In this document: one piece after another, positions 1-64,000 of the stretch
How the letters are laid out: every line of letters starts with the position of its first letter
Numbering within the stretch: the stretch's first letter is position 1
NCBI GenBank assembly: GCA_965206595.1
Contig: OZ242214.1
Span: 2,464,001-2,528,000, forward strand
DNA: 64,000 nucleotides
Direction of reading: 5' to 3'
Origin: Candidatus Latescibacterota bacterium
GTDB lineage: Bacteria > Latescibacterota > UBA2968 > UBA8231
Program-made: the position numbers and the translations under genes
Notes under the pieces: generated by a model
What the model was told of the DNA's origin: nothing
What the model saw: the letters and a program-made list of their open reading frames with translations, nothing else
Databases searched by the model: none

Positions 1-101
1 AGGCAGTTGAGCGCCGTCCAGGACGGAAACTCGTCCTGCTCCCAGTACACGAGGTTGGAGTTCTGCGAACGGATCTCGAAGCGGTCCCCGCGCAGAATCA
101 T
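1..101 (-). CDS. 5' end of an uncharacterised protein running off the window edge (MILRGDRFEIRSQNSNLVYWEQDEFPSWTALNC...)
   Basis: ATG at 101 just downstream of the co-oriented uxuA-like gene; frame is open to the window edge. Confidence 0.5.
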   Translation of the reverse strand, partial: MILRGDRFEIRSQNSNLVYWEQDEFPSWTALNC

Positions 102-145
102 CGGCGGCCTGGCCTGGCGATGGGATTCATGCCGGCCATGACCGC

Positions 146-1102
146 CTACACGCAGGCAAGGGCGGCGAGAAGCGCCTTGATGTAACCGACCGAGTAGGCG
201 AAGGAGTGGGTGTTGCCGTCGACCCGGGTGATGTCCCCCTCGAGGCGCGGGTAGTGATCGGGATTGAGGCAGCCGTCGAAGCCGACGCGCCTGAGCTCGA
301 GCAGGATCTTGAACATGTTCATGTCGCCGTCGTCGAGCAGCACTTCCTCGAAGCTGCCGGCGGTGGCGAAGCTGGCGCGCACGTTGCGGAAGTGGATCTC
401 GAACAGCTTCCCCTTGCGGCCGTAGTTGTGAAGCTCGTCGAGCACCAGGGGCAGGCCGCCGGCCTCGGCGCGGGTGCCGCAGCAGTACAGGTACCCCACG
501 CTCGGGCTGGGGAAGGCGTCGATCAGCCGGTGCAGCCCGAGGCCGCCGAAAAGGGCGTCGGCGTTGGGCGGGTCCGAGGGATGCATCATCAGCTTCACCC
601 CGTTCTCCTCGGCGATCGGGACGAGGCGCTCGTACGCGGCGCACACCCTCGACCAGCGCTGTTCCTGGACCTCGGCGGGCGGCGGCGGGGACTTGTCTTC
701 CGCCCTCGCCAGGCTCCCGCCGCGGGCGAGGTAGCCGCCCCGGTGAGGGGCCTCGTACCCCCCGACCATCCAGTCGTAGGTCGTGTAATGGAAATGGACC
801 CTGCCCAGGGGATACCCCGCCTCGCCGATAACCCGCAGCGAGTCGCAGGCCACGTCGAGTTCATCCTCGACTCCCTCCTTTTCGTCCATGAAGGCTTGGC
901 CGAGGTTCGGCAGGCTGACCCGGTTCACCTGCATCCCCCAGGAGTGGATCTTCCTGCGGATCTTCAGCGCTTCGTCGAGATCGAAGACGCCGCGATCGTC
1001 CATTGGCAGCGGCATGCCGTCGCAGCAGTCGACTCCGAGCTGGCACATCCGCTTGAGGTTGGAATCGGAAAAGTCGTGGCACCATCCGGCTACTTTGATC
1101 AT
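146..1102 (-). CDS. uxuA: mannonate dehydratase (UxuA) family protein
   Basis: HPSDPP, IHFRNV, EVLLDDGDMNM, NPDHYP and AYSVGYIKAL motifs typical of UxuA-like TIM-barrel dehydratases. Confidence 0.8.
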   Translation of the reverse strand: MIKVAGWCHDFSDSNLKRMCQLGVDCCDGMPLPMDDRGVFDLDEALKIRRKIHSWGMQVNRVSLPNLGQAFMDEKEGVEDELDVACDSLRVIGEAGYPLGRVHFHYTTYDWMVGGYEAPHRGGYLARGGSLARAEDKSPPPPAEVQEQRWSRVCAAYERLVPIAEENGVKLMMHPSDPPNADALFGGLGLHRLIDAFPSPSVGYLYCCGTRAEAGGLPLVLDELHNYGRKGKLFEIHFRNVRASFATAGSFEEVLLDDGDMNMFKILLELRRVGFDGCLNPDHYPRLEGDITRVDGNTHSFAYSVGYIKALLAALACV

Positions 1103-1136
1103 CCTGCTTCTCCCGTTGTGTCGGCGCGCTCGCGCG

Positions 1137-2135
1137 CTACCAGGTTACTTTGCGGGCCCCGCCCCTGGGCCCGGCCTTCAACACCGCTTCGGCGACGGCC
1201 ACTGCCTTGATCGCCTCGGTGCCGGGAGAGATGCACTCCTCCTTCCCGGCGACGCAGGCGAGGAAATGGCGCGCCTGCTTCCGGTACATGTCTCCCGATC
1301 GGCCCCGCGTCCGGATCAGCTTCTCCCTCCCGCCGCCATCCGTAAGGCAGTAGAAGCTCTGCCCCTGCCCGGCGTTCGCCGGGGGTTTCAGCGAGCCGGT
1401 GCCGGTGGCAATCGATCCCCTGCTTCCGAGGACGTCGAACAAGCGGGTGCCGCGCACCGCCCACGACCAGCTCATCATCAGCTTGTTGCCGCCCCCGTAC
1501 TCGACGACCGCGGTGCCGGTGTCGACCGCGGTGACCTCCTCGTTCAGCTTGATCGAGCTCGCCACCACGTTCAGCGGATCCCCCCACATCATGTTGGCGA
1601 AGTCGTAGTTGTGCACGGCGCCGTCGATGAGCGGGCCGCCGCCGATCCGGTCGTCCATGAACCAGCCGCCGTTGACGCCGGCCGAGACGTCGCGCCACAT
1701 CACCGGCGCGCCGATGCGCCCCTCGACGACCGCCTTGCCCCAGGCGCCCCAGATCGAATCGAAGCGCCGGCAGTGGGCGACCATCAGCAGCTGCCCGGTC
1801 TGCTTCGAGGCCTCGATCATGCGGCGGCAGTCGGCGACCGTGCGCGCCATCGGCTTCTCCGTCATCACCGGCTTGCCCGCGCGCATGGCGTCGATGGCGG
1901 TGGCCTTGTGGTACAGCGTCGGCGTCGCCACTACGATTGCGTCGATCTCCCTGTCGGCGAGCATCTCCCGGTGGTCGCCGTAGAGCGTCATGCCGGGAAA
2001 GCGCTCCGCGGTCAGCGCGCGGGCCGCTTCGGAGGGGTCGGCTCCGGCCCAAAGGCGGCAGCCTCGAAGCGGCTTGAACGAGGAGATCTGCATGCGCGCC
2101 ATGTTGCCGAGGCCGATGAATCCGACGTTTATCAT
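1137..2135 (-). CDS. Gfo/Idh/MocA family oxidoreductase
   Basis: MINVGFIGLGNMA Rossmann start (ATG 2135), EKPMA and GGGPLIDGAVHNYD motifs. Confidence 0.9.
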   Translation of the reverse strand: MINVGFIGLGNMARMQISSFKPLRGCRLWAGADPSEAARALTAERFPGMTLYGDHREMLADREIDAIVVATPTLYHKATAIDAMRAGKPVMTEKPMARTVADCRRMIEASKQTGQLLMVAHCRRFDSIWGAWGKAVVEGRIGAPVMWRDVSAGVNGGWFMDDRIGGGPLIDGAVHNYDFANMMWGDPLNVVASSIKLNEEVTAVDTGTAVVEYGGGNKLMMSWSWAVRGTRLFDVLGSRGSIATGTGSLKPPANAGQGQSFYCLTDGGGREKLIRTRGRSGDMYRKQARHFLACVAGKEECISPGTEAIKAVAVAEAVLKAGPRGGARKVTW

Positions 2136-2484
2136 GGTCCCGTTTCCTTCCAGGGTTTGCTTTGGTTTATCCGTGACCGGCCCGCAAGCGACCGGGCTGT
2201 CTTGCGCGCAACGCTGCACCGGCCATCTCGATACCGGGGGACAATCCGTATCTGCCGCCGCCCACGAACCGAAAATTGGTGGGGACGTTCGACCCGCTTC
2301 CCGGTCCCCGGGGATCGGCAACCGGAGGTGGAACCGCCAAGTTAGCAGCGGCGGTCCCGCAGGTCCAGAAGCGGCCGCCCGTCAGGAAGCGGCGCGAAAA
2401 CCAAGCTCCGCCCCCGGAATGCCGGTGTGACGGATGCGGTAAAACGATCCCTCCGGCATCGCCCCAGACGCTCCCGCCTCCGCC

Positions 2485-2815
2485 TCAGTCCAGCTCGAAA
2501 AGCGGCACGTACCCCATCTCCCCCACCACCTGCTGCCCGTCCGGATCCAGCACCCAGTCGATGAACTGCTTCAGGCTCCCCTGCGGCGGCCGCACCGTGT
2601 AGAGCCCCAGGTAGCGGGAGATCGGGTACTCCCCGCCGCGCACCTTCTCCTCGGTGGGAGCCACCCCGTCGATCTCGCAGTGAAGCAGGCCGGGGCCGTA
2701 GGCCATGCCGCCGTAGCCGATGGCCGCCCGGTCCCCGGCGACCGCTTCGACTATGTCGCGCGTCGTCGGCAGCCTGCCGGCCGCCGGCGCATGCGGCTTC
2801 CCGGCGCCCTCGCAT
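2485..2815 (-). pseudogene. C-terminal fragment of PstS-like phosphate-binding protein
   Basis: AIGYGG...IDGVAPTEEKVRGGEYPISRYLGLY...FIDWVLDPDGQQVV is a PstS/PBP C-terminus; no N-terminal half, joined directly to the M28 remnant. Confidence 0.7.
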
Positions 2816-3787
2816 AGTACCACTCGCAGTAGTAGCGCGAGCCGAGCAGTCCCTTCTCCTCTCCGGTGACCAGCAGGAACAACAGCGAGCGGCGGATGCC
2901 GGCGTCGGCGAGGACCCGCGCCAGCTCGAGCGCCACCGACACCCCGAGGGCGTTGTCGACGGCGCCGTTGTAGATCGAGTCTCCCCTTACCGGGGCGCCG
3001 GTGCCGAGATGGTCGTAATGGGCGATCACCGTGAGGTTGGAGTCCTTCAGGATCGGGTCGCTTCCGGCCAGCACCCCGGCGACGTTGCAGTCGACGAAGG
3101 TGCGCTCGCGGGACTGCACCTGAAAGGTGATCCGCGTTTCGAGGGGGAAGCTGCGCAGACTTGCCAGCCGTTCGTGCTCGAGGACCTCGGCGAGGGTATG
3201 GCCGCTGCCGCGGAAGAGTTCGGCGGCGCGCTCCAAGCGCAGCACCACGTTGAGATGGTCCGATACCTCTATGGGGGACCGCACGTCCTCGAAGCGGAAC
3301 TGGTTCACCCAGTAGTCCCAGTCGAGCACCCTCCCCTCTCCCGGCAGGGGAATCATGATGCTGCCCCGGGCCCCGCGCGCCAGCGCCATCCGGTGCTTGG
3401 CCACCGGGTCGAAGTAGATGGTCGGCTAGTCCCCTTCGAAGAAATCCGCCTGCCCTGAGCGCGGCTCCCCCGAGAAGAAGACGGCAATGCCGTTCTCGAT
3501 GCCGGTGCAGCGGTAGTCGTCGTGGTCGTACTCGGGAGCGGCGATGCCTTACCCCGTGAACACCAGGGGCGCCGGCGTCGGAATCACGGTTTCGGTGCCG
3601 CTGTTGTGTCGTGCGCCAGCACCTCGAGGTGGGCGCGGATCGAATCCGCCGACACCCGCGCCACCAGCTCGTCGACCTGCACCGGTTCTCCCTCCCCGGC
3701 GTGGGCGCCGTGCGCGAGGCCGACTGCGGCGAACAGCGCCGCGGCGCGCTTTCCGACTGCGGGCAGGATTTCCGCTGCCGCTGCCAC
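2816..3787 (-). pseudogene. M28 family peptidase pseudogene
   Basis: IRAHLEVLAHD, PA-domain PLVFTG*GIAAPEYDHDDY, AHYDHLG, GAVDNALG, TGEEKGLLGS; two in-frame stops (~3550, ~3427), an internal deletion after LAHD and C-terminal truncation. Confidence 0.8.
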
Positions 3788-3793
3788 GACCGG

Positions 3794-4984
3794 TCACCCG
3801 CTCGATTCCCGGCTCGCCGCCGGTATCGCAGGGGAACCGATTGCGCCCGGTCCTGCTGCCACCCCGGCCGCCCGGCGGCCCCCGGAAACGCAGTCCGCCC
3901 CGACCGCTTCGCTCAGGTGGGAGAAGCCGTCCCGCTCGAGGAGCCGGCACAGGCCGCGGTTGATCTCCCTGACGATCCCCGGCCCCCTGAAGACGAGGGC
4001 CGTGTAGAGCTGCAGCAGCGTCGCCCCGAGGCGGATCTTCTCGTACGCGTCGGCCGCGGACGAGATGCCGCCGCTGCCGACAATGACGTGGCGGGAGTGG
4101 TCGAGGTGGGGGTACCAGGCGCGGATTGCCCGGTTGACGAGCTCCCTTAGCGGCGGCCCGCACAGCGTTCCCGGCATGCGCGCCAGCTCCGGGGCGGGGG
4201 TCTTCAGTCCCTGCCGGGAAATCCCCGGGGGCAGGTTGAAGACGATCCCCTTGACGAACGGGAAGCCGTCGATCGCGGCCAGCACCCCGTCTCGGCGACC
4301 CGGGTCGGCGCTGGCGGTCAGCTTGAGGAACACCGGGGGCAGCCCCGGGATGCCGGCGAGGATGTGCAGCAGTTCGCGGATCCTCGCCGCGTCGTCGAAC
4401 GGGCTCCGGCCGCCGCTGGTGTTCGGGCAGTTGAGGTTCAATGCGAGGTAGTCGGCGACGCCGGGGAACGCCTGCGCCGCCTCGCTCAGCTCGGCCGTCA
4501 CCTCGTCAGCCGCTACCGGGATCCCGGTGTTGGTCTCGACGAGGTTCACCCCGAGCGGCACGTTCACCCGGGAGCGCCCCAGCCGCCGCGCCACCACCTC
4601 TGCCCCGTCGTTCGGCACCCCGTAGTAGACGACGATGGCCTCGTCGGCGGGCAGGCGGAACAACCGCGGCCGTTCGCTGTTTCCCCGGGACGGGTGCGAC
4701 GACACCGAGCCGACCTCGAGGCTGCCGAAGCCGAGGGACGCAAGACCTCGCACCGCCCTGCCGCTCTTGTCGAAGCCGGCGGCGAGGCCGACCGGGTTGG
4801 CGAAGGACATGCCCGCCACCTGCTGGCGCAGGCGGTCGTCCTCGAAGCGGAAGTGCCTGCCGGCCGCCGCGGCCCCGAATCCCGTCCTGCCCAGGGCCGC
4901 TCCCAAGGCGATTGCGCCGTTGTGGGCCCGCTCCGGGTCGAGGCGGAACAGCAGGGGGCGCACCGCCCGGCGGTAGAGGCTCAT
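3794..4984 (-). CDS. pyrD: quinone-dependent dihydroorotate dehydrogenase (class 2)
   Basis: LFRLDPERAH, NPVGLAAGFDK, RPRLFRL, NLNCPNT, GSGGI...AYEKIRLGATLLQLYT. Confidence 0.9.
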   Translation of the reverse strand: MSLYRRAVRPLLFRLDPERAHNGAIALGAALGRTGFGAAAAGRHFRFEDDRLRQQVAGMSFANPVGLAAGFDKSGRAVRGLASLGFGSLEVGSVSSHPSRGNSERPRLFRLPADEAIVVYYGVPNDGAEVVARRLGRSRVNVPLGVNLVETNTGIPVAADEVTAELSEAAQAFPGVADYLALNLNCPNTSGGRSPFDDAARIRELLHILAGIPGLPPVFLKLTASADPGRRDGVLAAIDGFPFVKGIVFNLPPGISRQGLKTPAPELARMPGTLCGPPLRELVNRAIRAWYPHLDHSRHVIVGSGGISSAADAYEKIRLGATLLQLYTALVFRGPGIVREINRGLCRLLERDGFSHLSEAVGADCVSGGRRAAGVAAGPGAIGSPAIPAASRESSG

Positions 4985-5090
4985 CGCGGTCCCTCCTCGC
5001 GGTACTGCCGTGTCAGCTCGGTCATGATCGCACCCGCCGGCAAGGGGTTATTCTGCCTCCCCCAACATACACAGGGGCAAGCTGCGATGC

Positions 5091-5278
5091 GATGAGCTGA
5101 ACGTGCAGGAGATCTATGCGGAAGGCCGCCACAACGCCTTGCCCGACATCTGCCGCTGGAGAGACCGCTACTACGTCGCCTTCAACTGCGGCGGCCGTGG
5201 CCACGGCGGGGGCCACGGCTTCTGCTTCCTCTCCTCGGCCCCTGCTCGATCTACCTGGCCCGGGTGTCGATGGAGTAG
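5091..5278 (+). pseudogene. internally deleted remnant of an exo-sialidase-like beta-propeller protein
   Basis: N-terminal-type EIYAEGRHNALPDICRWRDRYYVAF joined out of frame to C-terminal-type SIYLARVSME*. Confidence 0.45.
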
Positions 5279-5307
5279 CTGAAGAAGTAAAGCGGGGAGG
5301 GCCGCGG

Positions 5308-7851
5308 TCAGGCGCTCCCCTCCCTCGTCCCGGCCAGCGGCAGCCCGGCGGACTCGGCGGTCGCCATGGTGAGGGCGCGCAGGTCTTCCGGCTCGATGTT
5401 GTGGAGGTCGGTCTTGCCGGTGCAGCGCGCCATCATCGAGGCCTCGCCGGTGTTCGCCCTGATCAGGTTGGCCACCGCTTCGGCGCGCTCCGCGGACCCG
5501 AGGCCGGCCTCGAAAACCAGCGCCTCGCCGGCGATCCGGCCTCCCGCGGCGATTCCGGCGGCGACCCCGAGGACCATGGCGACCGCCCCCAGGCCGACGA
5601 GCTTGGCGGCGTCGGTTCCCGAGCGCACCCCCCCGAACCAGACGAGGTCGACCTCCTCCTCGCGGTCGAGGCGCCTGAGGATGGCGACGGCATCGCGCAG
5701 CAGGCCGAGGTCGGGGACGGTCCGCAGCTCGGGCAAGGCGCTTGCCGCGATCCCCCCGGTGCCGTCGAGCACGAGCAGGTCGAGGCCGCGTTCGAGGGCG
5801 TGGGCGAGCGCCGGTTCGAGGTCCCCTGCCGACGACACCGCGAGCCCGAGCAGCTGGCTTTGCGCAAGCCGGTCCAGGTGGGAAAGCGGCCGACCGGCGG
5901 CGAACGGCTGTACGAAGCCGGCGGCCCCGGCGTCCGCCTCTCCCTCTCCAAAAGCCAGGAGCTGGAGCCACGGGACCTCTACCTCCCCCGGCAGCTTGCG
6001 CGCGCCGAGGTAAACCCCCTGCGCGGCGCTCAGCCCCCTGGCCACCGCGGCCCGCACTTCGCGCGGAGATGCGTCGAACCCGGTGACGAGGAAGGGGTGC
6101 GCCAGCGCCAGGCGGCCGCCGAGATCGAAGTCGACGCGGCAGGCCTCGCGGTAGGGATCGATGACCAGCCGCGACAGGTTCGCCGGCAGGAAGACGATGT
6201 CGTCGAGCTGCGCGGGGCGCTCTTCGGGAAAGGGGTTGTCGCGCGGCGCGAGGCGGCGCTGCAGCATGGCCCGGCGCTTGTCGTGCTCGTCGGGGCCGAT
6301 GCGGGCCATCGAGAACAGGTCTTCGCGGTGCTGGACGGAGTAATCGGGGGTTCCGGTCTCGGCGTCGCAGCGGTAGCAGCGCGCCGCTTCCTTCCTGGCG
6401 GTGTCGTCGTCGTAGGTCGCCTCGATCTCGGGGAACTCGACCGGCACGGCGCCCAGCCCGAAGAACTCGGGGTGCTGCAGCTTGACGCGTTCCCACATCA
6501 TGTCCTGGGCCACGTCGACGCGCCGCGTCCGGTAGGGGGTGCGGTAGGGCATCGGGTCGCCGTTGCCCTCGAGGAACTGCTCGATGTAGTAGGCGGCGCG
6601 CTGGCCGTGGTGCATCGCCATGACGATGGTCGAGCCCCCGAAGGCGCCGTCCCCGGCGGCGAAGACCTTGGGATCGCCGGTGCGCATGGTCTCCCAGCGG
6701 GTGCGCACCCGGTCGGGCAGCATCATGCCGATGCGGTCGAGCTCCGCGCACACCCCTTTTTGTCCCACCGCGGCGATCACCATGCCGCACTCGATCTCGT
6801 GCTCGCTTCCCGGCACCGCGACCGGGCTGCGGCGGCCGCTCTCGTCCGGCTCCCCCGCCTCGGTCTTCACGCACCGCAGCCTCAGCCCCTCCCCGTCTCC
6901 GGCGACGGAGACCTGCTGCGTGTTGTAGACGAACTCGATTCCCTCGGCGACGGCCCCCTCGAGCTCGATGCGGCGCGCCGGGATCTCCTCGGGTCCGCGG
7001 CGGTAGATGACGGTCACGTGTTCGCAGCCGGGCAGCCGCCTGGCGACGCGGCAGGCGTCCATGGCGACGTCGCCGCCGCCGACGACGACCACCTTCCGCG
7101 GCAGCTGCGGCCGCTCGCCGGTGTTGACGCGGCGCAGGAAACCGACCCCGTCGACCACCAGCGGGTGCTCCTCCCCCGGGATCTCCATCGGCTTGCCCCA
7201 CCAGGAGCCGATCGCCAGCAGCACGGCGTCGTGCCTCTCCTTGAGCTCCTCGAGGTGGACCTGCTTTCCCAGCTCGGTGTCGAGATGGACGTGGAGCCCC
7301 GGGCACTTGCCGGTGAGGCGGTCGATGTCCTCGTCGATGATCCCCGGCGGCAGCCGGAACGCCGGTATGCCCCAGGCCATCATGCCGCCGAGGCGGTCGC
7401 TCATCTCGTAGACGTGGACGGTGTAGCCGGCGACGCACAGGTCGTGGGCGGCGGTCAGTCCGGCCGGTCCGGAGCCGACGATGCCGACGCTCTCCTTCTT
7501 CGTCACCGGCACCGGCGGCGGGTCGTACCGGTGCCCCACCTTGTCCATGACGAAGCGCTTGAGGTTGCGGATCTGCAGCGGCCCGTCGCTGTCGGTGCGC
7601 CGGCAGGCCGGCTCGCACGGGGCGTCGCAGACGCGCCCGCAGATCGAGCTGAACGGGTTGGTGGCGGTGATCGCCTCGAAGGCCTCGGCGTACTTCTCCT
7701 CCCAGATGAGGGCGATGTAGGAGGGGGCGTCGGTCCCCACCGGGCAGGCGACCTGGCAGGGGGCGGGCACGAAATGGGTCCCCCCGCTGTCGTCGGCGAA
7801 TCCCTTCGGGGTCTGCGGCATCTCGATGCGGTGGAGGTCGTAGACGCTCAC
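5308..7851 (-). CDS. GltD/SudA-like Fe-S flavoprotein (Fer4_20 + NAD(P)H oxidoreductase) fused to a degenerate glutamate-synthase FMN barrel
   Basis: GTG 7851 overlaps upstream stop; PCQVACP, ICGRVCDAPCEPAC, VGSGPAG, VGGGDVAMD, EAARCYRC; C-terminal LDDIVFLPANLSR...MARCTGKTDLHNIEPEDLRAL resembles MgsC/GltB FMN domain. Confidence 0.8.
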   Translation of the reverse strand: MSVYDLHRIEMPQTPKGFADDSGGTHFVPAPCQVACPVGTDAPSYIALIWEEKYAEAFEAITATNPFSSICGRVCDAPCEPACRRTDSDGPLQIRNLKRFVMDKVGHRYDPPPVPVTKKESVGIVGSGPAGLTAAHDLCVAGYTVHVYEMSDRLGGMMAWGIPAFRLPPGIIDEDIDRLTGKCPGLHVHLDTELGKQVHLEELKERHDAVLLAIGSWWGKPMEIPGEEHPLVVDGVGFLRRVNTGERPQLPRKVVVVGGGDVAMDACRVARRLPGCEHVTVIYRRGPEEIPARRIELEGAVAEGIEFVYNTQQVSVAGDGEGLRLRCVKTEAGEPDESGRRSPVAVPGSEHEIECGMVIAAVGQKGVCAELDRIGMMLPDRVRTRWETMRTGDPKVFAAGDGAFGGSTIVMAMHHGQRAAYYIEQFLEGNGDPMPYRTPYRTRRVDVAQDMMWERVKLQHPEFFGLGAVPVEFPEIEATYDDDTARKEAARCYRCDAETGTPDYSVQHREDLFSMARIGPDEHDKRRAMLQRRLAPRDNPFPEERPAQLDDIVFLPANLSRLVIDPYREACRVDFDLGGRLALAHPFLVTGFDASPREVRAAVARGLSAAQGVYLGARKLPGEVEVPWLQLLAFGEGEADAGAAGFVQPFAAGRPLSHLDRLAQSQLLGLAVSSAGDLEPALAHALERGLDLLVLDGTGGIAASALPELRTVPDLGLLRDAVAILRRLDREEEVDLVWFGGVRSGTDAAKLVGLGAVAMVLGVAAGIAAGGRIAGEALVFEAGLGSAERAEAVANLIRANTGEASMMARCTGKTDLHNIEPEDLRALTMATAESAGLPLAGTREGSA

Positions 7852-9803
7852 GGCAGGCTGCCTCCTGCAAGCACTTCCTCTGCGGGCCGCGGTTGGTACG
7901 GCAGCCCGGTGATCGCCGCCGCGTCCGGGGTCAGGGCGACGAGGTCGCCGCGGCCGAGCTCGCGGGTGTCGGCGTATCCGAGGGCGCTGGTGAGGGAAGC
8001 GATCTGCCAGCGCACGAACTCGAGGAAGCGGTGGATGTTGAGGGCCTCGACGTTGACCTGGTAGCGCTCCTCGTGCTCGGGGTCCTGGGTGGCGATGCCG
8101 GTGACGCACTGGCCGACGTGGCACTGCATGCAGGCGATGCAGCCCCCGGCGATCAGGACCGAGGTGCCGAACGCCGCTGCGTCCGCTCCCAGGCAGAGGG
8201 CCTTGACGGCGTCGACGCCGTCGCGCAGGCCGCCCATGAGCACGATCTGTATGTCCTGGCGGCGGCCGATCTCCGCCAGCGCCTCCTCGGCCTCGACGAT
8301 GGCGGACAAGGTCGGGATGCCGACGTGGTCGATGACCTCGCCGCTGCCGGCGCCGGTGGCCCCCTGCATGCCGTCGAGCTCGACGAAGTCGAAGCCGTCC
8401 TTGACGGCGATCTTGATGTCGTCGCGCACCCTGCCCGCCCCGAGCTTGACGCTCACCGGCAGGCGGTAGCCGGTGGCCTCGCGGAACTCCTCGATCTTGA
8501 TGACGAGGTCGTCGGCCCCGAGGATGTCGGGGTGGCGCGACGGCGAGCGCAGGTCGATGCCGGCGGGGATGCCCCGGATCGCGGCCAGCTCCGGGGTCAC
8601 CTTCTTGGCCATGAGCTGGCCGCCGAGCCCCGGCTTGGCCCCCTGCGAGATGTAGATCTCCAGGCCGTCGGCCCGCTTCATGTCGTGGATGTTCCAGCCG
8701 AGGCGCCCGCCGAGGCACTGGAAGATCAGCTGCTTGGCCGAGTCCCGCTGGGCGTCGCTCATCCCCCCTTCGCCGGTGTTCTCGGCGATGTCCGACATCC
8801 CCGAGGCGATGGCGACGGCCTGCTTGGTCGAGCGGCTGAGGGCGCCGTAGCTCATCGGCGCGACCATCACCGGCATGCTCAGCTCGAGCGGCTCGGCGCC
8901 GTTGATCCCGCCGATCTCGGTGCGCATGCGCACCTTGGAGACGGCGCCGGGATCGCCGCCGGCCTGCGACAGGTCGGCGCGGAAGCCCAGGTCGGCCAGG
9001 TGCGGCAGGGGCCGCGCCGCCCCGTACCCGCGAATGCGGTAGCGCCCGATCTGCGCCTTGACGTCGATGTCCTCCTGGACCTTCTCGTTCCAGTACTGCG
9101 AGTCGCGGGAGTAGGTGAAGAAGGGCAGGCTGCGCACCGTCGGCTCCGCGGTCCCGTAGCGCAGCTTGCCGCCGGCGTTGACGATCTTGCTGAAGCCGCC
9201 GCGGAAGGGGATTTCCCAGCGGTCGAGGAACTCGCGGACCTCGTCGATCTCGGAACTGTCGGCGTCGGTCAGGGCGGCGTCGCTGCCGAGGTCCCGCACC
9301 CTGCCCCCCACGAAAATCTCGCCCCCGGTCATATCCTCGCCGACGCGTTCGCCGGAGTCGCCGAGGATTATGATGCGCCCCCCGTACATCATGTAACCCG
9401 CCATGAAGTTGGCGTTGCCGGCGCAGCACAGGGTGCCGGCCTTCATCACCTGGCCGGCGCGCGAGCCGACGTTGCCGTGCACCACCAGCTCGGCGCCGCG
9501 AATCGCGACCCCGGCAATGGCGCCGGCGTTCCCCCGGACCACCACCGAGCCGCTGTACATGTTGTCCCCCAGGCCCCAGCCGGCGTTGTTGTCCACCTCG
9601 AAACAGGCGCGGTCGGTGAGGCCGGCGCAGAAGTACCCCGCCGAGCCGCGCACGCGCACCCGGATCGGCGCCGTCAGCCCGACGCCGATGTGGTGGCGGG
9701 CGTCCGGGTTGAGGACTTCGACGTCCTCCCCGGCCTCTCCGTGTCCGCGGATCAGCTCGTTGGCGCGGCGGACCGGGATCTCGGCGAGATCTACCTGGAC
9801 CAT
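7848..9803 (-). CDS. GXGXG domain + FMN-binding glutamate synthase domain fusion (MgsB-MgsC-like)
   Basis: ATG 9803; GSAGYFCAG/GNAG/GNVGSRAG GXGXG repeats; PMSYGALS, NTGEGG, SQGAKPGLGGQL, SPSRHPD, GCIACMQCHVGQCVTGIATQD Fe-S motif. Confidence 0.85.
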   Translation of the reverse strand: MVQVDLAEIPVRRANELIRGHGEAGEDVEVLNPDARHHIGVGLTAPIRVRVRGSAGYFCAGLTDRACFEVDNNAGWGLGDNMYSGSVVVRGNAGAIAGVAIRGAELVVHGNVGSRAGQVMKAGTLCCAGNANFMAGYMMYGGRIIILGDSGERVGEDMTGGEIFVGGRVRDLGSDAALTDADSSEIDEVREFLDRWEIPFRGGFSKIVNAGGKLRYGTAEPTVRSLPFFTYSRDSQYWNEKVQEDIDVKAQIGRYRIRGYGAARPLPHLADLGFRADLSQAGGDPGAVSKVRMRTEIGGINGAEPLELSMPVMVAPMSYGALSRSTKQAVAIASGMSDIAENTGEGGMSDAQRDSAKQLIFQCLGGRLGWNIHDMKRADGLEIYISQGAKPGLGGQLMAKKVTPELAAIRGIPAGIDLRSPSRHPDILGADDLVIKIEEFREATGYRLPVSVKLGAGRVRDDIKIAVKDGFDFVELDGMQGATGAGSGEVIDHVGIPTLSAIVEAEEALAEIGRRQDIQIVLMGGLRDGVDAVKALCLGADAAAFGTSVLIAGGCIACMQCHVGQCVTGIATQDPEHEERYQVNVEALNIHRFLEFVRWQIASLTSALGYADTRELGRGDLVALTPDAAAITGLPYQPRPAEEVLAGGSLP

Positions 9804-10690
9804 GTGTCGAAATCTCCCGGCGGGGGTTCGCGCGTGTCGAGGGCCTGCCCGGGGAACAGGCGGTTGAGGGACACCTCCTCGGAGGCGACGGCGATGAGGT
9901 CGTCGTTCTCGTACAGGATCATCGGCTTGGCGGCGAGCCGGTCCTTGGCGTAGCCGATCTCGTCCCGGGTCGACACCAGGAAGGAGAAGGTGCCGTCGAG
10001 GTCGTCGATCGAGTCGGCGAGGGCCTGCTTGAGGGCGATCCCCTGCGACAGCTTGTCGGCGAGGTAGACGGCGATCAGCTCGCTGTCGTTGTCGGTGGTG
10101 AACTGGAAGCCGCGGCGCTCGAGGCGGCGGCGCATCTTCCAGTAGTTGGTGATCTGGCCGTTGTGGACGATGGCGACGTCGGCGAACCCGGTGGCCCAGA
10201 ACGGGTGCGACGCCTCCGGTTTGACGTCGGACTCGGTGGCGAGGCGGACGTGGCCGAGGCCGTGGCTGCCGGTGAAGCTGTCGACGCCGTAGCGCTCGTC
10301 GACCTCGTGGGCCCCGCCGACGTCCTTGATGATCTCGAGGCTGGAGCCGATCGAGACCACCTTGGCGGCCTGCTCGACGGCGTAGGAGAACTTCTGCACG
10401 TCGCCGTCGAACTCGACGGTCACCCTGTAGTTGATTCCCGTCCTCTCTTCGTCCACGATGGCGGCCCCCTGCCCGGCGACCGCCTCGGCGATGCGGGCGA
10501 TCGCGGTTTCCGCCTCCCCACCCTCGCCGACGAAGAAACGCAGCCGCAGCCGCCCTTCCTCTTCCCGGGTGTAGAGGGCGAACCCGGTGGAGTCGGGGCC
10601 GCGGTGCTGGCAGCCGTCGAGCATGTCGACCAGGGCCCGCCCCGTGCCCAGCAGCCTCCCCTTGTACATGATTCCGGCGATTCCACACAT
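9791..10690 (-). CDS. class II glutamine amidotransferase (MgsA/GlxB-like)
   Basis: MCGIAG N-terminal Cys nucleophile, HRGPDSTG, GHVRLATES, HPF, HNGQITNY, TDNDSE. Confidence 0.9.
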   Translation of the reverse strand: MCGIAGIMYKGRLLGTGRALVDMLDGCQHRGPDSTGFALYTREEEGRLRLRFFVGEGGEAETAIARIAEAVAGQGAAIVDEERTGINYRVTVEFDGDVQKFSYAVEQAAKVVSIGSSLEIIKDVGGAHEVDERYGVDSFTGSHGLGHVRLATESDVKPEASHPFWATGFADVAIVHNGQITNYWKMRRRLERRGFQFTTDNDSELIAVYLADKLSQGIALKQALADSIDDLDGTFSFLVSTRDEIGYAKDRLAAKPMILYENDDLIAVASEEVSLNRLFPGQALDTREPPPGDFDTWSR

Positions 10691-10723
10691 GCGCTTTTTC
10701 TCCTTTGCTGCCGGCCTAGGCGC

Positions 10724-11389
10724 TCAACCCCCGGTACCGGCCCGCGGCTCGATGATGACGGACAGAAAGCGGATCGGCAGCTCGACCAGCTCTTCGGGAC
10801 CGTGCGTGGCATCGGCGTCGAAGAAGAGGGAGTCCCCGGCCTCCATGCGGTAGGTGCGGTTGCCGTGGCGGTAGGTGACCTTCCCCTCCAGCATGTGGAT
10901 GAACTCCACGCCGCGATGCTGAAAGAGCGGGAACACGTCGGACTCCTCGGTCAGCGAGATCAGGTACGGCTCGACGAGAAGCTGCCTGTTCACCGTGTGC
11001 CCGAGGAGCTGGTACTGGTGCCCGGCGCGGGTGCCGCGGCGCTCGATGGTCAGCCCCTCCCCCTTGCGCACGAACGACACCTCGCGCTCCTCCTCGTATT
11101 TGCGGAAGCAAGCGGTCACCGGGACATTGAGCGCCCGCGACAGGGATTTGAGGGTGGCCAGCGACGGCGAAGCGATGCCGTTCTCGATCTTGGACAGCAT
11201 GCCCGGCGACAGCCCGGCCTGGTTGGCGAGCTCGGCCGCGGTCATGTTCAGCTGAACGCGGAAATCGCGAATCTGGCGCCCGATGGCGGCCTCGAGCTCG
11301 TTGGCGGGTGCCGACTGCCTGGCGGGATCGCCGTTGCCGTCCGCCGGGGGCCCGGAAAGCCGGTCTTGCGGTATTCTGGCGGTGGTCAT
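10724..11389 (-). CDS. XRE-family HTH + cupin transcriptional regulator
   Basis: LANQAGLSPGMLSKIENGIASPSL HTH; FQHRGVEF...GDSLFFDADATHGP cupin; first gene of the amidotransferase operon. Confidence 0.9.
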   Translation of the reverse strand: MTTARIPQDRLSGPPADGNGDPARQSAPANELEAAIGRQIRDFRVQLNMTAAELANQAGLSPGMLSKIENGIASPSLATLKSLSRALNVPVTACFRKYEEEREVSFVRKGEGLTIERRGTRAGHQYQLLGHTVNRQLLVEPYLISLTEESDVFPLFQHRGVEFIHMLEGKVTYRHGNRTYRMEAGDSLFFDADATHGPEELVELPIRFLSVIIEPRAGTGG

Positions 11390-11531
11390 ACCGGGAAGAT
11401 ACTCCGCCGGTTGTCTCCTGACAACAAAATTGAACCACAGGAAACACCGCCCTTGATCGGCATTCAGGGGTTCAATTTCAACGTGATTATTTGAACTTTA
11501 TTATTTACAAACACATACGGCGAAACCCGAC

Positions 11532-12536
11532 ATGAAACTCGGCATCAATACCCTGTTCATTCTCAAGTACGACCTCGGAGAGGCCCTCCGCTATGCGAAA
11601 AACCTCGGTGCCCGTTGCATCGAAGTCGGCTGTATGGGGGAGGCGACAAAGAAGCACTGCGACGCCGGGAAGCTCGTTGCCGACCGCGGCGAGCTGCGCC
11701 GCTGGCTCGACACCATCGCCGGGCACGGGCTCGAAATCAGCGCCCTGGCCGCCCATGGCGACATGCTCTCACCGGACCGGGAGGCGGCGGCCGGGTGGGC
11801 GCGGGGGTTCCGCACCGCGTGCGAGCTGGCCGAGCTGGCCGCAGTCGAGCTGATCACGCTCAATTCCGGTTGTCCCGAAGGGGCCGAGGGCGACACCGCT
11901 CCCTGCTGGATCACCGACGTCTTCAACGCCGAATCCCGCAACATCCTGAAATGGCAGTGGGAGGAGCGGGTGATCCCGTTCTGGCGCGAGCAGGCGAAGA
12001 TCGCCTCCGACCACGGCTGCCGGCTCTGCATCGAGCCCTGGATCGGCGACGTCGTGCACACCCCCGCCACGTTGATGAAGCTGCGCGATGCCGTCGGCGA
12101 GGCGATCGGCTGCAACTTCGATCCGTCCCATCTGTTCGTGCAGCACGTCGACGTGCTCGAATCGATCCGCTACCTCGGCGACCTCATCCGGCACATCCAC
12201 ATGAAGGACACCCGCATCGACCCGCACAACCTGCGCCTGCAGGGGCTGCTCGACACGACCGTCCCCCCGACCGATCCGAAAAACCGCGTGTGGACGTTCA
12301 CGTGCGTCGGCTGGGGGCACGACGAGAGCTTCTGGCGCGACTTCATCACCAACCTGCGGTTCGTCGGGTACGAAGGCGCGCTGTCGGTGGAGATGGAGTC
12401 CGACTACATGGACATCGACGACGGCATGGAGAAGCAGTTCGACCTGCTGCGCCGCCTGGTGCTGGCTCCACCGCCGGCTCCCGGGGAGCGCTGGTGGGAA
12501 GTGGCGGGCCTGGACGGGATCGGGCGGGACGAATGA
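11532..12536 (+). CDS. sugar phosphate isomerase/epimerase (IolE/MocC-like TIM barrel)
   Basis: CIEP, NFDPSHLF, HIHMKDT, GYEGALSVEME motifs. Confidence 0.85.
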   Translation: MKLGINTLFILKYDLGEALRYAKNLGARCIEVGCMGEATKKHCDAGKLVADRGELRRWLDTIAGHGLEISALAAHGDMLSPDREAAAGWARGFRTACELAELAAVELITLNSGCPEGAEGDTAPCWITDVFNAESRNILKWQWEERVIPFWREQAKIASDHGCRLCIEPWIGDVVHTPATLMKLRDAVGEAIGCNFDPSHLFVQHVDVLESIRYLGDLIRHIHMKDTRIDPHNLRLQGLLDTTVPPTDPKNRVWTFTCVGWGHDESFWRDFITNLRFVGYEGALSVEMESDYMDIDDGMEKQFDLLRRLVLAPPPAPGERWWEVAGLDGIGRDE

Positions 12537-12570
12537 CCGCAGCGCCCCCAACCGAAACGGAGCTCGAACG

Positions 12571-13309
12571 ATGGGAAAGCTGACACCTGCCGGTGCACCC
12601 CCTTCGACGCACTGGTACGAAACCGCCGGCCTCGGGATGTTCATCCACTGGGGGCTCTCCAGCGTCCGCGCCGTAGGCGACCTCTCCTGGTCGATGATCA
12701 GGGACACCCCCTACGACGCCGAGCTCGACAACCGCAACAAGCTGACCCCCGAGGAGTACCGGAAGCAGGCGGACGAGTTCGATCCGGACAGCTACGACCC
12801 GGACCTGTGGATGCGGGCCGCGAGGGAGGCCGGCTTCCGCTACGCCGTGCTGACCACCCGCCATCACGACGGCTACGCCCTGTGGCCGAGCGCCTTCGGC
12901 GATTTCAGCACCCGAACCCACATGGGGGGCCGCGACCTGGTGCGGCCGTTCGTCGATGCCTGCCGCGACAACGGCATCAAGGTCGGCTTCTACTACTCCC
13001 CCGGGGACTGGTACCGCGAGCGCCACCGCCGCTCGTTCGGCTATTTCCAGACCTTCGGCCTGCGCCACGAGCCGATCGAGCTCCAGGAGTGGGACCCCGG
13101 ACTCCGGGATGCCGCAGCAGGAGTGGGTCACCAACGAAAAGAGGAAGCACGAGGAGGAGGAGGCGCCCTACGTCATCGGCCAGATGGAGGAGCTGCTGAC
13201 CCGCTACGGCGACCTCGACGTCTTCTGGTACGACGGCGGCTCGGCGATGACCAACGAGTGCGTCCGCGAGCTGCAGCGGAACGTCATGATAAACGACCGC
13301 GGTGTGTGA
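12571..13309 (+). pseudogene. alpha-L-fucosidase (GH29), frameshifted and 3'-truncated
   Basis: GMFIHWG, LTTRHHDGYALWPS, GFYYS; second frame gives EELLTRYGDLDVFWYDGG...INDR, then the sequence switches abruptly. Confidence 0.85.
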
Positions 13310-13313
13310 CGGA

Positions 13314-13325
13314 TTGGTATACCAA
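13314..13325. promoter_or_regulatory. GntR/FadR-type operator palindrome TTGGTATACCAA
   Basis: perfect 12-bp palindrome matching the core of the UxuR/ExuR-type consensus. Confidence 0.45.
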
Positions 13326-13422
13326 ATATACCAAGAATCCCTGATTATCAGGGCTGTGAAGGGGGGGGGGTTTTACGAGAGAATCATGCTTGTAACTGCC
13401 TATTTTCTGGAAGACTCCTTCC

Positions 13423-13779
13423 ATGAAATCCGCCGTTATCTTGCTGCTTCTGTTCCCGTTGCCGGGCCGCTTGTGGCCCAACCGGACGACTTTCAGGCAT
13501 CTGGGAGGGACCCATAGATTCGGATTTAACAGCCCGTTGATAAAGTTGCACCCGGTCCTCCTCCTCGGCGGCAATATCCGCCTCTCCGAGACCATTTCCG
13601 TGGTCTCCGAAAACTGGATCATCACCGGCCAGAATCGCGGGCTTGACGAACAGCCCCTGGGCATCGCCTTGCGCTTTTTCGGCTCCAGGATAGCTGTCGA
13701 CGCAGGTGCCATTTTCGTCCTCGAGGAGGGGGGATTCCCCTTCCCATGGCTTTCTTTCGTCTACAACTTCAGCAATTGA
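13423..13779 (+). pseudogene. signal peptide joined to an outer-membrane beta-barrel-type C-terminus (probable internal deletion remnant)
   Basis: MKSAVILLLLFP leader; amphipathic strands ending PWLSFVYNFSN; too short for a complete barrel. Confidence 0.4.
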
Positions 13780-13863
13780 GCCGGGTTGATCTTCATACTG
13801 AAGTGCGCTCATTCCCGTAATCCGTCTTGTTTCTGCCTGCCCCTGCCCTTTTACAAGATTGAA

Positions 13864-14475
13864 ATGATTTCAGCATACAAAATAAAACCAGCGTTTCAGC
13901 AACTGCTTAAGCCGTTGCTGAACAGGTTGCACAAGGCCGGGGTCAGCGCCAACGGCATTACCTGGACGGCCCTGTTTTTGTCGGCGGTCATCGGGGTACT
14001 GTTCTGGTTCTTTCCCAACGGGCATATGCTCTGGGTATTCGCCGTTGCTCTGCTTGTGAGGATGGCCCTGAATACCCTGGACGGGATGATGGCGCGAACG
14101 CATGGCATGGCGAGCGTTTCCGGGGAGATACTGAACGAGCTGGGCGACGTTCTTTCCGATGCGGTGATGTACTTGCCCCTGATAAAACTTGCAGGGATGA
14201 ACCCATGGTGGGTGGTGTCGTTCGTTTTTCTTTCCCTGCTGAACGAGTTCGTCGGGGTGTTGATGAAGGCTGCGACCGGAACGCGGCGATACGACGGCCC
14301 CATGGGAAAGAGCGACAGGGCACTGGTTCTGGGCCTCGCCTGCCTGCTGTCATTCTTCTGGCCCGGGGCAATGGTGTCCTTCGACTACATTTTTCCCGGT
14401 ATGAGTCTTCTGTTGGTTGCGAGTTCGACGGTCCGCATAAAAAAGGGACTGGCTTCTACGGGCAATCGATCATGA
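13864..14475 (+). CDS. CDP-alcohol phosphatidyltransferase (YnbA-like)
   Basis: YKIKPAFQQLL, RMALNTLDGMMAR...GEILNELGDVLSD signature, RRYDGPMGKSDRA. Confidence 0.9.
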   Translation: MISAYKIKPAFQQLLKPLLNRLHKAGVSANGITWTALFLSAVIGVLFWFFPNGHMLWVFAVALLVRMALNTLDGMMARTHGMASVSGEILNELGDVLSDAVMYLPLIKLAGMNPWWVVSFVFLSLLNEFVGVLMKAATGTRRYDGPMGKSDRALVLGLACLLSFFWPGAMVSFDYIFPGMSLLLVASSTVRIKKGLASTGNRS

Positions 14476-15416
14476 ACCTGTTCATAGTACCACGGGAAAT
14501 TGCCCTGGTCATCGGGCTGATTTTCGGTCTCCTGGTTTTTGCGACCCTCCTTTTCTGGCTACTGGGAAAGGCGAAACCCCAGGGCGATTTCACCGAATTG
14601 AAGACGAGGACCCGATCCTGGTGGGCAATGGCTACCATCTTTGTCCTGGCGACCATTCTCCATCCTGTCATCACCTTTGTTTCGCTCGGACTGCTTTCCT
14701 TTTTCGCCTTGAGGGAGATATCGTCCATCAGCAAGAATGTAAGGGACGCCGACCGCGGGGTATTGATCTGGTGTTACCTGGCTATCCCGGTTCAATACGG
14801 TTTCGCCTACATCGGCCACTACGGCCTGTTTCTCATCTTCATTCCGGTGTTCATGTACATATGGATCCCCTTCATGCTGGTCCTCAAGGGAGAAACCGAG
14901 GATATCAGCCGGTCGATGAGTGTTCTTCCCACCCAGTTGATTTTTACGGTATTCGGGGTCAGTCATCTGGCTTTTCTCGTTTCCCTGCCCGGCCTTCCCG
15001 GGTTCGATGCAGGGGGGAGAGGGCTGTTGCTGTTCATCGTATTCATCACCGAACTGAACGACGTGTTGCAGTTTACATGGGGGAAGTTGCTTGGAAGGTA
15101 CCGGATCGTTCCCAAGGTGAGTCCCGGAAAGACCTGGGAAGGGCTGATAGGGGGGATCATCACCACTATGGTCGTCGGCTACCTCCTGCGCTTCCTGACC
15201 CCCTTCTCCGAGACGGAAGTCCTGATTGCCTGTGGTCTCAGCGCTGTCATCGGGTTCATTGGAGACGTGATCGTCTCCGCAATCAAGAGAGATCTGGGTC
15301 TCAAGGATACAGGAAAGGCAATTCCCGGGCATGGCGGGATTCTGGACAGGATAGATTCCCTGGCGCCTACGGCCCCGGTCTTCTTTCACATCGTATATAA
15401 CCTGCACTACGTCTGA
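14472..15416 (+). CDS. phosphatidate cytidylyltransferase (YnbB/CdsA-like)
   Basis: VSPGKTWEG, SAIKRDLGLKDTGKAIPGHGGILDRIDSL; ATGA overlap with upstream gene. Confidence 0.9.
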   Translation: MNLFIVPREIALVIGLIFGLLVFATLLFWLLGKAKPQGDFTELKTRTRSWWAMATIFVLATILHPVITFVSLGLLSFFALREISSISKNVRDADRGVLIWCYLAIPVQYGFAYIGHYGLFLIFIPVFMYIWIPFMLVLKGETEDISRSMSVLPTQLIFTVFGVSHLAFLVSLPGLPGFDAGGRGLLLFIVFITELNDVLQFTWGKLLGRYRIVPKVSPGKTWEGLIGGIITTMVVGYLLRFLTPFSETEVLIACGLSAVIGFIGDVIVSAIKRDLGLKDTGKAIPGHGGILDRIDSLAPTAPVFFHIVYNLHYV

Positions 15417-15430
15417 ACCGGAGGGCTCCG

Positions 15431-17210
15431 ATGCGACTTCCCGGGAAAAACGCTGTCCTGCTCTCGTTGTCGGCCACTTTCTGCGTTCCGGCGGACGCCG
15501 CGCCTCGGGAAGACTCCCCTCCCCCGGGATGGCGGATTCACCGGTCCATCCCTCCTCACAGCGCCGCGACCCACGCGGTGGTTCCGGGGGCAAGGTTCCG
15601 GGCAGGGGCGTTCAAACGCTGGCTCTACGGCAGCGACTACCGCAATCTCTGGACCACCCCCATCGAGGTCGCGGTCCTCGACCTCGACGGCGTCGGAGGC
15701 GGCCTGACGCCGCTGCGCACCGGCGGGTTCGGGCAGTCCATCTCCCTTCCCTTCACGGGAGAGGACGGCCGCCGGTACACGGTTCGCTCCCTCGACAAGG
15801 ATCCCACCAAGAGGATCTGGGACGAACTCAAGGGCACGATCGCCGACGACCTGCTGCAGGACCTGATCGCCTCGCTCCTCCCGACAGGGGCGCTCGTGAC
15901 CGATCCGCTGATGGAAGCCACCGGCATCCTTCATTCCAAACACAGGCTCGTCGTCATTCCGGACGATCCTAAGCTGGGGGAGTACCGCGAGGAGTTTGCC
16001 GGCCTCATAGGCACGCTGCAGGAACACCCTTCCGAAGGAGTGGACGATACTCCCGGCTTTGCCGGTTCCCGCAAGATCAACGGAACCGAGAAGCTGTGGA
16101 AGCACCTGGAAAAAACCCCGTGCAACCGCGTCGATGCCCGCGCCTACCTGAAGGCGAAGCTGATGGACTTCCTCATCGGCGACAAGGACCGCCATTTCGG
16201 CCAGTGGAGGTGGGCGCGGTTCCCTGACGGGGACTGCTTTACCTGGGTTGTGATACCCGAGGACCGCGACCAGGCTTTCATCGATCTCGACGGGTTCGCC
16301 ATGGCCGTGGCGCGCAGGGGGCTTCCCAGGCAAATCGAGTTCAAAGACACGTTACCCGAGCCTGGTGGGCCTGTCGACTACCGGTTGGGAGATGGACCGG
16401 GAGTTCCTCGTCGAGCTCGACAGGGCTGCGTGGGACTCGGTGGTGACGGAGTTCCGCGGCGACCTGCCCGACCCGGTCATCGAGGATGCGGTCCAGAGAC
16501 TCCCGGCGCCCTACTACGCGATGATCGGGGAGGACCTTGCCAAGGCGCTGAAATCGAGGCGGGACGCGTTGCCCGGGTTTGTCGGGCGATACTACGAGTT
16601 GATCACCCGTGAGGCGGAAATCCAGGCGACCGACAAGGACGAATACGTCCTGTGTGAGCACTTGGCCAGCGGCGATCTCGCGGTCCGGATCGGTCTGACG
16701 GAAGGCCCAGGTGGAAAGAGAGAAAACCCCTACTTCCGGAGGATCTTCCGTCCCGGGGAAACCCGGGAGGTCCGCATATACCTCCGCGGGGGAGACGACA
16801 GCGCGGAGATATCGGGGGCCAGGGGAAAGATTGCGGTTCGTATCGATGGCGGAGGGGGAGACGACAGCTACACCAACTCCTCCCGGGCCGGCGCTTCAAG
16901 GACAAGGTTTTTCGATTACCGCGGGAACAAGGGCAAGGGAGCGAAGATCGACGAGAGCCCCTACAAGCGTCCTCCCGCACCGGTTCTGCGTGCGCGCTAC
17001 GCACTGGACTGGGGCAGGCAGACGATTGCCTTCCCGGTCTTCATGGTGAGCCCCGACCTGGGTGTCTTTGTGGGAGGTGTGGCCAGCAGGCAGTACTTCG
17101 GGTATCGAAAGGACCCCTACTCTTCGAGCCACTCCATAAACGCCGGGCTGGCCGTGAATCGTCTCAAGCCGTTTGTGTCCTACACGGGCACCTTCCGCCG
17201 GTCGCTGCTC
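15431..17210 (+). pseudogene. large secreted protein of the kind usually ending in a BamA/TamA-type barrel; frameshift ~16350, truncated ~17210
   Basis: signal peptide, GSDYRNLWTTPIEV, GGFGQS, RSLDKDP, GDKDRHFGQWRW, PEDRDQAF, ETREVRIYLRGGDD, YFGYRKDPY; barrel missing. Confidence 0.6.
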
Positions 17211-17211
17211 G

Positions 17212-17508
17212 GCGGGGGCAGACAAGAAGGCCATTGCCGCCGGAACACCCAGCGACGCCCGGATCGAAGTGCATGCAACGAAAGTCAATGCGGCTCGGAA
17301 AGCAGTGGCGCTCATTCTGGAATCCAGCACCAGGCGATGGCAGTTGGCCAACGTGGCCAGGAATCAGGACGGAACGGCGGTCGTCGCGTTCGATGTCTGG
17401 TTGAAGCAAACCGTCGATCCGGCTTCCATCGTCCGGGAAATCGAAGAGGCCGGGAAGAAGAGTATCAGCAACGTGCAACTGAAGGGGTACAGCCCCGCAA
17501 CCAGGTGA
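17212..17508 (+). pseudogene. C-terminal fragment of an unrelated protein (possibly DUF4956-like ACT-type tail)
   Basis: coding-like frame ADKKAIAAG...VAFDVWLKQTVDPASIVREIEE...* begins at a junction with the previous gene. Confidence 0.35.
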
Positions 17509-17513
17509 TTGCC

Positions 17514-18473
17514 ATGGGTCGCGGAGAAAAATCCCTACTGGGATTTCTCGGTTTCGGCATTCTCGTCTACCTGTTTGCGATCAGCCATGGAGGGGATTCC
17601 CCCGCGGATGCGAGCAGGGATTCCACGAACCTCGATTCGGATACTTCCGCGGCACGCTCCGTGGTGGACACGAGGGCGGTTTCGCAGCCGGGAGTGTCTC
17701 TCGGAAGTTATGGGCTGAAAGCGGAGACCGCGGCGCACTTGAAGCTTCCTGGACGTCTCAGGGAAATCTCGGGTCTGGCCATGACCGGGGACGGCCGGCT
17801 CCTAGCGCACAACGATGAAAGGGGAGCCGTTTACGAGATCGACTACCGGGACGGGTCCATCGTAAAAACCTTCCAGCTGGCGGATACGGCGAATCCGGTT
17901 GCCGGCGATTTCGAGGGCATTGCCACAGCCGGGGAGCAGATCTACCTGGTCACCAGTTCAGGACGGCTGTACGAGTTCACCGAGGGCGCCGACCGGGAGT
18001 CCGTCCTGTTCAATGCCTATGCTACCGGGGTCGGCAGGGACTGCGAAATAGAAGGCCTGGCGTATAACGACAGCCGGCGGGAACTTCTATTGATGTGCAA
18101 AGGTTCCCGCAGTGCAGACCTGAAAGGTAGGTTGGCAATATATCATTGGTCGATCGACGGGAAGCAGCTGAGCGAGAATCCCCGTACGGTAATCCCTGTC
18201 ATTGAATTCTCCCGGCCCATCGCGCAAACCAAGTTCCAGCCTTCCGGAATCGAGCGGCACCCTGCCTCGGGAAACTACTTCGTCGTGGCGGCCCGTCAGC
18301 GCGCCATCGCGGAGATCACCCCGGACGGACAGGTCTTAGCCGTCAGGCAGTTTCCCGCCAAATGGCATCGCCAGGTTGAAGGCATCACTTTCGCCGCGGA
18401 CAACACGCTGATCGTTGCCGATGAGGGCGCAGGGAAAAAAGCCGGAATAACAAGTTTACCCGGTTTCGGGTAG
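17514..18473 (+). CDS. SdiA-regulated (YjiK-like) beta-propeller protein
   Basis: N-terminal TM; LREISGL, AHNDERG, GDFEGIA, CEIEGLAY, FQPSGIE, QVEGITF, ADEG. Confidence 0.8.
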   Translation: MGRGEKSLLGFLGFGILVYLFAISHGGDSPADASRDSTNLDSDTSAARSVVDTRAVSQPGVSLGSYGLKAETAAHLKLPGRLREISGLAMTGDGRLLAHNDERGAVYEIDYRDGSIVKTFQLADTANPVAGDFEGIATAGEQIYLVTSSGRLYEFTEGADRESVLFNAYATGVGRDCEIEGLAYNDSRRELLLMCKGSRSADLKGRLAIYHWSIDGKQLSENPRTVIPVIEFSRPIAQTKFQPSGIERHPASGNYFVVAARQRAIAEITPDGQVLAVRQFPAKWHRQVEGITFAADNTLIVADEGAGKKAGITSLPGFG

Positions 18474-18526
18474 CGTCAAGTAGCGAAGCCCGACCCGCAC
18501 CAAGCCTGGAACCCGTCTGCCAAAAT

Positions 18527-18640
18527 CTCATAAAAGAAAACCGGTTCAACGTTGCCTTGTTGGCGGCTGTCCTGTTCGTGCAGGTCAGCCGCGCCCAGGA
18601 CTATACCCGCTCGAATTTGCCCGTAGGCCCCTCGTCCGAA
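18527..18640 (+). pseudogene. N-terminal remnant of a secreted WD40-type protein
   Basis: NVALLAAVLFVQVSRAQDYTRSNLPVG parallels IAHDHYTWGLPEG at the start of the 48087..50600 protein. Confidence 0.35.
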
Positions 18641-18687
18641 TGCAAAGAAAGATATCACCTGTCAGAGGTTGTAAATTCAAACGGAAA

Positions 18688-18712
18688 CCGTCCGTGAAAC
18701 CGGGGTCTCCCA
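18688..18712 (+). mobile_element. isolated IS3-family right-end remnant
   Basis: CCGTCCGTGAAACCGGGGTCTCCCA resembles the IS3 right end CCGTCCACCGTACGGGGGTAGCTCCA at 47244-47269. Confidence 0.4.
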
Positions 18713-19017
18713 TCATGCTGGTACGTACCGCTGTACGCTGATCTCGTTTGCCCGGGAGCGCATCTGCGAGGCGTCATACCAGGCCTGCATCCGCAACAAC
18801 ATGTCCATGCTCACGGCAAAAGCCTTCTCGATACGAAGCGCCATCTCCGGCGATAGGGAAGCGTTGCCGTTCAGAAGGTCGGAAAGCGTCGCCCGGCGGA
18901 CTCCCAGAATCTCGGCTGCCCTGGTCACGTTCAGCCCCAACTCCTCGATAACTTCCGTTCTGATGAAGTCGCCGGATGCGCAGGGGTCATGTTCACTTCG
19001 ATGCCGCCGGTAGCCAT
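18713..19017 (-). CDS. higA: HigA family antitoxin (apparent 1-nt frameshift near 18972)
   Basis: MTPAHP/GDFIRTEVIEELGLNVTRAAEILGVRRATLSDLLNGNASLSPEMALRIEKAF; TGATG overlap with toxin. Confidence 0.85.
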
Positions 19018-19240
19018 CAGTGGTAATCCTCCAAGTTCAAGCGGTCGATTCGGCCGTTCTCTTCTTCGAACGTAATCCGCCAATTAGCCGGATACTAAGA
19101 CGCTCCATTCGTCCTGACGAATACCTGAGAGCGGGTGGATGCGCCAGCCACGGAGCGCATCGGCAATGAAGCTGTCCAAATCCTCTGCCAGGATCAGTGC
19201 CGTCAAGATCTTGCGCACCCGGTCTACCTCCCAAGACCAA
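19017..19240 (-). pseudogene. higB: HigB (RelE-like) toxin, 5'-truncated and frameshifted
   Basis: RVRKILTAL...GWRIHPLSG...WSV/ANWRITFEE...LNLEDYH*. Confidence 0.75.
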
Positions 19241-19267
19241 CTCAACTGAGCTGTCCCCCGCCCCTGT

Positions 19268-20489
19268 TCAGGGCCACCGGTCAATTTCCGCGGCAATGTC
19301 GAGATCTTCCGGCATTTCGTAGAAGTAGTACCGCGACGGCCGGTCCTCGTACCCCGGCGGCGCCAGCTCCGCGTCAGCCTGCATCCCCTCATCGATCGGG
19401 CGGAAGCGCTCCCATAGCGCTTCGGCCTCCTCCGGGGAGAAGCGTTCGGCGAACTCCCCACCCCAGTGCAGGGTGATGGGGTGCTGGAACAGGGCCATGT
19501 TGCGGCGGCTCTCCGGCACCCTGCCGGCGTCGGGGCGCCGCAGGTCGTGGATGCGCCGCGCGCTCTTGCTCATGTACACCGTGGTCAGCACTCTTCCCCT
19601 GGCTCCCCGTCCCGGGGTGCAGCTCCTCGAGCACCTCTCCGTAGCGGGCGCCGTTGCCGTCGATGGCGGCGCGCAGGGCGGCTTCGGTCAGATCCCGGGT
19701 GCGCTCGCTGCGCCCGTTCCAGCGCTCGAAACTCTCGCGAGTCGGCGCGGACAGGTGTTCGGCGTAGCTGAGGTCGTGAACCTGCGTGTGCGTCGCGAAG
19801 CCCCCGTGCAGGGTGCGGCGCAGGGTCCGGTCGTAGCGGCTTCCCCAGTGCAGGATCGGCAGGATGTAGACGACGCCGTCCCCGGCCTCGAGATCGGTCT
19901 GCACCCCGCCCGGGAACGGCGCGCGCTCGTCCTCGGCGAGCAAGCGGTTCTCCTCCGCCGTGTTGAGCCGCTTGTGGCTGCCGGGGATCACCCACAGCAC
20001 GCCGTCGTCGTAGAGCGGGATGTTCCACTGCACGTAGCGCGGTCCGTTCTCCAGGATATCCTCGGTGTAGGCCTGTACCGGGGCGCTGAACGGAGGGTAG
20101 AGATCGCGGTGCCAGCCCCGGTGGCCGCCGCTGCCGTGATCGCGGACCGGGCTGCACATCATCATCATCTCCGTCACCCCCGCGTCCTCGACGCCGAGAA
20201 GCTCGCTGCTGACCCCCTGGATGTTTTCATGGTGCCAGATCTCGATGCCGGCGCTGCAGCCGGCGTCGACGCGATCGGCGATCTGCCCGACCATCACCCG
20301 CGGCTGGGCGGATACCTCCCACTGGCCTCCGGGCGGGTCACCCGGGGCGCGATCCCGCCGCCACACCGCCTTCTGCTTCTCGAGCAGGCTCTCGCAGGCA
20401 GCCCTGAGCCGCTTGAGGTCGGAGGGCGGGACTACCTGGCGCAGGATCAGGTAACCCTCTTCGAGGAACCGGTCCCTGTCGACTTTCAT
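19268..20489 (-). CDS. phytanoyl-CoA dioxygenase (PhyH) family protein, frameshift near 19600
   Basis: FLEEGYLILRQV, WHRD, LWVIPGSH, AGDGVVY...LHWGS; C-terminus continues in ORF 19268..19591. Confidence 0.8.
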
Positions 20490-20592
20490 CAGCGTCTTTT
20501 CACCTCGCCAACCTCGGCAGTCCCGGTCATCGCCTTCCTCTTTCTTGTGCCGTATTGAGCTATAACCCGACTCCCGCGCATTTGCGAAACCG

Positions 20593-21822
20593 CTACCAGC
20601 AGGGCGCGCCGTTCTTCACGTACTCGGCAAGCTGCCGCGCCTGGTCTTCGGGAATCCCGCCCGGGAAGCAGCCCGGGTTGGCGTCGACGTGCAACGCGAT
20701 ATCGACCGCGGCGCTTATGGTCGCCCGCATCGCCGCGGGGCTGACGTCCTCGGTGACGTCGGCGCGGGTGTGCCAGGTCAGCTGCGGGCCGCGCTGAAAC
20801 CAGAGGGTCGGCACGCCACGGGCGCTCAGGAATGCCTGGTCGAGCCCGGTGAACTGGTGCTGCAGGTCCGCCGTGTACCCGATCTCGGAGCAGCGCAGGC
20901 GCACGAGGTCGACCAGCCCGTCCAGCCCCATGATGTGGATGTTGTTGCGGCCGAGAAAGTCCCCCTGGCCGTCGAAGTAGATCCCCAGCTCCGTAGCCGA
21001 CAGTGGCCCGGCGTGCGCCTCGGCGTACGCGGCAGACCCGTAGAGCCCGATCTCTTCGGCGCTGAAGTTGACGAAGTCGACGGTCACATCGAGATCGAGC
21101 CCGCTCAGGCTGCGCACCACCTCCAGGGCGCAGGCCGCGCCGGTGGCGTTGTCGACCGCCGCCCCTCCGGCCGGAACCGAATCGTAGTGGCCGCTGATGT
21201 TGATGCGGCGTTCTCCCGAAGCCCCGGGAAGCGTGGCGACCACGTTGCGGCCCGTGACGTCTTCGATCCGGGTTTCGATCTCGAGCTTCAGCCTGTCGAC
21301 GCCGTGGCGTACCAGGTCGACGCCGTCGGCGAATCCGAGGGTGACCATGGGCAGGCTGCCCGCCAGGGCGGTGGTCGGGCCGACGATCTGGTGCCACGCC
21401 AGCGCTTTTTCCTGGGTCACCAGGATCACCCCGGCCGGATTGCTTTCGAGCAGCGCCTTCTCGTCGGGGAGGCCGTTGTAGAACAGCGCGATTTTCCCGG
21501 CGATCCGGGCGGCGTCGGCATCCGCTTTCTCACACACCACAAGGGCCGCCTCCAACCCACCCGCGGGGGTCGATGCCGAGAACTCTATCGGCAGGGCCTC
21601 GATTTCGCCGAGGGGTCCGCAGCTCACCCTGCAGAGGTCGAAGTCCCAGCTGCGGGCCGCAAACTCCTCGGTGCCCACCCCTTCACATCCCCACTTCTCG
21701 AGCTGCTCGCACTGGTACCCGGCGGCGCGGATCTCCCCCGCGAAACCGGTCGGCCGCTTGCCGATGGTGTCGGCCAGGTAGCGCACGTGCTCGAGTCCGT
21801 CCCCTATGGTCACGCTGCTCAT
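20593..21822 (-). CDS. M28 family aminopeptidase with PA domain
   Basis: IGKRPTG, GHYDSV, AVDNATG, FSAEEIGLYGS, WHTRAD. Confidence 0.85.
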   Translation of the reverse strand: MSSVTIGDGLEHVRYLADTIGKRPTGFAGEIRAAGYQCEQLEKWGCEGVGTEEFAARSWDFDLCRVSCGPLGEIEALPIEFSASTPAGGLEAALVVCEKADADAARIAGKIALFYNGLPDEKALLESNPAGVILVTQEKALAWHQIVGPTTALAGSLPMVTLGFADGVDLVRHGVDRLKLEIETRIEDVTGRNVVATLPGASGERRINISGHYDSVPAGGAAVDNATGAACALEVVRSLSGLDLDVTVDFVNFSAEEIGLYGSAAYAEAHAGPLSATELGIYFDGQGDFLGRNNIHIMGLDGLVDLVRLRCSEIGYTADLQHQFTGLDQAFLSARGVPTLWFQRGPQLTWHTRADVTEDVSPAAMRATISAAVDIALHVDANPGCFPGGIPEDQARQLAEYVKNGAPCW

Positions 21823-22105
21823 CTCTGCTCCTTCATCCTGTGTTGGTTCCGCCGCCATTCAACCGAAAAGCGGGTTACGCGACCGCTCCCCGTCACTGCG
21901 GAATTTGTCCATGCCCGCGGTATTCGGGAGAGGCTGGTTGTGGCCCGCGAAAGTGTCCACTCCGGCTGGTATTCGAAAGATCGGGACAAGATAAAGCCAT
22001 GACCGGCGGTGCGGTGCAACGCAACGGCAGGACAATCCGGGGTTCGCGCGTCACGTCCCGTTCCATTGCGGGTCTTTCACGTCGGATGCTTACGGAGACA
22101 ATCCA

Positions 22106-23597
22106 TTGAACGGTACCGTACAAACCGCGGCGCTGGTGACCGCCGCCCTCGGCGGCGACGAGGCCTCCTTCACCCGCCTGGTCGAGAATCACAAGGACGC
22201 GGTCTTCGCGATCGCCCTGTCGCGGACAGGAGATTTCGACGCCGCCGGCGACATCGCCCAGGAGGTGTTCCTGCGCGCCTTCCTCGGTCTCCACCGTCTC
22301 AAGGATCCGGCCCTGTTTTCAGGCTGGTTGCGGGCGATAGTGGAAAACCGCTGCCGCACCTGGATAGCCCGGCGCCAACGCCAGCCGGCGCGGGAGGTCT
22401 TCGATTCCACCGCCCCCCACCTGGCGGGCGACGACTCCCCGGACCGCAATCTCAGGCGCGCCGAGCGCCGCCGGGTCGTTCTGGATGCCATCGAGCGGCT
22501 GGCGCCTGACACCCGGGAGACGGTTGTCCTCCACTACCTGGAAGGAGTGCCGACGCCGCAACTGGCGACCTTGCTCGGTATTTCCGAGGCTGCGGTGCGC
22601 CAGCGTCTGCACCGGGGCCGCGAACAGATGAGAAACGAGGTGACCCACATGATCGATGAAAACCCTTCGGGACGAATCCCCAGGCGACGCCTTTGCCGCC
22701 GAGATAGAGGAACTGTTGACCCGCAGCCGCACCCGCTTCGGTGGCGTGCGCTACCGCGACGCCGTGACCGACCTCGAGCGCGCCGCCGAGTTGACACCGG
22801 ACGATGCGGCGACCGCCCTGCTGATCGCCGATGCCTACACCTTCGCCCGCTCGCCCGAAGAGCTTGCGGAACAGCCGCAGGATGCCAGGCGGGCGATCGA
22901 GGTCCTCGACGGGGCTGTCGCTCGCGCCGGCGACGGGAACGACCGGCTGGTGCTGCAGCTGAAGCGGACGTCGGTGCGGGCCACCATGGCCTTCGGCGAC
23001 GAAACAGGGTCCGGAATGCTCGAGGTCCTGGGGGAGAACCGCACCCTGCTGAAAGAGGCGAAGGGTACGGCGCTGGAGCCGGTCGCGGTGATGGAACTGG
23101 CCCGCCGCTGCGTCTTCTCCGGTCAGGCGGCAGAGGCGGTCCAACTCTACGAGCGCGTGGGAAAGCAGAAGGGTTGGGAGAGCCTCGTGCTGTCGGAGAC
23201 CGGGATGGCCAAGGCGTCCGGCGGCGACGCCAGCGGCGCGGTCGCGAGCTTCGAGCGCGCCGTCGCTTCCACCACGCCGGCCACCATGAAAGCCCTCAAC
23301 GACGCCTTCCGCGCCGCCCTCGGGGACGCCTACTGGTCATTCTGGGCACCGGTGGAGATTCTCGAGATCCGCCAGTGCCAGAACCACGCCTGGCTCGCCG
23401 GCCTGCGCACAGGGATGGGGGAGTCAGAGCGGGGCCGTGCGCACCTGCGCAGGGCGGTCGAGCTGCTCGAGAGCGAGCCCATGGCTCCGATGCGCCCGGT
23501 CCTGGCGCCGGAGATGGTGCGGCGCTTCGATCAGATGTTCCCGTTTCTCGGCGACGCGCCGGAACTGCAGGCCCTGCGCGAGAAATGGATGCAGTGA
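22106..23597 (+). CDS. ECF sigma-70 factor with long helical/TPR-like C-terminal extension (frameshift ~22655)
   Basis: DIAQEVFLRAF, FSGWLRAI, region 4 LATLLGISEAAVRQRLHRGR; extension in ORF 22656..23597. Confidence 0.8.
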
Positions 23598-23607
23598 GGC
23601 GCTACAC

Positions 23608-23772
23608 TTACTCCCCCTGCGCGCAGGCCAATCCTTCCCGGGAGCGCCGCAGCGCCATGATCCTCGCCGCCTCCCGCAACGCCACCCGGTGCTGCTTTTC
23701 GATCTCGCGCTCCTGCCTCCTGCCGGGGCGCCGGTGCGGGAGCAGGTTGAGCTTGCCGCGCGCCTCGGTTAC
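23608..23772 (-). pseudogene. C-terminal remnant of a second PcfJ-like paralogue
   Basis: VTEARGKLNLLP...IEKQHRVALREAARIMAL...GE* aligns with VTEVRGRFNLET...VESRYLRLLTRSRKVLQHW of the adjacent gene. Confidence 0.6.
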
Positions 23773-25367
23773 CCCGCAGTCAGGCGTTCCTGTTGCATCC
23801 AGTGTTGCAGCACCTTCCGGGACCGGGTCAGAAGGCGAAGATAGCGGCTCTCCACCGCCTGCTTGCCGCGGGCCTTCTTCGCGTTGGTCTCCAGGTTGAA
23901 GCGTCCGCGAACCTCGGTCACGATCCGCGAGTGAGGATCCAGGGCGATGGTGAGCACCGGCTCCCGTTTGCCGCCGTTTTCGAACACGCTCACCGACCAG
24001 ATCGATTTGCCTCCGCCGCGGCAGCTTTTGACGTAGGAGGAGACGCAGTGGTGCATGTGTCGGCCCTCCTCGACCAGCTCGCGGTTGCTCAGCAGCTCGC
24101 GGATCGTCCAGAGGCTCTTTCCCTTGTTGGCGGGATCCGGTTCCTCGTAGCCGAACTCACCCACCGGGGATCGCTCCCATTGCACCAGGCGCTTCCAGCG
24201 CTTTCTGCCGGGCCGCTGTTCGGCCGGGGGCTCGTCCGGGTGCACCTGATTCGCCAGCTCCTCGTGCCACTGCTCCATCTGCCGCATCAGCTTGGGAATG
24301 CTCCGGCTCTTCATCGAAAGGGAAGGTTGCGCCGGGGGCAGCTGTTCCCATTCCCCCCCTCCCGGTCCCACGACGCGGCGATCGACGAACTTCTGGTTGT
24401 GGATGAAATCACAGATGGGACCGACCTGGGCCGGGTCGAGCATCGGGTTGCGGACGAAAAAGGTTACTACCGTCGCCCAGAACTCTTCCTCCTCGAAGGA
24501 GGACCCGAGCCGCGAGCGGATGACGGCGCGGGCCAGCGTCTCGCTGCCGCCCTGCCCGATCACCTGTCCCCACCTGAGGGCGTGGTCAAGCGGAAGGTCG
24601 TCGGGCCCCTCTAGGAATTCGTGGGCCATCCTCCTGGTGAAGGCCACAGGTAGGTCGGCGGTGCGAATGTTGCCGCCCTGTCCGACGTGGATGAACCAGT
24701 CCTGGCGCTCCTCCGCCGCGGCCGAGCGCCCCATCAGCCAGGCTGCGTCCATGAACACCGGTACGCGGTACCTCGCCAGCAGATGGCGGATCAGGCTGCT
24801 GAACTGCCGCCGCGGGTTGTGGCTTGAGGGGGACCAGGTGTCTACGGGCCTGATCCATTCGCGGTGCCGGCGGGCGAGCGCGGCCATCCCTTCGATGCAG
24901 GTGTTGCCGGGGATCTCACCCAGCTTCTTCATCGCCGGATACGGACCGAACAGGTCGGCCTCGCCCTGAGCTTGCAGAAACAACTGAAACAGTGCCCGGC
25001 GAGCCGGCCCTTTTTCGAAGGTGTTGAACTGGGCCCTGATCCTGTAGAGGTAATCGGCTCCGAGACGGCCCTTCTTGCTCGAATGCTCGTAGAGCTGGGT
25101 TATGGCGCTCTTCGGGTTGCGGCTCAGGCTGCGCTTGACCGCGAGGATCCGCTCCCCCTGCAGCCGGCCGGCCAACGCCCTTTCCTTGCGGATCTGCCCG
25201 TCGCTCTTGTAGACGCCGCCGCCCAGGCCGCGCCTGGCGCACCACTCGCGATACTCCTTCTCCGACCGGAGTCCGAGCTTCTCGATGTGGCGCTTCAGGT
25301 TGGACCGGTTGTTGTTGCGTTGAATCTCCTGGCTGCTCGTCCGCCGCTTGTGTCTTTTTCGTGGCAC
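23769..25367 (-). CDS. PcfJ domain-containing protein
   Basis: HLLARYRVPVFMD, WTIRELLSNRELVEEGRHMHHCVSSY...SIWSV; likely GTG start at 25367. Confidence 0.85.
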   Translation of the reverse strand: MPRKRHKRRTSSQEIQRNNNRSNLKRHIEKLGLRSEKEYREWCARRGLGGGVYKSDGQIRKERALAGRLQGERILAVKRSLSRNPKSAITQLYEHSSKKGRLGADYLYRIRAQFNTFEKGPARRALFQLFLQAQGEADLFGPYPAMKKLGEIPGNTCIEGMAALARRHREWIRPVDTWSPSSHNPRRQFSSLIRHLLARYRVPVFMDAAWLMGRSAAAEERQDWFIHVGQGGNIRTADLPVAFTRRMAHEFLEGPDDLPLDHALRWGQVIGQGGSETLARAVIRSRLGSSFEEEEFWATVVTFFVRNPMLDPAQVGPICDFIHNQKFVDRRVVGPGGGEWEQLPPAQPSLSMKSRSIPKLMRQMEQWHEELANQVHPDEPPAEQRPGRKRWKRLVQWERSPVGEFGYEEPDPANKGKSLWTIRELLSNRELVEEGRHMHHCVSSYVKSCRGGGKSIWSVSVFENGGKREPVLTIALDPHSRIVTEVRGRFNLETNAKKARGKQAVESRYLRLLTRSRKVLQHWMQQERLTAG

Positions 25368-25476
25368 TGTCTCCCCCACCAGCTCGCAGGCTTCCAGGAA
25401 AAGACCCTGAATCAACCCCGACGTGACCACCCCCGCGCACGACGGGAAGTCGATCATGCCGGATGAGGATGCCAAA

Positions 25477-27256
25477 TCAGTCTGCTCGGTGTTTCGGGAC
25501 AGGGACTCTGTCCTCCACCTGCTCTGCTGCTCTTCGCCGGGCAGCCTGTTCCAGCCCCTCCACGAAATCCCCGGTGACGGCGAGCCGCCATGAATCGCCG
25601 CGGTCGTCGGAGATCAACATGGCCGCGCCTCGGTCCCGCAGCACAATGTCGTAGCCGCCGGGAGCATCCGGGTTCTCCGTGGCGTCTTCGGGCCATTTGC
25701 GCGCGTATGCGCGCCGTTCCTCGGGCGTCATCAGATCCGGGTAGTATGCGTAGCTGACGAACAGCCTGCCGAGCCGGTCGATGCTGATCTTCTGGCGCCA
25801 GGCAGCGTAGTTGACGCGGAACGGGCTCACGAGAACCCGGTGCGGCTCCCAGTCCCGGCCCGCCTTCTTGCGCTGGTAGACCAGCTGAAAGCGGTAGTCG
25901 TCGCTGCCGGCCCAGCGGCTGACCAGGTGCAGGGTGTCGTCGTAGTCGCACAGCAGCGCCGTGTACGTGTAGCTGCCCCCGCCCTCGGGCGGCTTCGGGG
26001 TCCCGAACATCCGCGGCTCGGTCCATCCCTCCGTGCTGCTGTTGGGCGCCAGCGAGCGGGTGTACTGGAAGTTGTCGTGGTGGGCGCCGATGACGACGTG
26101 AAGGTAGCCCTTCGAGTCCACCGATATCGCCGGCGGGTCGTGGTTGTTTCGCCGGCTGAAACCGAGGAGCACGGGGTTGCTCAGCTCGCCGCTGGCGTGG
26201 TCGTAGGTGCGGATGTAGCTGGGAGCAAGGGAGCCGGACGAGTCCTTGTAGCGCAGCGCGTAGGGCACGTACTCCCCGTCCATCCCGGCCGACAGCGCCT
26301 CGGCCTCCTCCCGGTGCCGCTCGAGGGGCTCAATGCTCAGCCACACCACGTGGGTCCTGCCTCCGTAGGTGGCGCTGACGTTGCCGGCCCCCGAATGGGT
26401 CGGGGTGATCCAGTTCCTGAGCTTGCCGGCGATCGGCGGATCGGCGCGCGCCAGCAGGATCGTCTCGGGCGGCGTCAAGCGTCCGTCATCCCGCTTCTCC
26501 GCCACGAACAGGCTCAGCTCCCGGCCGCGTCCCTCGACCATCGGCGGCGGCCCGTCGATCTGGTTGTGTCCTTCGAGCCGCTCCAGCCGCTGGGCGCCGG
26601 TGTAGAGCTTGCGCTGAAACGGGGTGGAGTGAACCGCGGGCGACACGGTTTCGTAGAAGGTCCAGGTGCGCAGGCGGTCCCACGAGTGCGCCAGGCCGAA
26701 GGCATCGATGCGCCGCGCCGGCGTTTCCCGGAAGATGTCCTGGCGCTGCAGATGGGCGACGCGGGCCAGCATGTAGGCGTCGCCGTCCCTGTCGAAGGAG
26801 ATGAAGGGGCCGTTGCGGAAGGCGCTCCCCTCGATGCCGTCGTACTCCGCCTTCATCGCCGCGTCGAAGTCGAGGGCGATCCAGCCGCCTTCGTCATCGA
26901 GGGTGATCAGCTCGGTCCCTAACGCCATCCAGGGGCGGTTTTCCGCGTCGAACGATACCGGCGCCGGCACGTACCGGGGGGCGTACCCGAAAAGCTCCCC
27001 CTCCATGCGAAAGTACTTCTCGTGCTGGATCGGCGCGGTCACCGGGCCGGCAACCCCCAGCTCCGGACCGCCGTGATCGACGAACGGCTGGCCTGACGGC
27101 GACGGGGATGCCCACAGCAGTGCCACCGCGGCTGCGATGGCAGTAGCTGGCCCCGACCTGACTCGTGGCGCGGCCGCGATGGATGGGACCGTTCTGTCAG
27201 GTGGCGCAGCGGCAACCATCGCTCGCTCCTTCCTCTCTGGATCTATCTGCATCATG
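25477..27256 (-). CDS. BNR-4 repeat-containing secreted beta-propeller protein
   Basis: NNHDPPAISVDSKGYLHVVIGAHH, YTY...DDTLHLV, SDDRGDSW Asp-box; start codon uncertain. Confidence 0.75.
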
Positions 27257-27453
27257 CCCGCCCTCCATGTCATCGCGCTTGCAGGTGTAAACGGGAACAA
27301 CACCGGAAAAGGGAAACAGTTTCGCCCGCGTAACAGAAATTTTGGGTGTTGTCCGGCCGTAATTGCCGGCACGTGCATTCTGCTGGAACCATGCAGCACA
27401 GATAAGGAAGCCTGGTCAGCGATCTGGCCGAGGGCCTTTCCTGGGGAATTCAA

Positions 27454-27483
27454 TGTGACTACACTTGTCTTGATGTAGTTACA
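27454..27483. promoter_or_regulatory. inverted repeat, probable Phd-VapC autoregulatory operator
   Basis: TGTGACTACA-N10-TGTAGTTACA immediately upstream of the antitoxin start. Confidence 0.65.
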
Positions 27484-27494
27484 GGGAGATCGCA

Positions 27495-27761
27495 ATGAAC
27501 GCATCCGTACGCGACCTGAAGAGCAGGTTGTCGAGCTACCTTCGGCAAGTCCAGCGGGGAGAGACAGTCGTCGTAACTTCGAGGGGGAAGCCCATCGCCC
27601 GCCTCGTGCCGCTTCCGCCCCTCCTGTTGGAAGAGCGGCTGGCGACCTTGCCGGGGATCAATGCCGGGACGGGGGAAAAACCGAGGGGTGCCGCGCGCCC
27701 CGTGCGCGTCAAACCCGGACAGAAAAACGTCTCGGACATCGTGATGGAAGAGCGACCGTGA
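27495..27761 (+). CDS. Phd/YefM family antitoxin
   Basis: SVRDLKSRLSSYLRQVQRGETVVVTSRGKPIARLVP. Confidence 0.9.
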   Translation: MNASVRDLKSRLSSYLRQVQRGETVVVTSRGKPIARLVPLPPLLLEERLATLPGINAGTGEKPRGAARPVRVKPGQKNVSDIVMEERP

Positions 27762-28219
27762 TCCTCTTTCTCGACACATCGGCTCTCGTCAAGCTGTACG
27801 TCGAGGAGGCCGACTCCGAGACGGTACGTGGGTGGGTGGATGTGGCCGAGGAAATCGCCTGCCAGTGGCTCGCATACGTGGAGGCGCGATCTGCTTTGGC
27901 TGCCAAACGCCGTTTGGGCGACCTGTCCGACGCAGAGCTGGAGGAATGCAAGAAGGAGCTGGAGGAGGATTGGGAGAGATATCACCGTGTCGCGGTCACC
28001 CAGACTCTTCTGCGACGAGCCGGTGCTCTGAGCGAACAGCTCGGCTTGCGCGCTTATGACAGTGTTCACCTTGCGGGGGCCGAGTATCTGCAATCCTCGC
28101 TGGGAGTGCCGATAACCTTCGGGTCCTTCGACCGCCGACAGGTCGATGCTGCCTCCCGGCTGGGAATGCTCATCACACCGGTCGATGACCAGAACAAAGG
28201 CGGTAGTCCAACCAACTAA
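27758..28219 (+). CDS. vapC: VapC-family PIN toxin
   Basis: FLDTSALVKLYVEE, YVEARSAL, LRAYDSVHLA, SFDRRQ; GTGA overlap with antitoxin. Confidence 0.9.
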   Translation: MILFLDTSALVKLYVEEADSETVRGWVDVAEEIACQWLAYVEARSALAAKRRLGDLSDAELEECKKELEEDWERYHRVAVTQTLLRRAGALSEQLGLRAYDSVHLAGAEYLQSSLGVPITFGSFDRRQVDAASRLGMLITPVDDQNKGGSPTN

Positions 28220-28243
28220 CCCCCCAACAAAAGGACAATCCCC

Positions 28244-28400
28244 ATGAGCGGCACTCACCCCCGACCAACGACTTCTACCGCCCTGGGGGTTACCTCCTCG
28301 TCGAGGACGTCCTCGACCCCTCCGTCTTCACCCTCCCCATCCCCGAATCGACGCCATTGCCGATACCGCCACCCAGCAGGCCCACGCTGCCGGCGAGAGG
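28244..28400 (+). pseudogene. degraded N-terminal fragment of a PhyH-family gene
   Basis: across frameshifts reads LTPDQ..FYRPGGYLLVEDVLDP...IDAIADTATQQAHAAGE. Confidence 0.5.
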
Positions 28401-28462
28401 TTTCCCCCGAACAAGTCGGTCACACGTTTCCAGTGCTGGGAGCCGCGGCCGTAGGGTGAGGG

Positions 28463-29183
28463 TTGTCAAAGAGGACGGTTATAATCGATGCGTGCCTGGC
28501 CATCACACACGGCAACGCGCGTGCATTGGATCTGTTGACCGGGTTACAGCGACACAAGGTAGCGATCGCACAGCGTGCTGTCGCCGAGGTGACGCGGCAG
28601 CCGGCGAAGGATCAACTGACGAGAGCGATCGCGCGTGAACAGCTGGGAGTAGCGGCGATAGATCCACAAGACGGGAAGGAGCTGAATGAGCTTGTGCGGT
28701 TTGACCAGTCCGCCAAGTTCCGGGGTCGAGGCGACGGGGAGGTTCTGGCCTTGGCCTTTGCCAGGAAGTGGATCGTCGGCTCGGACGACCTGCCCGTGTG
28801 GCGGACAGGCATTGGAGGAGTTGGGCAACGCAAACGTGGCAGGGACGCTGGACTTCCTACGGTGGGCGGTGGAGGAAGACCGGATGGCGGTTAAGAAGGC
28901 GGTCGAGAGACTTCGAAGCCTGGACGTAGGGGAAGGGCTGTTCAAGCGACTTGAGCGTTCCGGGCAAGCCATTGAGCAAGTGCTTGGGGGTATTGGGGTC
29001 TTCAAGCAGCGGTCCGTTTGTCAATTCCCAAGATGTTTGGAAACAGGCAGGAACCCTGTGTTCTACCTGCTCTTCTGCTCCACAGGGCAAGCCGTTACCG
29101 AAAAGCCGGGGAGCCGGGGAAGCTACTACTCCTTTTCCTTTGAAATGATCTCGTTCAGGCGAGCCGTGGCGAGCCTCGTATAG
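28463..29183 (+). pseudogene. PIN-domain protein (DUF3368-like), frameshift ~28805; 3' end uncertain
   Basis: VIIDA, AVAEV, GDGEVLALA, VGSDD, then VAGTLDFLRWAVEE in the next frame. Confidence 0.6.
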
Positions 29184-30148
29184 AAAGAATTGGAATCTCC
29201 CTTCTCGATTATCTGGTTCAACCACTCCTTGGCTTTCATCATACGATCTTCGTACAATTCTAAGGATTTCTTTGAATCCTCCAATTTTTTCTTGGATTCT
29301 GCCATATGCTCCTGGGCTTCTTTTCGACTATTCTCGACTACCTTGGAAAGAAAGGGATCGCCTACGAAATTCGTGGCGGTTTTTTGACTAGATTCCGCCA
29401 AAATTTGCTTAATTTCGGAATCTTTTTTTTGGGATTCCGATTGTTGTAGGTGATTTAATCCTTCCCGCCAGTATGCCTGAGCAATTTGGTATTTCATAGC
29501 TGGTAAATTTCCATCTCGGGGAAATCCTTTTTCGAATTCTTGGTAGGCCGCCAATAAAGGTTCAATGTATTGGTTGAACGAGAATTTAATCCCGTTCTTC
29601 CCCGAAATGGTTTTAAATTTCTCAGTATGCGCTTTCTTTGCTGCGTCCGTTCCAGAGAATTCCCTAATGACTTTGTCATACCAGTCGCAGGCCAATTTAA
29701 CATGGTCTAAATAATTAGAATCGACTGTCCAGATGGTTTCTTTTATATCCCCTGACCAAAATTCACCATGCTTCAAGTACAACCTTGCGGTTACATCGCT
29801 GACGATGTCGCTGGACAGATCCGCGATTTCCTGTGCCAAGTAGTCAATCTGTTCGGAAACCAGTCCGGCTTCAGGAGACGTGGGATATTGATCTGTGAGT
29901 CTATTCCAGGTAGCGAGCGCGGCGGGAAGTCGCTTCTCATTAAAGGCAATTAGGCCAAGATGATAGAGCGAGGTCGCTTTATTGGAATCATCGGCATCGC
30001 TGTGGGCGATCTCAATAAAAATAACCTTTGCTTCGTCGACTAAACCATGCTCCTTGAGCATCAAGGCACGAGGAACCGTATCGGCAATACTGCGATTGGG
30101 GACATCGAAACCCATCGCAAGGGCGAGCAGGATGAGAAGACGTTCCAT
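29126..30148 (-). CDS. secreted TPR-like protein (BamD/CpoB-like repeats)
   Basis: signal peptide; SLYHLG...LTDQYPTSPEA, YDKVIREFSGTDAA, YQIAQAYW; AT-richer than flanks. Confidence 0.65.
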   Translation of the reverse strand: MERLLILLALAMGFDVPNRSIADTVPRALMLKEHGLVDEAKVIFIEIAHSDADDSNKATSLYHLGLIAFNEKRLPAALATWNRLTDQYPTSPEAGLVSEQIDYLAQEIADLSSDIVSDVTARLYLKHGEFWSGDIKETIWTVDSNYLDHVKLACDWYDKVIREFSGTDAAKKAHTEKFKTISGKNGIKFSFNQYIEPLLAAYQEFEKGFPRDGNLPAMKYQIAQAYWREGLNHLQQSESQKKDSEIKQILAESSQKTATNFVGDPFLSKVVENSRKEAQEHMAESKKKLEDSKKSLELYEDRMMKAKEWLNQIIEKGDSNSFYTRLATARLNEIISKEKE

Positions 30149-30329
30149 AAATATATCCTCCTGTGAAGTGGTGAAAGGCTAAACTAGGCAGCCCGCGGTT
30201 GCCGGCAGGAATGTCAAGGCCCGGTATGTCCGATAAGGCCAGAATCCCCCCGATTTCCGTATCTTTTTTGCGGATACTTCCTGAATGGCTATAACATAGC
30301 GGCAGGACCGATCTCACCTCTACCACACT

Positions 30330-30609
30330 TTATCGGTAATATCTCCTTAATTCATGCTCCATTAATTCCCTACTCTCCGTAGGAGTGGTCCCTCGTGGAA
30401 ACTCGGTGTCTAAAGCTTCCTCGACCGTTCGAATGGTCTTTTCGATGGCTTGGCTGGCCGCTTCTTTTCGGATATTTGTTTCTGATTTCCCATAGAAGGC
30501 CATGAGTTTTCTCCTCATTATAGGTGTATGGTGGTCGTCGATATTCCGGCCGTTCCTTAAGATAAAGCGGAAATGAATCTCAACTTGGTTATGGTTTTTT
30601 AATGTTCAC
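30330..30609 (-). pseudogene. short ORF starting just after the GTPase stop (probable 1-nt slip in an A6 run near 30598)
   Basis: GTG 3 nt after GTPase stop; restored frame reads VNIKNHNQVEIHFRFILRNG...MRRKLMAFYG...HELRRYYR*. Confidence 0.45.
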
Positions 30610-30611
30610 TT

Positions 30612-32894
30612 CTAAATCCCTTCTAATGAACCTCCGACCTCCTCAACAGCTTCCTTGACAACCTGGATAACATCGTCCACGAAATTTTGGGCCGCTATGT
30701 TCCTGATGGAAGTAATTGACGGCGCAGCAGAGTTATAAATCCGCTCTATCTCCCCCGCTCTTTGGTTGCTTGATCTTTTACCCCTGTAATCAAAAGCAGA
30801 TTGCCATTCATCGAGATGATCAACGATTAAACGTTGCGTTGACAAGTAGAAAATTCGGTCAGATACTTTCTGGCGTATCGTGTTGATGATGGCTTGCTTC
30901 TTATCGTCTGAAAGCGGGCGGCTTATGGTCCAATGATCAGGGGTATCCAGCCACCCAGAAATGCTAGACTGCAACTGACTTTTCAGATTAGCCACCGGTG
31001 TTAATCCATTATATTCGTCGTTATCCCACCTGTTGGCAAGGCGCCGGCACAACGCCTTAATTCGCGTCCAGTGTTCCTTAGGAAAATCCTTATAATATCT
31101 GAGCCCAAGCAATCCCCACCAAGGATTTTTGAACCCGTTAATAGCATCCTGTAGTGCGATTTCTAACTGGCGGATCTTGTAGACTGGCTTGGCATCAGGC
31201 AGGTCGGGAGGGATATTCGATTGCTGCATCTGCTTCAATAAACGATTCATATCTTTGACAAAACCGCGCGGTAGTTTATCCATTGCCTGATTCAGTCCAC
31301 CCAAGTAATAGTCATTGGCCTCCAGTCGTTGCCCTAGCATCTCCATTATCGACGGTGCCAGTTTTTCGCGCAGGCCATTTAGGGCATTACCGATTGCCGC
31401 GCGAACGTGATCCCTCTTCTGGGTATGGTTGCCGAGATTATCCCCCTTTACTTGGTCGAAGTGGGTGAAAACGACGGAGATTTTGTATACGTGACCGCTG
31501 TCCCCGACTGCCTTCAGGAGTTGCAGAGGGGCGGCCTGCATGGGCGATTTCGCGTTGTCCACCAGCAGAATCATATCCGTTTCAGAGAACCTCTCCGTTA
31601 CCTTTGTGGATATACTCGTCGCGTCCTTGGCTGAATGGCCTAGTCCTTCGCCATCCAGCAGCACGAGCTTTCGGTCATTGTCCTGTAGTTCAGGTCTAGA
31701 GGGCTGAAACGGGCCGCTTACACGAATGCCGTTTACCAACGGAGTAAGCAAACGTCCAAACTGCTGGCTATGGTTGCTGGTAAACCACCGTACCTGCTTC
31801 AAGAAGGTGTTGCGATCCTTTTCCTCGTAATACCAACAGGAGCGCCATCCCGTTTTTCCTTTATCAAATATTCCCTCCTCAATCAAGTTGAACCTGCTTT
31901 GGATAGCCTCCATTATATCAAGGGAGAGCTGTGTTAAGCCTTGATCTTCGTTCACTACGGTTCTGAAATCTTCCAGCCATTCCTGCCGCTTGTTGGAATT
32001 GTCTATATCCTCCAAGTCGCCGTGTTTTTGCGCGGTTTGTTTCTGTACTGCTGCAGCCACTTCCTTGATAAGGTCGACGTATTCGGATAGACGATCTTTG
32101 TTCTCGGTGAGCTCCGAGCCAGCGACTATTTCGTCTTTCGCCAAAGTAGCGGCCTCAGTTTCTTCATCTCCCATTTCGTATTCGTCATCCTCTTGCTCGG
32201 GCTGTTCCTGTTGCCAGGAACCGAGGATATAGGAAAGCCGAAAGCGCTGTTCTCGATGTTCCAAGAGAGCATCGGCGATATCCTTATCGGAGGCGTTGCT
32301 AATTGCACTGGTACACGCCTTTTCCAAGCATTCCTCAATGTCTCCTCTCACTTCGTGCTCAGTCAAAAAAGTAACTACAGCCTTGAAAGGAGGGCTGGGT
32401 GCAATAACTATTTCGATGTCGGCCGTTGTTGTCCTTGCCGTTGATGTAGAAGGAAAACGGTCACTCTTGTGATCGGAGCCGATAAGCTGACGTAGCAGGG
32501 TGGTTTTTCCGGCTCCCGTTGGACCAACGAGCATCACCCGTGCATAGCCGTCCTCTGGCGTAGGTAATTGAATCATGTCCTCCCGTAACTTTTTTGAATC
32601 GACCCGGCCAGCCTCCATATTGTCAAAGAACGCCGAGACAACGACTTCATCGAACTGTTTCTCCGCTTGGGAGCGCCGGTCAAGGCTCCACCAAGAGGAA
32701 TTAGCCAGCAACTCGTTAAGCTGCTCTACTAGCCGGTCAGCCTCGGTATCGTCCTGCGTCCCAAGACCACGCCGCACCTTCAGGCCAAACTTGCCGCGGG
32801 TATCAGTACGGCGCGGGTGACTGAAGATTACGCTCCAGCCCGGCCGATTTTGTGAGCGGGTTTTGGATGCCTTGTAGGTGGTTTTGGTTGCCAT
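30612..32894 (-). CDS. dynamin-like/TRAFAC GTPase with N-terminal integrase-arm-like segment
   Basis: GGAGG RBS + ATG 32894; G1 GPTGAGKT, G2 region STARTTT, G3 LLDGEG, G4 THFD; N-terminal WSVIFSHP...KVRRGLGTQDDTEA. Confidence 0.75.
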   Translation of the reverse strand: MATKTTYKASKTRSQNRPGWSVIFSHPRRTDTRGKFGLKVRRGLGTQDDTEADRLVEQLNELLANSSWWSLDRRSQAEKQFDEVVVSAFFDNMEAGRVDSKKLREDMIQLPTPEDGYARVMLVGPTGAGKTTLLRQLIGSDHKSDRFPSTSTARTTTADIEIVIAPSPPFKAVVTFLTEHEVRGDIEECLEKACTSAISNASDKDIADALLEHREQRFRLSYILGSWQQEQPEQEDDEYEMGDEETEAATLAKDEIVAGSELTENKDRLSEYVDLIKEVAAAVQKQTAQKHGDLEDIDNSNKRQEWLEDFRTVVNEDQGLTQLSLDIMEAIQSRFNLIEEGIFDKGKTGWRSCWYYEEKDRNTFLKQVRWFTSNHSQQFGRLLTPLVNGIRVSGPFQPSRPELQDNDRKLVLLDGEGLGHSAKDATSISTKVTERFSETDMILLVDNAKSPMQAAPLQLLKAVGDSGHVYKISVVFTHFDQVKGDNLGNHTQKRDHVRAAIGNALNGLREKLAPSIMEMLGQRLEANDYYLGGLNQAMDKLPRGFVKDMNRLLKQMQQSNIPPDLPDAKPVYKIRQLEIALQDAINGFKNPWWGLLGLRYYKDFPKEHWTRIKALCRRLANRWDNDEYNGLTPVANLKSQLQSSISGWLDTPDHWTISRPLSDDKKQAIINTIRQKVSDRIFYLSTQRLIVDHLDEWQSAFDYRGKRSSNQRAGEIERIYNSAAPSITSIRNIAAQNFVDDVIQVVKEAVEEVGGSLEGI

Positions 32895-32933
32895 CGTCTT
32901 CCTCCTTGACTGGAAAGGTGAGAGAAAAGGTGT

Positions 32934-33013
32934 GTTGTTCGACGTTGTAACGAGGAAGGAATTTAGTAGCTTGGGGTGCATCTGTCAAGGATTTTGTTAC
33001 AACACCGAACAAC
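32934..33013 (-). promoter_or_regulatory. sigma70 promoter (TTGACA-17-TAAATT) bracketed by 18-bp inverted repeats
   Basis: -35 at 32983-32988, -10 at 32960-32965 on minus strand; GTTGTTCGACGTTGTAAC (32934-32951) vs GTTACAACACCGAACAAC (32996-33013), 16/18 complementary. Confidence 0.75.
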
Positions 33014-33187
33014 GTGCTATTGCGGGCACACCTTTTCCCTTCGCCGCGCTCCGCAGGACCGAAAGAGCATTTAATTTGTCTTCTCATTATGGTGCGAAGG
33101 TGCACCGGCCGGCCCCTTCAACGACCATCGAGGTCCAGGGAACAGCTCAGATTTCCAGTCAGCCTATCCGAATTGGGATAGGCTCCT

Positions 33188-34423
33188 TCAACGACCGCCG
33201 AGATCCCAGGGAATGGCCCAGTCCTGCTCGGATACCTGCAGTATTTCCCTTGTCGGCGCGATGACCAGTCCGGGTGCGATGCGCAGTCGAGGGTAGGTTT
33301 TGCGGAAGGCGGTGATTCCCGTCGTGTCGCGGCGGGAAGGGACGCTTCCGAGCTTGATTTCGATGGGGTAGAATCTGCCGTCCCGTTCGAGAAGGAGGTC
33401 GACTTCCGCTCCTCCGCTCGTCCGCCAGTGGTGCATCTGGGGAGGAGTGGGCATGGCGCCCGCCTGTTTGCGGATTTCAGCGACTACCGCGGTCTCGAAA
33501 AGGGCGCCCAGCATGGGGTGCCCTCCCAGTGCCTCCGGAGAGGACAACAGTTGGGCATGGCACGTCATACCGGTATCTGCGAGATAGCCCTTGGGTTTGC
33601 CGCTTACGCGCTTGACGGCGTTTCCCGAGTACGCAGGCACCTCGAACCATTGGTAGGTCGCCTTCAACAGCCCCAGCCAGCGATCCGCGGTCTGCGGGGT
33701 CACTCCCAGTTCCCGGCCCAATTGCCTGCGGTTGATTTCCTGTGCCGAAAGGGCAGCGCAAAGACGGATGAATCGTCCGAAGAGCTGCCAGTCAGCTACG
33801 TCTGCGAGCAGACGCACGTCCCGCTCGATATAGGTGCGCTGATAGGCTGCATGGAAATCGGGAACGAACGCGGCTTCGATCAGCGTGGCATCCGGCAGGC
33901 CGCCTCGCCACAGAGACTCGTAGAGCGTTCGCGTATGCTGTAGCCGCGACGGCGGGGAAGCCAGGAACTTTGCCGGGTCGGCTATCCAACTGGACAGCCA
34001 GGAACCCTCGGATCCCGCGGCTTCTGCCAGGCTGAATCCCTCCAGGTCGAGGAAGGCAGCCCTCCCGGCAAGACTTTCCGAGACGGAGGTCAGCACACTC
34101 CACTGTTGGGACCCGCTGAGAATGTATTGTCCGGGGGACCGATCCTTGTCGACCTCGCGTTTGAGGCTAGCGATCAACTCCGGCGCGTACTGGACCTCGT
34201 CGAGGACCAAGGGGGGTCGGTTGTTGGCCAGAAACAGTTCCGGATCCTGGCGTGCATTCCCCACGTCGACAACCGGATCGAAAACGACGATGTCCGCCTT
34301 GTCACCGTAGAGATGCTGCAGCAAGGTGCTCTTGCCAACTTGTCGGGCACCTGAAAGAACGACGACCGGAAACGCGGTCGCGAGCTCCCGAAGTCTTCGC
34401 GTCAACAGTCTTTGTCGGTACAT
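33188..34423 (-). CDS. AAA_14 ATPase + DUF4143 (PD-(D/E)xK) protein
   Basis: GARQVGKST, LDEVQ, SESLAGR, KPKGYLADTG, EVDLL...PIEIK. Confidence 0.9.
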   Translation of the reverse strand: MYRQRLLTRRLRELATAFPVVVLSGARQVGKSTLLQHLYGDKADIVVFDPVVDVGNARQDPELFLANNRPPLVLDEVQYAPELIASLKREVDKDRSPGQYILSGSQQWSVLTSVSESLAGRAAFLDLEGFSLAEAAGSEGSWLSSWIADPAKFLASPPSRLQHTRTLYESLWRGGLPDATLIEAAFVPDFHAAYQRTYIERDVRLLADVADWQLFGRFIRLCAALSAQEINRRQLGRELGVTPQTADRWLGLLKATYQWFEVPAYSGNAVKRVSGKPKGYLADTGMTCHAQLLSSPEALGGHPMLGALFETAVVAEIRKQAGAMPTPPQMHHWRTSGGAEVDLLLERDGRFYPIEIKLGSVPSRRDTTGITAFRKTYPRLRIAPGLVIAPTREILQVSEQDWAIPWDLGGR

Positions 34424-34427
34424 AATA

Positions 34428-34462
34428 CTTGCAAAATGATGATATCATCATCAATCTGCAAG
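34428..34462. promoter_or_regulatory. imperfect palindrome directly upstream of the AAA-DUF4143 start
   Basis: CTTGCAAAATGATGATATCATCATCAATCTGCAAG. Confidence 0.45.
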
Positions 34463-34536
34463 AAGTTTTCCGCGCCCTGACTGGAAAAAGCCTCACGAAC
34501 GCCTGGAATTCCCTGGCGCCGCCCCCGGCAACCATC

Positions 34537-36024
34537 TCAATCCCCGCGGAACCGGAAGGCGTACAGCTTCATCCCCCTCATGACGATGCGCAGGCGTAGC
34601 GGCCGGCCGGCAAGGGCGCCGACGTCGCCGCTCCCCCTCCAGGTGACCGGCTTGGCCAGTCCGTTGCCCACCAGTCCATCGGCGTCGGCCAGGGTGTGCC
34701 CCGGGACCGGGGTTCCCTCCGCGTCCTGCAGCTCGACCTGCAGCCAGCCGCCGGCGCTCCCGTCGCAGTTGAGCTCGAGACGGTCGCCTGCAAACACCAG
34801 GTCCGGCGTCGTCAGCTCGCCCCCGTCGTAGGCCGCCTCCGCGGAAACGAAGCCGTCCCGACGGATGCTTGCCCGGTAGATACCGCCGAGCCGCGACTGC
34901 CGCCGCTCCGCCTCCGGGTCCGCCTGGGGGCCGTGCTTGCGCGCCGTCCCCGAGTAGTAGAGCCACAGCTCCTCTCCCACCGGGATCAGCCAGGGATTGG
35001 CGAAGAGCATGCCGCTGCTGCCGCTGCCGTCGAGGCCGGGGCGCAGGAAGGGCTCGCGGCCCCCGGCCCGCTGCCAGTCAATGCCGTCGCGGCTGGTCAG
35101 CAGCTGCGCGTCCATGGTCGCCGGGTAATCCTCCTCCCCCCAGTGGTAGTACGCCGACGGGAACATCAGGTAGGCGTCCTGCGCCAGCTCGTACTTCATG
35201 GCGCACGAGGTGTAGAAATCGATGTTGGGCCGCGGGTCGTCGCGCTGGAAGGGCACCGGCATGGCGAGGTCGCGCGCGTCCGCCTCGAAGGCGATCTCCA
35301 GCGGCGACCAGTTCCTGAAATCGGGCGAGGTGATGCGGCCGACGCTGCGGTAGCGGCCGAATCCGCCCCTGGCGGCCTCCTCGACGAGCTGCGTCTCCCT
35401 CACCCGGGTGTAGCCGACGTAGAGCCCGAGGCGGTCGTCCCGGAAGAACATGTTCTGGGTGTCGCACATCGTTTCGGGGGGGTTCGGCTGGCCGGGGTAG
35501 TACTGCCAGCGGATGCCGTCGGCGGAGTGCATGGCCCACAGGCCTTCGGCGGCGCCGGCGGCCAGCTCGGCGTCGCTGGGTCGGTACTTGCTCCACAGCT
35601 TGTAGCGCTCCGCGGCCGGGGCGCGTTCGTCCCGGAACACCGTCGCCCCCTGCATGCTCTGACTCTCCCCGTGCGGGACGACGAGGTTGTTGCTCCTGCT
35701 GCCCCGGAACTCGATCAGCCCCAGCTCCGGTTTGCGCCAGTGGATGCCGTCCTCCGACTCGGCGTACCCGAGGCGCCGCGCCCCCTGCGAGGGCAGGCCG
35801 GTCAGCATCATGGCGTCGTACCACATGCGCCAGCGGCCGTCCGCCTCGCGGAACACGGTGTTGTAGGCGCCGATTCCGAGCGCCTCCCACGGCTTGTCGG
35901 CGACCAGCACCGGCTCCGGGTGCTGGACCGGCAGGTTCATGCGCAGCTCGATCCCCCTGGATGCGGCGATGAAGCGGTCGTCGATGAAAAGCTGCTTGCG
36001 GGTACCGACGTCGATCGGGGCCAT
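34537..36024 (-). CDS. GH32/GH43-like five-bladed beta-propeller protein, uncharacterised
   Basis: KQLFIDD, YAESEDGIHWRKPELG, SADGIRW, DTQN, SRDGIDW, RRDGFVS. Confidence 0.7.
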   Translation of the reverse strand: MAPIDVGTRKQLFIDDRFIAASRGIELRMNLPVQHPEPVLVADKPWEALGIGAYNTVFREADGRWRMWYDAMMLTGLPSQGARRLGYAESEDGIHWRKPELGLIEFRGSRSNNLVVPHGESQSMQGATVFRDERAPAAERYKLWSKYRPSDAELAAGAAEGLWAMHSADGIRWQYYPGQPNPPETMCDTQNMFFRDDRLGLYVGYTRVRETQLVEEAARGGFGRYRSVGRITSPDFRNWSPLEIAFEADARDLAMPVPFQRDDPRPNIDFYTSCAMKYELAQDAYLMFPSAYYHWGEEDYPATMDAQLLTSRDGIDWQRAGGREPFLRPGLDGSGSSGMLFANPWLIPVGEELWLYYSGTARKHGPQADPEAERRQSRLGGIYRASIRRDGFVSAEAAYDGGELTTPDLVFAGDRLELNCDGSAGGWLQVELQDAEGTPVPGHTLADADGLVGNGLAKPVTWRGSGDVGALAGRPLRLRIVMRGMKLYAFRFRGD

Positions 36025-36229
36025 GGTTTCGCTCCGAGATTTATATGGTGGATTGCAGCGGCCCTGCGCGGGCATCGCAGTTGCCATGGCGGGCGAGCCT
36101 GATGCAAGCGGCCCGCTCCGGCGGCGCACCCGGTGGCGGCGCCGGGATTATGGCCAAATGGCAAAACCGCGCCAAGCCGGAGCGCCGGAATCATTGCGGT
36201 AACCACCCCGGTTCTTCAGGTTGGAAATC

Positions 36230-37411
36230 ATGAACCCCTTACCGAAAACCGCGGGCGCGGTAGTCATCGGCGCCGGCATCAACGGCGCGGCCACCGCCTT
36301 CAACCTCGCCAGGCGCGGCGTCGAAAACGTCGTCCTGATCGAGAGGCAGCTGATCGCCTCGGGGGGAACCGGGCGCTCCGCGGCCATCGTCAGGCAGCAT
36401 TACTCGAACGAGGTGCTCGTGCGCATGGTGCGCCGCAGCGTCGACATCTTCTCCAACTTCGACGACGAGATCGGCGGCGACTGCGGGTTCGTCAACTGCG
36501 GCTGGTCGTTCCTGATCCCCGAGTACGTCTCCGGGGGTTTCGACCGCAACCTCGAGATGGGGCGTCGGCTCGGGGTCGACGTGCGCGAAATCACGCGCCA
36601 GGAGCTGCTCGAGATCGAGCCGCGCATCGAGGTCGGCGACGTGCACCGCTTCGCGTACGAGCCCGGCTCGGGGTACGCGGACCCGCGCGCCACCACCCAT
36701 GCGTACGCGCGCCGCTTCACCGACCTGGGCGGACACCTGGCGCCGCTCACCCCGGCGACAGGTCTTCTCCTGTCCGGGGATGCGGTCTCCGGGGTCGCCA
36801 CCGCCGCGGGAACCGTCTCCACCGGGATCGTCGTCAATGCCGCCGGCCCCTGGGCGGACCGGGTGGCCTCCTGGGCCGGGGTCGACCTGCCTCTTCAGGT
36901 CACCCGCGAGGAGGAGATCATCTACGACGCCGCGGCCGCGGGCGGGCCGCCGAGGCTCTGCTTCTCCGACATGGCCGAGGCGATCTACTACCGGCCGCAC
37001 GGGGAGCGGCGCATGCTCGTGGGACGCGGCTTCCCCAAGGAGTACGAGCACGTCGAGCCCGACGGGTACGACCAAGAAGTCGACGTCTCCTTCATCGCGG
37101 AGACCGAATCGCGGCTGCGGCGGCGCTGGCCCGGCTTCCGGTCGCTCCTCGCCGTCGACTCGTACACCGGCCTCTACGACGTCACCCCGGACTGGCACCC
37201 GGTGCTCGGGGCCGTCGACGGCCCCGAGGGGTTCTTCATGTGCGCCGGGTTCAGCGGCCACGGCTTCAAGATCGGCCCCGCGGTCGGCGAGGTGATGGCG
37301 GAGGAGGTGCTCGGGGTTTCGGACCGATCCATCGACATCGCCAGCCTCAACCTGCGCCGCTTCGCCCGCGGCGAGCTGATCGCCGCGGCGTACGGCACCA
37401 ACCGCGCCTGA
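36230..37411 (+). CDS. FAD-dependent oxidoreductase, DAO/sarcosine-oxidase-beta family
   Basis: VIGAGING, GGTGRSAAIVR, VNAAGPW, YDVTPDWHPVLG, GFSGHGFKIGP. Confidence 0.9.
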   Translation: MNPLPKTAGAVVIGAGINGAATAFNLARRGVENVVLIERQLIASGGTGRSAAIVRQHYSNEVLVRMVRRSVDIFSNFDDEIGGDCGFVNCGWSFLIPEYVSGGFDRNLEMGRRLGVDVREITRQELLEIEPRIEVGDVHRFAYEPGSGYADPRATTHAYARRFTDLGGHLAPLTPATGLLLSGDAVSGVATAAGTVSTGIVVNAAGPWADRVASWAGVDLPLQVTREEEIIYDAAAAGGPPRLCFSDMAEAIYYRPHGERRMLVGRGFPKEYEHVEPDGYDQEVDVSFIAETESRLRRRWPGFRSLLAVDSYTGLYDVTPDWHPVLGAVDGPEGFFMCAGFSGHGFKIGPAVGEVMAEEVLGVSDRSIDIASLNLRRFARGELIAAAYGTNRA

Positions 37412-37525
37412 CCTCCCGCCTGCTCCAGGGCTCGACCCCCGGTTGGGCAAGCCTCTTTTCTTGACCGTCGCGGCGCCAACCTGCTATATCAGCGCCTTCC
37501 ACACCCACCCGTAGAGGCTTACCCG

Positions 37526-38632
37526 ATGAACGCAAACGGACTGATCGACTACGGCATGTTCATCATGCCCTTTCACCCGCCGAGCAAACCTCTGTCGCAG
37601 TGTTTCGACGAGGACATCGAGCTGGTGGTCCGCGCCGAGGAGCTCGGTTTCAGCGAGTTCTGGATCGGCGAGCACCACACCATGAGGTACGAGCCGATCG
37701 TCGTGCCCGAGGTCTTCATCGGCCGCGTCCTCGGCGAGACCGAGCGCATCCGCCTGGGACCGGCCCCGGTCTGCCTCAACCAGCACCACCCGGCGTACGT
37801 GGCGACCCGCATCGCCTTCCTCGACCACCTGGCGCACGGCCGCCTCAACCTCTGCTTCGGCCCGGGAAGCGTCACCGCCGACCAGGAGCTCTACGGCCTC
37901 GACCCGAAGCAGGGGGGCGCCATGACCATGGAGGCGCTCGACGTCATCCTCGAGCTCTGGGCCTCGGATCCACCCTACGAGCACAACGGAGAGTTCTAGC
38001 AGTTCTCCCTCAAGAAGTTCGTCGACGAGGAGACGCAGATCGGCTTCATCCACAAGCCGCTGCAGCAGCCGCACCCGCCGATCGCCATGCCGGGGCTCAG
38101 CCGCAACTCGCACAGTCTCAAGGTCGCAGCGCAGCGCGGCTTCGCCCCCTTCTCCGCGGCCCTGGCCGCCGGCAACGTGCTCGCCGACAACTGGGAGACC
38201 TACGCCGCCGCCGCCGCTGAAGCGGGCCGCGGGGCTGACCGCTCCTGCTGGAAGGTCTCGCGCGCCATCTTTCTCGCCGACACCACCGAGGAGGCGGTCA
38301 GGCTGGCACGCACCAACTCGGTCGGCCGCAACTACGAGTACATCGCCAGCCTCCTCGACAAGGGCCTCGGCCGCAGCATCCTCAAGCGCGACCTCGAAAT
38401 GCCGGATTCCGACTGCAACATGGATTACTGGATGTCTGAGCAGATCATCGCCGGCGACGTCGACGAGGTGCTGAGCCGGCTGCTGGGCATGGTGGAAGAG
38501 ACCGGGCCGTTCGGCACCCTCGTCATTATGGGCTTCGACTGGGACGACAAGGAGGCCTGGCTGCGCAACCTCGACCTGTTCGCCAACGAACTGATGCCGG
38601 CGCTCAACGCCGCGGTGGCAGTGCCGGCCTGA
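37526..38632 (+). pseudogene. LLM-class flavin-dependent monooxygenase interrupted by one in-frame TAG (37997-37999)
   Basis: FIMPFHPP, WIGEHH, HHPAYVA...LDHLAHGRL; frame continues GEF*QFSL...KPLQQPHPPIA into ORF 38087..38632. Confidence 0.85.
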
Positions 38633-38634
38633 CC

Positions 38635-39567
38635 GTGGAACAGCGGCAACTCGGAAGAGACGGCGAACGCGTCTCCGTCCTCGGGCTGGGCACCTGGCCT
38701 CTCGGCGGGGCCATGGGGGCTGTCGGCGAGGCGACGGCCATCGCCACGGTCCGCGCCGCCATCGATTCCGGCATCACCCTCATCGACACGGCGCAGTCGT
38801 ATTACCACAGCGAAGAGGTTGTCGGCAAGGCCCTTCAAGACGGTTATCGCCGGCGCTGCTTTCTCGCCACCAAGGTCAGCCTGCAGTACTCGCGTGACGA
38901 TATAATCGCGGCGATGGAGAACAGCCTGCGCCAGCTCAAGGTCGACTGTGTCGACCTCTACCAGATCCACAGCTGGAATCCCGAGTACCCGATCGATACC
39001 AGCATGGAGGCGATGCTGCGCCTCCAGGAGCAGGGCAAGACGCGCTTTCTCGGCGTTTCCAACTTCGACGCCGAACAGATGCAGACCGCGTCGCGGACCG
39101 CTTCCTTCCACTCCAGCCAGCCCTGCTACAACCTGCTCAACCGCGCCATCGAAGAGGAGGACATCCCCTACTGCGAACGGGAGGGGATCGGCATTCTCGC
39201 GCACAGCGCCCTGGCCAAGGGGCTGCTGAGCGGGCACTACCGCCCGGGCCACCGGTTTCCGGCGGATGACGAGCGTTCCGGCGAGACCCGCACCGGCCCG
39301 TACGTGGGACCGCGGTTCGCTGGCCGAAGGTTTGCCGGCTACTTCGACGTCGTGGAGAAACTCCGGGGAATCGCCGATGAAAAGGAGATCACCATGGTCC
39401 AGATGGCGGTCGCCTGGCTGTTGCGCCTTCCCGCGGTGACCTGCGCCCTGGTCGGGGCCAAGCACCCGGACCAAGTGCGGGACCACCTCGGCGCCGTCGG
39501 TGTCGAGTTCGACGAAAGCGAGCTCGCCCGTATCGACCGGATTCTGTCAGAGGCGCCCGCGTACTAG
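38635..39567 (+). CDS. aldo/keto reductase
   Basis: LGLGTW, IDTAQSY, LATK, DLYQIH, GVSNF, YNLL, LAKGLLSG. Confidence 0.92.
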   Translation: MEQRQLGRDGERVSVLGLGTWPLGGAMGAVGEATAIATVRAAIDSGITLIDTAQSYYHSEEVVGKALQDGYRRRCFLATKVSLQYSRDDIIAAMENSLRQLKVDCVDLYQIHSWNPEYPIDTSMEAMLRLQEQGKTRFLGVSNFDAEQMQTASRTASFHSSQPCYNLLNRAIEEEDIPYCEREGIGILAHSALAKGLLSGHYRPGHRFPADDERSGETRTGPYVGPRFAGRRFAGYFDVVEKLRGIADEKEITMVQMAVAWLLRLPAVTCALVGAKHPDQVRDHLGAVGVEFDESELARIDRILSEAPAY

Positions 39568-39633
39568 GACCGGACTGGTTGCACTACAGGTACTGCGGCG
39601 CCCCGCCGCGTAAAGCATAATGCGATTCCACAC

Positions 39634-40329
39634 ATGGAAATAAACAAAGAAAATGATGGCCCCGAATTCGAGGTAGAGATTCACTTGGAATCCGGCCTGG
39701 ACATGGCAAGGAATGAACTTGACGGCTTCTCCGAAGAACTGCGCACCTGGCTGACGGTGCTCGGGAAACAGATCGTGTCCCTCCAGACAAACCTCGTGGC
39801 AGATGAAGACAATAAACTTGCGAACGTGTCGCGGACTCTACTCGAGGAGCCTTGGATCAAGTACGTTTCAGATCTTGCCTTCGCCGAAGATGCGGTAACC
39901 CGCGCGTCCGCAGGGTTTGATCGTTATGTTGATTTGCGGCCGATTTTGACAGGCTACGAACTCTCTGAAGTGGCAACAAAATGCCTGCAAGAGGCGGGAC
40001 GAATGTTCCTATTCTCTTTTGACAACGGCTGTGTGACATTCTGCGGTTCGGCGCTGGAACAGACTCTGCGAAGTTCACTCGAAGATGCAGGCCATACCCC
40101 TGGTGAAAAGGATACCATCGGTGCACTAATCACAGAGGCTTGCAAGCGCACCCTCCTTTCAGAGGAGGCGGTAAAAGCGGCACATGATCTGAAATGCACG
40201 AGAAACGATGTGATTCATCGGCCGTTTACAGTCGAAGGTGAAGACCTGAAATACGAAGCACTCAAGGCGATTGAAAACCTTGGGAAGGTTCTCGAGACGC
40301 TTGGTCTGAATCTAAGGTCAGAGATATAA
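39634..40329 (+). CDS. DUF4145-like HEPN domain protein
   Basis: EAGRMF...CGSALEQTL...LI..A...RNDVIH (Rx4H). Confidence 0.7.
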   Translation: MEINKENDGPEFEVEIHLESGLDMARNELDGFSEELRTWLTVLGKQIVSLQTNLVADEDNKLANVSRTLLEEPWIKYVSDLAFAEDAVTRASAGFDRYVDLRPILTGYELSEVATKCLQEAGRMFLFSFDNGCVTFCGSALEQTLRSSLEDAGHTPGEKDTIGALITEACKRTLLSEEAVKAAHDLKCTRNDVIHRPFTVEGEDLKYEALKAIENLGKVLETLGLNLRSEI

Positions 40330-40405
40330 CCTCATCTCCTATCAGTGAATCCCTGAGAGAGGTCACTCTGCGTTGCTGGACTTGGGGCAAACAGGAACCA
40401 ACACC

Positions 40406-41437
40406 ATGCCCACGCACTTGACTACCAACCTCCCCCAGCCAGCCCAGACCAGACTTACCTTCGCGGCTTGCTTGGCTGTCTCCCTTGCGGGGCCAGCCAT
40501 CGGGGCAACCTGCAATAACTGGAATACCGAGGGATTTTTCCAAACCGCCACGGTTAAGGAATTGACCGATTGCCTTAAAGTCGGTGCCGACCATAACGCC
40601 CGGGACGAGATGGGGCGAACTCCCCTGCATACGGCGGCCCGGATCAACAGTAACCCTGCGGTCATTGTTGTCTTGCTCAAGGCTGGGGCCGAAATAAACT
40701 CACTGGACAATAATGGCGTCACTCCCCTTCATCTGGCGGCTGGACTTAACAAAAATCTGCAAGTCATCATTGCCTTGCTGGATGCCGGAACGGATCCGAA
40801 TGTGCTGGCCAAAGGTGGCCACACCCCCTTGCATCTGGCGGCCTACAACAACACCCCAAGAATTATTGCTACCTTGCTGGAGGCTGGGGCCAACCTGGAT
40901 GCGCGGACCGATGATGGCGACACCCCCCTGCATCTGGCGGCCACGAACAACACCCCGACGATTATTTCCGCCTTGTTGGACGCTGGGGCCAACCTGAATG
41001 CAAAAAACAAAAAGGGACTAACTCCCCTGCATCTGGCGGCACAGCACAACAATCACCCGGGGGTTGTCACCGCATTGACAAAAACCGGATTTGCGTTGTT
41101 CAAGGGCTCCTCCGACGCTGACCTGAGTGCTCGGGACGAAGGCGGGCTTACCTCGTTGCATCTGGCGGCCCAGTACAACGAAAACCCAGAGGTCGTCACC
41201 GCCCTACTCAAGGCGGGCCTCGACCTTCATGCCCGGGACCAACGTGGCCTCACTCCCCTGCATTGGGCAGCTTGGAAGAACAAAAACCCGGCGGTCATCA
41301 CCACCTTGCTGGATGCAGGAGCCGACCCAGCGGCTCGAACTCTACGAGGGAGCAGGGTCCCCGCGGACTACGCCAAGAGAAACGACGCACTTAAGGGGAC
41401 GGCAGTCTACTGGCGGCTGCATGAAGGTCGATTTTGA
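40406..41437 (+). CDS. secreted ankyrin-repeat protein
   Basis: about seven GxTPLHLAA...LLxAGA repeats after a leader peptide and CNNWNT..FF cap. Confidence 0.95.
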   Translation: MPTHLTTNLPQPAQTRLTFAACLAVSLAGPAIGATCNNWNTEGFFQTATVKELTDCLKVGADHNARDEMGRTPLHTAARINSNPAVIVVLLKAGAEINSLDNNGVTPLHLAAGLNKNLQVIIALLDAGTDPNVLAKGGHTPLHLAAYNNTPRIIATLLEAGANLDARTDDGDTPLHLAATNNTPTIISALLDAGANLNAKNKKGLTPLHLAAQHNNHPGVVTALTKTGFALFKGSSDADLSARDEGGLTSLHLAAQYNENPEVVTALLKAGLDLHARDQRGLTPLHWAAWKNKNPAVITTLLDAGADPAARTLRGSRVPADYAKRNDALKGTAVYWRLHEGRF

Positions 41438-41543
41438 TGATTACACATCCTGCCGAACAGTCCAGCTCGTCATCGGGTGACAGGGCGTCCGGCGGATCGC
41501 TTGGGCTGTTTCATGCAGACTTACCCATCATTTGGGGGTAGGA

Positions 41544-42275
41544 ATGAAACGCTGGTGCATTTTCATCGACATCCTTGGCTTCAGCAAGCTCTGGGAATCC
41601 AACGAGTATCAAGCGCTCCATTCTCTTCGGGAACTGATGAGGGCCATTTTTCGAATTGGAACCAGGGTATATCCGGAAGAACCGCAACGCTTGTTCGTGC
41701 ATCAAATGGGAGATGGCTTTGCCATCGTGAGCGAATTCCGCGAGGAATCGCTCGAACGCCCGATAGCAATCGCCATTGCACTGATGCGGTGCGTTGCCAC
41801 CACTGGGGCATTTGCGGCCGCTGCCATAGCGGAAGGAGAACATGCAGACATCACCGGTTGCTACCCGCGAGAAGTGACAGAAAATACCGAACAACCGAAC
41901 AATGGTATAGTCCGGTTGGGTAGAGGGTTGATGACCTTGTCCACAGTGATGGGAACAGCCTTTATCTGCGCGTATCGTCTCCACAACGCAGCGCCATCGG
42001 GGCCGTTTTTGACGGTGTCGGCGAACCACCCTGATCGGGTCCCTGATGGCCTACCTGTCCGGGCGACCAAAAGCCGGAGTTGTACGTCGGTATTGTCGAT
42101 CGACTGGGTCCGGGCTGAACGGACACTTTTGTCAGACATACAGGAGAAGGCTGACATCAGCACTCCGTCGCAATGCGAGCTCGTGCGGAAAATCCAAGAG
42201 TATTGCAAACAGTATGAATTAATACGCAAGAAGTGGAACCGCTACCTTCGCGATCTTCTCGATATTGAAGTGTAG
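41544..42275 (+). CDS. class III nucleotide cyclase-fold protein
   Basis: FIDILGF and MGDGF metal-binding Asp motifs, AAIAEG, GTAFICAYRL. Confidence 0.6.
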   Translation: MKRWCIFIDILGFSKLWESNEYQALHSLRELMRAIFRIGTRVYPEEPQRLFVHQMGDGFAIVSEFREESLERPIAIAIALMRCVATTGAFAAAAIAEGEHADITGCYPREVTENTEQPNNGIVRLGRGLMTLSTVMGTAFICAYRLHNAAPSGPFLTVSANHPDRVPDGLPVRATKSRSCTSVLSIDWVRAERTLLSDIQEKADISTPSQCELVRKIQEYCKQYELIRKKWNRYLRDLLDIEV

Positions 42276-42510
42276 CATGGTTGTGAGGGCTGATGAGTGA
42301 ATCGTTCGAAGTAGAAGTGGATCTGATTCCTGAAGAAAAGTCCTGTTCCGACAACTAAGGCCCGGTTGGTACGGCCTGTCCTACAAAAGCCCGGGGTTTT
42401 TCAAACGATTGCGTGGGGAGCGTAGTCCCATGAGCGGAATGGTTGATTCGATTTTGCAAAGGGGATTATATATGTGGCTGCGCAAGGCGGCCAACCCCCC
42501 CCCCCCCCGC

Positions 42511-42894
42511 TCAGGGCCTGTCCAAATAGCGGATGGCGATGGTCTTGACCGTGATCTTGTTTCCGCCCGGCATGGTGATGGGGGTCTGGCCAATCATGTG
42601 GGAGGTATAGGGGACGTACTGGTTTTCCTGCGGCAATGGGATTATCGCATGGGCACCGATCTGCTGCGCCTTTTCCTTTGCTTTCTTGAGCACCTCCGGA
42701 TAGGTGTTATAGATGCTTCCGTTCCCTTCGACAATGGCGATGACCTCGAACTTTCTGTCCTGGGGCTCTTCGAACAGGATTTCGACGCTGTCGCTCGGCT
42801 CGAATTTCCGGGTATCGAGCATGACAACACTGCTCGCAGCGCACCCAAGGACGGAAATCGCCAAGGCCGCCGCCAAGCTCCGTGCGAGCACCAT
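42511..42894 (-). CDS. small lipoprotein (YbjQ/dodecin-like fold possible)
   Basis: lipobox VLGC; FEVIAIV...KAKEKAQQIGAHAII. Confidence 0.6.
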   Translation of the reverse strand: MVLARSLAAALAISVLGCAASSVVMLDTRKFEPSDSVEILFEEPQDRKFEVIAIVEGNGSIYNTYPEVLKKAKEKAQQIGAHAIIPLPQENQYVPYTSHMIGQTPITMPGGNKITVKTIAIRYLDRP

Positions 42895-43327
42895 CCTGTT
42901 CAGGCCCTTGAACCCTTCACGGATTTCCTGGGTCAGTTTGGCGATGTCTGCCTTGATAGCGCCAGTGCCTTTACCAATGGGGGACATTTGTGCCTCCTTT
43001 GGGATTCTTAATATCCATAATGTGAAGATAAAACGCCCCTTTTCGATGTCCATCCCCCCGGCATGCAGATAGGTGTTTCCGCACACCCCAAATAGGGTGG
43101 TAACTCCCGTAGTGTCAACCAGTTATGCCACAATTAATGAGAGCTTCGTCGGATTCCGCATGATCGCGCGGGCAATCCCGCCGCGGTGCCCGGGCCGCCT
43201 CGTCGTCGGTCGCCACGATCACCACGCGGAGGTATCGGGTTGTTCGGCTCGGCATCGGTCGATTCGGTGGGATTTGTCGTTTTGCCGCGACAGGCCGAAT
43301 CGTCTGATTGACCATCCATAACCCCGA

Positions 43328-43350
43328 GGTATATACCTATGATATATACC
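43328..43350. promoter_or_regulatory. vapBC operator inverted repeat
   Basis: GGTATATA-N7-TATATACC upstream of the vapB RBS. Confidence 0.7.
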
Positions 43351-43370
43351 CTGCCACAGGAGGTACATCT

Positions 43371-43598
43371 ATGCAGACAGCGAAGCTGTTCAACAACGGC
43401 CGCAGCCAAGCCGTGAGGCTCCCGAAGGAGTTTCGTTTCAGCGGAGACGAGGTCTACATCAAGAAATACCAGGGCATCGTCATGCTCTTGCCTAAGGAAT
43501 CCCCTTTGATCTCGCTCGTGGACAGTCTGGACCGCTTTTCCAGTGATTTCATGGACGAGAGGAATCAGCCCAATCAGCAGCAGAGAGCGTCTCTGTGA
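43371..43598 (+). CDS. vapB: VapB antitoxin (AbrB/MazE fold)
   Basis: MQTAKLFNNGRSQAVRLPKEFRF. Confidence 0.92.
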   Translation: MQTAKLFNNGRSQAVRLPKEFRFSGDEVYIKKYQGIVMLLPKESPLISLVDSLDRFSSDFMDERNQPNQQQRASL

Positions 43599-43998
43599 TC
43601 GATTTCCTTCTCGACACCGACATCGCATCTACCTCATCAAGAGACAACCGGCGCAAGCTTTGGCCAGACTGCAAGCCCTGGGTATCTCGCAAGTCGGAAT
43701 CTTCCACGATCGCGCTCAGCGAATTGGGTACGGGGTCTCGAAGAGTTCGAAACCAGAGCAAAACAAGCTGGCTCTCGCTGAATTCGTCGCCCCGCTGGAG
43801 ATCATCGCTTACGGCGACGCGGCAGCAGCACATTACGGCCGCATCAGAACCTTGCTTGAGCGTCAAGGCACCCCGATCGGCCGGTTGGACACCCTGATCG
43901 CAGCACATGCATCGGCCCTCGGCTGTACCCTCGTGACGAACAACGACAGGGAGTTTTCACGCATTCCCAATCTCGTGGTCGAGAACTGGATCAGCTGA
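43595..43998 (+). pseudogene. vapC: VapC PIN toxin with frameshift(s)
   Basis: FLLDTDI then IYLIK...GTPIGRLDTLIAAHA...LVTNNDREFSRIPNLVVENW in another frame. Confidence 0.85.
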
Positions 43999-44164
43999 TC
44001 CTGCCGTCCTGTCAACAAGGACCAAGCGCATTGTAGGAGAACGACCTAAGCCAAGAAGTCCAAAAGAATAAATGGGTTATGGGAGTGTACACCGCGAAGA
44101 CATAAGAACGTGTTGCACTTAGGTTGCGCCCCCGTCGGATCAGGGGCGTTCCCATCACGAAAGG

Positions 44165-44803
44165 CTAAGGTTTTCTTCCGATCTCTATGCGTACAGAGTC
44201 CCTGTTCTCAACTGTCGTGTCGAAAATACGAAGGTCACTTGAGATTCCTGCTTGATTCAGAAGGTTAACCAAATCCACCCCAGCTTTCATCCTCCGCTCA
44301 ACGCTCGGTATTGCCTCGTCATTCCTTTCCTCTGGGCCTGTCTGCCACACAAGCACCGTCACCCCAACATCGGCCACGACGGGCATGCCGACGAGCGTAT
44401 CGGATATAATCATCGAGTAGTCACCTTTTTGAGATGGCACTCTCCTCCATCCGAAATCAGTCAGCATACCGTCCAGCTCCGTCAAGAATGTCCTCACCTC
44501 CCGGTCTTGGCCGGCACCGGCCAGCTCGTAGGGTTGACCGGGGAACTTTCTCAACGCCGTTGCAAAGCGTTCTTGGTGTTCTGGGGGTATAGTCCTCGGT
44601 GCCTTGAGCCTTGCAAGTTCCAGTCGCGCTTGTGCGGCATCTGCCCCGGCTCTCTCAGCTCTCTCATTGGCAGATGCGATACGCTGCTCTCGGTCGGCAA
44701 TCACCTCTTTCGACAGATAGTAATACGCGATCGTGCCTGCAGCGACTAGCGCAGCCCCGAGCATTTGGGCCCAGTTGGCTATTTGTAACCATTTCTCCAG
44801 CAT
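44165..44803 (-). CDS. uncharacterised single-TM coiled-coil protein
   Basis: N-terminal TM, coiled coil ending LKAPRTI, globular C-terminus ...IEIGRKP. Confidence 0.6.
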   Translation of the reverse strand: MLEKWLQIANWAQMLGAALVAAGTIAYYYLSKEVIADREQRIASANERAERAGADAAQARLELARLKAPRTIPPEHQERFATALRKFPGQPYELAGAGQDREVRTFLTELDGMLTDFGWRRVPSQKGDYSMIISDTLVGMPVVADVGVTVLVWQTGPEERNDEAIPSVERRMKAGVDLVNLLNQAGISSDLRIFDTTVENRDSVRIEIGRKP

Positions 44804-44904
44804 ACTTACCTGCCCACCGGCTTGGGTAGCGTGGCAGTCGCTCTTTCGAGTGCCTGGACGGCTGCCTGATCCTTGTTTGCGAAGCACCTGACCGTCCCTG
44901 TGAA

Positions 44905-45237
44905 GTAAAGGAAAATGAGGCACCTTTTTTGACTCTCGGTCAAGGCGCTGAACGCACCGCCAGGGTCAGGAAACTCCCTGAGAGGATCGTTTGCCAATCC
45001 TTCGACCCGAGCTCGCAGCCCGGTCTGGTTGCCTGTAGGCCCCTATCCGGATCAATCCGGGACTGAGGGACCGTTGAGGGCACACCCAGCCGCACGCCCG
45101 GCGACCGCGACGGGTCGCGAGGCAGGTCAGGCGGCGAAATCGAACAGCGGCTCAGCCGGGGCCCTCGGCGGGGGCATCGCTGGCAGCCCTACTCCCTCCA
45201 GATAGGTCCAGATCGAGGCCGGATCGGTCAAGGCGGC
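44905..45237 (-). mobile_element. IS91/ISCR oriIS-end remnant, copy 1 (includes last codons of transposase)
   Basis: about 330 bp closely matching 50812-51145; encodes AALTDPASIWTYLEGVGLP...PLFDFAA*. Confidence 0.75.
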
Positions 45238-45256
45238 ATCCGCTGGGAACGGGCAA

Positions 45257-45808
45257 CTACCTCTTCAGTCGCCACATCTCGTAAAGCGTCTCAGCCTTCG
45301 GTACCTCTCGGTTGTCGATACACGCGATGAAGGCTCGTCGAGCAACGCCTAAACTCTCAAAGAGCTGCTGCGCTCCCGGCGAACGGGAGGCGTGAGCGGA
45401 ACTACCGCGGGTTTCGTATAGCAATTTAATCTGCTGGAATAGCCGTTCTCGCTCGGCACCCGGGGGCTCCAAGAGGGCAGCCAACGAGGATGCCAGTCTT
45501 TTAGTGATATCAGAGCGTCCGGGCCGTATCAGGGTCTCCAATGCCGCCCAAGTCATAACGATCGCACTGCCAGATGAGTGCGCCCAGATAACGTCATCGA
45601 AAGTCTGAAATGCACGCCCGAAAGCTTCATCATTCATCAGCTCGGAACCGGGACCAAATGCTTGGCGCACCCACAGCAACTCTTTCTCCCCAATCACTTC
45701 CGGCGGATCAGGCATCGTGTGAAGCTGCCGAGGCAACGTTTCGATCGGCCACAAGGTGAGTTCAGTCGAACTCTCTGCAATACACGAAAACGCAGTATCG
45801 GACACAAC
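45257..45808 (-). pseudogene. C-terminal part of an Apea-like HEPN protein, cut by IS3
   Basis: WAALETL...ITKRLASSLAALL...LYETRGSSAH (Rx4H); 5' part replaced by the IS3 end. Confidence 0.7.
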
Positions 45809-45865
45809 TGGAGTTGCCCCCGTTTGGTGGACATCCCCGATATTTTGACACAAGGAGGATGTCTC

Positions 45866-46180
45866 ATGCCACAGTCTCATCGGTCGTATCCGCCTGAGTT
45901 CCGCCAGCAGATGGTCGAGCTGGTGAGAGCCGGGCGGACCCCCGAGGAGTTGAGCCGGGAGTTCGAGCCCTCGTCCCAGACGATCCGCAACTGGGTGCGC
46001 CAGGCGGATCGGGACGAGGGGCGACGAGCCGACGGAGTCACCAGCGCCGAGCGGGACGAGTTGCGGCGCCTGCGCCGAGAGAACAAGCGCCTGCGCACGG
46101 AGCGGGAGATTCTGTCAAAAGCCGCCACCTGGTTCGCTCGGGAGGCCGATTCGAGATCGTCGAGGTCTTCGGATTCGTGA
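45866..46180 (+). CDS. IS3 transposase OrfA
   Basis: YPPEFRQQMVELV...TIRNWVRQ...ELRRLRRENKRLRTEREILSKA. Confidence 0.9.
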   Translation: MPQSHRSYPPEFRQQMVELVRAGRTPEELSREFEPSSQTIRNWVRQADRDEGRRADGVTSAERDELRRLRRENKRLRTEREILSKAATWFAREADSRSSRSSDS

Positions 46181-47038
46181 GCGCTCACCAGGATGAGTAT
46201 CCCATCGCCACCATGTGCCGCGTCTTGGGCGTCTCCTCCAGCGGGTACTATGCGTGGCGCCACCGTCAGCCCTCGGCGCGCTCCGTGTCCGATGCCCCGC
46301 TGGCGGCCCTCATCGCTCAGATCCACAGGTGGTCGCGAGGCACTTACGGGGTGCCGCGTATGGTCCGCGAGTTGAGCGATCGCGGCCACCCCGTCAACCC
46401 CAAGCGCGTGGCTCGCCTGATGCGCGAGGCCGGCTTGCAGGGCGTCAGCCGCCGCAAGTCGACGCGCACCACCCGTCGCGACGGGTGGTGCGCCGGCGGC
46501 GCCCGACCTGGTCGACCGCGACTTCGCCGCATCCGGTCCGGACGCGTTGTGGGTGGCGGATATCACCTACGTGCCGACGTGGTCTGGATTCCTGTATCTG
46601 GCCGTGGTCCTGGACGCCTGGAGCCGGCGCGTGGTGGGGTGGGCCATGGCTGGTCATCTGCGCACGGAGCTGGTCGTGCAGGCCTTGGACATGGCCCTCG
46701 GGCAGCGTCGTCCCGAGGGGTGATTCATCACTCGGACCAGGGGGGCCAGTATTCGTCGCTGGCCTTCGGGCGTCGTTGCCGGGAGGCCGGGGTGCGGCCG
46801 TCGAGGGGCTCGGTGGGCGACTGCTTCGACAACGCCCTGTGCGAGAGCTTCTTCGCCACCCTTGAGTGTGAGCTGCTCGACCGTCGCTGCTTCCCGACCC
46901 ATGCGGTGGCCCGCCGCGAGATTTTCGACTACGCCGCGAGATTTTCGACTACATCGAGTCTTGGTACAACCGGCATCGCCGTCACTCGGCCCTCAATTAC
47001 GAATCGCCGATGAACTTCGAGCGCGCCCATGTCCAGTA
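46177..47038 (+). pseudogene. IS3 transposase OrfB with several frameshifts and a 20-bp tandem duplication (46913-46952)
   Basis: MCRVLGVSSSGYY, WVADITY, HHSDQG, DNALCESFFATLECE spread over frames. Confidence 0.85.
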
Positions 47039-47269
47039 GCAGGTAGTCTGATGCGGGACCTGTTCGCCATGAAGCGGTCCCTCCCGGGCCCTCCCGGGGC
47101 CAGCCGGTGCTCTCCCGCCCACCCGGGCTCTCGCACCGGGCCTGGGCGCCCGACCGGTGCCCCGTGCTCCACCCGGGCCCCTGGGCTGGGGTACTCCCAC
47201 TCTACAACGGCCCCATTCGGCCCTACCTGCCGAAAGCACTTAACCGTCCACCGTACGGGGGTAGCTCCA

Positions 47270-47557
47270 CTGGCCGACGGAGTTGTAGTATGAGTTGAAG
47301 AACTCGCGGTAGGCGGGGTGGAACCCGGAGTAGTTGGGAATGGCCGGCTCAATCACGAAGGTCTCGAAGAACCAGCTGACATGGGCGAGGTGCCACTTTG
47401 TTGGGCTGGCGAACCAGTCGATCTGAAGTGTTTGATCTTCCGGCGTCAACGGAGCGGCGAGGGTCTCTGTCGTCACGCGCACCGCTTTGTACCGATCCAA
47501 GAGCGATTTCGGAGATTGGGCGGCGCCGTTTGTTTGCGCGCCAATACCTTCCGGCAT
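47270..47557 (-). pseudogene. egtB: N-terminal fragment of ergothioneine biosynthesis sulfoxide synthase EgtB
   Basis: LAAPLTPEDQ...ASPTKWHLAHVSWFFETFV...FNSYYNSVG, cut at the IS3 end. Confidence 0.8.
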
Positions 47558-47588
47558 GGAGCTTTCCTTTGTTTCCTGTTTTGGACTG

Positions 47589-47705
47589 TGTCACGTTTCC
47601 GGGCCCAAGCGAAGGCTCTTGCTCACGAGGCCCCGCTCCGCCAATTCGAACAACCCCTGCGCGATCCAAACGAGCGTCGCCGGGCCCGCGAGAATCGAGC
47701 GGAGC
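47589..47705 (-). pseudogene. C-terminal remnant of an osmoprotectant/ergothioneine-type ABC permease
   Basis: ILAGPATLVWIAQGLFELAERGLVSKSLRL* directly upstream of the egtB fragment. Confidence 0.45.
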
Positions 47706-47711
47706 CTGAGC

Positions 47712-47805
47712 GGAAAATGAGGCACCTTTCGGACGCTCGGTCAATGCGCTGAGCGCACCGCCAGGGTTCAGGCAGCTCCCTTGAGGATCGTATGCCAGTC
47801 CTTCG
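47712..47805 (-). mobile_element. IS91/ISCR oriIS-end remnant, copy 2 (short, diverged)
   Basis: GGAAAATGAGGCACCTTT...CTCGGTCAA.GCGCTGAGCGCACCGCCAGGGT...GAGGATCGT matches copies 1 and 3. Confidence 0.7.
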
Positions 47806-48040
47806 CGTCGGTGGCCGTACGCACCCCGGTGGCCGGATCTATCGGGACCCCGTCACAGGCGCTGACCCGTGCGTGCCCCGGCTCGCCGCTCTGATCGCGG
47901 CCGGCCGCGTCTGCGACCCCGCCCCAGGCATAATCGGCCGGGCGGCCGGAGATGACGCGCCCTCAGCCGGCCGGTGACCGCATCCCACAACTGGGCGGCG
48001 CTGTCGGCGCCGCCAGCCAGAGTCGCGCCGTCCGGGGACC

Positions 48041-48069
48041 TCCTGCCCGGTGAGGAGCGCGGTCTCGGC
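48041..48069. repeat. 29-bp exact copy of an internal WD40-gene segment (50308-50336)
   Basis: TCCTGCCCGGTGAGGAGCGCGGTCTCGGC at both positions. Confidence 0.8.
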
Positions 48070-48086
48070 GCAGGTTTGGCCCACCG

Positions 48087-50600
48087 CTATCTGACGATGA
48101 CCATCTTGCCGGCGTGGACCACCGGTCCGGCCTGCAGCCGGCTGAAATAGATGCCGCTGCCCACCGGCTCGCCTCTCTGATCGCGGCCGTCCCAGTGGAT
48201 TTGGTAGTAGCCGGCGGTCTGGGGCCGATCCACGAGCGTCCGCATCGCCTGGCCCAGGACGTTGTAGATCACCAGGCGCACCTGCCCGGGTGAGGCCAGC
48301 CGATAGGCGATCCGGGTCCCGGCGTTGAAGGGATTGGGCGTATTGGACAACAGACCGCCGCGGACCCCCTCATCCAGCGGCACCTCCCTGGCCGCGGCCA
48401 GGGGCTCGCTGGACACCATCCGCACCTCCCCGTCCAGGGTCAGATCCAGAACCTGGCGGCGGTTGCGGTTGAGGGGAATGCTGTGCCATTCGTCCAGGAC
48501 CCTGCCGCTGGGGGTGACGGCGCGGGCCAGGTACAGGCCGCTGACGCCGGACCGTTGTGGGCTGGAGATGGTCAGTTTCACGTGGCGTGCCGAATCTGCG
48601 ACGGCGCCCCAGCCATAGTCGGCCCGGCGGCCGGAGATCGAACGGGAGAATTCCAGGGCCACCCTCCTTGCCGCATACGGGAGGTTGGCCTCCACGACCG
48701 TGTAGGAACGGTTCGGAGCCTTCCACGAGGCAGTATCCCACAAGAGAGTCGTGCCGTCCCAACTGGAGCTGGCCAGAATGGACCCATCCGGCGAGAACGT
48801 CACGGATCTGACTTCACTCCGGTGCTCTCCGAGGTGTTCCTGTCGACCGGTCACGGCATCCCACAACCGGACTCTGCCGTCTGCGCTCCCACTGGCCAGG
48901 GCAGACCCATCGGTTGAGAAGGCCAGGAAAGAGACCTTGGACCAATCCCTTTGGAACGTGCCTTTGTCTTGAAGGATGGCCGCATCCCACAGGTGAATGC
49001 GGCCGTCCCCGTTCCCGGTGGCCAGGACCCCGTCCGGGGAGAAGGCGAAAGAGAAGACCTCACCCCACGTCTCCGCGACAGTGGTCTTGCGCTGGAGCGT
49101 GGTTGTATCCCACAAGCGGAGGCCATCGGTGCCCCCGCTGACCAAGGTCTTTCCATCGGGCGAGTACACAACCGAGATGACCGACCCTGCTTGCAGGGTG
49201 GCTTTCAGCTCCTCACTGGACACCTCCCACAAGCGCACACCGCCGCCCCCGTTCCCACTGGCCAGGGTGCCTCCATCCGTGGAAAAGGACAACCCGCTGA
49301 TCCCGTGTACATCCCCAACGACCATCTCCACCTCGCCCGTGACCGCATCCCACACCTCGATCCTGCCGTCGCTGCCGGAACTGGCGAGGAGGGTTCCATC
49401 CGGCGAGAATGCCAGGTCCAGGACGAACCCCTGGCGCCTCTCCCATGTGGCCTTCACCCGTCCGGTGACCGGGTCCCGTAGATGAACCTTCTCCCCGAGA
49501 CCTTGGGCAAGGGTGGTCCCGTCCGGCGAGAAGACTACGACCGGAGGCCAGTACGTATATCCCTCCAGGGTGGCCTTCTCCCAGCCGGTGTCCAGGTCCC
49601 ACAACTGGACCCTGAACCCCGCGGCCCGATCTTCGCCACTGGCCAGGACGCCGCCGTCGGGAGAGAACACCACGGACATGCAGCCGTAGACACGGTCCAT
49701 GGGGCGGTCCGTGTATCGGCTGTCATCCGTGTCCCAGAGCCGAATGCCAGAGTAGCTGCAGCTGGCCAAGGTGCCGCCGTCCGGGGAGAAGGAGACGGAA
49801 GTGACCCAACGCATGTGCTCGTCGAAGGTGGCCAGGTGATCGCCGTTGCCGGCATCCCACAACCGAACCGTGTGGTCATCGGAACCACTCGCCAGGGTGC
49901 GGCCGTCCGGGGAGAAGGAAACGGTATTGACCGCCTCTCGATGACCCTCCAGGGTGGCCTTCAGCCGGCCGCTGACCACATCCCACAACCGAACGGAAGC
50001 GTCGGCGCCGCCACTGGCCAGAGTCGTGCCATCCAGGGATCGGGACAAGGTCAGGACCGGTCCTTGATGCCCTCCCAGAGTGGTATCCAGGCGGCCGGTC
50101 ACCGCATCCCACAACCGGATCACCCCGTCCGAGGCGCCACTGGCCAGGGTCGAGTCACCGAGAAACGTCACGGTCAGGACTCTCCCATTCGAGGTGAGGG
50201 TGCCCTTCACCTGGACCGTGGCCAGATCCCACAGCTGGATCGTACCATCCAGATTGCCCGCGGCCAGGGTCCCGCCGTCCGGGGAGAAAGCCACGGAGGT
50301 GGCCTCTTCCTGCCCGGTGAGGAGCGCGGTCTCGGCCCCGGTTTCGGCATCGTAGATCCAGATGCCGAAGCCGCCGGTCACCGCCAGCCGCGTCCCGTCC
50401 GGCGAATAGACAACGGCTCCGGCCCCAGGCTGGGGAACCCCTCCTCCGGGGTCGGTCGGGTAGAGGAAGCTACCTTTGCCAAAGCGGGCGACGGCGCCTT
50501 CGGGCAATCCCCATGTGTAATGATCATGGGCTATGCCAGTCTGCACGGTCAGGAGACAGATCCACAGGGCGGGAAGATCGAACCACCGGGCCCTTACCAT
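48087..50600 (-). CDS. secreted WD40-repeat protein with C-terminal FlgD Ig-like domain
   Basis: many FSPDGxTLASG...RLWD repeats; NTPNPFNAGTRIAYRL...WDGRD...SGIYF tail. Confidence 0.92.
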   Translation of the reverse strand: MVRARWFDLPALWICLLTVQTGIAHDHYTWGLPEGAVARFGKGSFLYPTDPGGGVPQPGAGAVVYSPDGTRLAVTGGFGIWIYDAETGAETALLTGQEEATSVAFSPDGGTLAAGNLDGTIQLWDLATVQVKGTLTSNGRVLTVTFLGDSTLASGASDGVIRLWDAVTGRLDTTLGGHQGPVLTLSRSLDGTTLASGGADASVRLWDVVSGRLKATLEGHREAVNTVSFSPDGRTLASGSDDHTVRLWDAGNGDHLATFDEHMRWVTSVSFSPDGGTLASCSYSGIRLWDTDDSRYTDRPMDRVYGCMSVVFSPDGGVLASGEDRAAGFRVQLWDLDTGWEKATLEGYTYWPPVVVFSPDGTTLAQGLGEKVHLRDPVTGRVKATWERRQGFVLDLAFSPDGTLLASSGSDGRIEVWDAVTGEVEMVVGDVHGISGLSFSTDGGTLASGNGGGGVRLWEVSSEELKATLQAGSVISVVYSPDGKTLVSGGTDGLRLWDTTTLQRKTTVAETWGEVFSFAFSPDGVLATGNGDGRIHLWDAAILQDKGTFQRDWSKVSFLAFSTDGSALASGSADGRVRLWDAVTGRQEHLGEHRSEVRSVTFSPDGSILASSSWDGTTLLWDTASWKAPNRSYTVVEANLPYAARRVALEFSRSISGRRADYGWGAVADSARHVKLTISSPQRSGVSGLYLARAVTPSGRVLDEWHSIPLNRNRRQVLDLTLDGEVRMVSSEPLAAAREVPLDEGVRGGLLSNTPNPFNAGTRIAYRLASPGQVRLVIYNVLGQAMRTLVDRPQTAGYYQIHWDGRDQRGEPVGSGIYFSRLQAGPVVHAGKMVIVR

Positions 50601-50669
50601 CGGGACACCTCCGTTGCGCTGGGGGATGGGGCGCGAGCTAAGTTAGACGCTTCAACGGGAGGGAATTGA

Positions 50670-50811
50670 ATGACCAACTCTGCGGGCGACAGCGTCGTCA
50701 TACTGTTCAAGGGAGGACGCCTGCCGGCGTGGCACCAGCTCGAAGAAGCGCAACGGACCGACTACGAGCGCCAGCACGTCGACCTGATGCTCTCCGTCTC
50801 CGAGCGGCAAA
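50670..50811 (+). pseudogene. N-terminal gene fragment cut by the oriIS end
   Basis: MTNSAGDSVVILFKGGRLPAWHQL...HVDLMLSVSERQ runs into GTATAGGAA. Confidence 0.45.
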
Positions 50812-51400
50812 GTATAGGAAAAATGAGGCACCTTTTTTGACTCTCGGTCAAGGCGCTGAGCGCACCGCAAGGGTCCGGCAGCTCCCGGAGGATCGTTTGC
50901 CAATCCTTCGACCGAACTCGCAGTCCGGTCTGGTTGCCTGTAGTCCCGTATCCGGATCAATCCGGGGCCTGAGGGACCGTTGAGGGCACACCCAGCCGTA
51001 CCCCCGGCGACGGCGGCGGGTCGAAAAGGCAGGTCAGGCGGCCAACTCGAACAGCGGCTCAGGCGGGGCCCTCGGCGGGGGCCTCACCGGCAGCCCTACC
51101 CCCTCCAGATAGGGCCGGATCGAGGCCGGATCGGTCAGGGCGGCGATGATTCTCAGGCGACCGCCACAGGCCGCGCATTCGCTGAGGTCGGAGGAAAACA
51201 CCCGCGCCAGCAGGGTCGCCCACCGCAGCCGATGGCCGCAGGAGGCAGCGCTCGCCGAGCCGTCCGCCGCCGCCGGCTCGGCAACCGGCTGGGCCGGCAC
51301 GATGAGGTTGCGGGCCCGGGCCCGGGGCGCCAGGACCCCGTGGTAGCGTAGGAGATGGAGCCGGGGCGGGGGAACCAGAGCCGCCAGCTTCTCCAGCAGG
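50812..51400 (-). mobile_element. IS91/ISCR remnant, copy 3: oriIS + transposase C-terminus
   Basis: terminal TTCCTATAC (minus strand) as in ISCR oriIS; LLEKLAALVPPPRLHLLRYHGVLAP...WATLLARVF...CAACGGRLRIIAALTDP. Confidence 0.85.
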
Positions 51401-51429
51401 TCCGCCGCCCCCGGCGGCTGCCATCACCC

Positions 51430-51456
51430 GTCATCCCCGACCTCGATCGGGGATCT
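51430..51456. repeat. REP/RPE-like palindromic element
   Basis: GTCATCCCCGACCTCGATCGGGGATCT hairpin (ATCCCCGA/TCGGGGAT). Confidence 0.55.
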
Positions 51457-51623
51457 ACCGTCGCACTAGACAAATCCGGACGCCCCACACCCACCCAGTT
51501 GATAGCATTGGCATCGTGAAACCGGCTGGCATTCAGGCCGTCTTTGTTGATCGGTGCGACCACGAAGTATCCGCCCGAGTCGGCCGAGGTCCACGCTCAT
51601 AATGCCAACCGGATGCTCGCAAC

Positions 51624-51700
51624 GGACGGTTAGCTCAGCTGGTTAGAGCGTCTGTCTTACACACAGAAGGTCAGAGGTTCGAGTCCTCTACCGCCCACCA
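51624..51700 (+). tRNA. tRNA-Val (anticodon TAC)
   Basis: cloverleaf: D arm AGCTCAGCTGGTTAGAGC, anticodon arm TCTGT-CTTACAC-ACAGA, T arm AGAGG-TTCGAGT-CCTCT, encoded CCA. Confidence 0.95.
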
Positions 51701-52081
51701 GACCAAGTATCCGGGTCTCAGCGGCTTCATAGACTGCCTGTCGGTAGTTCGAGTCCCCGCTACCTTTCGCCCGGGTGGAAGTGCCGGACGGGCAGTTCCC
51801 CTGGCCCCGGCCGTGTTGGCCAATACAGCACATGAAGACCGGACGCCAGCAGGGCCTGGAGATCAAGATAAAACCATCTCTTTGGGAATGACTGGCGATT
51901 CGCCATATAGGAAATCTTGATTGGAATGGTGTTCGCAAACTTACCGCATGGACGAATAGATTCCTTGAGGCAAGATTTGCGTTAACTTTGGAGACAGAAT
52001 CTTCCGAACCAACCCAATAAATGTTTTCTCGGAGCAGGATCGAAATGCCACAAAGCATGTGGCGCCAACTGCGATAAGGAG

Positions 52082-52347
52082 ATGACTACTCGAATGGAAC
52101 TGGTGCAACTGGTGGCTCAGGCCTTGGCCCAGACGTCATTCCGTACTGAGGATCGAGCGATTACTTCGGCGGAAGAGCTGCGCCAGACCCTCTCCGAGTC
52201 CTACTGGGGTGCGCCTGACAGGGCATTGGCTCTGTCAGCCCGGCCAGAGGTTTCGGATGAAACGGTAGATTGTTTGACCGCCGGTCTTCATCAGCGGTTG
52301 GACGCGCACGTCGATGCCTCCAGTGGCCGTGTCGGCCACTCATTAAG
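52082..52347 (+). pseudogene. N-terminal fragment of an unknown protein cut by IS1380
   Basis: AAGGAG RBS + ATG; the ORF runs into the IS terminal repeat at 52348. Confidence 0.5.
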
Positions 52348-54207
52348 CCTTTGTTATTCATTCAACCCGCGCATAAGCGGACATAGGCGCTTCCGAGACC
52401 CCTTTGCTTAGCCTCAGAGGCTTGCGTCCCTTCTATAGTCGGCTTTTTGGGTAGAGCCGTCTCCTTATCTCTACCGACCTTGTTGAAATTGTACACGCCT
52501 TCTCGAAGACGCTTGCCTTTGCGAGCCCATCATCCCGACCGACCCGGCCTGCGCTTACGCCATCGCCGCGTCCACCGGTTTGAGCGTGGCCAGAAATCTC
52601 CACAGACGATCCCAGGCAGCCGCCGTCCCTTGGGTCAGGATGACGCCCACCCTGCGCCCATGCAAGGTGACGCGGGACGGCAGGCGCAGGTAGCGCCGTC
52701 GAAAACTGTCCAGGCTCAGGGCCGTCGTCGAGCGTCCGTATGTGCGGGGCCGCCCGCGTCGGGCCTCGGCGCGTTCGGCGGCCTGGCGGCCCAGGTGAAG
52801 CAGGTTGTAGGCCAGCAGGTTCAAGGTCAGAAGCGCCTGGTTGGCAGCGAAGGCATCCCGGGACGGGGTGCGCTGACGCGGCTCTCGACCCCGGTAGTGT
52901 TGCTTGCGACGGGTGGTAGAGGAGAGCTGAGGCTGGAGGGTGGAGCTCAACTCGCCGAGCATGCGCTCGAAAAGGCCGCGCTGACGATAAAAGGCGACCA
53001 GGTCGCGGCCGCTCATCGTCTGGGGACTCTGGTCGGTGATCAGGAAGAAGTGGCGGGCGATGGGCAGCTCTTCCGTCTCGGAAGGGACCAGGACCAACAC
53101 CACCCGCCGGGGCTGCGCCCAGGACCTGGCTTGATAGCGCAGCTCGCGACAGCGAAAACCCTCTTCCCGCAGCTCTTCCGGGTGCTGCGCCAGCTCCTGC
53201 TGATAGCCTTCCACCCAGGCACGAGCCAGCTCCTCCAGGCGCGCATTCTTCTTGATGCGCGCCACGTACGAGGTGTCGGCCCGCGCTTCCAGCTCACTCA
53301 GGAAAGACCCGCTCACCGAGGCCGCGTCGAAGCGCAGGATGAGGCGCCGGGCCAGATGCGACTGAATCCAGTCCAAGCGCTTGCCGAGAGCCTCTGAGGC
53401 GCCCTCATGGGCGTGCACGTTGCCCGGCCGCAGCACGGCACCGAAGAAATCGCCCGTCTGCGCCGAGCCGAGGAGCAGGGGATGGTACCCCGAGGCGTGG
53501 AAGTAGCCGTTGTATTCGACCCCCGCCTGGTGCCCGTGCGCCGGCATCGGCAGGGCATCCATGTCGACGGCCAACTCCTCGTATTTCATCCGTCCTTCCA
53601 GCAGCCGGCAACGAGACCGGGCGCTGCGCAGGACGGCTTCCTCCAACACCTCGCGGTTATAGGCAGTCGAGGCTTGCTCGAGCAGGCGCGACAGCGTCGG
53701 CTGACTGGCCAGTCCCTGCGGCCGGTCTTCGTCGCCGCTGCGCAACGGCGCCTGCCCTTTGCGATCGCTGACCGCCAGACGCAGGATCGGATCTTGGCGC
53801 AACGCGTCGGCGTCGGCGGCGTGGGTCCAGCCCTGTGCCAGCAGCACGATCTGTGTGCGCAGCAGCTCCGGCAGCGGGTGCGTGATCTGGTCTTGGGTAC
53901 GGAGATCCTCGAAGTGGGCGTCGACCCAATCCAGAACCCGGCTGTGTTCGAGCAGTTGACGCAACATCAGCGCACCGGTGTCGCTGCCAAGGTGGGTGGG
54001 GCGGGCTTCGATGTGGATGGAGCGGTTGAAAGACGGCTGAATCGGCCCGGCTTGCTCGGACTCGGTGTGTGACGGTAATTCACCCATTGGGTGTCCTACT
54101 GTGTGATGGGTTCAAAGGGCGATACTGCCTTGTGTTTCCCTCTGAAATCTAAGCATGGGAGGCACCCAGTACAGCCCTCTCCACTAAAATTCCATGAATA
54201 ACAAGGG
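52348..54207 (-). mobile_element. IS1380-family insertion sequence
   Basis: 14-bp terminal inverted repeats CCTTTGTTATTCAT / CCCTTGTTATTCAT; no flanking direct repeat. Confidence 0.85.
52555..54087 (-). CDS. IS1380-family DDE transposase
   Basis: SDTGALML, LASQPTLSRL, DMD...HGHQ...YNGY...YHPL, LRPGNVH, LRFDA, FYRQRG..E. Confidence 0.9.
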   Translation of the reverse strand: MGELPSHTESEQAGPIQPSFNRSIHIEARPTHLGSDTGALMLRQLLEHSRVLDWVDAHFEDLRTQDQITHPLPELLRTQIVLLAQGWTHAADADALRQDPILRLAVSDRKGQAPLRSGDEDRPQGLASQPTLSRLLEQASTAYNREVLEEAVLRSARSRCRLLEGRMKYEELAVDMDALPMPAHGHQAGVEYNGYFHASGYHPLLLGSAQTGDFFGAVLRPGNVHAHEGASEALGKRLDWIQSHLARRLILRFDAASVSGSFLSELEARADTSYVARIKKNARLEELARAWVEGYQQELAQHPEELREEGFRCRELRYQARSWAQPRRVVLVLVPSETEELPIARHFFLITDQSPQTMSGRDLVAFYRQRGLFERMLGELSSTLQPQLSSTTRRKQHYRGREPRQRTPSRDAFAANQALLTLNLLAYNLLHLGRQAAERAEARRGRPRTYGRSTTALSLDSFRRRYLRLPSRVTLHGRRVGVILTQGTAAAWDRLWRFLATLKPVDAAMA

Positions 54208-55379
54208 GTCAAAAGACCCCAGCTTATCCAAAGACCCCAGCTCAACGGAAGGCTCAGCAGCCCGCCCACCAGTGTCAGCAGCACGTTTTCGGCGATGAAC
54301 TGGCCGACGAGCGCACGGGACGATCCGCCGAATGCCTTGCGGACGCCGATCTCGGCGGCGCGCTCCTCGATGCGGCTGATGTTGATGTTTACCAGGTGCA
54401 GCACCGGTAGCAACAGGATCAGCAGCACGACGCCGGCGGCAATCAATACCTTCCGCAGGACGAGGCCGGGGATGGCCGACCGCCATTCAGGACCGGCATC
54501 CACGAGGTCATCCCAGTCGGTTTCGATCACCCATTCCTCGAAGGCGGTGACGAGCGGGGCGAGTAGCAGGGAATCCTCTTCCACCGGCTCTACCCGCGGC
54601 AGCACCGCGGCGAATTCCGCCCGTATGCGCTCCTTGTCCTCCGGCCGCGGCGCCAGCACCGCGGCACTAAAATTGCCCCTCATCAGCCGGTAGGGACGCC
54701 ACTCCCGGGCCGGCGCCGTGGTCAGCGGCACCCATACATCGGTGCGGGAGCTCACCCTTTGGCTGCGGCCAGGGGCGACTACGCCGGCGACGCGGTGAGG
54801 CTGCCCGTCAAGAGGCACGCTTTTTCCCACGACCTCGGTCGATCCGAAGAACCGCTTGGCAAAGCTGTCGCTGATGACGGCGACGAAATCCCCGGCTTCG
54901 ACTTCGGCTGCGGTATAGGGGCGGCCCTGGATGAAGTCGAAGCTGAAGACCTCCCAGAAAGCGGCATCAGTCGATCGCACTTCCACACCGGCCTCCTCTG
55001 CCCCACCCTGCAACCCCCGGGTCTCTGGACGCTTGGAAAAGATCGCCACGTTCTCCGCGGTCTCGAGCGTCCGCACATACCGGTCCAGAAAAGCGTAACC
55101 AGGCGATACATTAAGCGTGCGTGAGAATCTATGGCCAGTGCGACCCTCTACTTCTATCGGAGTCGTCACATTTATTCCTATCGTCGAGAGGTGCAGGGTG
55201 CGGTCGTTGTGGATCTCCGGCGGCGCGTTCCCTGTTACTTGCCCGATTTCCATATCGAGGATCATCGTCGCCGTAATCGACGCGATCAGCGTGGAGCATA
55301 TCCCCAGCAGGTTGACGCCGGTGAAGAACTTGTGCCGCCAGAACACCTTGAGGGCGACCTTCACGTAGTTCTTCAGCAT
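54208..55379 (-). pseudogene. MacB-type ABC permease, C-terminus cut by IS1380; paralogue of 57445..58761
   Basis: MLKNYVKVALKVFWRHKFFT, EERAAEIGVRKAFG; final TM missing at the IS boundary. Confidence 0.85.
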
Positions 55380-55389
55380 CTCCTCCTCC

Positions 55390-55464
55390 TCAATTGGCCT
55401 GCCTGCCGCCGAAAAGCCGCACCGTGCGCCCGGTGCGCTCGGGGATGCCCTGGTGGTGGGTTAC
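55390..55464 (-). pseudogene. C-terminal remnant of a duplicated ABC ATPase gene
   Basis: VTHHQGIPERTGRTVRLFGGRQAN* vs VTHDQGLADRTRRTVRLFDGRQVS* at the end of 58775..59440. Confidence 0.75.
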
Positions 55465-55499
55465 TCATAGCTGATTGTTGTACCTCGATACCACCGCAG

Positions 55500-56087
55500 T
55501 CAGTCAACCATCATGAGAATTGCACCTGCGGTCAGTACACCGGTCACAGTTCCGATTCCCCAAAAAGAACCGTCCCTGTTGCTTGCCTCTCTCCTCTCGC
55601 GAATCCGCCTTTGATAGCCATCCCGAAAGCCTTCGATATAACCATTCCCCTTTCCCCGTATGGCCTGATATGTCTCTTTCGACAATGGTGCATCACTACT
55701 ACCGGCATAGTATTCGCTTTGTAGAAGCAGGCCCATTATGCTGAACCCGATAATATGGCCGGACAACCACCACCACCTAGTCTCTTTCAATTCAACCACG
55801 CTCTTTACAACGCCGACTATGCCGAGGCCGCTTATATAGCCAGACAGCCACCACCGCTTTGTCCCCTTGAACTCAGCTGCCAGCTCTCCGTCGAAGAGCC
55901 CTTGATCCCTTGTATATTGGGGTAGAGCTGCTTGCCGGTCTCCGGACGGCCCCTGCGCCAGGACAAACCCCGGATGTATCCGCTCCTCGGGAAATTCGGG
56001 AACTCCAAATCGGGGCTCTGCCTGTACAGGGACCTTCTCCGATACATTCAAAACACCCAGCACTAAGATCACCGGCGGTAGCTTCAT
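55500..56087 (-). CDS. uncharacterised membrane protein with an internal ~27-aa repeat
   Basis: EFKGTKRWWLSGYISGLGIVG / ELKETRWWWLSGHIIGFSIMG; YIEGFRDGY; C-terminal TM. Confidence 0.5.
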   Translation of the reverse strand: MKLPPVILVLGVLNVSEKVPVQAEPRFGVPEFPEERIHPGFVLAQGPSGDRQAALPQYTRDQGLFDGELAAEFKGTKRWWLSGYISGLGIVGVVKSVVELKETRWWWLSGHIIGFSIMGLLLQSEYYAGSSDAPLSKETYQAIRGKGNGYIEGFRDGYQRRIRERREASNRDGSFWGIGTVTGVLTAGAILMMVD

Positions 56088-56131
56088 GAAGTTTCCTTCT
56101 TTCGTACCAGGTTGTATCTCTCCTATTCGAC

Positions 56132-57448
56132 TCAGTCGTGATGCAACGCCTCGGCCGGGCGCACCCGCGCCGCCAGCCAACTGGGGTAGAGGCCGCACAG
56201 CAGCACTAGCGAATAGAGGGCTAGCGCCGTCGCTCCCAGGCCCCAGGCGACGACATGGGCCGGCAAATCGCTCCAGAAGATCGTGGGACCCAACATCTCC
56301 AACAGCCCGAACTGCAGGATCACCACACAGCCCAGCGCAATGGCCACGGTCACCAGCACCGCCAGTTCTCCCAGGAACTGTCCGTAGATGCGGCCGCCGG
56401 GCGCCCCCACCGCCCGCCGTATACCGATCTCCCGGGTGCGGCGGCGCACGTTTTGCCACGTCATGCCGGTCAGCCCCAGTGCCACCATGAGCGTCAACAG
56501 ACCGCTGATCCGAGCCGTGGACCCCACCCTCTGCAGTTTGACCAGACGATCAACCTCCCTGTTCGCCGCCAGTGACTCCACATTCACCCCCACAGTCCGC
56601 CCCGCCGGAACAACCGTCTGGATCCGCGATGATAGCGTTTCGTCGACAGCCGGTCCCGTGCCCGGATAGGACCTTACGAGGAAGTAGCACACGTTGCTCA
56701 CCGGATTTGCAAGCCACTGGTTGGAAATCCGCAGGAAGATGAAACCTGGTACATCGTTGGAGCTTCCGTACCAGTTGAATCTCCCGTAATAGAAACAGTC
56801 CTCCACGACCCCTACCACGCGGACCCGGTCCGGGGTGGGGGAATCGAACTCCTCTTGCAGATCGAGCAGATCGAGATCGAATACCGGCGAGTCTGCCAGG
56901 ACTTTGCCCAGAGGATCTTCGTCCCCAAACAGCACGCGGCCCAACTCCTGGTCGATGACGGCCGGCGTCCAGTCCAGGGCCTCGTCTTCGGGCTGGAACC
57001 AGCGCCCGCTCAGGAGCCGCGGCCTCAATACCTCCAACCCCTCATCCGAGATGTGGACGTACGAGATCCCGTTCCATGAGGCCGGGACAAGGAGGAATGG
57101 CACTTCGCTGGCGAGGGCTGCCGCCTGGACTTGGTCGAGCGCGCGCAGCTCTCTCCCCACTAGTTCGATACTGCCCTGGTACCCTGCTACGTACTCTGCT
57201 AAAGCCTCTGCTATAGCTTGTTCCCTGTCCTTGCCCCGGTCCAAGGGGGGAGGGGGGGTCTGATCCATCAACATGACCGACCACACGCCTTCGTGCTGGA
57301 ATCCCAGCGGCTTCAGCTGCTCCGCCGCGAAGAGTACACAGGCCACAACCAGGGGGGTCAGCACCAGGAACGACAGGAAGAGCTCGCCGACGAGCAACAG
57401 ATGGGTCCGCCGCCGATTCCACGCCAGGCGGCACAAGTGAGCGATCAT
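56132..57448 (-). CDS. MacB/FtsX-type ABC permease
   Basis: GRWF, VVGVV, RRTREIGIRRAVGA, YPSWLAARVRPAEALH. Confidence 0.9.
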   Translation of the reverse strand: MIAHLCRLAWNRRRTHLLLVGELFLSFLVLTPLVVACVLFAAEQLKPLGFQHEGVWSVMLMDQTPPPPLDRGKDREQAIAEALAEYVAGYQGSIELVGRELRALDQVQAAALASEVPFLLVPASWNGISYVHISDEGLEVLRPRLLSGRWFQPEDEALDWTPAVIDQELGRVLFGDEDPLGKVLADSPVFDLDLLDLQEEFDSPTPDRVRVVGVVEDCFYYGRFNWYGSSNDVPGFIFLRISNQWLANPVSNVCYFLVRSYPGTGPAVDETLSSRIQTVVPAGRTVGVNVESLAANREVDRLVKLQRVGSTARISGLLTLMVALGLTGMTWQNVRRRTREIGIRRAVGAPGGRIYGQFLGELAVLVTVAIALGCVVILQFGLLEMLGPTIFWSDLPAHVVAWGLGATALALYSLVLLCGLYPSWLAARVRPAEALHHD

Positions 57449-58761
57449 TCTACCCTCCCGGTCAGTGCCTGGACAGGGTGCAGACGCGCCATTTTCCAGG
57501 CCGGCCAAGCTCCGGAGATGACCCCGAAGAACAGGGCGAGCAAGACCCCGTAGAAGTATGTGCGGATCAATACCCCGACATCCATGTACACATTTTGATC
57601 GAGTGCCAGTATGCCCCAGCTGATCGGCAGGCTGAGCGCCCCGCCGATCAGGGTGAGCAGCACGTTTTCCGCCACGAATTGCCCTACCAAGGTGCGGGTC
57701 GAAGCGCCGAACGACTTGCGCACCCCGATCTCGGAGGTGCGCTCCTCGATGCGGCCGATGCTGAGATTGACGAGGTGGAGCGCCGGCAGGAGCAGGAACA
57801 GAAGCATATAGCCTCCCAGGGTGAGCAGCCGCCGCCGGAGATAGTCGGCGACCACTTGGCGTCCGTCCACGCTGCTGCTATAGTCCTTCTTCCATCTTCC
57901 TCGGAGCCCCCACTCCTCCAGCTTTGTCACCAGCGGAGCGGATACTCCGGTGAGGACGAAGCGCTCATCGGGTGGAGGTTCCACCTGTTCCAGCACGGCC
58001 GCGAATTCCGCCCGGATGCGCTCCATATCCGCCGGCCGCCGCGCCAGCACCGCCGCCCTGAACTGTCCCGAAAGCTTGTAGGTGCGCCAGACCTCGGGAG
58101 GAGCGGTGGTTACCGGCACCCAGACATCGGCGTGGATTCTCATCCCTCTCTCCCGGTAGGAATAGGTATGCCGAACGTCGGTCACCACGCCGACCACGCG
58201 GTAGTTCTGTCCGTCGATGGGCACGCTCTTGCCCACAACCTCCTCCGAGCCGAAGAAGCGTCGGCTGAATCCGGCGGGGATCACGGCGACCTTGGCGCCC
58301 GATGTCACCTCCGAGGTCCCATAGGGCCGGCCCTGGCGGAAGTCGAAGCGGAAGACCTCCCAGAACGCCCCATCGGTCAACATCACCTGCAGATGGCTCT
58401 CCTCCGCCCCTCCTTGCATTCCCCGGGAATCGGCATGAGAGAACACCGTCACGTTTTCCGCCGTTTCCAGGCGACGCACATAGCGGTCCAGAAACGCGTA
58501 ACCAGGCCTATAGTTCCGGAGTACGGCCTTCGCTGGACTGAGAGATGAGTCGGTTGCAGTAAACTTCGGGAACAGCCAGTCGAGATACAGGGTGCGGTCG
58601 GAGTGGACCTCAGGCGGCACCGGCCCCACCTCCTGGTCCAAAAAGGCCGCGGCCAGCATAAGCACCACCAAGGTGAAACAGATCCCGAACAGGTTGACGC
58701 AGGTGAAGAACTTGTGCCGCCAGAATACCTTGAGGGCGACCTTCAGATAGTTCTTCAGCAT
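57445..58761 (-). CDS. MacB/FtsX-type ABC permease
   Basis: MLKNYLKVALK, ERTSEIGVRKSFGA, PAWKMARLHPVQAL. Confidence 0.9.
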   Translation of the reverse strand: MLKNYLKVALKVFWRHKFFTCVNLFGICFTLVVLMLAAAFLDQEVGPVPPEVHSDRTLYLDWLFPKFTATDSSLSPAKAVLRNYRPGYAFLDRYVRRLETAENVTVFSHADSRGMQGGAEESHLQVMLTDGAFWEVFRFDFRQGRPYGTSEVTSGAKVAVIPAGFSRRFFGSEEVVGKSVPIDGQNYRVVGVVTDVRHTYSYRERGMRIHADVWVPVTTAPPEVWRTYKLSGQFRAAVLARRPADMERIRAEFAAVLEQVEPPPDERFVLTGVSAPLVTKLEEWGLRGRWKKDYSSSVDGRQVVADYLRRRLLTLGGYMLLFLLLPALHLVNLSIGRIEERTSEIGVRKSFGASTRTLVGQFVAENVLLTLIGGALSLPISWGILALDQNVYMDVGVLIRTYFYGVLLALFFGVISGAWPAWKMARLHPVQALTGRVE

Positions 58762-58774
58762 GCCCCTCTCCTCC

Positions 58775-59440
<666 letters not shown>

Positions 59441-59450
59441 GGCTGCCTCC

Positions 59451-60728
59451 TTATCTGATCCGGACTTCGTCCATGTGCAGGTAGTTCTTCATGCTTGAAA
59501 TGATCACCTCGTCCCCTTCCAACAAGCCCTCCACCACTTCGTAGTACTCGAAATTCGCCAGGCCGATGCGGACCTCCGTCTTCACCGCGGTCTCGCCGTG
59601 GACGACGAAGACCTCGTGGAGACCGGCGCCGCCGTTGATGAACGGCCCCCGCGCCAACCGCAGGGAGCGCTCCTTGCGGGCGGTGACGATGTAGGCGTCG
59701 ACCCGCTGGTTGGGCCGCAGCAAGGGGTGCGCCGGGTCGTCCAGCTCGACCTCGAGATCGATGACGTTGTCGTCCACCGTGGGAAGGATGCGGGAGATGC
59801 GCCCCTCGACGTACGCCTCCTCGCGGATGCGCAGGCGCACCGGCAGCCCGGTCCGGAGCCGTTGGGCGTGGATGTCGGAAACCCTGACGTCGACGCGGAA
59901 GGAGCTGAGGTCGGCGACGCGGGCGATCTCCTGGCCCTGGCCGATCGGGGCTCCGACCACCGGGGAGACCGAGGTGAGCACGCCCTCCCTGTCGGCGCGG
60001 ATATGGGCCCGCTCCAGGCGGCGGCGCACTTCCTCCCCCTCGCGTTCGAGGGTCTTTATCTCCAGCTGCAGGGCCTGCAGCCGGGCCCGCGTCGACTCGA
60101 TCAGGTTGCGGCGGTTCTCTTCGAGCTGCTGCAGCTCGATGCCGGCGCGCTCCTCCTCGAGCTGGGCCTGGCGCAGCTGCTCCCCGGAAACCGCGCCGAT
60201 TCTCTGCAGCTCCTGGTACTGGGCGGTGCGGGTCTGCCGGCGCTCCAGGTCCAGTTTCTTCAGGCGCCGGTTCGTCTCCAGGTCGCTGAGACTCTTGCGC
60301 TCCTCCAGCTCGATCCGGGTGCGCTGGTTCTGCTTGAGCGCCAGCTCTTCCGCCCGTTTCTCGACCTCGAGCCGCGCCGCGTTCAGGTCGAGCTCGACGA
60401 TCGCCTCTCCCTGCCGCAGCAGGTCCCCCGGTTTGCGCAGAATGCGCACGAGACGGGTGTTGACGGGACTGAAGAGGATCTGCTCGAACCGGGGCACCAC
60501 CGTGCCGGAAGCGCTGATCGTCTCCTCCACGGCTCCCCGCTGCACCTGCGCGGTGCGGATGCGGCCGGAGTCCACCGACGGCCTGATCCAGCCGGGCAGC
60601 CAGACGAATAGCGAGACGAGCGCCGCCAGTCCGGCCAGGGAACGGGCTATCTGTTTGCAGCGGCGTCGGCGCCGGAACGCCGGGTCCAGCGGCCGGTCCA
60701 TCGGGTCCGGTCGAACAGCTTCATCCAT
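59451..60728 (-). CDS. efflux periplasmic adaptor subunit (HlyD/MacA)
   Basis: N-terminal TM, ISASGTVVP, long coiled coil, VRIG...EVVEGLLEGDEVIIS. Confidence 0.9.
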   Translation of the reverse strand: MDEAVRPDPMDRPLDPAFRRRRRCKQIARSLAGLAALVSLFVWLPGWIRPSVDSGRIRTAQVQRGAVEETISASGTVVPRFEQILFSPVNTRLVRILRKPGDLLRQGEAIVELDLNAARLEVEKRAEELALKQNQRTRIELEERKSLSDLETNRRLKKLDLERRQTRTAQYQELQRIGAVSGEQLRQAQLEEERAGIELQQLEENRRNLIESTRARLQALQLEIKTLEREGEEVRRRLERAHIRADREGVLTSVSPVVGAPIGQGQEIARVADLSSFRVDVRVSDIHAQRLRTGLPVRLRIREEAYVEGRISRILPTVDDNVIDLEVELDDPAHPLLRPNQRVDAYIVTARKERSLRLARGPFINGGAGLHEVFVVHGETAVKTEVRIGLANFEYYEVVEGLLEGDEVIISSMKNYLHMDEVRIR

Positions 60729-60932
60729 GCGGCCTCCGGCCGTCCCAGGCCGCAAACCCTTCGGGTCGGACACGCTCGACCGGCGCTCCGGAGGCGGGGC
60801 TCCGTTGCTTCCCGGTATGCGGGGTTCGACACGGATGCGCGCCTCCCCCGCGGGCCCCGGGTCTCTGCCCGGGCTGCGGAACCATTTCTTCAACGGGATC
60901 ACCGGGTTGCCAAGCTCCTTCCGCCCCTTCCA

Positions 60933-60948
60933 TACAATTTCCGTGCCA
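60933..60948 (-). promoter_or_regulatory. sigma54-like promoter TGGCAC-N5-TTGTA for the ABC exporter operon
   Basis: -24 TGGCAC exact, -12 one mismatch to TTGCA; about 200 bp upstream of the adaptor gene. Confidence 0.6.
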
Positions 60949-61005
60949 GGGTTCAGCCGCTTCTCTTTACCCTGTGTGCGGACTTGAACTGGGTGCCGGT
61001 GTCCC

Positions 61006-61021
61006 TGTTCGATTTCGAACA
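61006..61021. promoter_or_regulatory. palindrome TGTTCGATTTCGAACA, probable enhancer-binding-protein site
   Basis: near-perfect dyad about 60 bp upstream of the sigma54-like element; related half sites nearby. Confidence 0.5.
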
Positions 61022-61354
61022 GCCGCAACCGATTCCGGACACTCCGCTCCTGAGTTGCGTCCGCCTCGAGGCGAAGCTGGGCGTCTCCACCGTTGGCCTG
61101 GTATCCGGGAGTACTACCTGGGAAATCCGGGCCTTGGCTGTCTTTCAATCAGAGCCTGGATGATTATCAATCAGGGCGTGATTGATTTGCAGGGACTGGA
61201 GACTGCTTGCCCGGAAGATCCTTGCGACTTTGTCTTCGTCCCGGTGAGGGGGTTCATGCCTCCTGGTGCAGTCCACCGGACACGCCGGAGAGGCGACGCC
61301 CCTCTTGGCCTGCGAACCGCCGTCTTCATCAACCCAACCCACGGGAGAACAGCC

Positions 61355-62236
61355 ATGACCGAACACGCCAACACATCGCATTCGATCACCGACGAAACAA
61401 TGGAGATGTCCCACGACGAGAAGTACCTCTTCGACCTGACCGGGTTCCTGATCGTGCGGGACGTGCTGAGCCCCGAGCACCTGAAGCTGGCCAACGAGGC
61501 GATCGATTCCATGGAGCTCAACCCGAGCCCGGAGTACTTCGGCGACTCGGCCGCCCTTCGGGGTGAAAACAGCTCGACGCGCCTCGGCAACAGCGGGAAC
61601 CTGATGGAGCTGCCGCATCCCCACTGCGAGCCCTTCCGGGAAATGCTGGCGCATCCGAAAACCACGCCCCACCTCAATACCATCCTCGGGGAAGGCTGGC
61701 GCCTCGACCACGGCCCCGGGCTGATCGCCATGGACAAGGGATGTTCCGGGGGTATGCTGCACGGCAACTTCGACAACGCCCCCTACTTCTACCGCGAGGG
61801 CAGGATCTTCACCGGGCTCTGCGTCATCGAGTACCTGCTCGCCGACGAAGGCCCCGGCGACGGCGGCATCAGCGTCATTCCCGGCAGCCACAAGGCGAAC
61901 CTCGCCTGCCCGGCAAAGATGCGGAGGTGGGAGCAGTACCGGGAATTCGTCACCGAGATCAACGCCAGGGCCGGCGACGCGGTCATCTTCAGCGAGGCCT
62001 GCACCCACGGAACCCTCCCGTGGAACGCCGATCACCAGCGCCGGGCCATCCTCTACAAGTACAACACCGGGCACATGTCATGGGGTGGAGGCGGCGTGCG
62101 CGGGCGGCGGGCGTCCTACTGGGAGGAGCTCACCCCGGCGCAGCAGGCCGCCCTGCTCCTGCCCTCCCACCACTCCCGCAGACCCAAGCAGAGCAACGGG
62201 TATGAAGGGCTCGCCGAGGTGGCCGATTCGGTCTGA
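61355..62236 (+). CDS. phytanoyl-CoA dioxygenase (PhyH) family protein
   Basis: EKYLFDLTGFLIVRDVL, WRLDH, VIPGSHKAN, AGDAVIFSEACTHGTLPW. Confidence 0.85.
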   Translation: MTEHANTSHSITDETMEMSHDEKYLFDLTGFLIVRDVLSPEHLKLANEAIDSMELNPSPEYFGDSAALRGENSSTRLGNSGNLMELPHPHCEPFREMLAHPKTTPHLNTILGEGWRLDHGPGLIAMDKGCSGGMLHGNFDNAPYFYREGRIFTGLCVIEYLLADEGPGDGGISVIPGSHKANLACPAKMRRWEQYREFVTEINARAGDAVIFSEACTHGTLPWNADHQRRAILYKYNTGHMSWGGGGVRGRRASYWEELTPAQQAALLLPSHHSRRPKQSNGYEGLAEVADSV

Positions 62237-62254
62237 GAGTCCGGCCGTCCGCCG

Positions 62255-64000
62255 TCAGCGGATCAGGGCCATGCGCCCCGCGGCGGTGAAGTCCCCCCCG
62301 GCGGTGAGCCGGTACAGATAGACCCCGCTGGCGACCGGGCGGGCTTCGTCGTCGAGGCCGTCCCATGATGTGCGGTGGTGGCCGGACCCCAGGGCTTCTC
62401 CGCTGTGCAGGGTGCGGACGCGGCGCCCGAGCAGGTCGTAGACCGCCAGGCGCACCGGTGCCGTCCGCGGCAGGTCGAAAGCGATGGTGGTGTTGGCGTT
62501 GAATGGATTGGGCCAGTTGCCTCGCAACCGAAACTCAGAGGGCGTTTCCGCCGCCTGGTCGACAACCGCGCTCGCGACCTGATTGGGGGCTCCGGGTGTG
62601 GGGGTGCTTACGGTCTGAAAGTCCCCGGTGACGTCGGGGATGCGCGCCCAGCTCGTTCCCTCGTCGGCCTGTCCCTCTTCCCAGTCGATCCCGGCCACCA
62701 GCAGGCCGCCGGCGGTCCAGATGCCGAGCTCTTCGTCGCGGCCGAGGGCAAAACCCGGCCACCCGTCCTTGTCGAGCTGAACCTGCAGATAGGCACCCGC
62801 CTCGATGACCGTGCCCTCCGGGAAGGGGGTGCGCTTCCCGGCGTCGGCCAGATCGTCGGCCATGAGAAAGTCCGAAAGATCCATCGGCTCATCCGAGGCA
62901 TTGTAGACCTCGAACCAGTCGAGCGGATCCCCCTGGGCAGCGACCTCGTTGACGATCAGTCCGATCTCCGCACCGATTTCGCCGTCACCCTCTTCGGTGA
63001 AAGCGTTCCCGCCGAAGCTCAACAAGGTGCCGTAGAACAGGCCGGAAACCCTGGCCCCCGGCTCGGTGCCGGCCTCTTCCAGTTCAATCCCTCCCGTGGC
63101 GATCAGGTCCCACTGGTTCGGAGGGGCATCCGGGGATGGCAACAACAGGCGGAAGCCGCGGACCGAGTACAGGTCGATGGGCAGGCTGGCGCCGCTCGCC
63201 ATCCGGTCGATCGGCAGCGAAACGGTGAGAACGTCTATGGATAAATCTTCTCCAAGACTGACAACGGTTACCGCCGCCTTGTCCTTGTCAATGCGTCCCT
63301 CCTCTTCTGCGAAGCCGGCTACGGCTCCCGAGCTCACGAAGCGCTGCTGCTTTCCCTCCAGCTGGTAATGGGTGAACGAGACCGTCCCTTCCTGCAGCGG
63401 ATTCTCGCTCCCGCTCGATCCCCATGCGGTCTCGAAGCGCAGCTCGAACGCCCCTTTTTCCGCCCAGCAGAACGGCTCGGTCAGCGGCCAGGGCCAGGCG
63501 GGCGGCTCCGGATCGAGATCGGCCAGAACCGCCGCTCGCCGCCCGCGGATGAACCGGCGCACCCGCTTGGCGTCCCGGGCGGCATCGGGTCGCATGGCAG
63601 GCAGCGCGTGCTGCTTGACGATCTCCTCCATCTCGCCGGCGAGGCCGAGAAGCTCTTCTTCGTTCCAGACCGTTTCGAGCAGTTGCCTGAGGCGGGCGAC
63701 ATAGTCGGCTCGCGTCGCTTCGTTGCGGTACAAACGGTGGGCGATGGCTCCGTGCGCCAGGACCGAAGCCGGCGACCTGAAATCGTCGAAAGGAACATCG
63801 GTCGAGGTGAAAACCTGGTCCGCGCCCCAGGGTATGAACTGGAAGGGACCGTCCGTCTCGCGGTAGACGAAGTAGTTGTTGCGGTTGCCGGCGTACCCGT
63901 CCCAGTGGCCGATAAGCACCTCGACGGCCCAGAAGGTGAGGAAGCGGTCGAGGTCGACGGCGTCGGCGAGGGCTTCGAATCCGGCCTGGGACGAATCCTG
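62255..64000 (-). CDS. CotH-kinase-like + lamin-tail + FlgD Ig-like secreted protein (5' end outside window)
   Basis: HWDGY...NNYFVY...FIPWGAD (CotH), IVNEVAA..DWFEVYN (LTD), NWPNPFN...WDGLD..SGVYLY (FlgD). Confidence 0.85.
   Translation of the reverse strand, partial: QDSSQAGFEALADAVDLDRFLTFWAVEVLIGHWDGYAGNRNNYFVYRETDGPFQFIPWGADQVFTSTDVPFDDFRSPASVLAHGAIAHRLYRNEATRADYVARLRQLLETVWNEEELLGLAGEMEEIVKQHALPAMRPDAARDAKRVRRFIRGRRAAVLADLDPEPPAWPWPLTEPFCWAEKGAFELRFETAWGSSGSENPLQEGTVSFTHYQLEGKQQRFVSSGAVAGFAEEEGRIDKDKAAVTVVSLGEDLSIDVLTVSLPIDRMASGASLPIDLYSVRGFRLLLPSPDAPPNQWDLIATGGIELEEAGTEPGARVSGLFYGTLLSFGGNAFTEEGDGEIGAEIGLIVNEVAAQGDPLDWFEVYNASDEPMDLSDFLMADDLADAGKRTPFPEGTVIEAGAYLQVQLDKDGWPGFALGRDEELGIWTAGGLLVAGIDWEEGQADEGTSWARIPDVTGDFQTVSTPTPGAPNQVASAVVDQAAETPSEFRLRGNWPNPFNANTTIAFDLPRTAPVRLAVYDLLGRRVRTLHSGEALGSGHHRTSWDGLDDEARPVASGVYLYRLTAGGDFTAAGRMALIR

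Follow-up and report, generated by a model that had tools for sequence, protein, structure and literature searches.

A stand-alone dynamin-like GTPase with an integrase-type N-terminal domain on an acquired islet: a candidate one-gene bacterial immunity protein

The locus and its genes

The window analysed here, a stretch of 64,000 nucleotides, carries on its minus strand the gene P0001, which codes for a large GTPase. This gene, its upstream signals and its surroundings are located as follows:

27495-28219: Phd/YefM and PIN genes, window neighbours
28434-33126, no strand assigned: islet gained by acquisition, 4693 bp (whole-genome comparison with G001/G002; alignment of the junctions)
29126-30148, minus strand: P0003, low-GC TPR protein of 340 aa (sub-threshold TPR_6 and YbgF/BamD-like matches)
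30330-30518, minus strand: P0002, small downstream gene, 62 aa from the ATG at 30518 or 57 aa from the ATG at 30503
30612-32894, minus strand: P0001, 760 aa, stop codon TAG at 30614-30612 included (ORF list and translation)
32901-32907, minus strand: Shine-Dalgarno-like AAGGAGG, 6 nt 5' of the ATG at 32894 (read from the sequence)
32960-32988, minus strand: sigma-70-like promoter match, TTGACA, 17-nt spacer, TAAATT (10 of 12 positions in a consensus scan; pattern match only)
33188-34423: AAA_14-DUF4143 gene, window neighbour

Read from its first ATG, the same frame would span 30612-32981 and encode 789 aa. The ATG at 32894 was preferred as the start because the full-length relatives share this position and because AAGGAGG precedes it at 32907-32901, so that the 760-aa ORF proposed in the earlier note stands. 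In the scanned region, six sigma-70-like sites were counted against 3.8 ± 2.0 in shuffled sequences.

The GTPase gene was acquired horizontally on a low-GC islet of 4.7 kb. G001, a genome of the same genus with 97-98% identity, is devoid of the islet, and in a same-genus genome the islet is replaced by 198 bp of unrelated sequence. The GC content of both the GTPase gene and the islet is 0.503, compared to 0.66-0.67 in the flanks, in agreement with the earlier observation that the locus is AT-richer than the chromosome. The surroundings described at that time (TA, PIN and AAA-DUF4143 genes) were found again, together with a PcfJ gene that likewise lies near the GTPase. Within the islet, the TPR protein P0003 has an N-terminus that appears hydrophobic by eye; no homologue of it was present in any other GTPase locus, and it is regarded as an islet companion that is not conserved with the GTPase.

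Two claims about the small downstream gene had to be corrected. A second ORF had been placed 3 nt after the GTPase stop codon; the GTG found 2 nt past the TAG opens just six codons, and the real ORF, P0002, begins 93 or 108 nt downstream (ATG 30518 or 30503, respectively). The 57-aa version starting at 30503 is the more likely one, given the GAGGAG motif upstream of it and the usual 57-aa length of its homologues, which form eight clusters and are mostly of this size. No terminator-like site was detected on the minus strand between the GTPase gene and P0002. Among the loci compared, a profile of P0002 placed the gene beside a GTPase in no more than three, namely that of the window, L148 and L149, with a position directly downstream in the latter two, and close coupling to a small partner, as the earlier note had it, is therefore not a trait of the family. 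P0002 is probably an added, regulatory partner in a small subclade that includes the window.

Fold and architecture of the GTPase

The full-length AF2 model of P0001 is of moderate quality (pLDDT 68.7). Its top Foldseek matches in the PDB were SynDLP, Campylobacter DLP1/2, Drp1, IniA and Fzo1, with E-values down to 2.9e-6 and a probability of 1.0 to SynDLP, DLP1/2 and Fzo1. In the VIA comparison the highest Z-scores were obtained for MFN1 (14.0; 227 aa, 4.0 Å), BDLP (13.4; 378 aa) and IniA (12.6), with Fzo1 and SynDLP also in the range of 12.6-14.0, and Mx/MxB followed in the same list at 10.6-11.7. The BDLP alignment covers residues 115-755 of the model, and that of IniA likewise reaches residue 755 approximately. 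At the sequence level, Pfam Dynamin_N (PF00350) remained under threshold (19.1 versus 27 bits, residues 120-474), and after removal of the P-loop no Pfam family recurred, Dynamin_N being matched by one of ten members at 14.6 bits. The predicted fold thus places P0001 in the dynamin superfamily, with the bacterial DLPs and mitofusins as nearest structural class, and in this respect supports the dynamin-like assignment made earlier. The protein is divided as follows:

32610-32894, minus strand: N-terminal module, aa 1-95 (DUF6538-like sheet and helix at aa 9-64, then linker helices)
32367-32561, minus strand: G domain part 1, aa 112-176, with G1 and switch I/G2 (motifs, conservation, fold matches from about residue 112)
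31680-32366, minus strand: acidic helical insert of the G domain, aa 177-405 (AF2 secondary structure, pLDDT, charge)
31425-31679, minus strand: G domain part 2, aa 406-490, with G3 and G4 (motif conservation)
30615-31424, minus strand: helical stalk or trunk at the C-terminus, aa 491-760 (AF2 model, BDLP and IniA alignments, conservation)

The positions of the four GTPase motifs, GPTGAGKT (124-131), STARTTT (151-157), LLDGEG (412-417) and THFD (477-480), agree with the earlier G1-G4 placement; all four are intact in P0001, they are invariant or nearly so across 27 close and 111 diverse members, and they belong to wider conserved strings (TS..TT at 150-156, DGEGLGH at 414-420 and FTHFD at 476-480). 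In G4 the family has a His at the position of the dynamin Lys. Also as previously described, G2 and G3 are separated by a long acidic helical insert: the spacing is about 257 aa, residues 176-405 carry 23 net negative charges, and a disordered acidic segment (aa 226-262) contains 14 D/E versus one K/R. The insert varies in both length and sequence between relatives. The helical stalk expected after G4 is present in the AF2 model and carries the conserved stretches HW..KAL.RR (608-618) and G.GS...RA (705-713), and a conserved F..PW...LG loop is found at aa 588-597. No hydrophobic or transmembrane segment was detected in P0001, the Kyte-Doolittle average over 19 residues peaking at 1.3.

The N-terminal domain

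In the AF2 model (pLDDT 81.4 for this domain), the N-terminus of P0001 forms three strands (residues 9-13, 20-30 and 36-43) and a helix (49-64), which together with RRGLGT at aa 41-46 corresponds to the three-strand module noticed before. These strands and the helix are nearly invariant among relatives, and residues 1-47 have a net charge of +11, the one feature that speaks for sequence-specific DNA binding.

The only Pfam family recurrently matched by the N-termini was DUF6538 (PF20172), in four of ten cases and with 12.7-14.8 bits against a cut-off of 27; the N-terminus of P0001 itself had no DUF6538 match in Pfam. In a profile-profile comparison by hhalign, 67 N-termini aligned with 23 DUF6538 segments over 43 columns (probability 69.8%, P 4.1e-5, score 27.6), pairing columns 23-65 of the N-domain with columns 17-60 of DUF6538. 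The reversed control scored 11.4 and 100 column shuffles scored 9.5 ± 2.0 with a maximum of 17.3, so that none of the 100 shuffles attained the score of the real alignment. Seven of ten DUF6538 ORFs also carry Phage_integrase. On this profile evidence the N-domain is related to DUF6538, an N-terminal domain of tyrosine integrases, as the resemblance to integrases pointed out in the earlier note had suggested. In structure comparisons of the N-domain, lambda Int (1z1b, Z 3.9, 2.4 Å over 51 aa; 2wcc, Z 3.4) and AP2 (Z 3.6) were outranked by enolase N-domains (Z 5.8), and the values of 3.4-3.9 lie within noise; a Foldseek search with the N-domain gave no match. A literature search on the name DUF6538 found no published function.

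The N-terminal slot is modular: it is usually DUF6538-like, sometimes empty and once occupied by a Swt1-like HEPN RNase domain. Among 111 diverse representatives, 83 have the N-domain and 28 are without it, and in a single member, P0254, the slot holds HEPN_Swt1 (8.3e-28).

Distribution of the family and its neighbourhoods

The search for relatives of P0001 returned 4071 homologue matches, which make up 396 clusters at 50% identity (E<=1e-30). The relatives with taxon labels come from at least Gemmatimonadota, Chloroflexota, Pseudomonadota, Actinomycetota and a metagenome genome labelled Leptospira. Around the source genome, which has a single copy, the distribution is patchy, with the gene present in three of 61 relatives and in six of 168 genomes of the phylum. 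It was found on 11 plasmids, conjugative and mobilisable ones being among the carriers, and was absent from 50,697 phage records. Neither Pfam, NCBIfam nor PADLOC v2 contains a model that names P0001, which is in line with the earlier statement that no named system could be recognised.

No neighbour was conserved over 85 GTPase loci, and the GTPase therefore stands alone family-wide. Across the family, the genes nearby often include restriction-modification, Gabija, Septu, PARIS, Shedu, CBASS and BREX genes and integrases, and many are ordinary metabolic genes. The neighbour scan covered 234 ORFs from 70 loci, which were compared with PADLOC and Pfam. PADLOC matches included type I RM, GajA/GajB (5e-76 and 2e-41), PtuA, AriA and SduA (1e-159), as well as the AbiLi, HEC-01A and HEC-06 models, and Pfam matches included AAA_21, Phage_integrase, N6_Mtase, Methylase_S, Z1 and EcoRV. 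Other neighbours were annotated as Arm-DNA-bind_3, T4SS coupling protein, DUF3363 and phage-like structural genes. Genes with defence-type annotation were present within 8 kb in six of the seven plasmid loci examined: four of these are clear (CBASS-like patatin with a nucleotidyltransferase; type I RM; BrxL/AbiEii; and Abi) and two are looser (DGQHR with radical SAM; and helicase/DUF3883/GIY-YIG). The apparent association of the family with defence islands is a qualitative one. Taken together, the distribution, the plasmids and the neighbour annotations point to an accessory gene of patchy occurrence whose context is of the mobile or defence type, which supports the initial interpretation in this respect.

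Proposed function and alternative explanations

We propose, with about even confidence, that P0001 is a stand-alone, horizontally acquired DLP-class GTPase of a large unnamed family, which works as a single-gene conflict protein directed against phages, plasmids or ICEs. The basic N-domain would bind the nucleic acid of the invading element, or tether the protein to DNA, after which the dynamin-like core would self-assemble in the manner of dynamins and Mx, by way of binding and hydrolysing GTP. Such an assembly may either keep the target from being replicated, integrated or packaged or set off abortive infection, and the acidic insert might, speculatively, mask the basic N-domain at rest. In a more specific version of this proposal, which we hold only tentatively and consider rather unlikely, P0001 would be a bacterial Mx-like restriction factor, representing a functional class new among dynamins, with HEPN-headed sisters: an integrase-derived, arm-type head would recognise phage, plasmid or integrative-element DNA, GTP-driven polymerisation on that DNA would block replication, integration or packaging, and the insert would serve as a DNA-mimicking mask of the N-domain up to the moment of triggering.

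The structural relatives raise the alternative of a membrane-acting DLP like DynA, IniA, BDLP or LeoA, which would seal, tether or remodel the cytoplasmic membrane under stress, possibly during phage lysis, with the N-domain as a protein or lipid adaptor. The top structural matches (MFN1, Fzo1, BDLP, SynDLP and IniA, Z 12.6-14.0) are indeed membrane fusion or repair DLPs, phage protection is reported for both DynA (PMC8844932) and the two-gene dynamin system (10.1101/2022.05.11.491447), and the F..PW...LG loop (aa 588-597) is a possible paddle-like, amphipathic tip. This explanation is nevertheless improbable in our view, since P0001 shows no hydrophobic or transmembrane segment (Kyte-Doolittle maximum 1.3) and is accompanied by no tandem or paired DLP gene, its distribution is patchy and islet-borne instead of that of a housekeeping gene, and the N-terminal slot holds domains of nucleic-acid type, either DUF6538-like or HEPN. 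Alternatively, P0001 could be an NTPase switch of the STAND/DO-GTPase type, in which the C-terminal helices sense an invader, oligomerisation is GTP-dependent and the N-domain is the effector, namely an RNase where HEPN is present and, in P0001, a domain that binds DNA, is toxic or blocks. PMC7159879 describes NTP-dependent conflict systems in which the N-terminal domain varies while the NTPase stays constant and is followed by C-terminal helices, an organisation matched by the layout of P0001, and a G3 with invariant Glu, as in DGEG, is given there as a trait of DO-GTPases; the existence of the HEPN_Swt1 variant and the sub-threshold nSTAND_NTPase5 matches at the P-loop (22.2-25.8 bits) point in the same direction. 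We find this explanation doubtful, however, given that the nSTAND matches are confined to the P-loop region and lie under the 34-bit cut-off, the hhalign probability to SrfC/Virul_Fac is below 1%, no GAP1-like or other conserved partner accompanies the gene, and the fold matches dynamins and not STAND ATPases.

A further explanation is that the gene serves mobile elements, as their cargo or for their maintenance, and not host immunity; it could, for instance, compete for or modulate integrase arm-type sites and so exclude rival integrative elements, or help to partition or stabilise its carrier. This would fit the kinship of the N-domain with an integrase N-terminal domain, the integrase, Arm-DNA-bind_3, T4SS coupling, DUF3363 and phage-like structural genes nearby, and the presence on conjugative and mobilisable plasmids. 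It is very unlikely in our estimation: no mobile-element gene is consistently adjacent (Phage_integrase in four of 117 neighbours, set A3), neither an integrase nor a transposase was found in the window islet, which apart from a single 26-nt duplication lacks terminal repeats, and the phage records searched do not contain the gene.

We return to the single-gene conflict protein and regard P0001 as a good candidate for a new bacterial immunity protein of the one-gene type. Dynamin-like GTPases with a role in immunity comprise Mx, GBP and IRG in animals and DynA and the two-gene LeoA-type system in bacteria, with membranes or nucleocapsids as their presumed targets. The present family joins a dynamin core to a nucleic-acid-type head, which is integrase-like or, in one variant, HEPN. 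Should it prove to act in defence, it would add a compact one-gene system, offer a tractable model for aiming a dynamin scaffold at nucleic acid instead of membrane, and provide a second context in which binding by the uncharacterised integrase domain DUF6538 can be studied.

Comparison with known systems

The best PADLOC match of P0001 was mad8 of MADS (PDLC04140; E 1.3e-8, residues 120-342, profile positions 30-185 of 314), and MAD7/MAD8 are described in PMC13662399 as an ATPase-associated module. The identity with MADS was rejected, since MADS comprises eight genes (mad1-mad8) in one operon, including a methyltransferase and the MAD3/4 and MAD7/8 modules, the window neighbours are a TPR gene, a small ORF, PIN and AAA-DUF4143 with nothing of that context, and half of the mad8 profile is aligned.

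The two-gene dynamin defence system (LeoA/LeoBC) has been published as Eleos. It shares with P0001 the dynamin-like GTPases and a setting of the defence-island type; LeoA/LeoBC form an operon of two consecutive DLPs, whereas P0001 is a single gene with no conserved neighbour in 85 loci. The PADLOC profiles matched P0001 near the P-loop only, LeoA with an E-value of 5.3e-4 (17.2 bits, confined to residues 110-153) and LeoBC with 3e-3. On account of the single copy, the missing conserved neighbour and these P-loop-only matches, P0001 was not identified with LeoA/LeoBC, for which 10.1101/2022.05.11.491447 states that defence requires the phosphate-binding motif.

A lead to SrfC came solely from a language-model score of 0.92. 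SrfC/Virul_Fac, which we take to stand for the DO-GTPase systems, was aligned by hhalign with the family (27 or 111 members versus five SrfC-like ORFs), giving probabilities of 0.8% and 0.6%. DO-GTPase systems have a downstream GAP1 partner or paired GTPases, according to PMC7159879; no GAP1-like or other conserved partner of the GTPase was seen in the 85 loci. For nSTAND_NTPase5 (PF25199), the match on P0001 amounted to 22.2 versus 34 bits (residues 101-138) and that on the variant P0269 to 25.8 bits.

DUF6538 and the N-domain of P0001 have in common the N-terminal position, a size of about 60 aa and the succession of strands, [SG]-L-x-T-x-D-x-x-x-A and a helix; they differ in that DUF6538 is fused to a recombinase and the N-domain to a GTPase, and the HMM scores between them are sub-threshold.

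The animal antiviral GTPases Mx/MxB are, like P0001, large dynamin-family GTPases, the relationship shown being that of a common superfamily fold. They are cell-autonomous restriction factors that act on viral nucleoprotein structures and not on membranes. Mx proteins have no integrase-type N-domain, and their analogy to P0001 would be a functional one.

The known bacterial DLPs act on membranes, and to our knowledge there is no bacterial precedent for a nucleic-acid-directed dynamin. BDLP, SynDLP, Campylobacter DLP1/2, IniA and MFN1/Fzo1 have an extended G domain followed by a long helical stalk, an arrangement that the model of P0001 shares, and their sequence likeness to P0001 is at the level of the P-loop only (Dynamin_N 19.1 bits). 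Unlike these DLPs and mitofusins, P0001 shows no hydrophobic stretch that would mark a paddle or transmembrane segment and combines an acidic helical G2-G3 insert of 230 aa with a basic, integrase-type N-domain, all encoded by a single, horizontally mobile gene.

Gene and protein architecture

The GTPase is encoded on the minus strand by an ORF at 30612-32981, whose first ATG would give 789 aa. Since AAGGAGG lies 6 nt 5' of the ATG at 32894, and 26 of 26 aligned full-length relatives start within a few residues of the Met encoded there, the protein was assigned 760 aa, the size given in the earlier note. A promoter-like site was present upstream of the gene. The relevant features are as follows.

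23769-25475 (-), 568-aa protein with a PcfJ-like domain (E 1.3e-8), adjoining a 675-aa BNR_4 protein
28434-33126, low-GC islet of 4.7 kb
28463-28894 (+), PIN-like ORF (143 aa) at the islet's left end
29126-30148 (-), TPR protein
ATG 30518 or ATG 30503 (-), start of the small ORF (62 or 57 aa, respectively), 93 or 108 nt past the GTPase stop
30612-32894 (-), GTPase, 760 aa
33111-33136 and 33181-33206, 26-nt imperfect direct repeat, 85% identity

Most of what had been read from the sequence held. The G motifs are GPTGAGKT (124-131), STARTTT (151-157), LLDGEG (412-417) and THFD (477-480). The long acidic helical insert between G2 and G3 measures about 257 aa, with a net charge of -23 over residues 176-405, which the model renders as helices around a disordered acidic run, and past G4 the model is helical throughout, in line with the proposed stalk. 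The locus is AT-rich as described (GC 0.50 vs 0.66-0.67 in the flanks), and the expected Phd/YefM-PIN pair and AAA_14-DUF4143 ATPase are among its neighbours; the PcfJ-like protein is a further one. The PcfJ family is known from conjugative plasmids. A second ORF starting 3 nt past the stop was not recovered: the GTG found 2 nt past it gives a frame of six codons only, and the true downstream ORF is the small one listed above.

Fold of the core

The AF2 model of the GTPase (27 sequences) had a pLDDT of 68.7. All seven Foldseek matches at E<=1e-3 were dynamin-superfamily proteins (SynDLP, Campylobacter DLP1/2 and Drp1), and the next matches were IniA, Fzo1, dynamin, EHD and Mx. VIA re-alignment gave the following order.

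VIA re-alignment of the GTPase model
MFN1: Z 14.0 (227 aa, 4.0 A)
Fzo1: Z 13.8
SynDLP: Z 13.5
BDLP: Z 13.4 (378 aa, model residues 115-755)
IniA: Z 12.6
Mx, IRG, dynamin, EHD and Toc33, interspersed with some translation-factor and spliceosomal GTPases: Z 10.6-11.7

On the Foldseek and VIA matches the GTPase is therefore accepted, from its predicted model, as a dynamin-superfamily protein at fold level, nearest to the fusion-DLP class, with the Dynamin_N sequence model remaining below its cut-off. Pfam gave P-loop-level matches only (MMR_HSR1 24.7 bits; Dynamin_N 19.1 bits, cut-off 27). A complex prediction with two copies of residues 100-560 reached a median score of 0.13 vs a mark of 0.42, which weighs neither way on self-association.

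The N-terminal domain

The earlier note had likened the N-terminus to an integrase module, and this likeness is supported at profile level by the Pfam and hhalign results for DUF6538, the N-terminal domain of tyrosine integrases. In a permissive Pfam scan DUF6538 appeared in four of ten N-termini (12.7-14.8 bits, cut-off 27), with no other recurring family; it was not found in 31 relatives, nor in four genomes bearing GTPase loci. DUF6538 segments were drawn from a single class, where 25 of 151 genomes carry the domain, and a Phage_integrase catalytic domain followed in seven of ten DUF6538 ORFs. When 67 N-termini were aligned with 23 DUF6538 segments, hhalign paired N-domain columns 23-65 with DUF6538 columns 17-60 at a probability of 69.8% (P 4.1e-5, score 27.6), compared with 11.4 for the reversed control and 9.5 +/- 2.0 (maximum 17.3) for 100 column shuffles.

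The model of aa 1-95 (67 sequences, pLDDT 81.4) contains strands at 9-13, 20-30 and 36-43 and a helix at 49-64; residues 1-47 comprise 12 K/R and one D/E. Its structural matches to the lambda Int N-domain (one at Z 3.9 with 2.4 A over 51 aa, another at Z 3.4) and to AP2 domains (Z 3.6) are all within the noise range, as are the higher ones to generic enolase N-domains (Z 5.8). Comparison of the predicted structure with integrase-type domains is compatible but not decisive. With the N-domain, Foldseek gave no match at E<=0.001, an Atlas search no usable match and a PDB sequence search with its profile 0 matches.

Among 111 diverse representatives (640-800 aa) the N-domain is present in 83 and missing in 28; the Rhodococcus plasmid copies start near residue 92-100. 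In one family member from the representative library (P0254, 934 aa) a Swt1-like HEPN domain (E 8.3e-28) stands ahead of the same core in place of the integrase-type N-domain. The family therefore has a constant core with a swappable head, of which two kinds were recognised, one resembling the N-terminal (arm-type) domain of integrases and the other belonging to the HEPN superfamily. PMC3710099 describes this superfamily as RNases for the most part, and the pattern of a swappable head on a constant core is described for conflict proteins in PMC7159879.

Other N-terminal extensions, of about 105-125 aa, occur in the family members P0252 and P0269. In two Rhodococcus pyridinivorans plasmids (L027 and L028), two to three small same-strand genes at 6500-7950 precede the N-domain-less GTPase; they are 79-92% identical between these two plasmids and were found at no other locus.

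Family size and distribution

A word-indexed search (8000 scored) returned 4071 proteins at E<=1e-3. Among the 120 matches listed, all are full-length, 58-86% identical and named only 'hypothetical protein', in records labelled Gemmatimonadetes or Chloroflexi. When the representatives at 50% identity were searched exhaustively with HMMER, 1160 matched at E<=1e-3, of which 833 reached E<=1e-10 and 396 reached E<=1e-30. None of the curated models of Pfam, NCBIfam and PADLOC covers the family. NCBIfam gave no match to the GTPase, and the best PADLOC result matched part of mad8 (E 1.3e-8), while LeoA scored E 5e-4. With the P-loop removed, no Pfam family recurred in ten members, and the full-length profile found only P-loop matches among PDB sequences. 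An Atlas search with the whole protein yielded unnamed clusters and a lead of 0.92 to SrfC/Virul_Fac; hhalign of the family against SrfC-like ORFs (five ORFs only) gave probabilities below 1%.

The gene is single-copy in its genome and rare among relatives: counting that genome, three of the 61 related genomes have it at E<=1e-10, and at E<=1e-20 it occurs in six of the phylum's 168. Three of these six fall in a single further genus of the family, with GTPases 61-63% identical. By tblastn it was found on 11 plasmids (Bradyrhizobium, Agrobacterium, Rhizobium, Caballeronia, Azospirillum and Rhodococcus) and not in 50,697 phage records.

The islet

In one genome of the same genus (G001), 198 bp of unrelated sequence replaces the islet between flanks that are 97-98% identical, and a second (G002) lacks 27133-33186. 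The islet holds four genes, namely the PIN-like ORF, the TPR protein, the small ORF and the GTPase; neither an integrase nor a transposase is present. The 26-nt repeat is the only one it has. It sits precisely on the right boundary, duplicates the end (3') of the AAA-DUF4143 gene and may have been left by recombination; the left boundary has no corresponding copy. A 16-nt repeat at the right edge is unique within the window, so that no attL/attR pair can be defined.

The PIN-like ORF, missing from G001, has no Pfam match and a GC of 0.61, unlike the remaining islet. It continues in another frame to about 29000, its C-terminal part apparently lying in a different frame (ORF 28686-29183), and it may be frameshifted. 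Elsewhere in the window, a second lower-GC stretch (39600-45500, 0.55-0.56 vs about 0.66) opens with a 231-aa ORF (39634-40329) that matches nothing in Pfam and may likewise be an islet of acquired DNA, and dips to 0.55-0.58 at 13000-15000 and 18000-19000 suggest more acquired DNA.

Partners and neighbourhoods

Of 600 pattern matches in the scan of metagenomes, 506 code for relatives. In total 90 loci were gathered, ten from genomes and 80 from metagenomes, and the GTPase ORF was called in 85. Clustering of 750 neighbour ORFs gave no family in more than six loci, the bigger clusters containing near-duplicate contigs. Downstream sequence of 500 nt or more was available for 70 loci, and in 25 of them a same-strand ORF lies within 150 nt downstream; 11 of these ORFs have at most 120 aa, and no short one belongs to a cluster of neighbours that extends beyond a few loci. 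A family-wide conserved operon partner was rejected for the loci gathered, and so was the TPR protein, which is not conserved with the GTPase.

The closely coupled small partner claimed earlier stood in part: it is a gene directly downstream within a subclade, but not a family feature. It has eight homologue clusters, mostly of 57 aa, with the conserved core IRKEAASQAI...FPRG.TPTESR. Its profile, run over all stop-to-stop frames of every locus gathered, found it only in the window and at two loci (L148, L149), where it immediately follows, in the same orientation, GTPases 63% identical to that of the window. Two further homologues, on contigs of 54,070 and 3,941 bp, sizes as for contigs with GTPase relatives, are suggestive only. 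On sequence grounds, the small ORF is a real gene and an add-on of one subclade. Between it and the GTPase there is no terminator-like site, and the intergenic RNA has no special fold (z-score 0.36).

In one subclade (L057, L060, L064, L069, L072 and L080, at least some of them near-duplicate contigs) the GTPase stop is followed after 28-48 nt by a convergent gene encoding about 210 aa, and this in turn by a smaller gene. On an Agrobacterium plasmid (L023, NZ_CP072139.1, 8652-16636) a 598-aa hypothetical gene lies 13 nt past the GTPase homologue; farther on, opposite-strand genes for an ATP-binding protein, a protein of the radical SAM type and two proteins with a DGQHR domain form what may be a DNA-modification-type defence cluster.

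Genes around plasmid matches
H1: metabolic genes and XRE regulator only
H2: DGQHR proteins, radical SAM
H5: CBASS-like patatin and nucleotidyltransferase, giant helicases
H6: DEAD helicase/DUF3883, GIY-YIG, DUF4258
H7: BrxL, AbiEii
H8: type I RM
H9: Abi, integrase

After removal of nine near-duplicates (L033, L035, L037, L048, L062, L072, L075, L080 and L104), 234 ORFs of at least 100 aa within 2.5 kb of the GTPase at 70 loci were scanned in two sets. The commonest Pfam families were AAA_21 (4+2), Phage_integrase (4; A3), SMC_N (3+2), AAA_15 (2+2), N6_Mtase (1+2), Methylase_S (3), HsdM_N (2), Z1 (2), UvrD-helicase (2), EcoRV (1), T4SS coupling protein (1), DUF3363 (2), DUF6441 (1+3) and phage cement and tube proteins, as well as tRNA synthetases, chaperonins and metabolic enzymes. 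PADLOC at E<=1e-10, where a single protein may match several models, reported type I methyltransferases (1e-252, 1e-125), three specificity subunits, GajA (5e-76), GajB (2e-41), SduA (1e-159), PtuA, AriA, AbiLi, HEC-01A and HEC-06. This shows a mobile-element and defence-type setting, as a description and not as a measured enrichment. For the two-gene dynamin system, a co-localisation of 60% has been reported.

Possible mechanism and comparison with known systems

The GTPase has its motifs intact and combines a dynamin-like fold with an acidic insert and a basic head of the integrase type; its gene is solo, accessory and mobile. We infer that the GTPase may be a one-gene conflict factor. The head would engage the invader's nucleic acid, and in HEPN variants would cleave RNA; the core, via GTP-dependent self-assembly, would act on that target or trigger abortive infection. 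Such self-assembly is a general property of the dynamin superfamily. The pairing of a +11 head with a -23 insert suggests, speculatively, that the former could be masked intramolecularly by the latter.

The GTPase could instead be a membrane-acting DLP, a reading to be set beside both the fusion-DLP class as its nearest fold and a protein in which no hydrophobic segment was found. It could also be a switch resembling those of STAND or DO-GTPase proteins, its N-domain acting as the effector; on this reading the swappable head and the solo gene are to be considered together. A third alternative is a mobile-element maintenance or exclusion factor, to be set beside the integrase and T4SS genes of its neighbourhoods. 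A putative immune role of the family is plausible.

In the literature searched, with supplementary tables, which possibly hold candidate lists, outside the search, nothing was found that describes the fusion of a dynamin-like GTPase to an N-domain of the integrase type; the word 'DUF6538' likewise returned nothing. The family is distinct, large and unnamed within the dynamin superfamily, and its architecture is new. It differs from the two-gene LeoA-type system, as neither the two-gene operon nor the profile match was found, from MADS, as its locus is without the operon that defines that system, and from DO-GTPase systems, as no GAP1-type partner accompanies it. In its putative working the GTPase is most like the dynamin-family immunity GTPases, namely the two-gene LeoA-type system and DynA.
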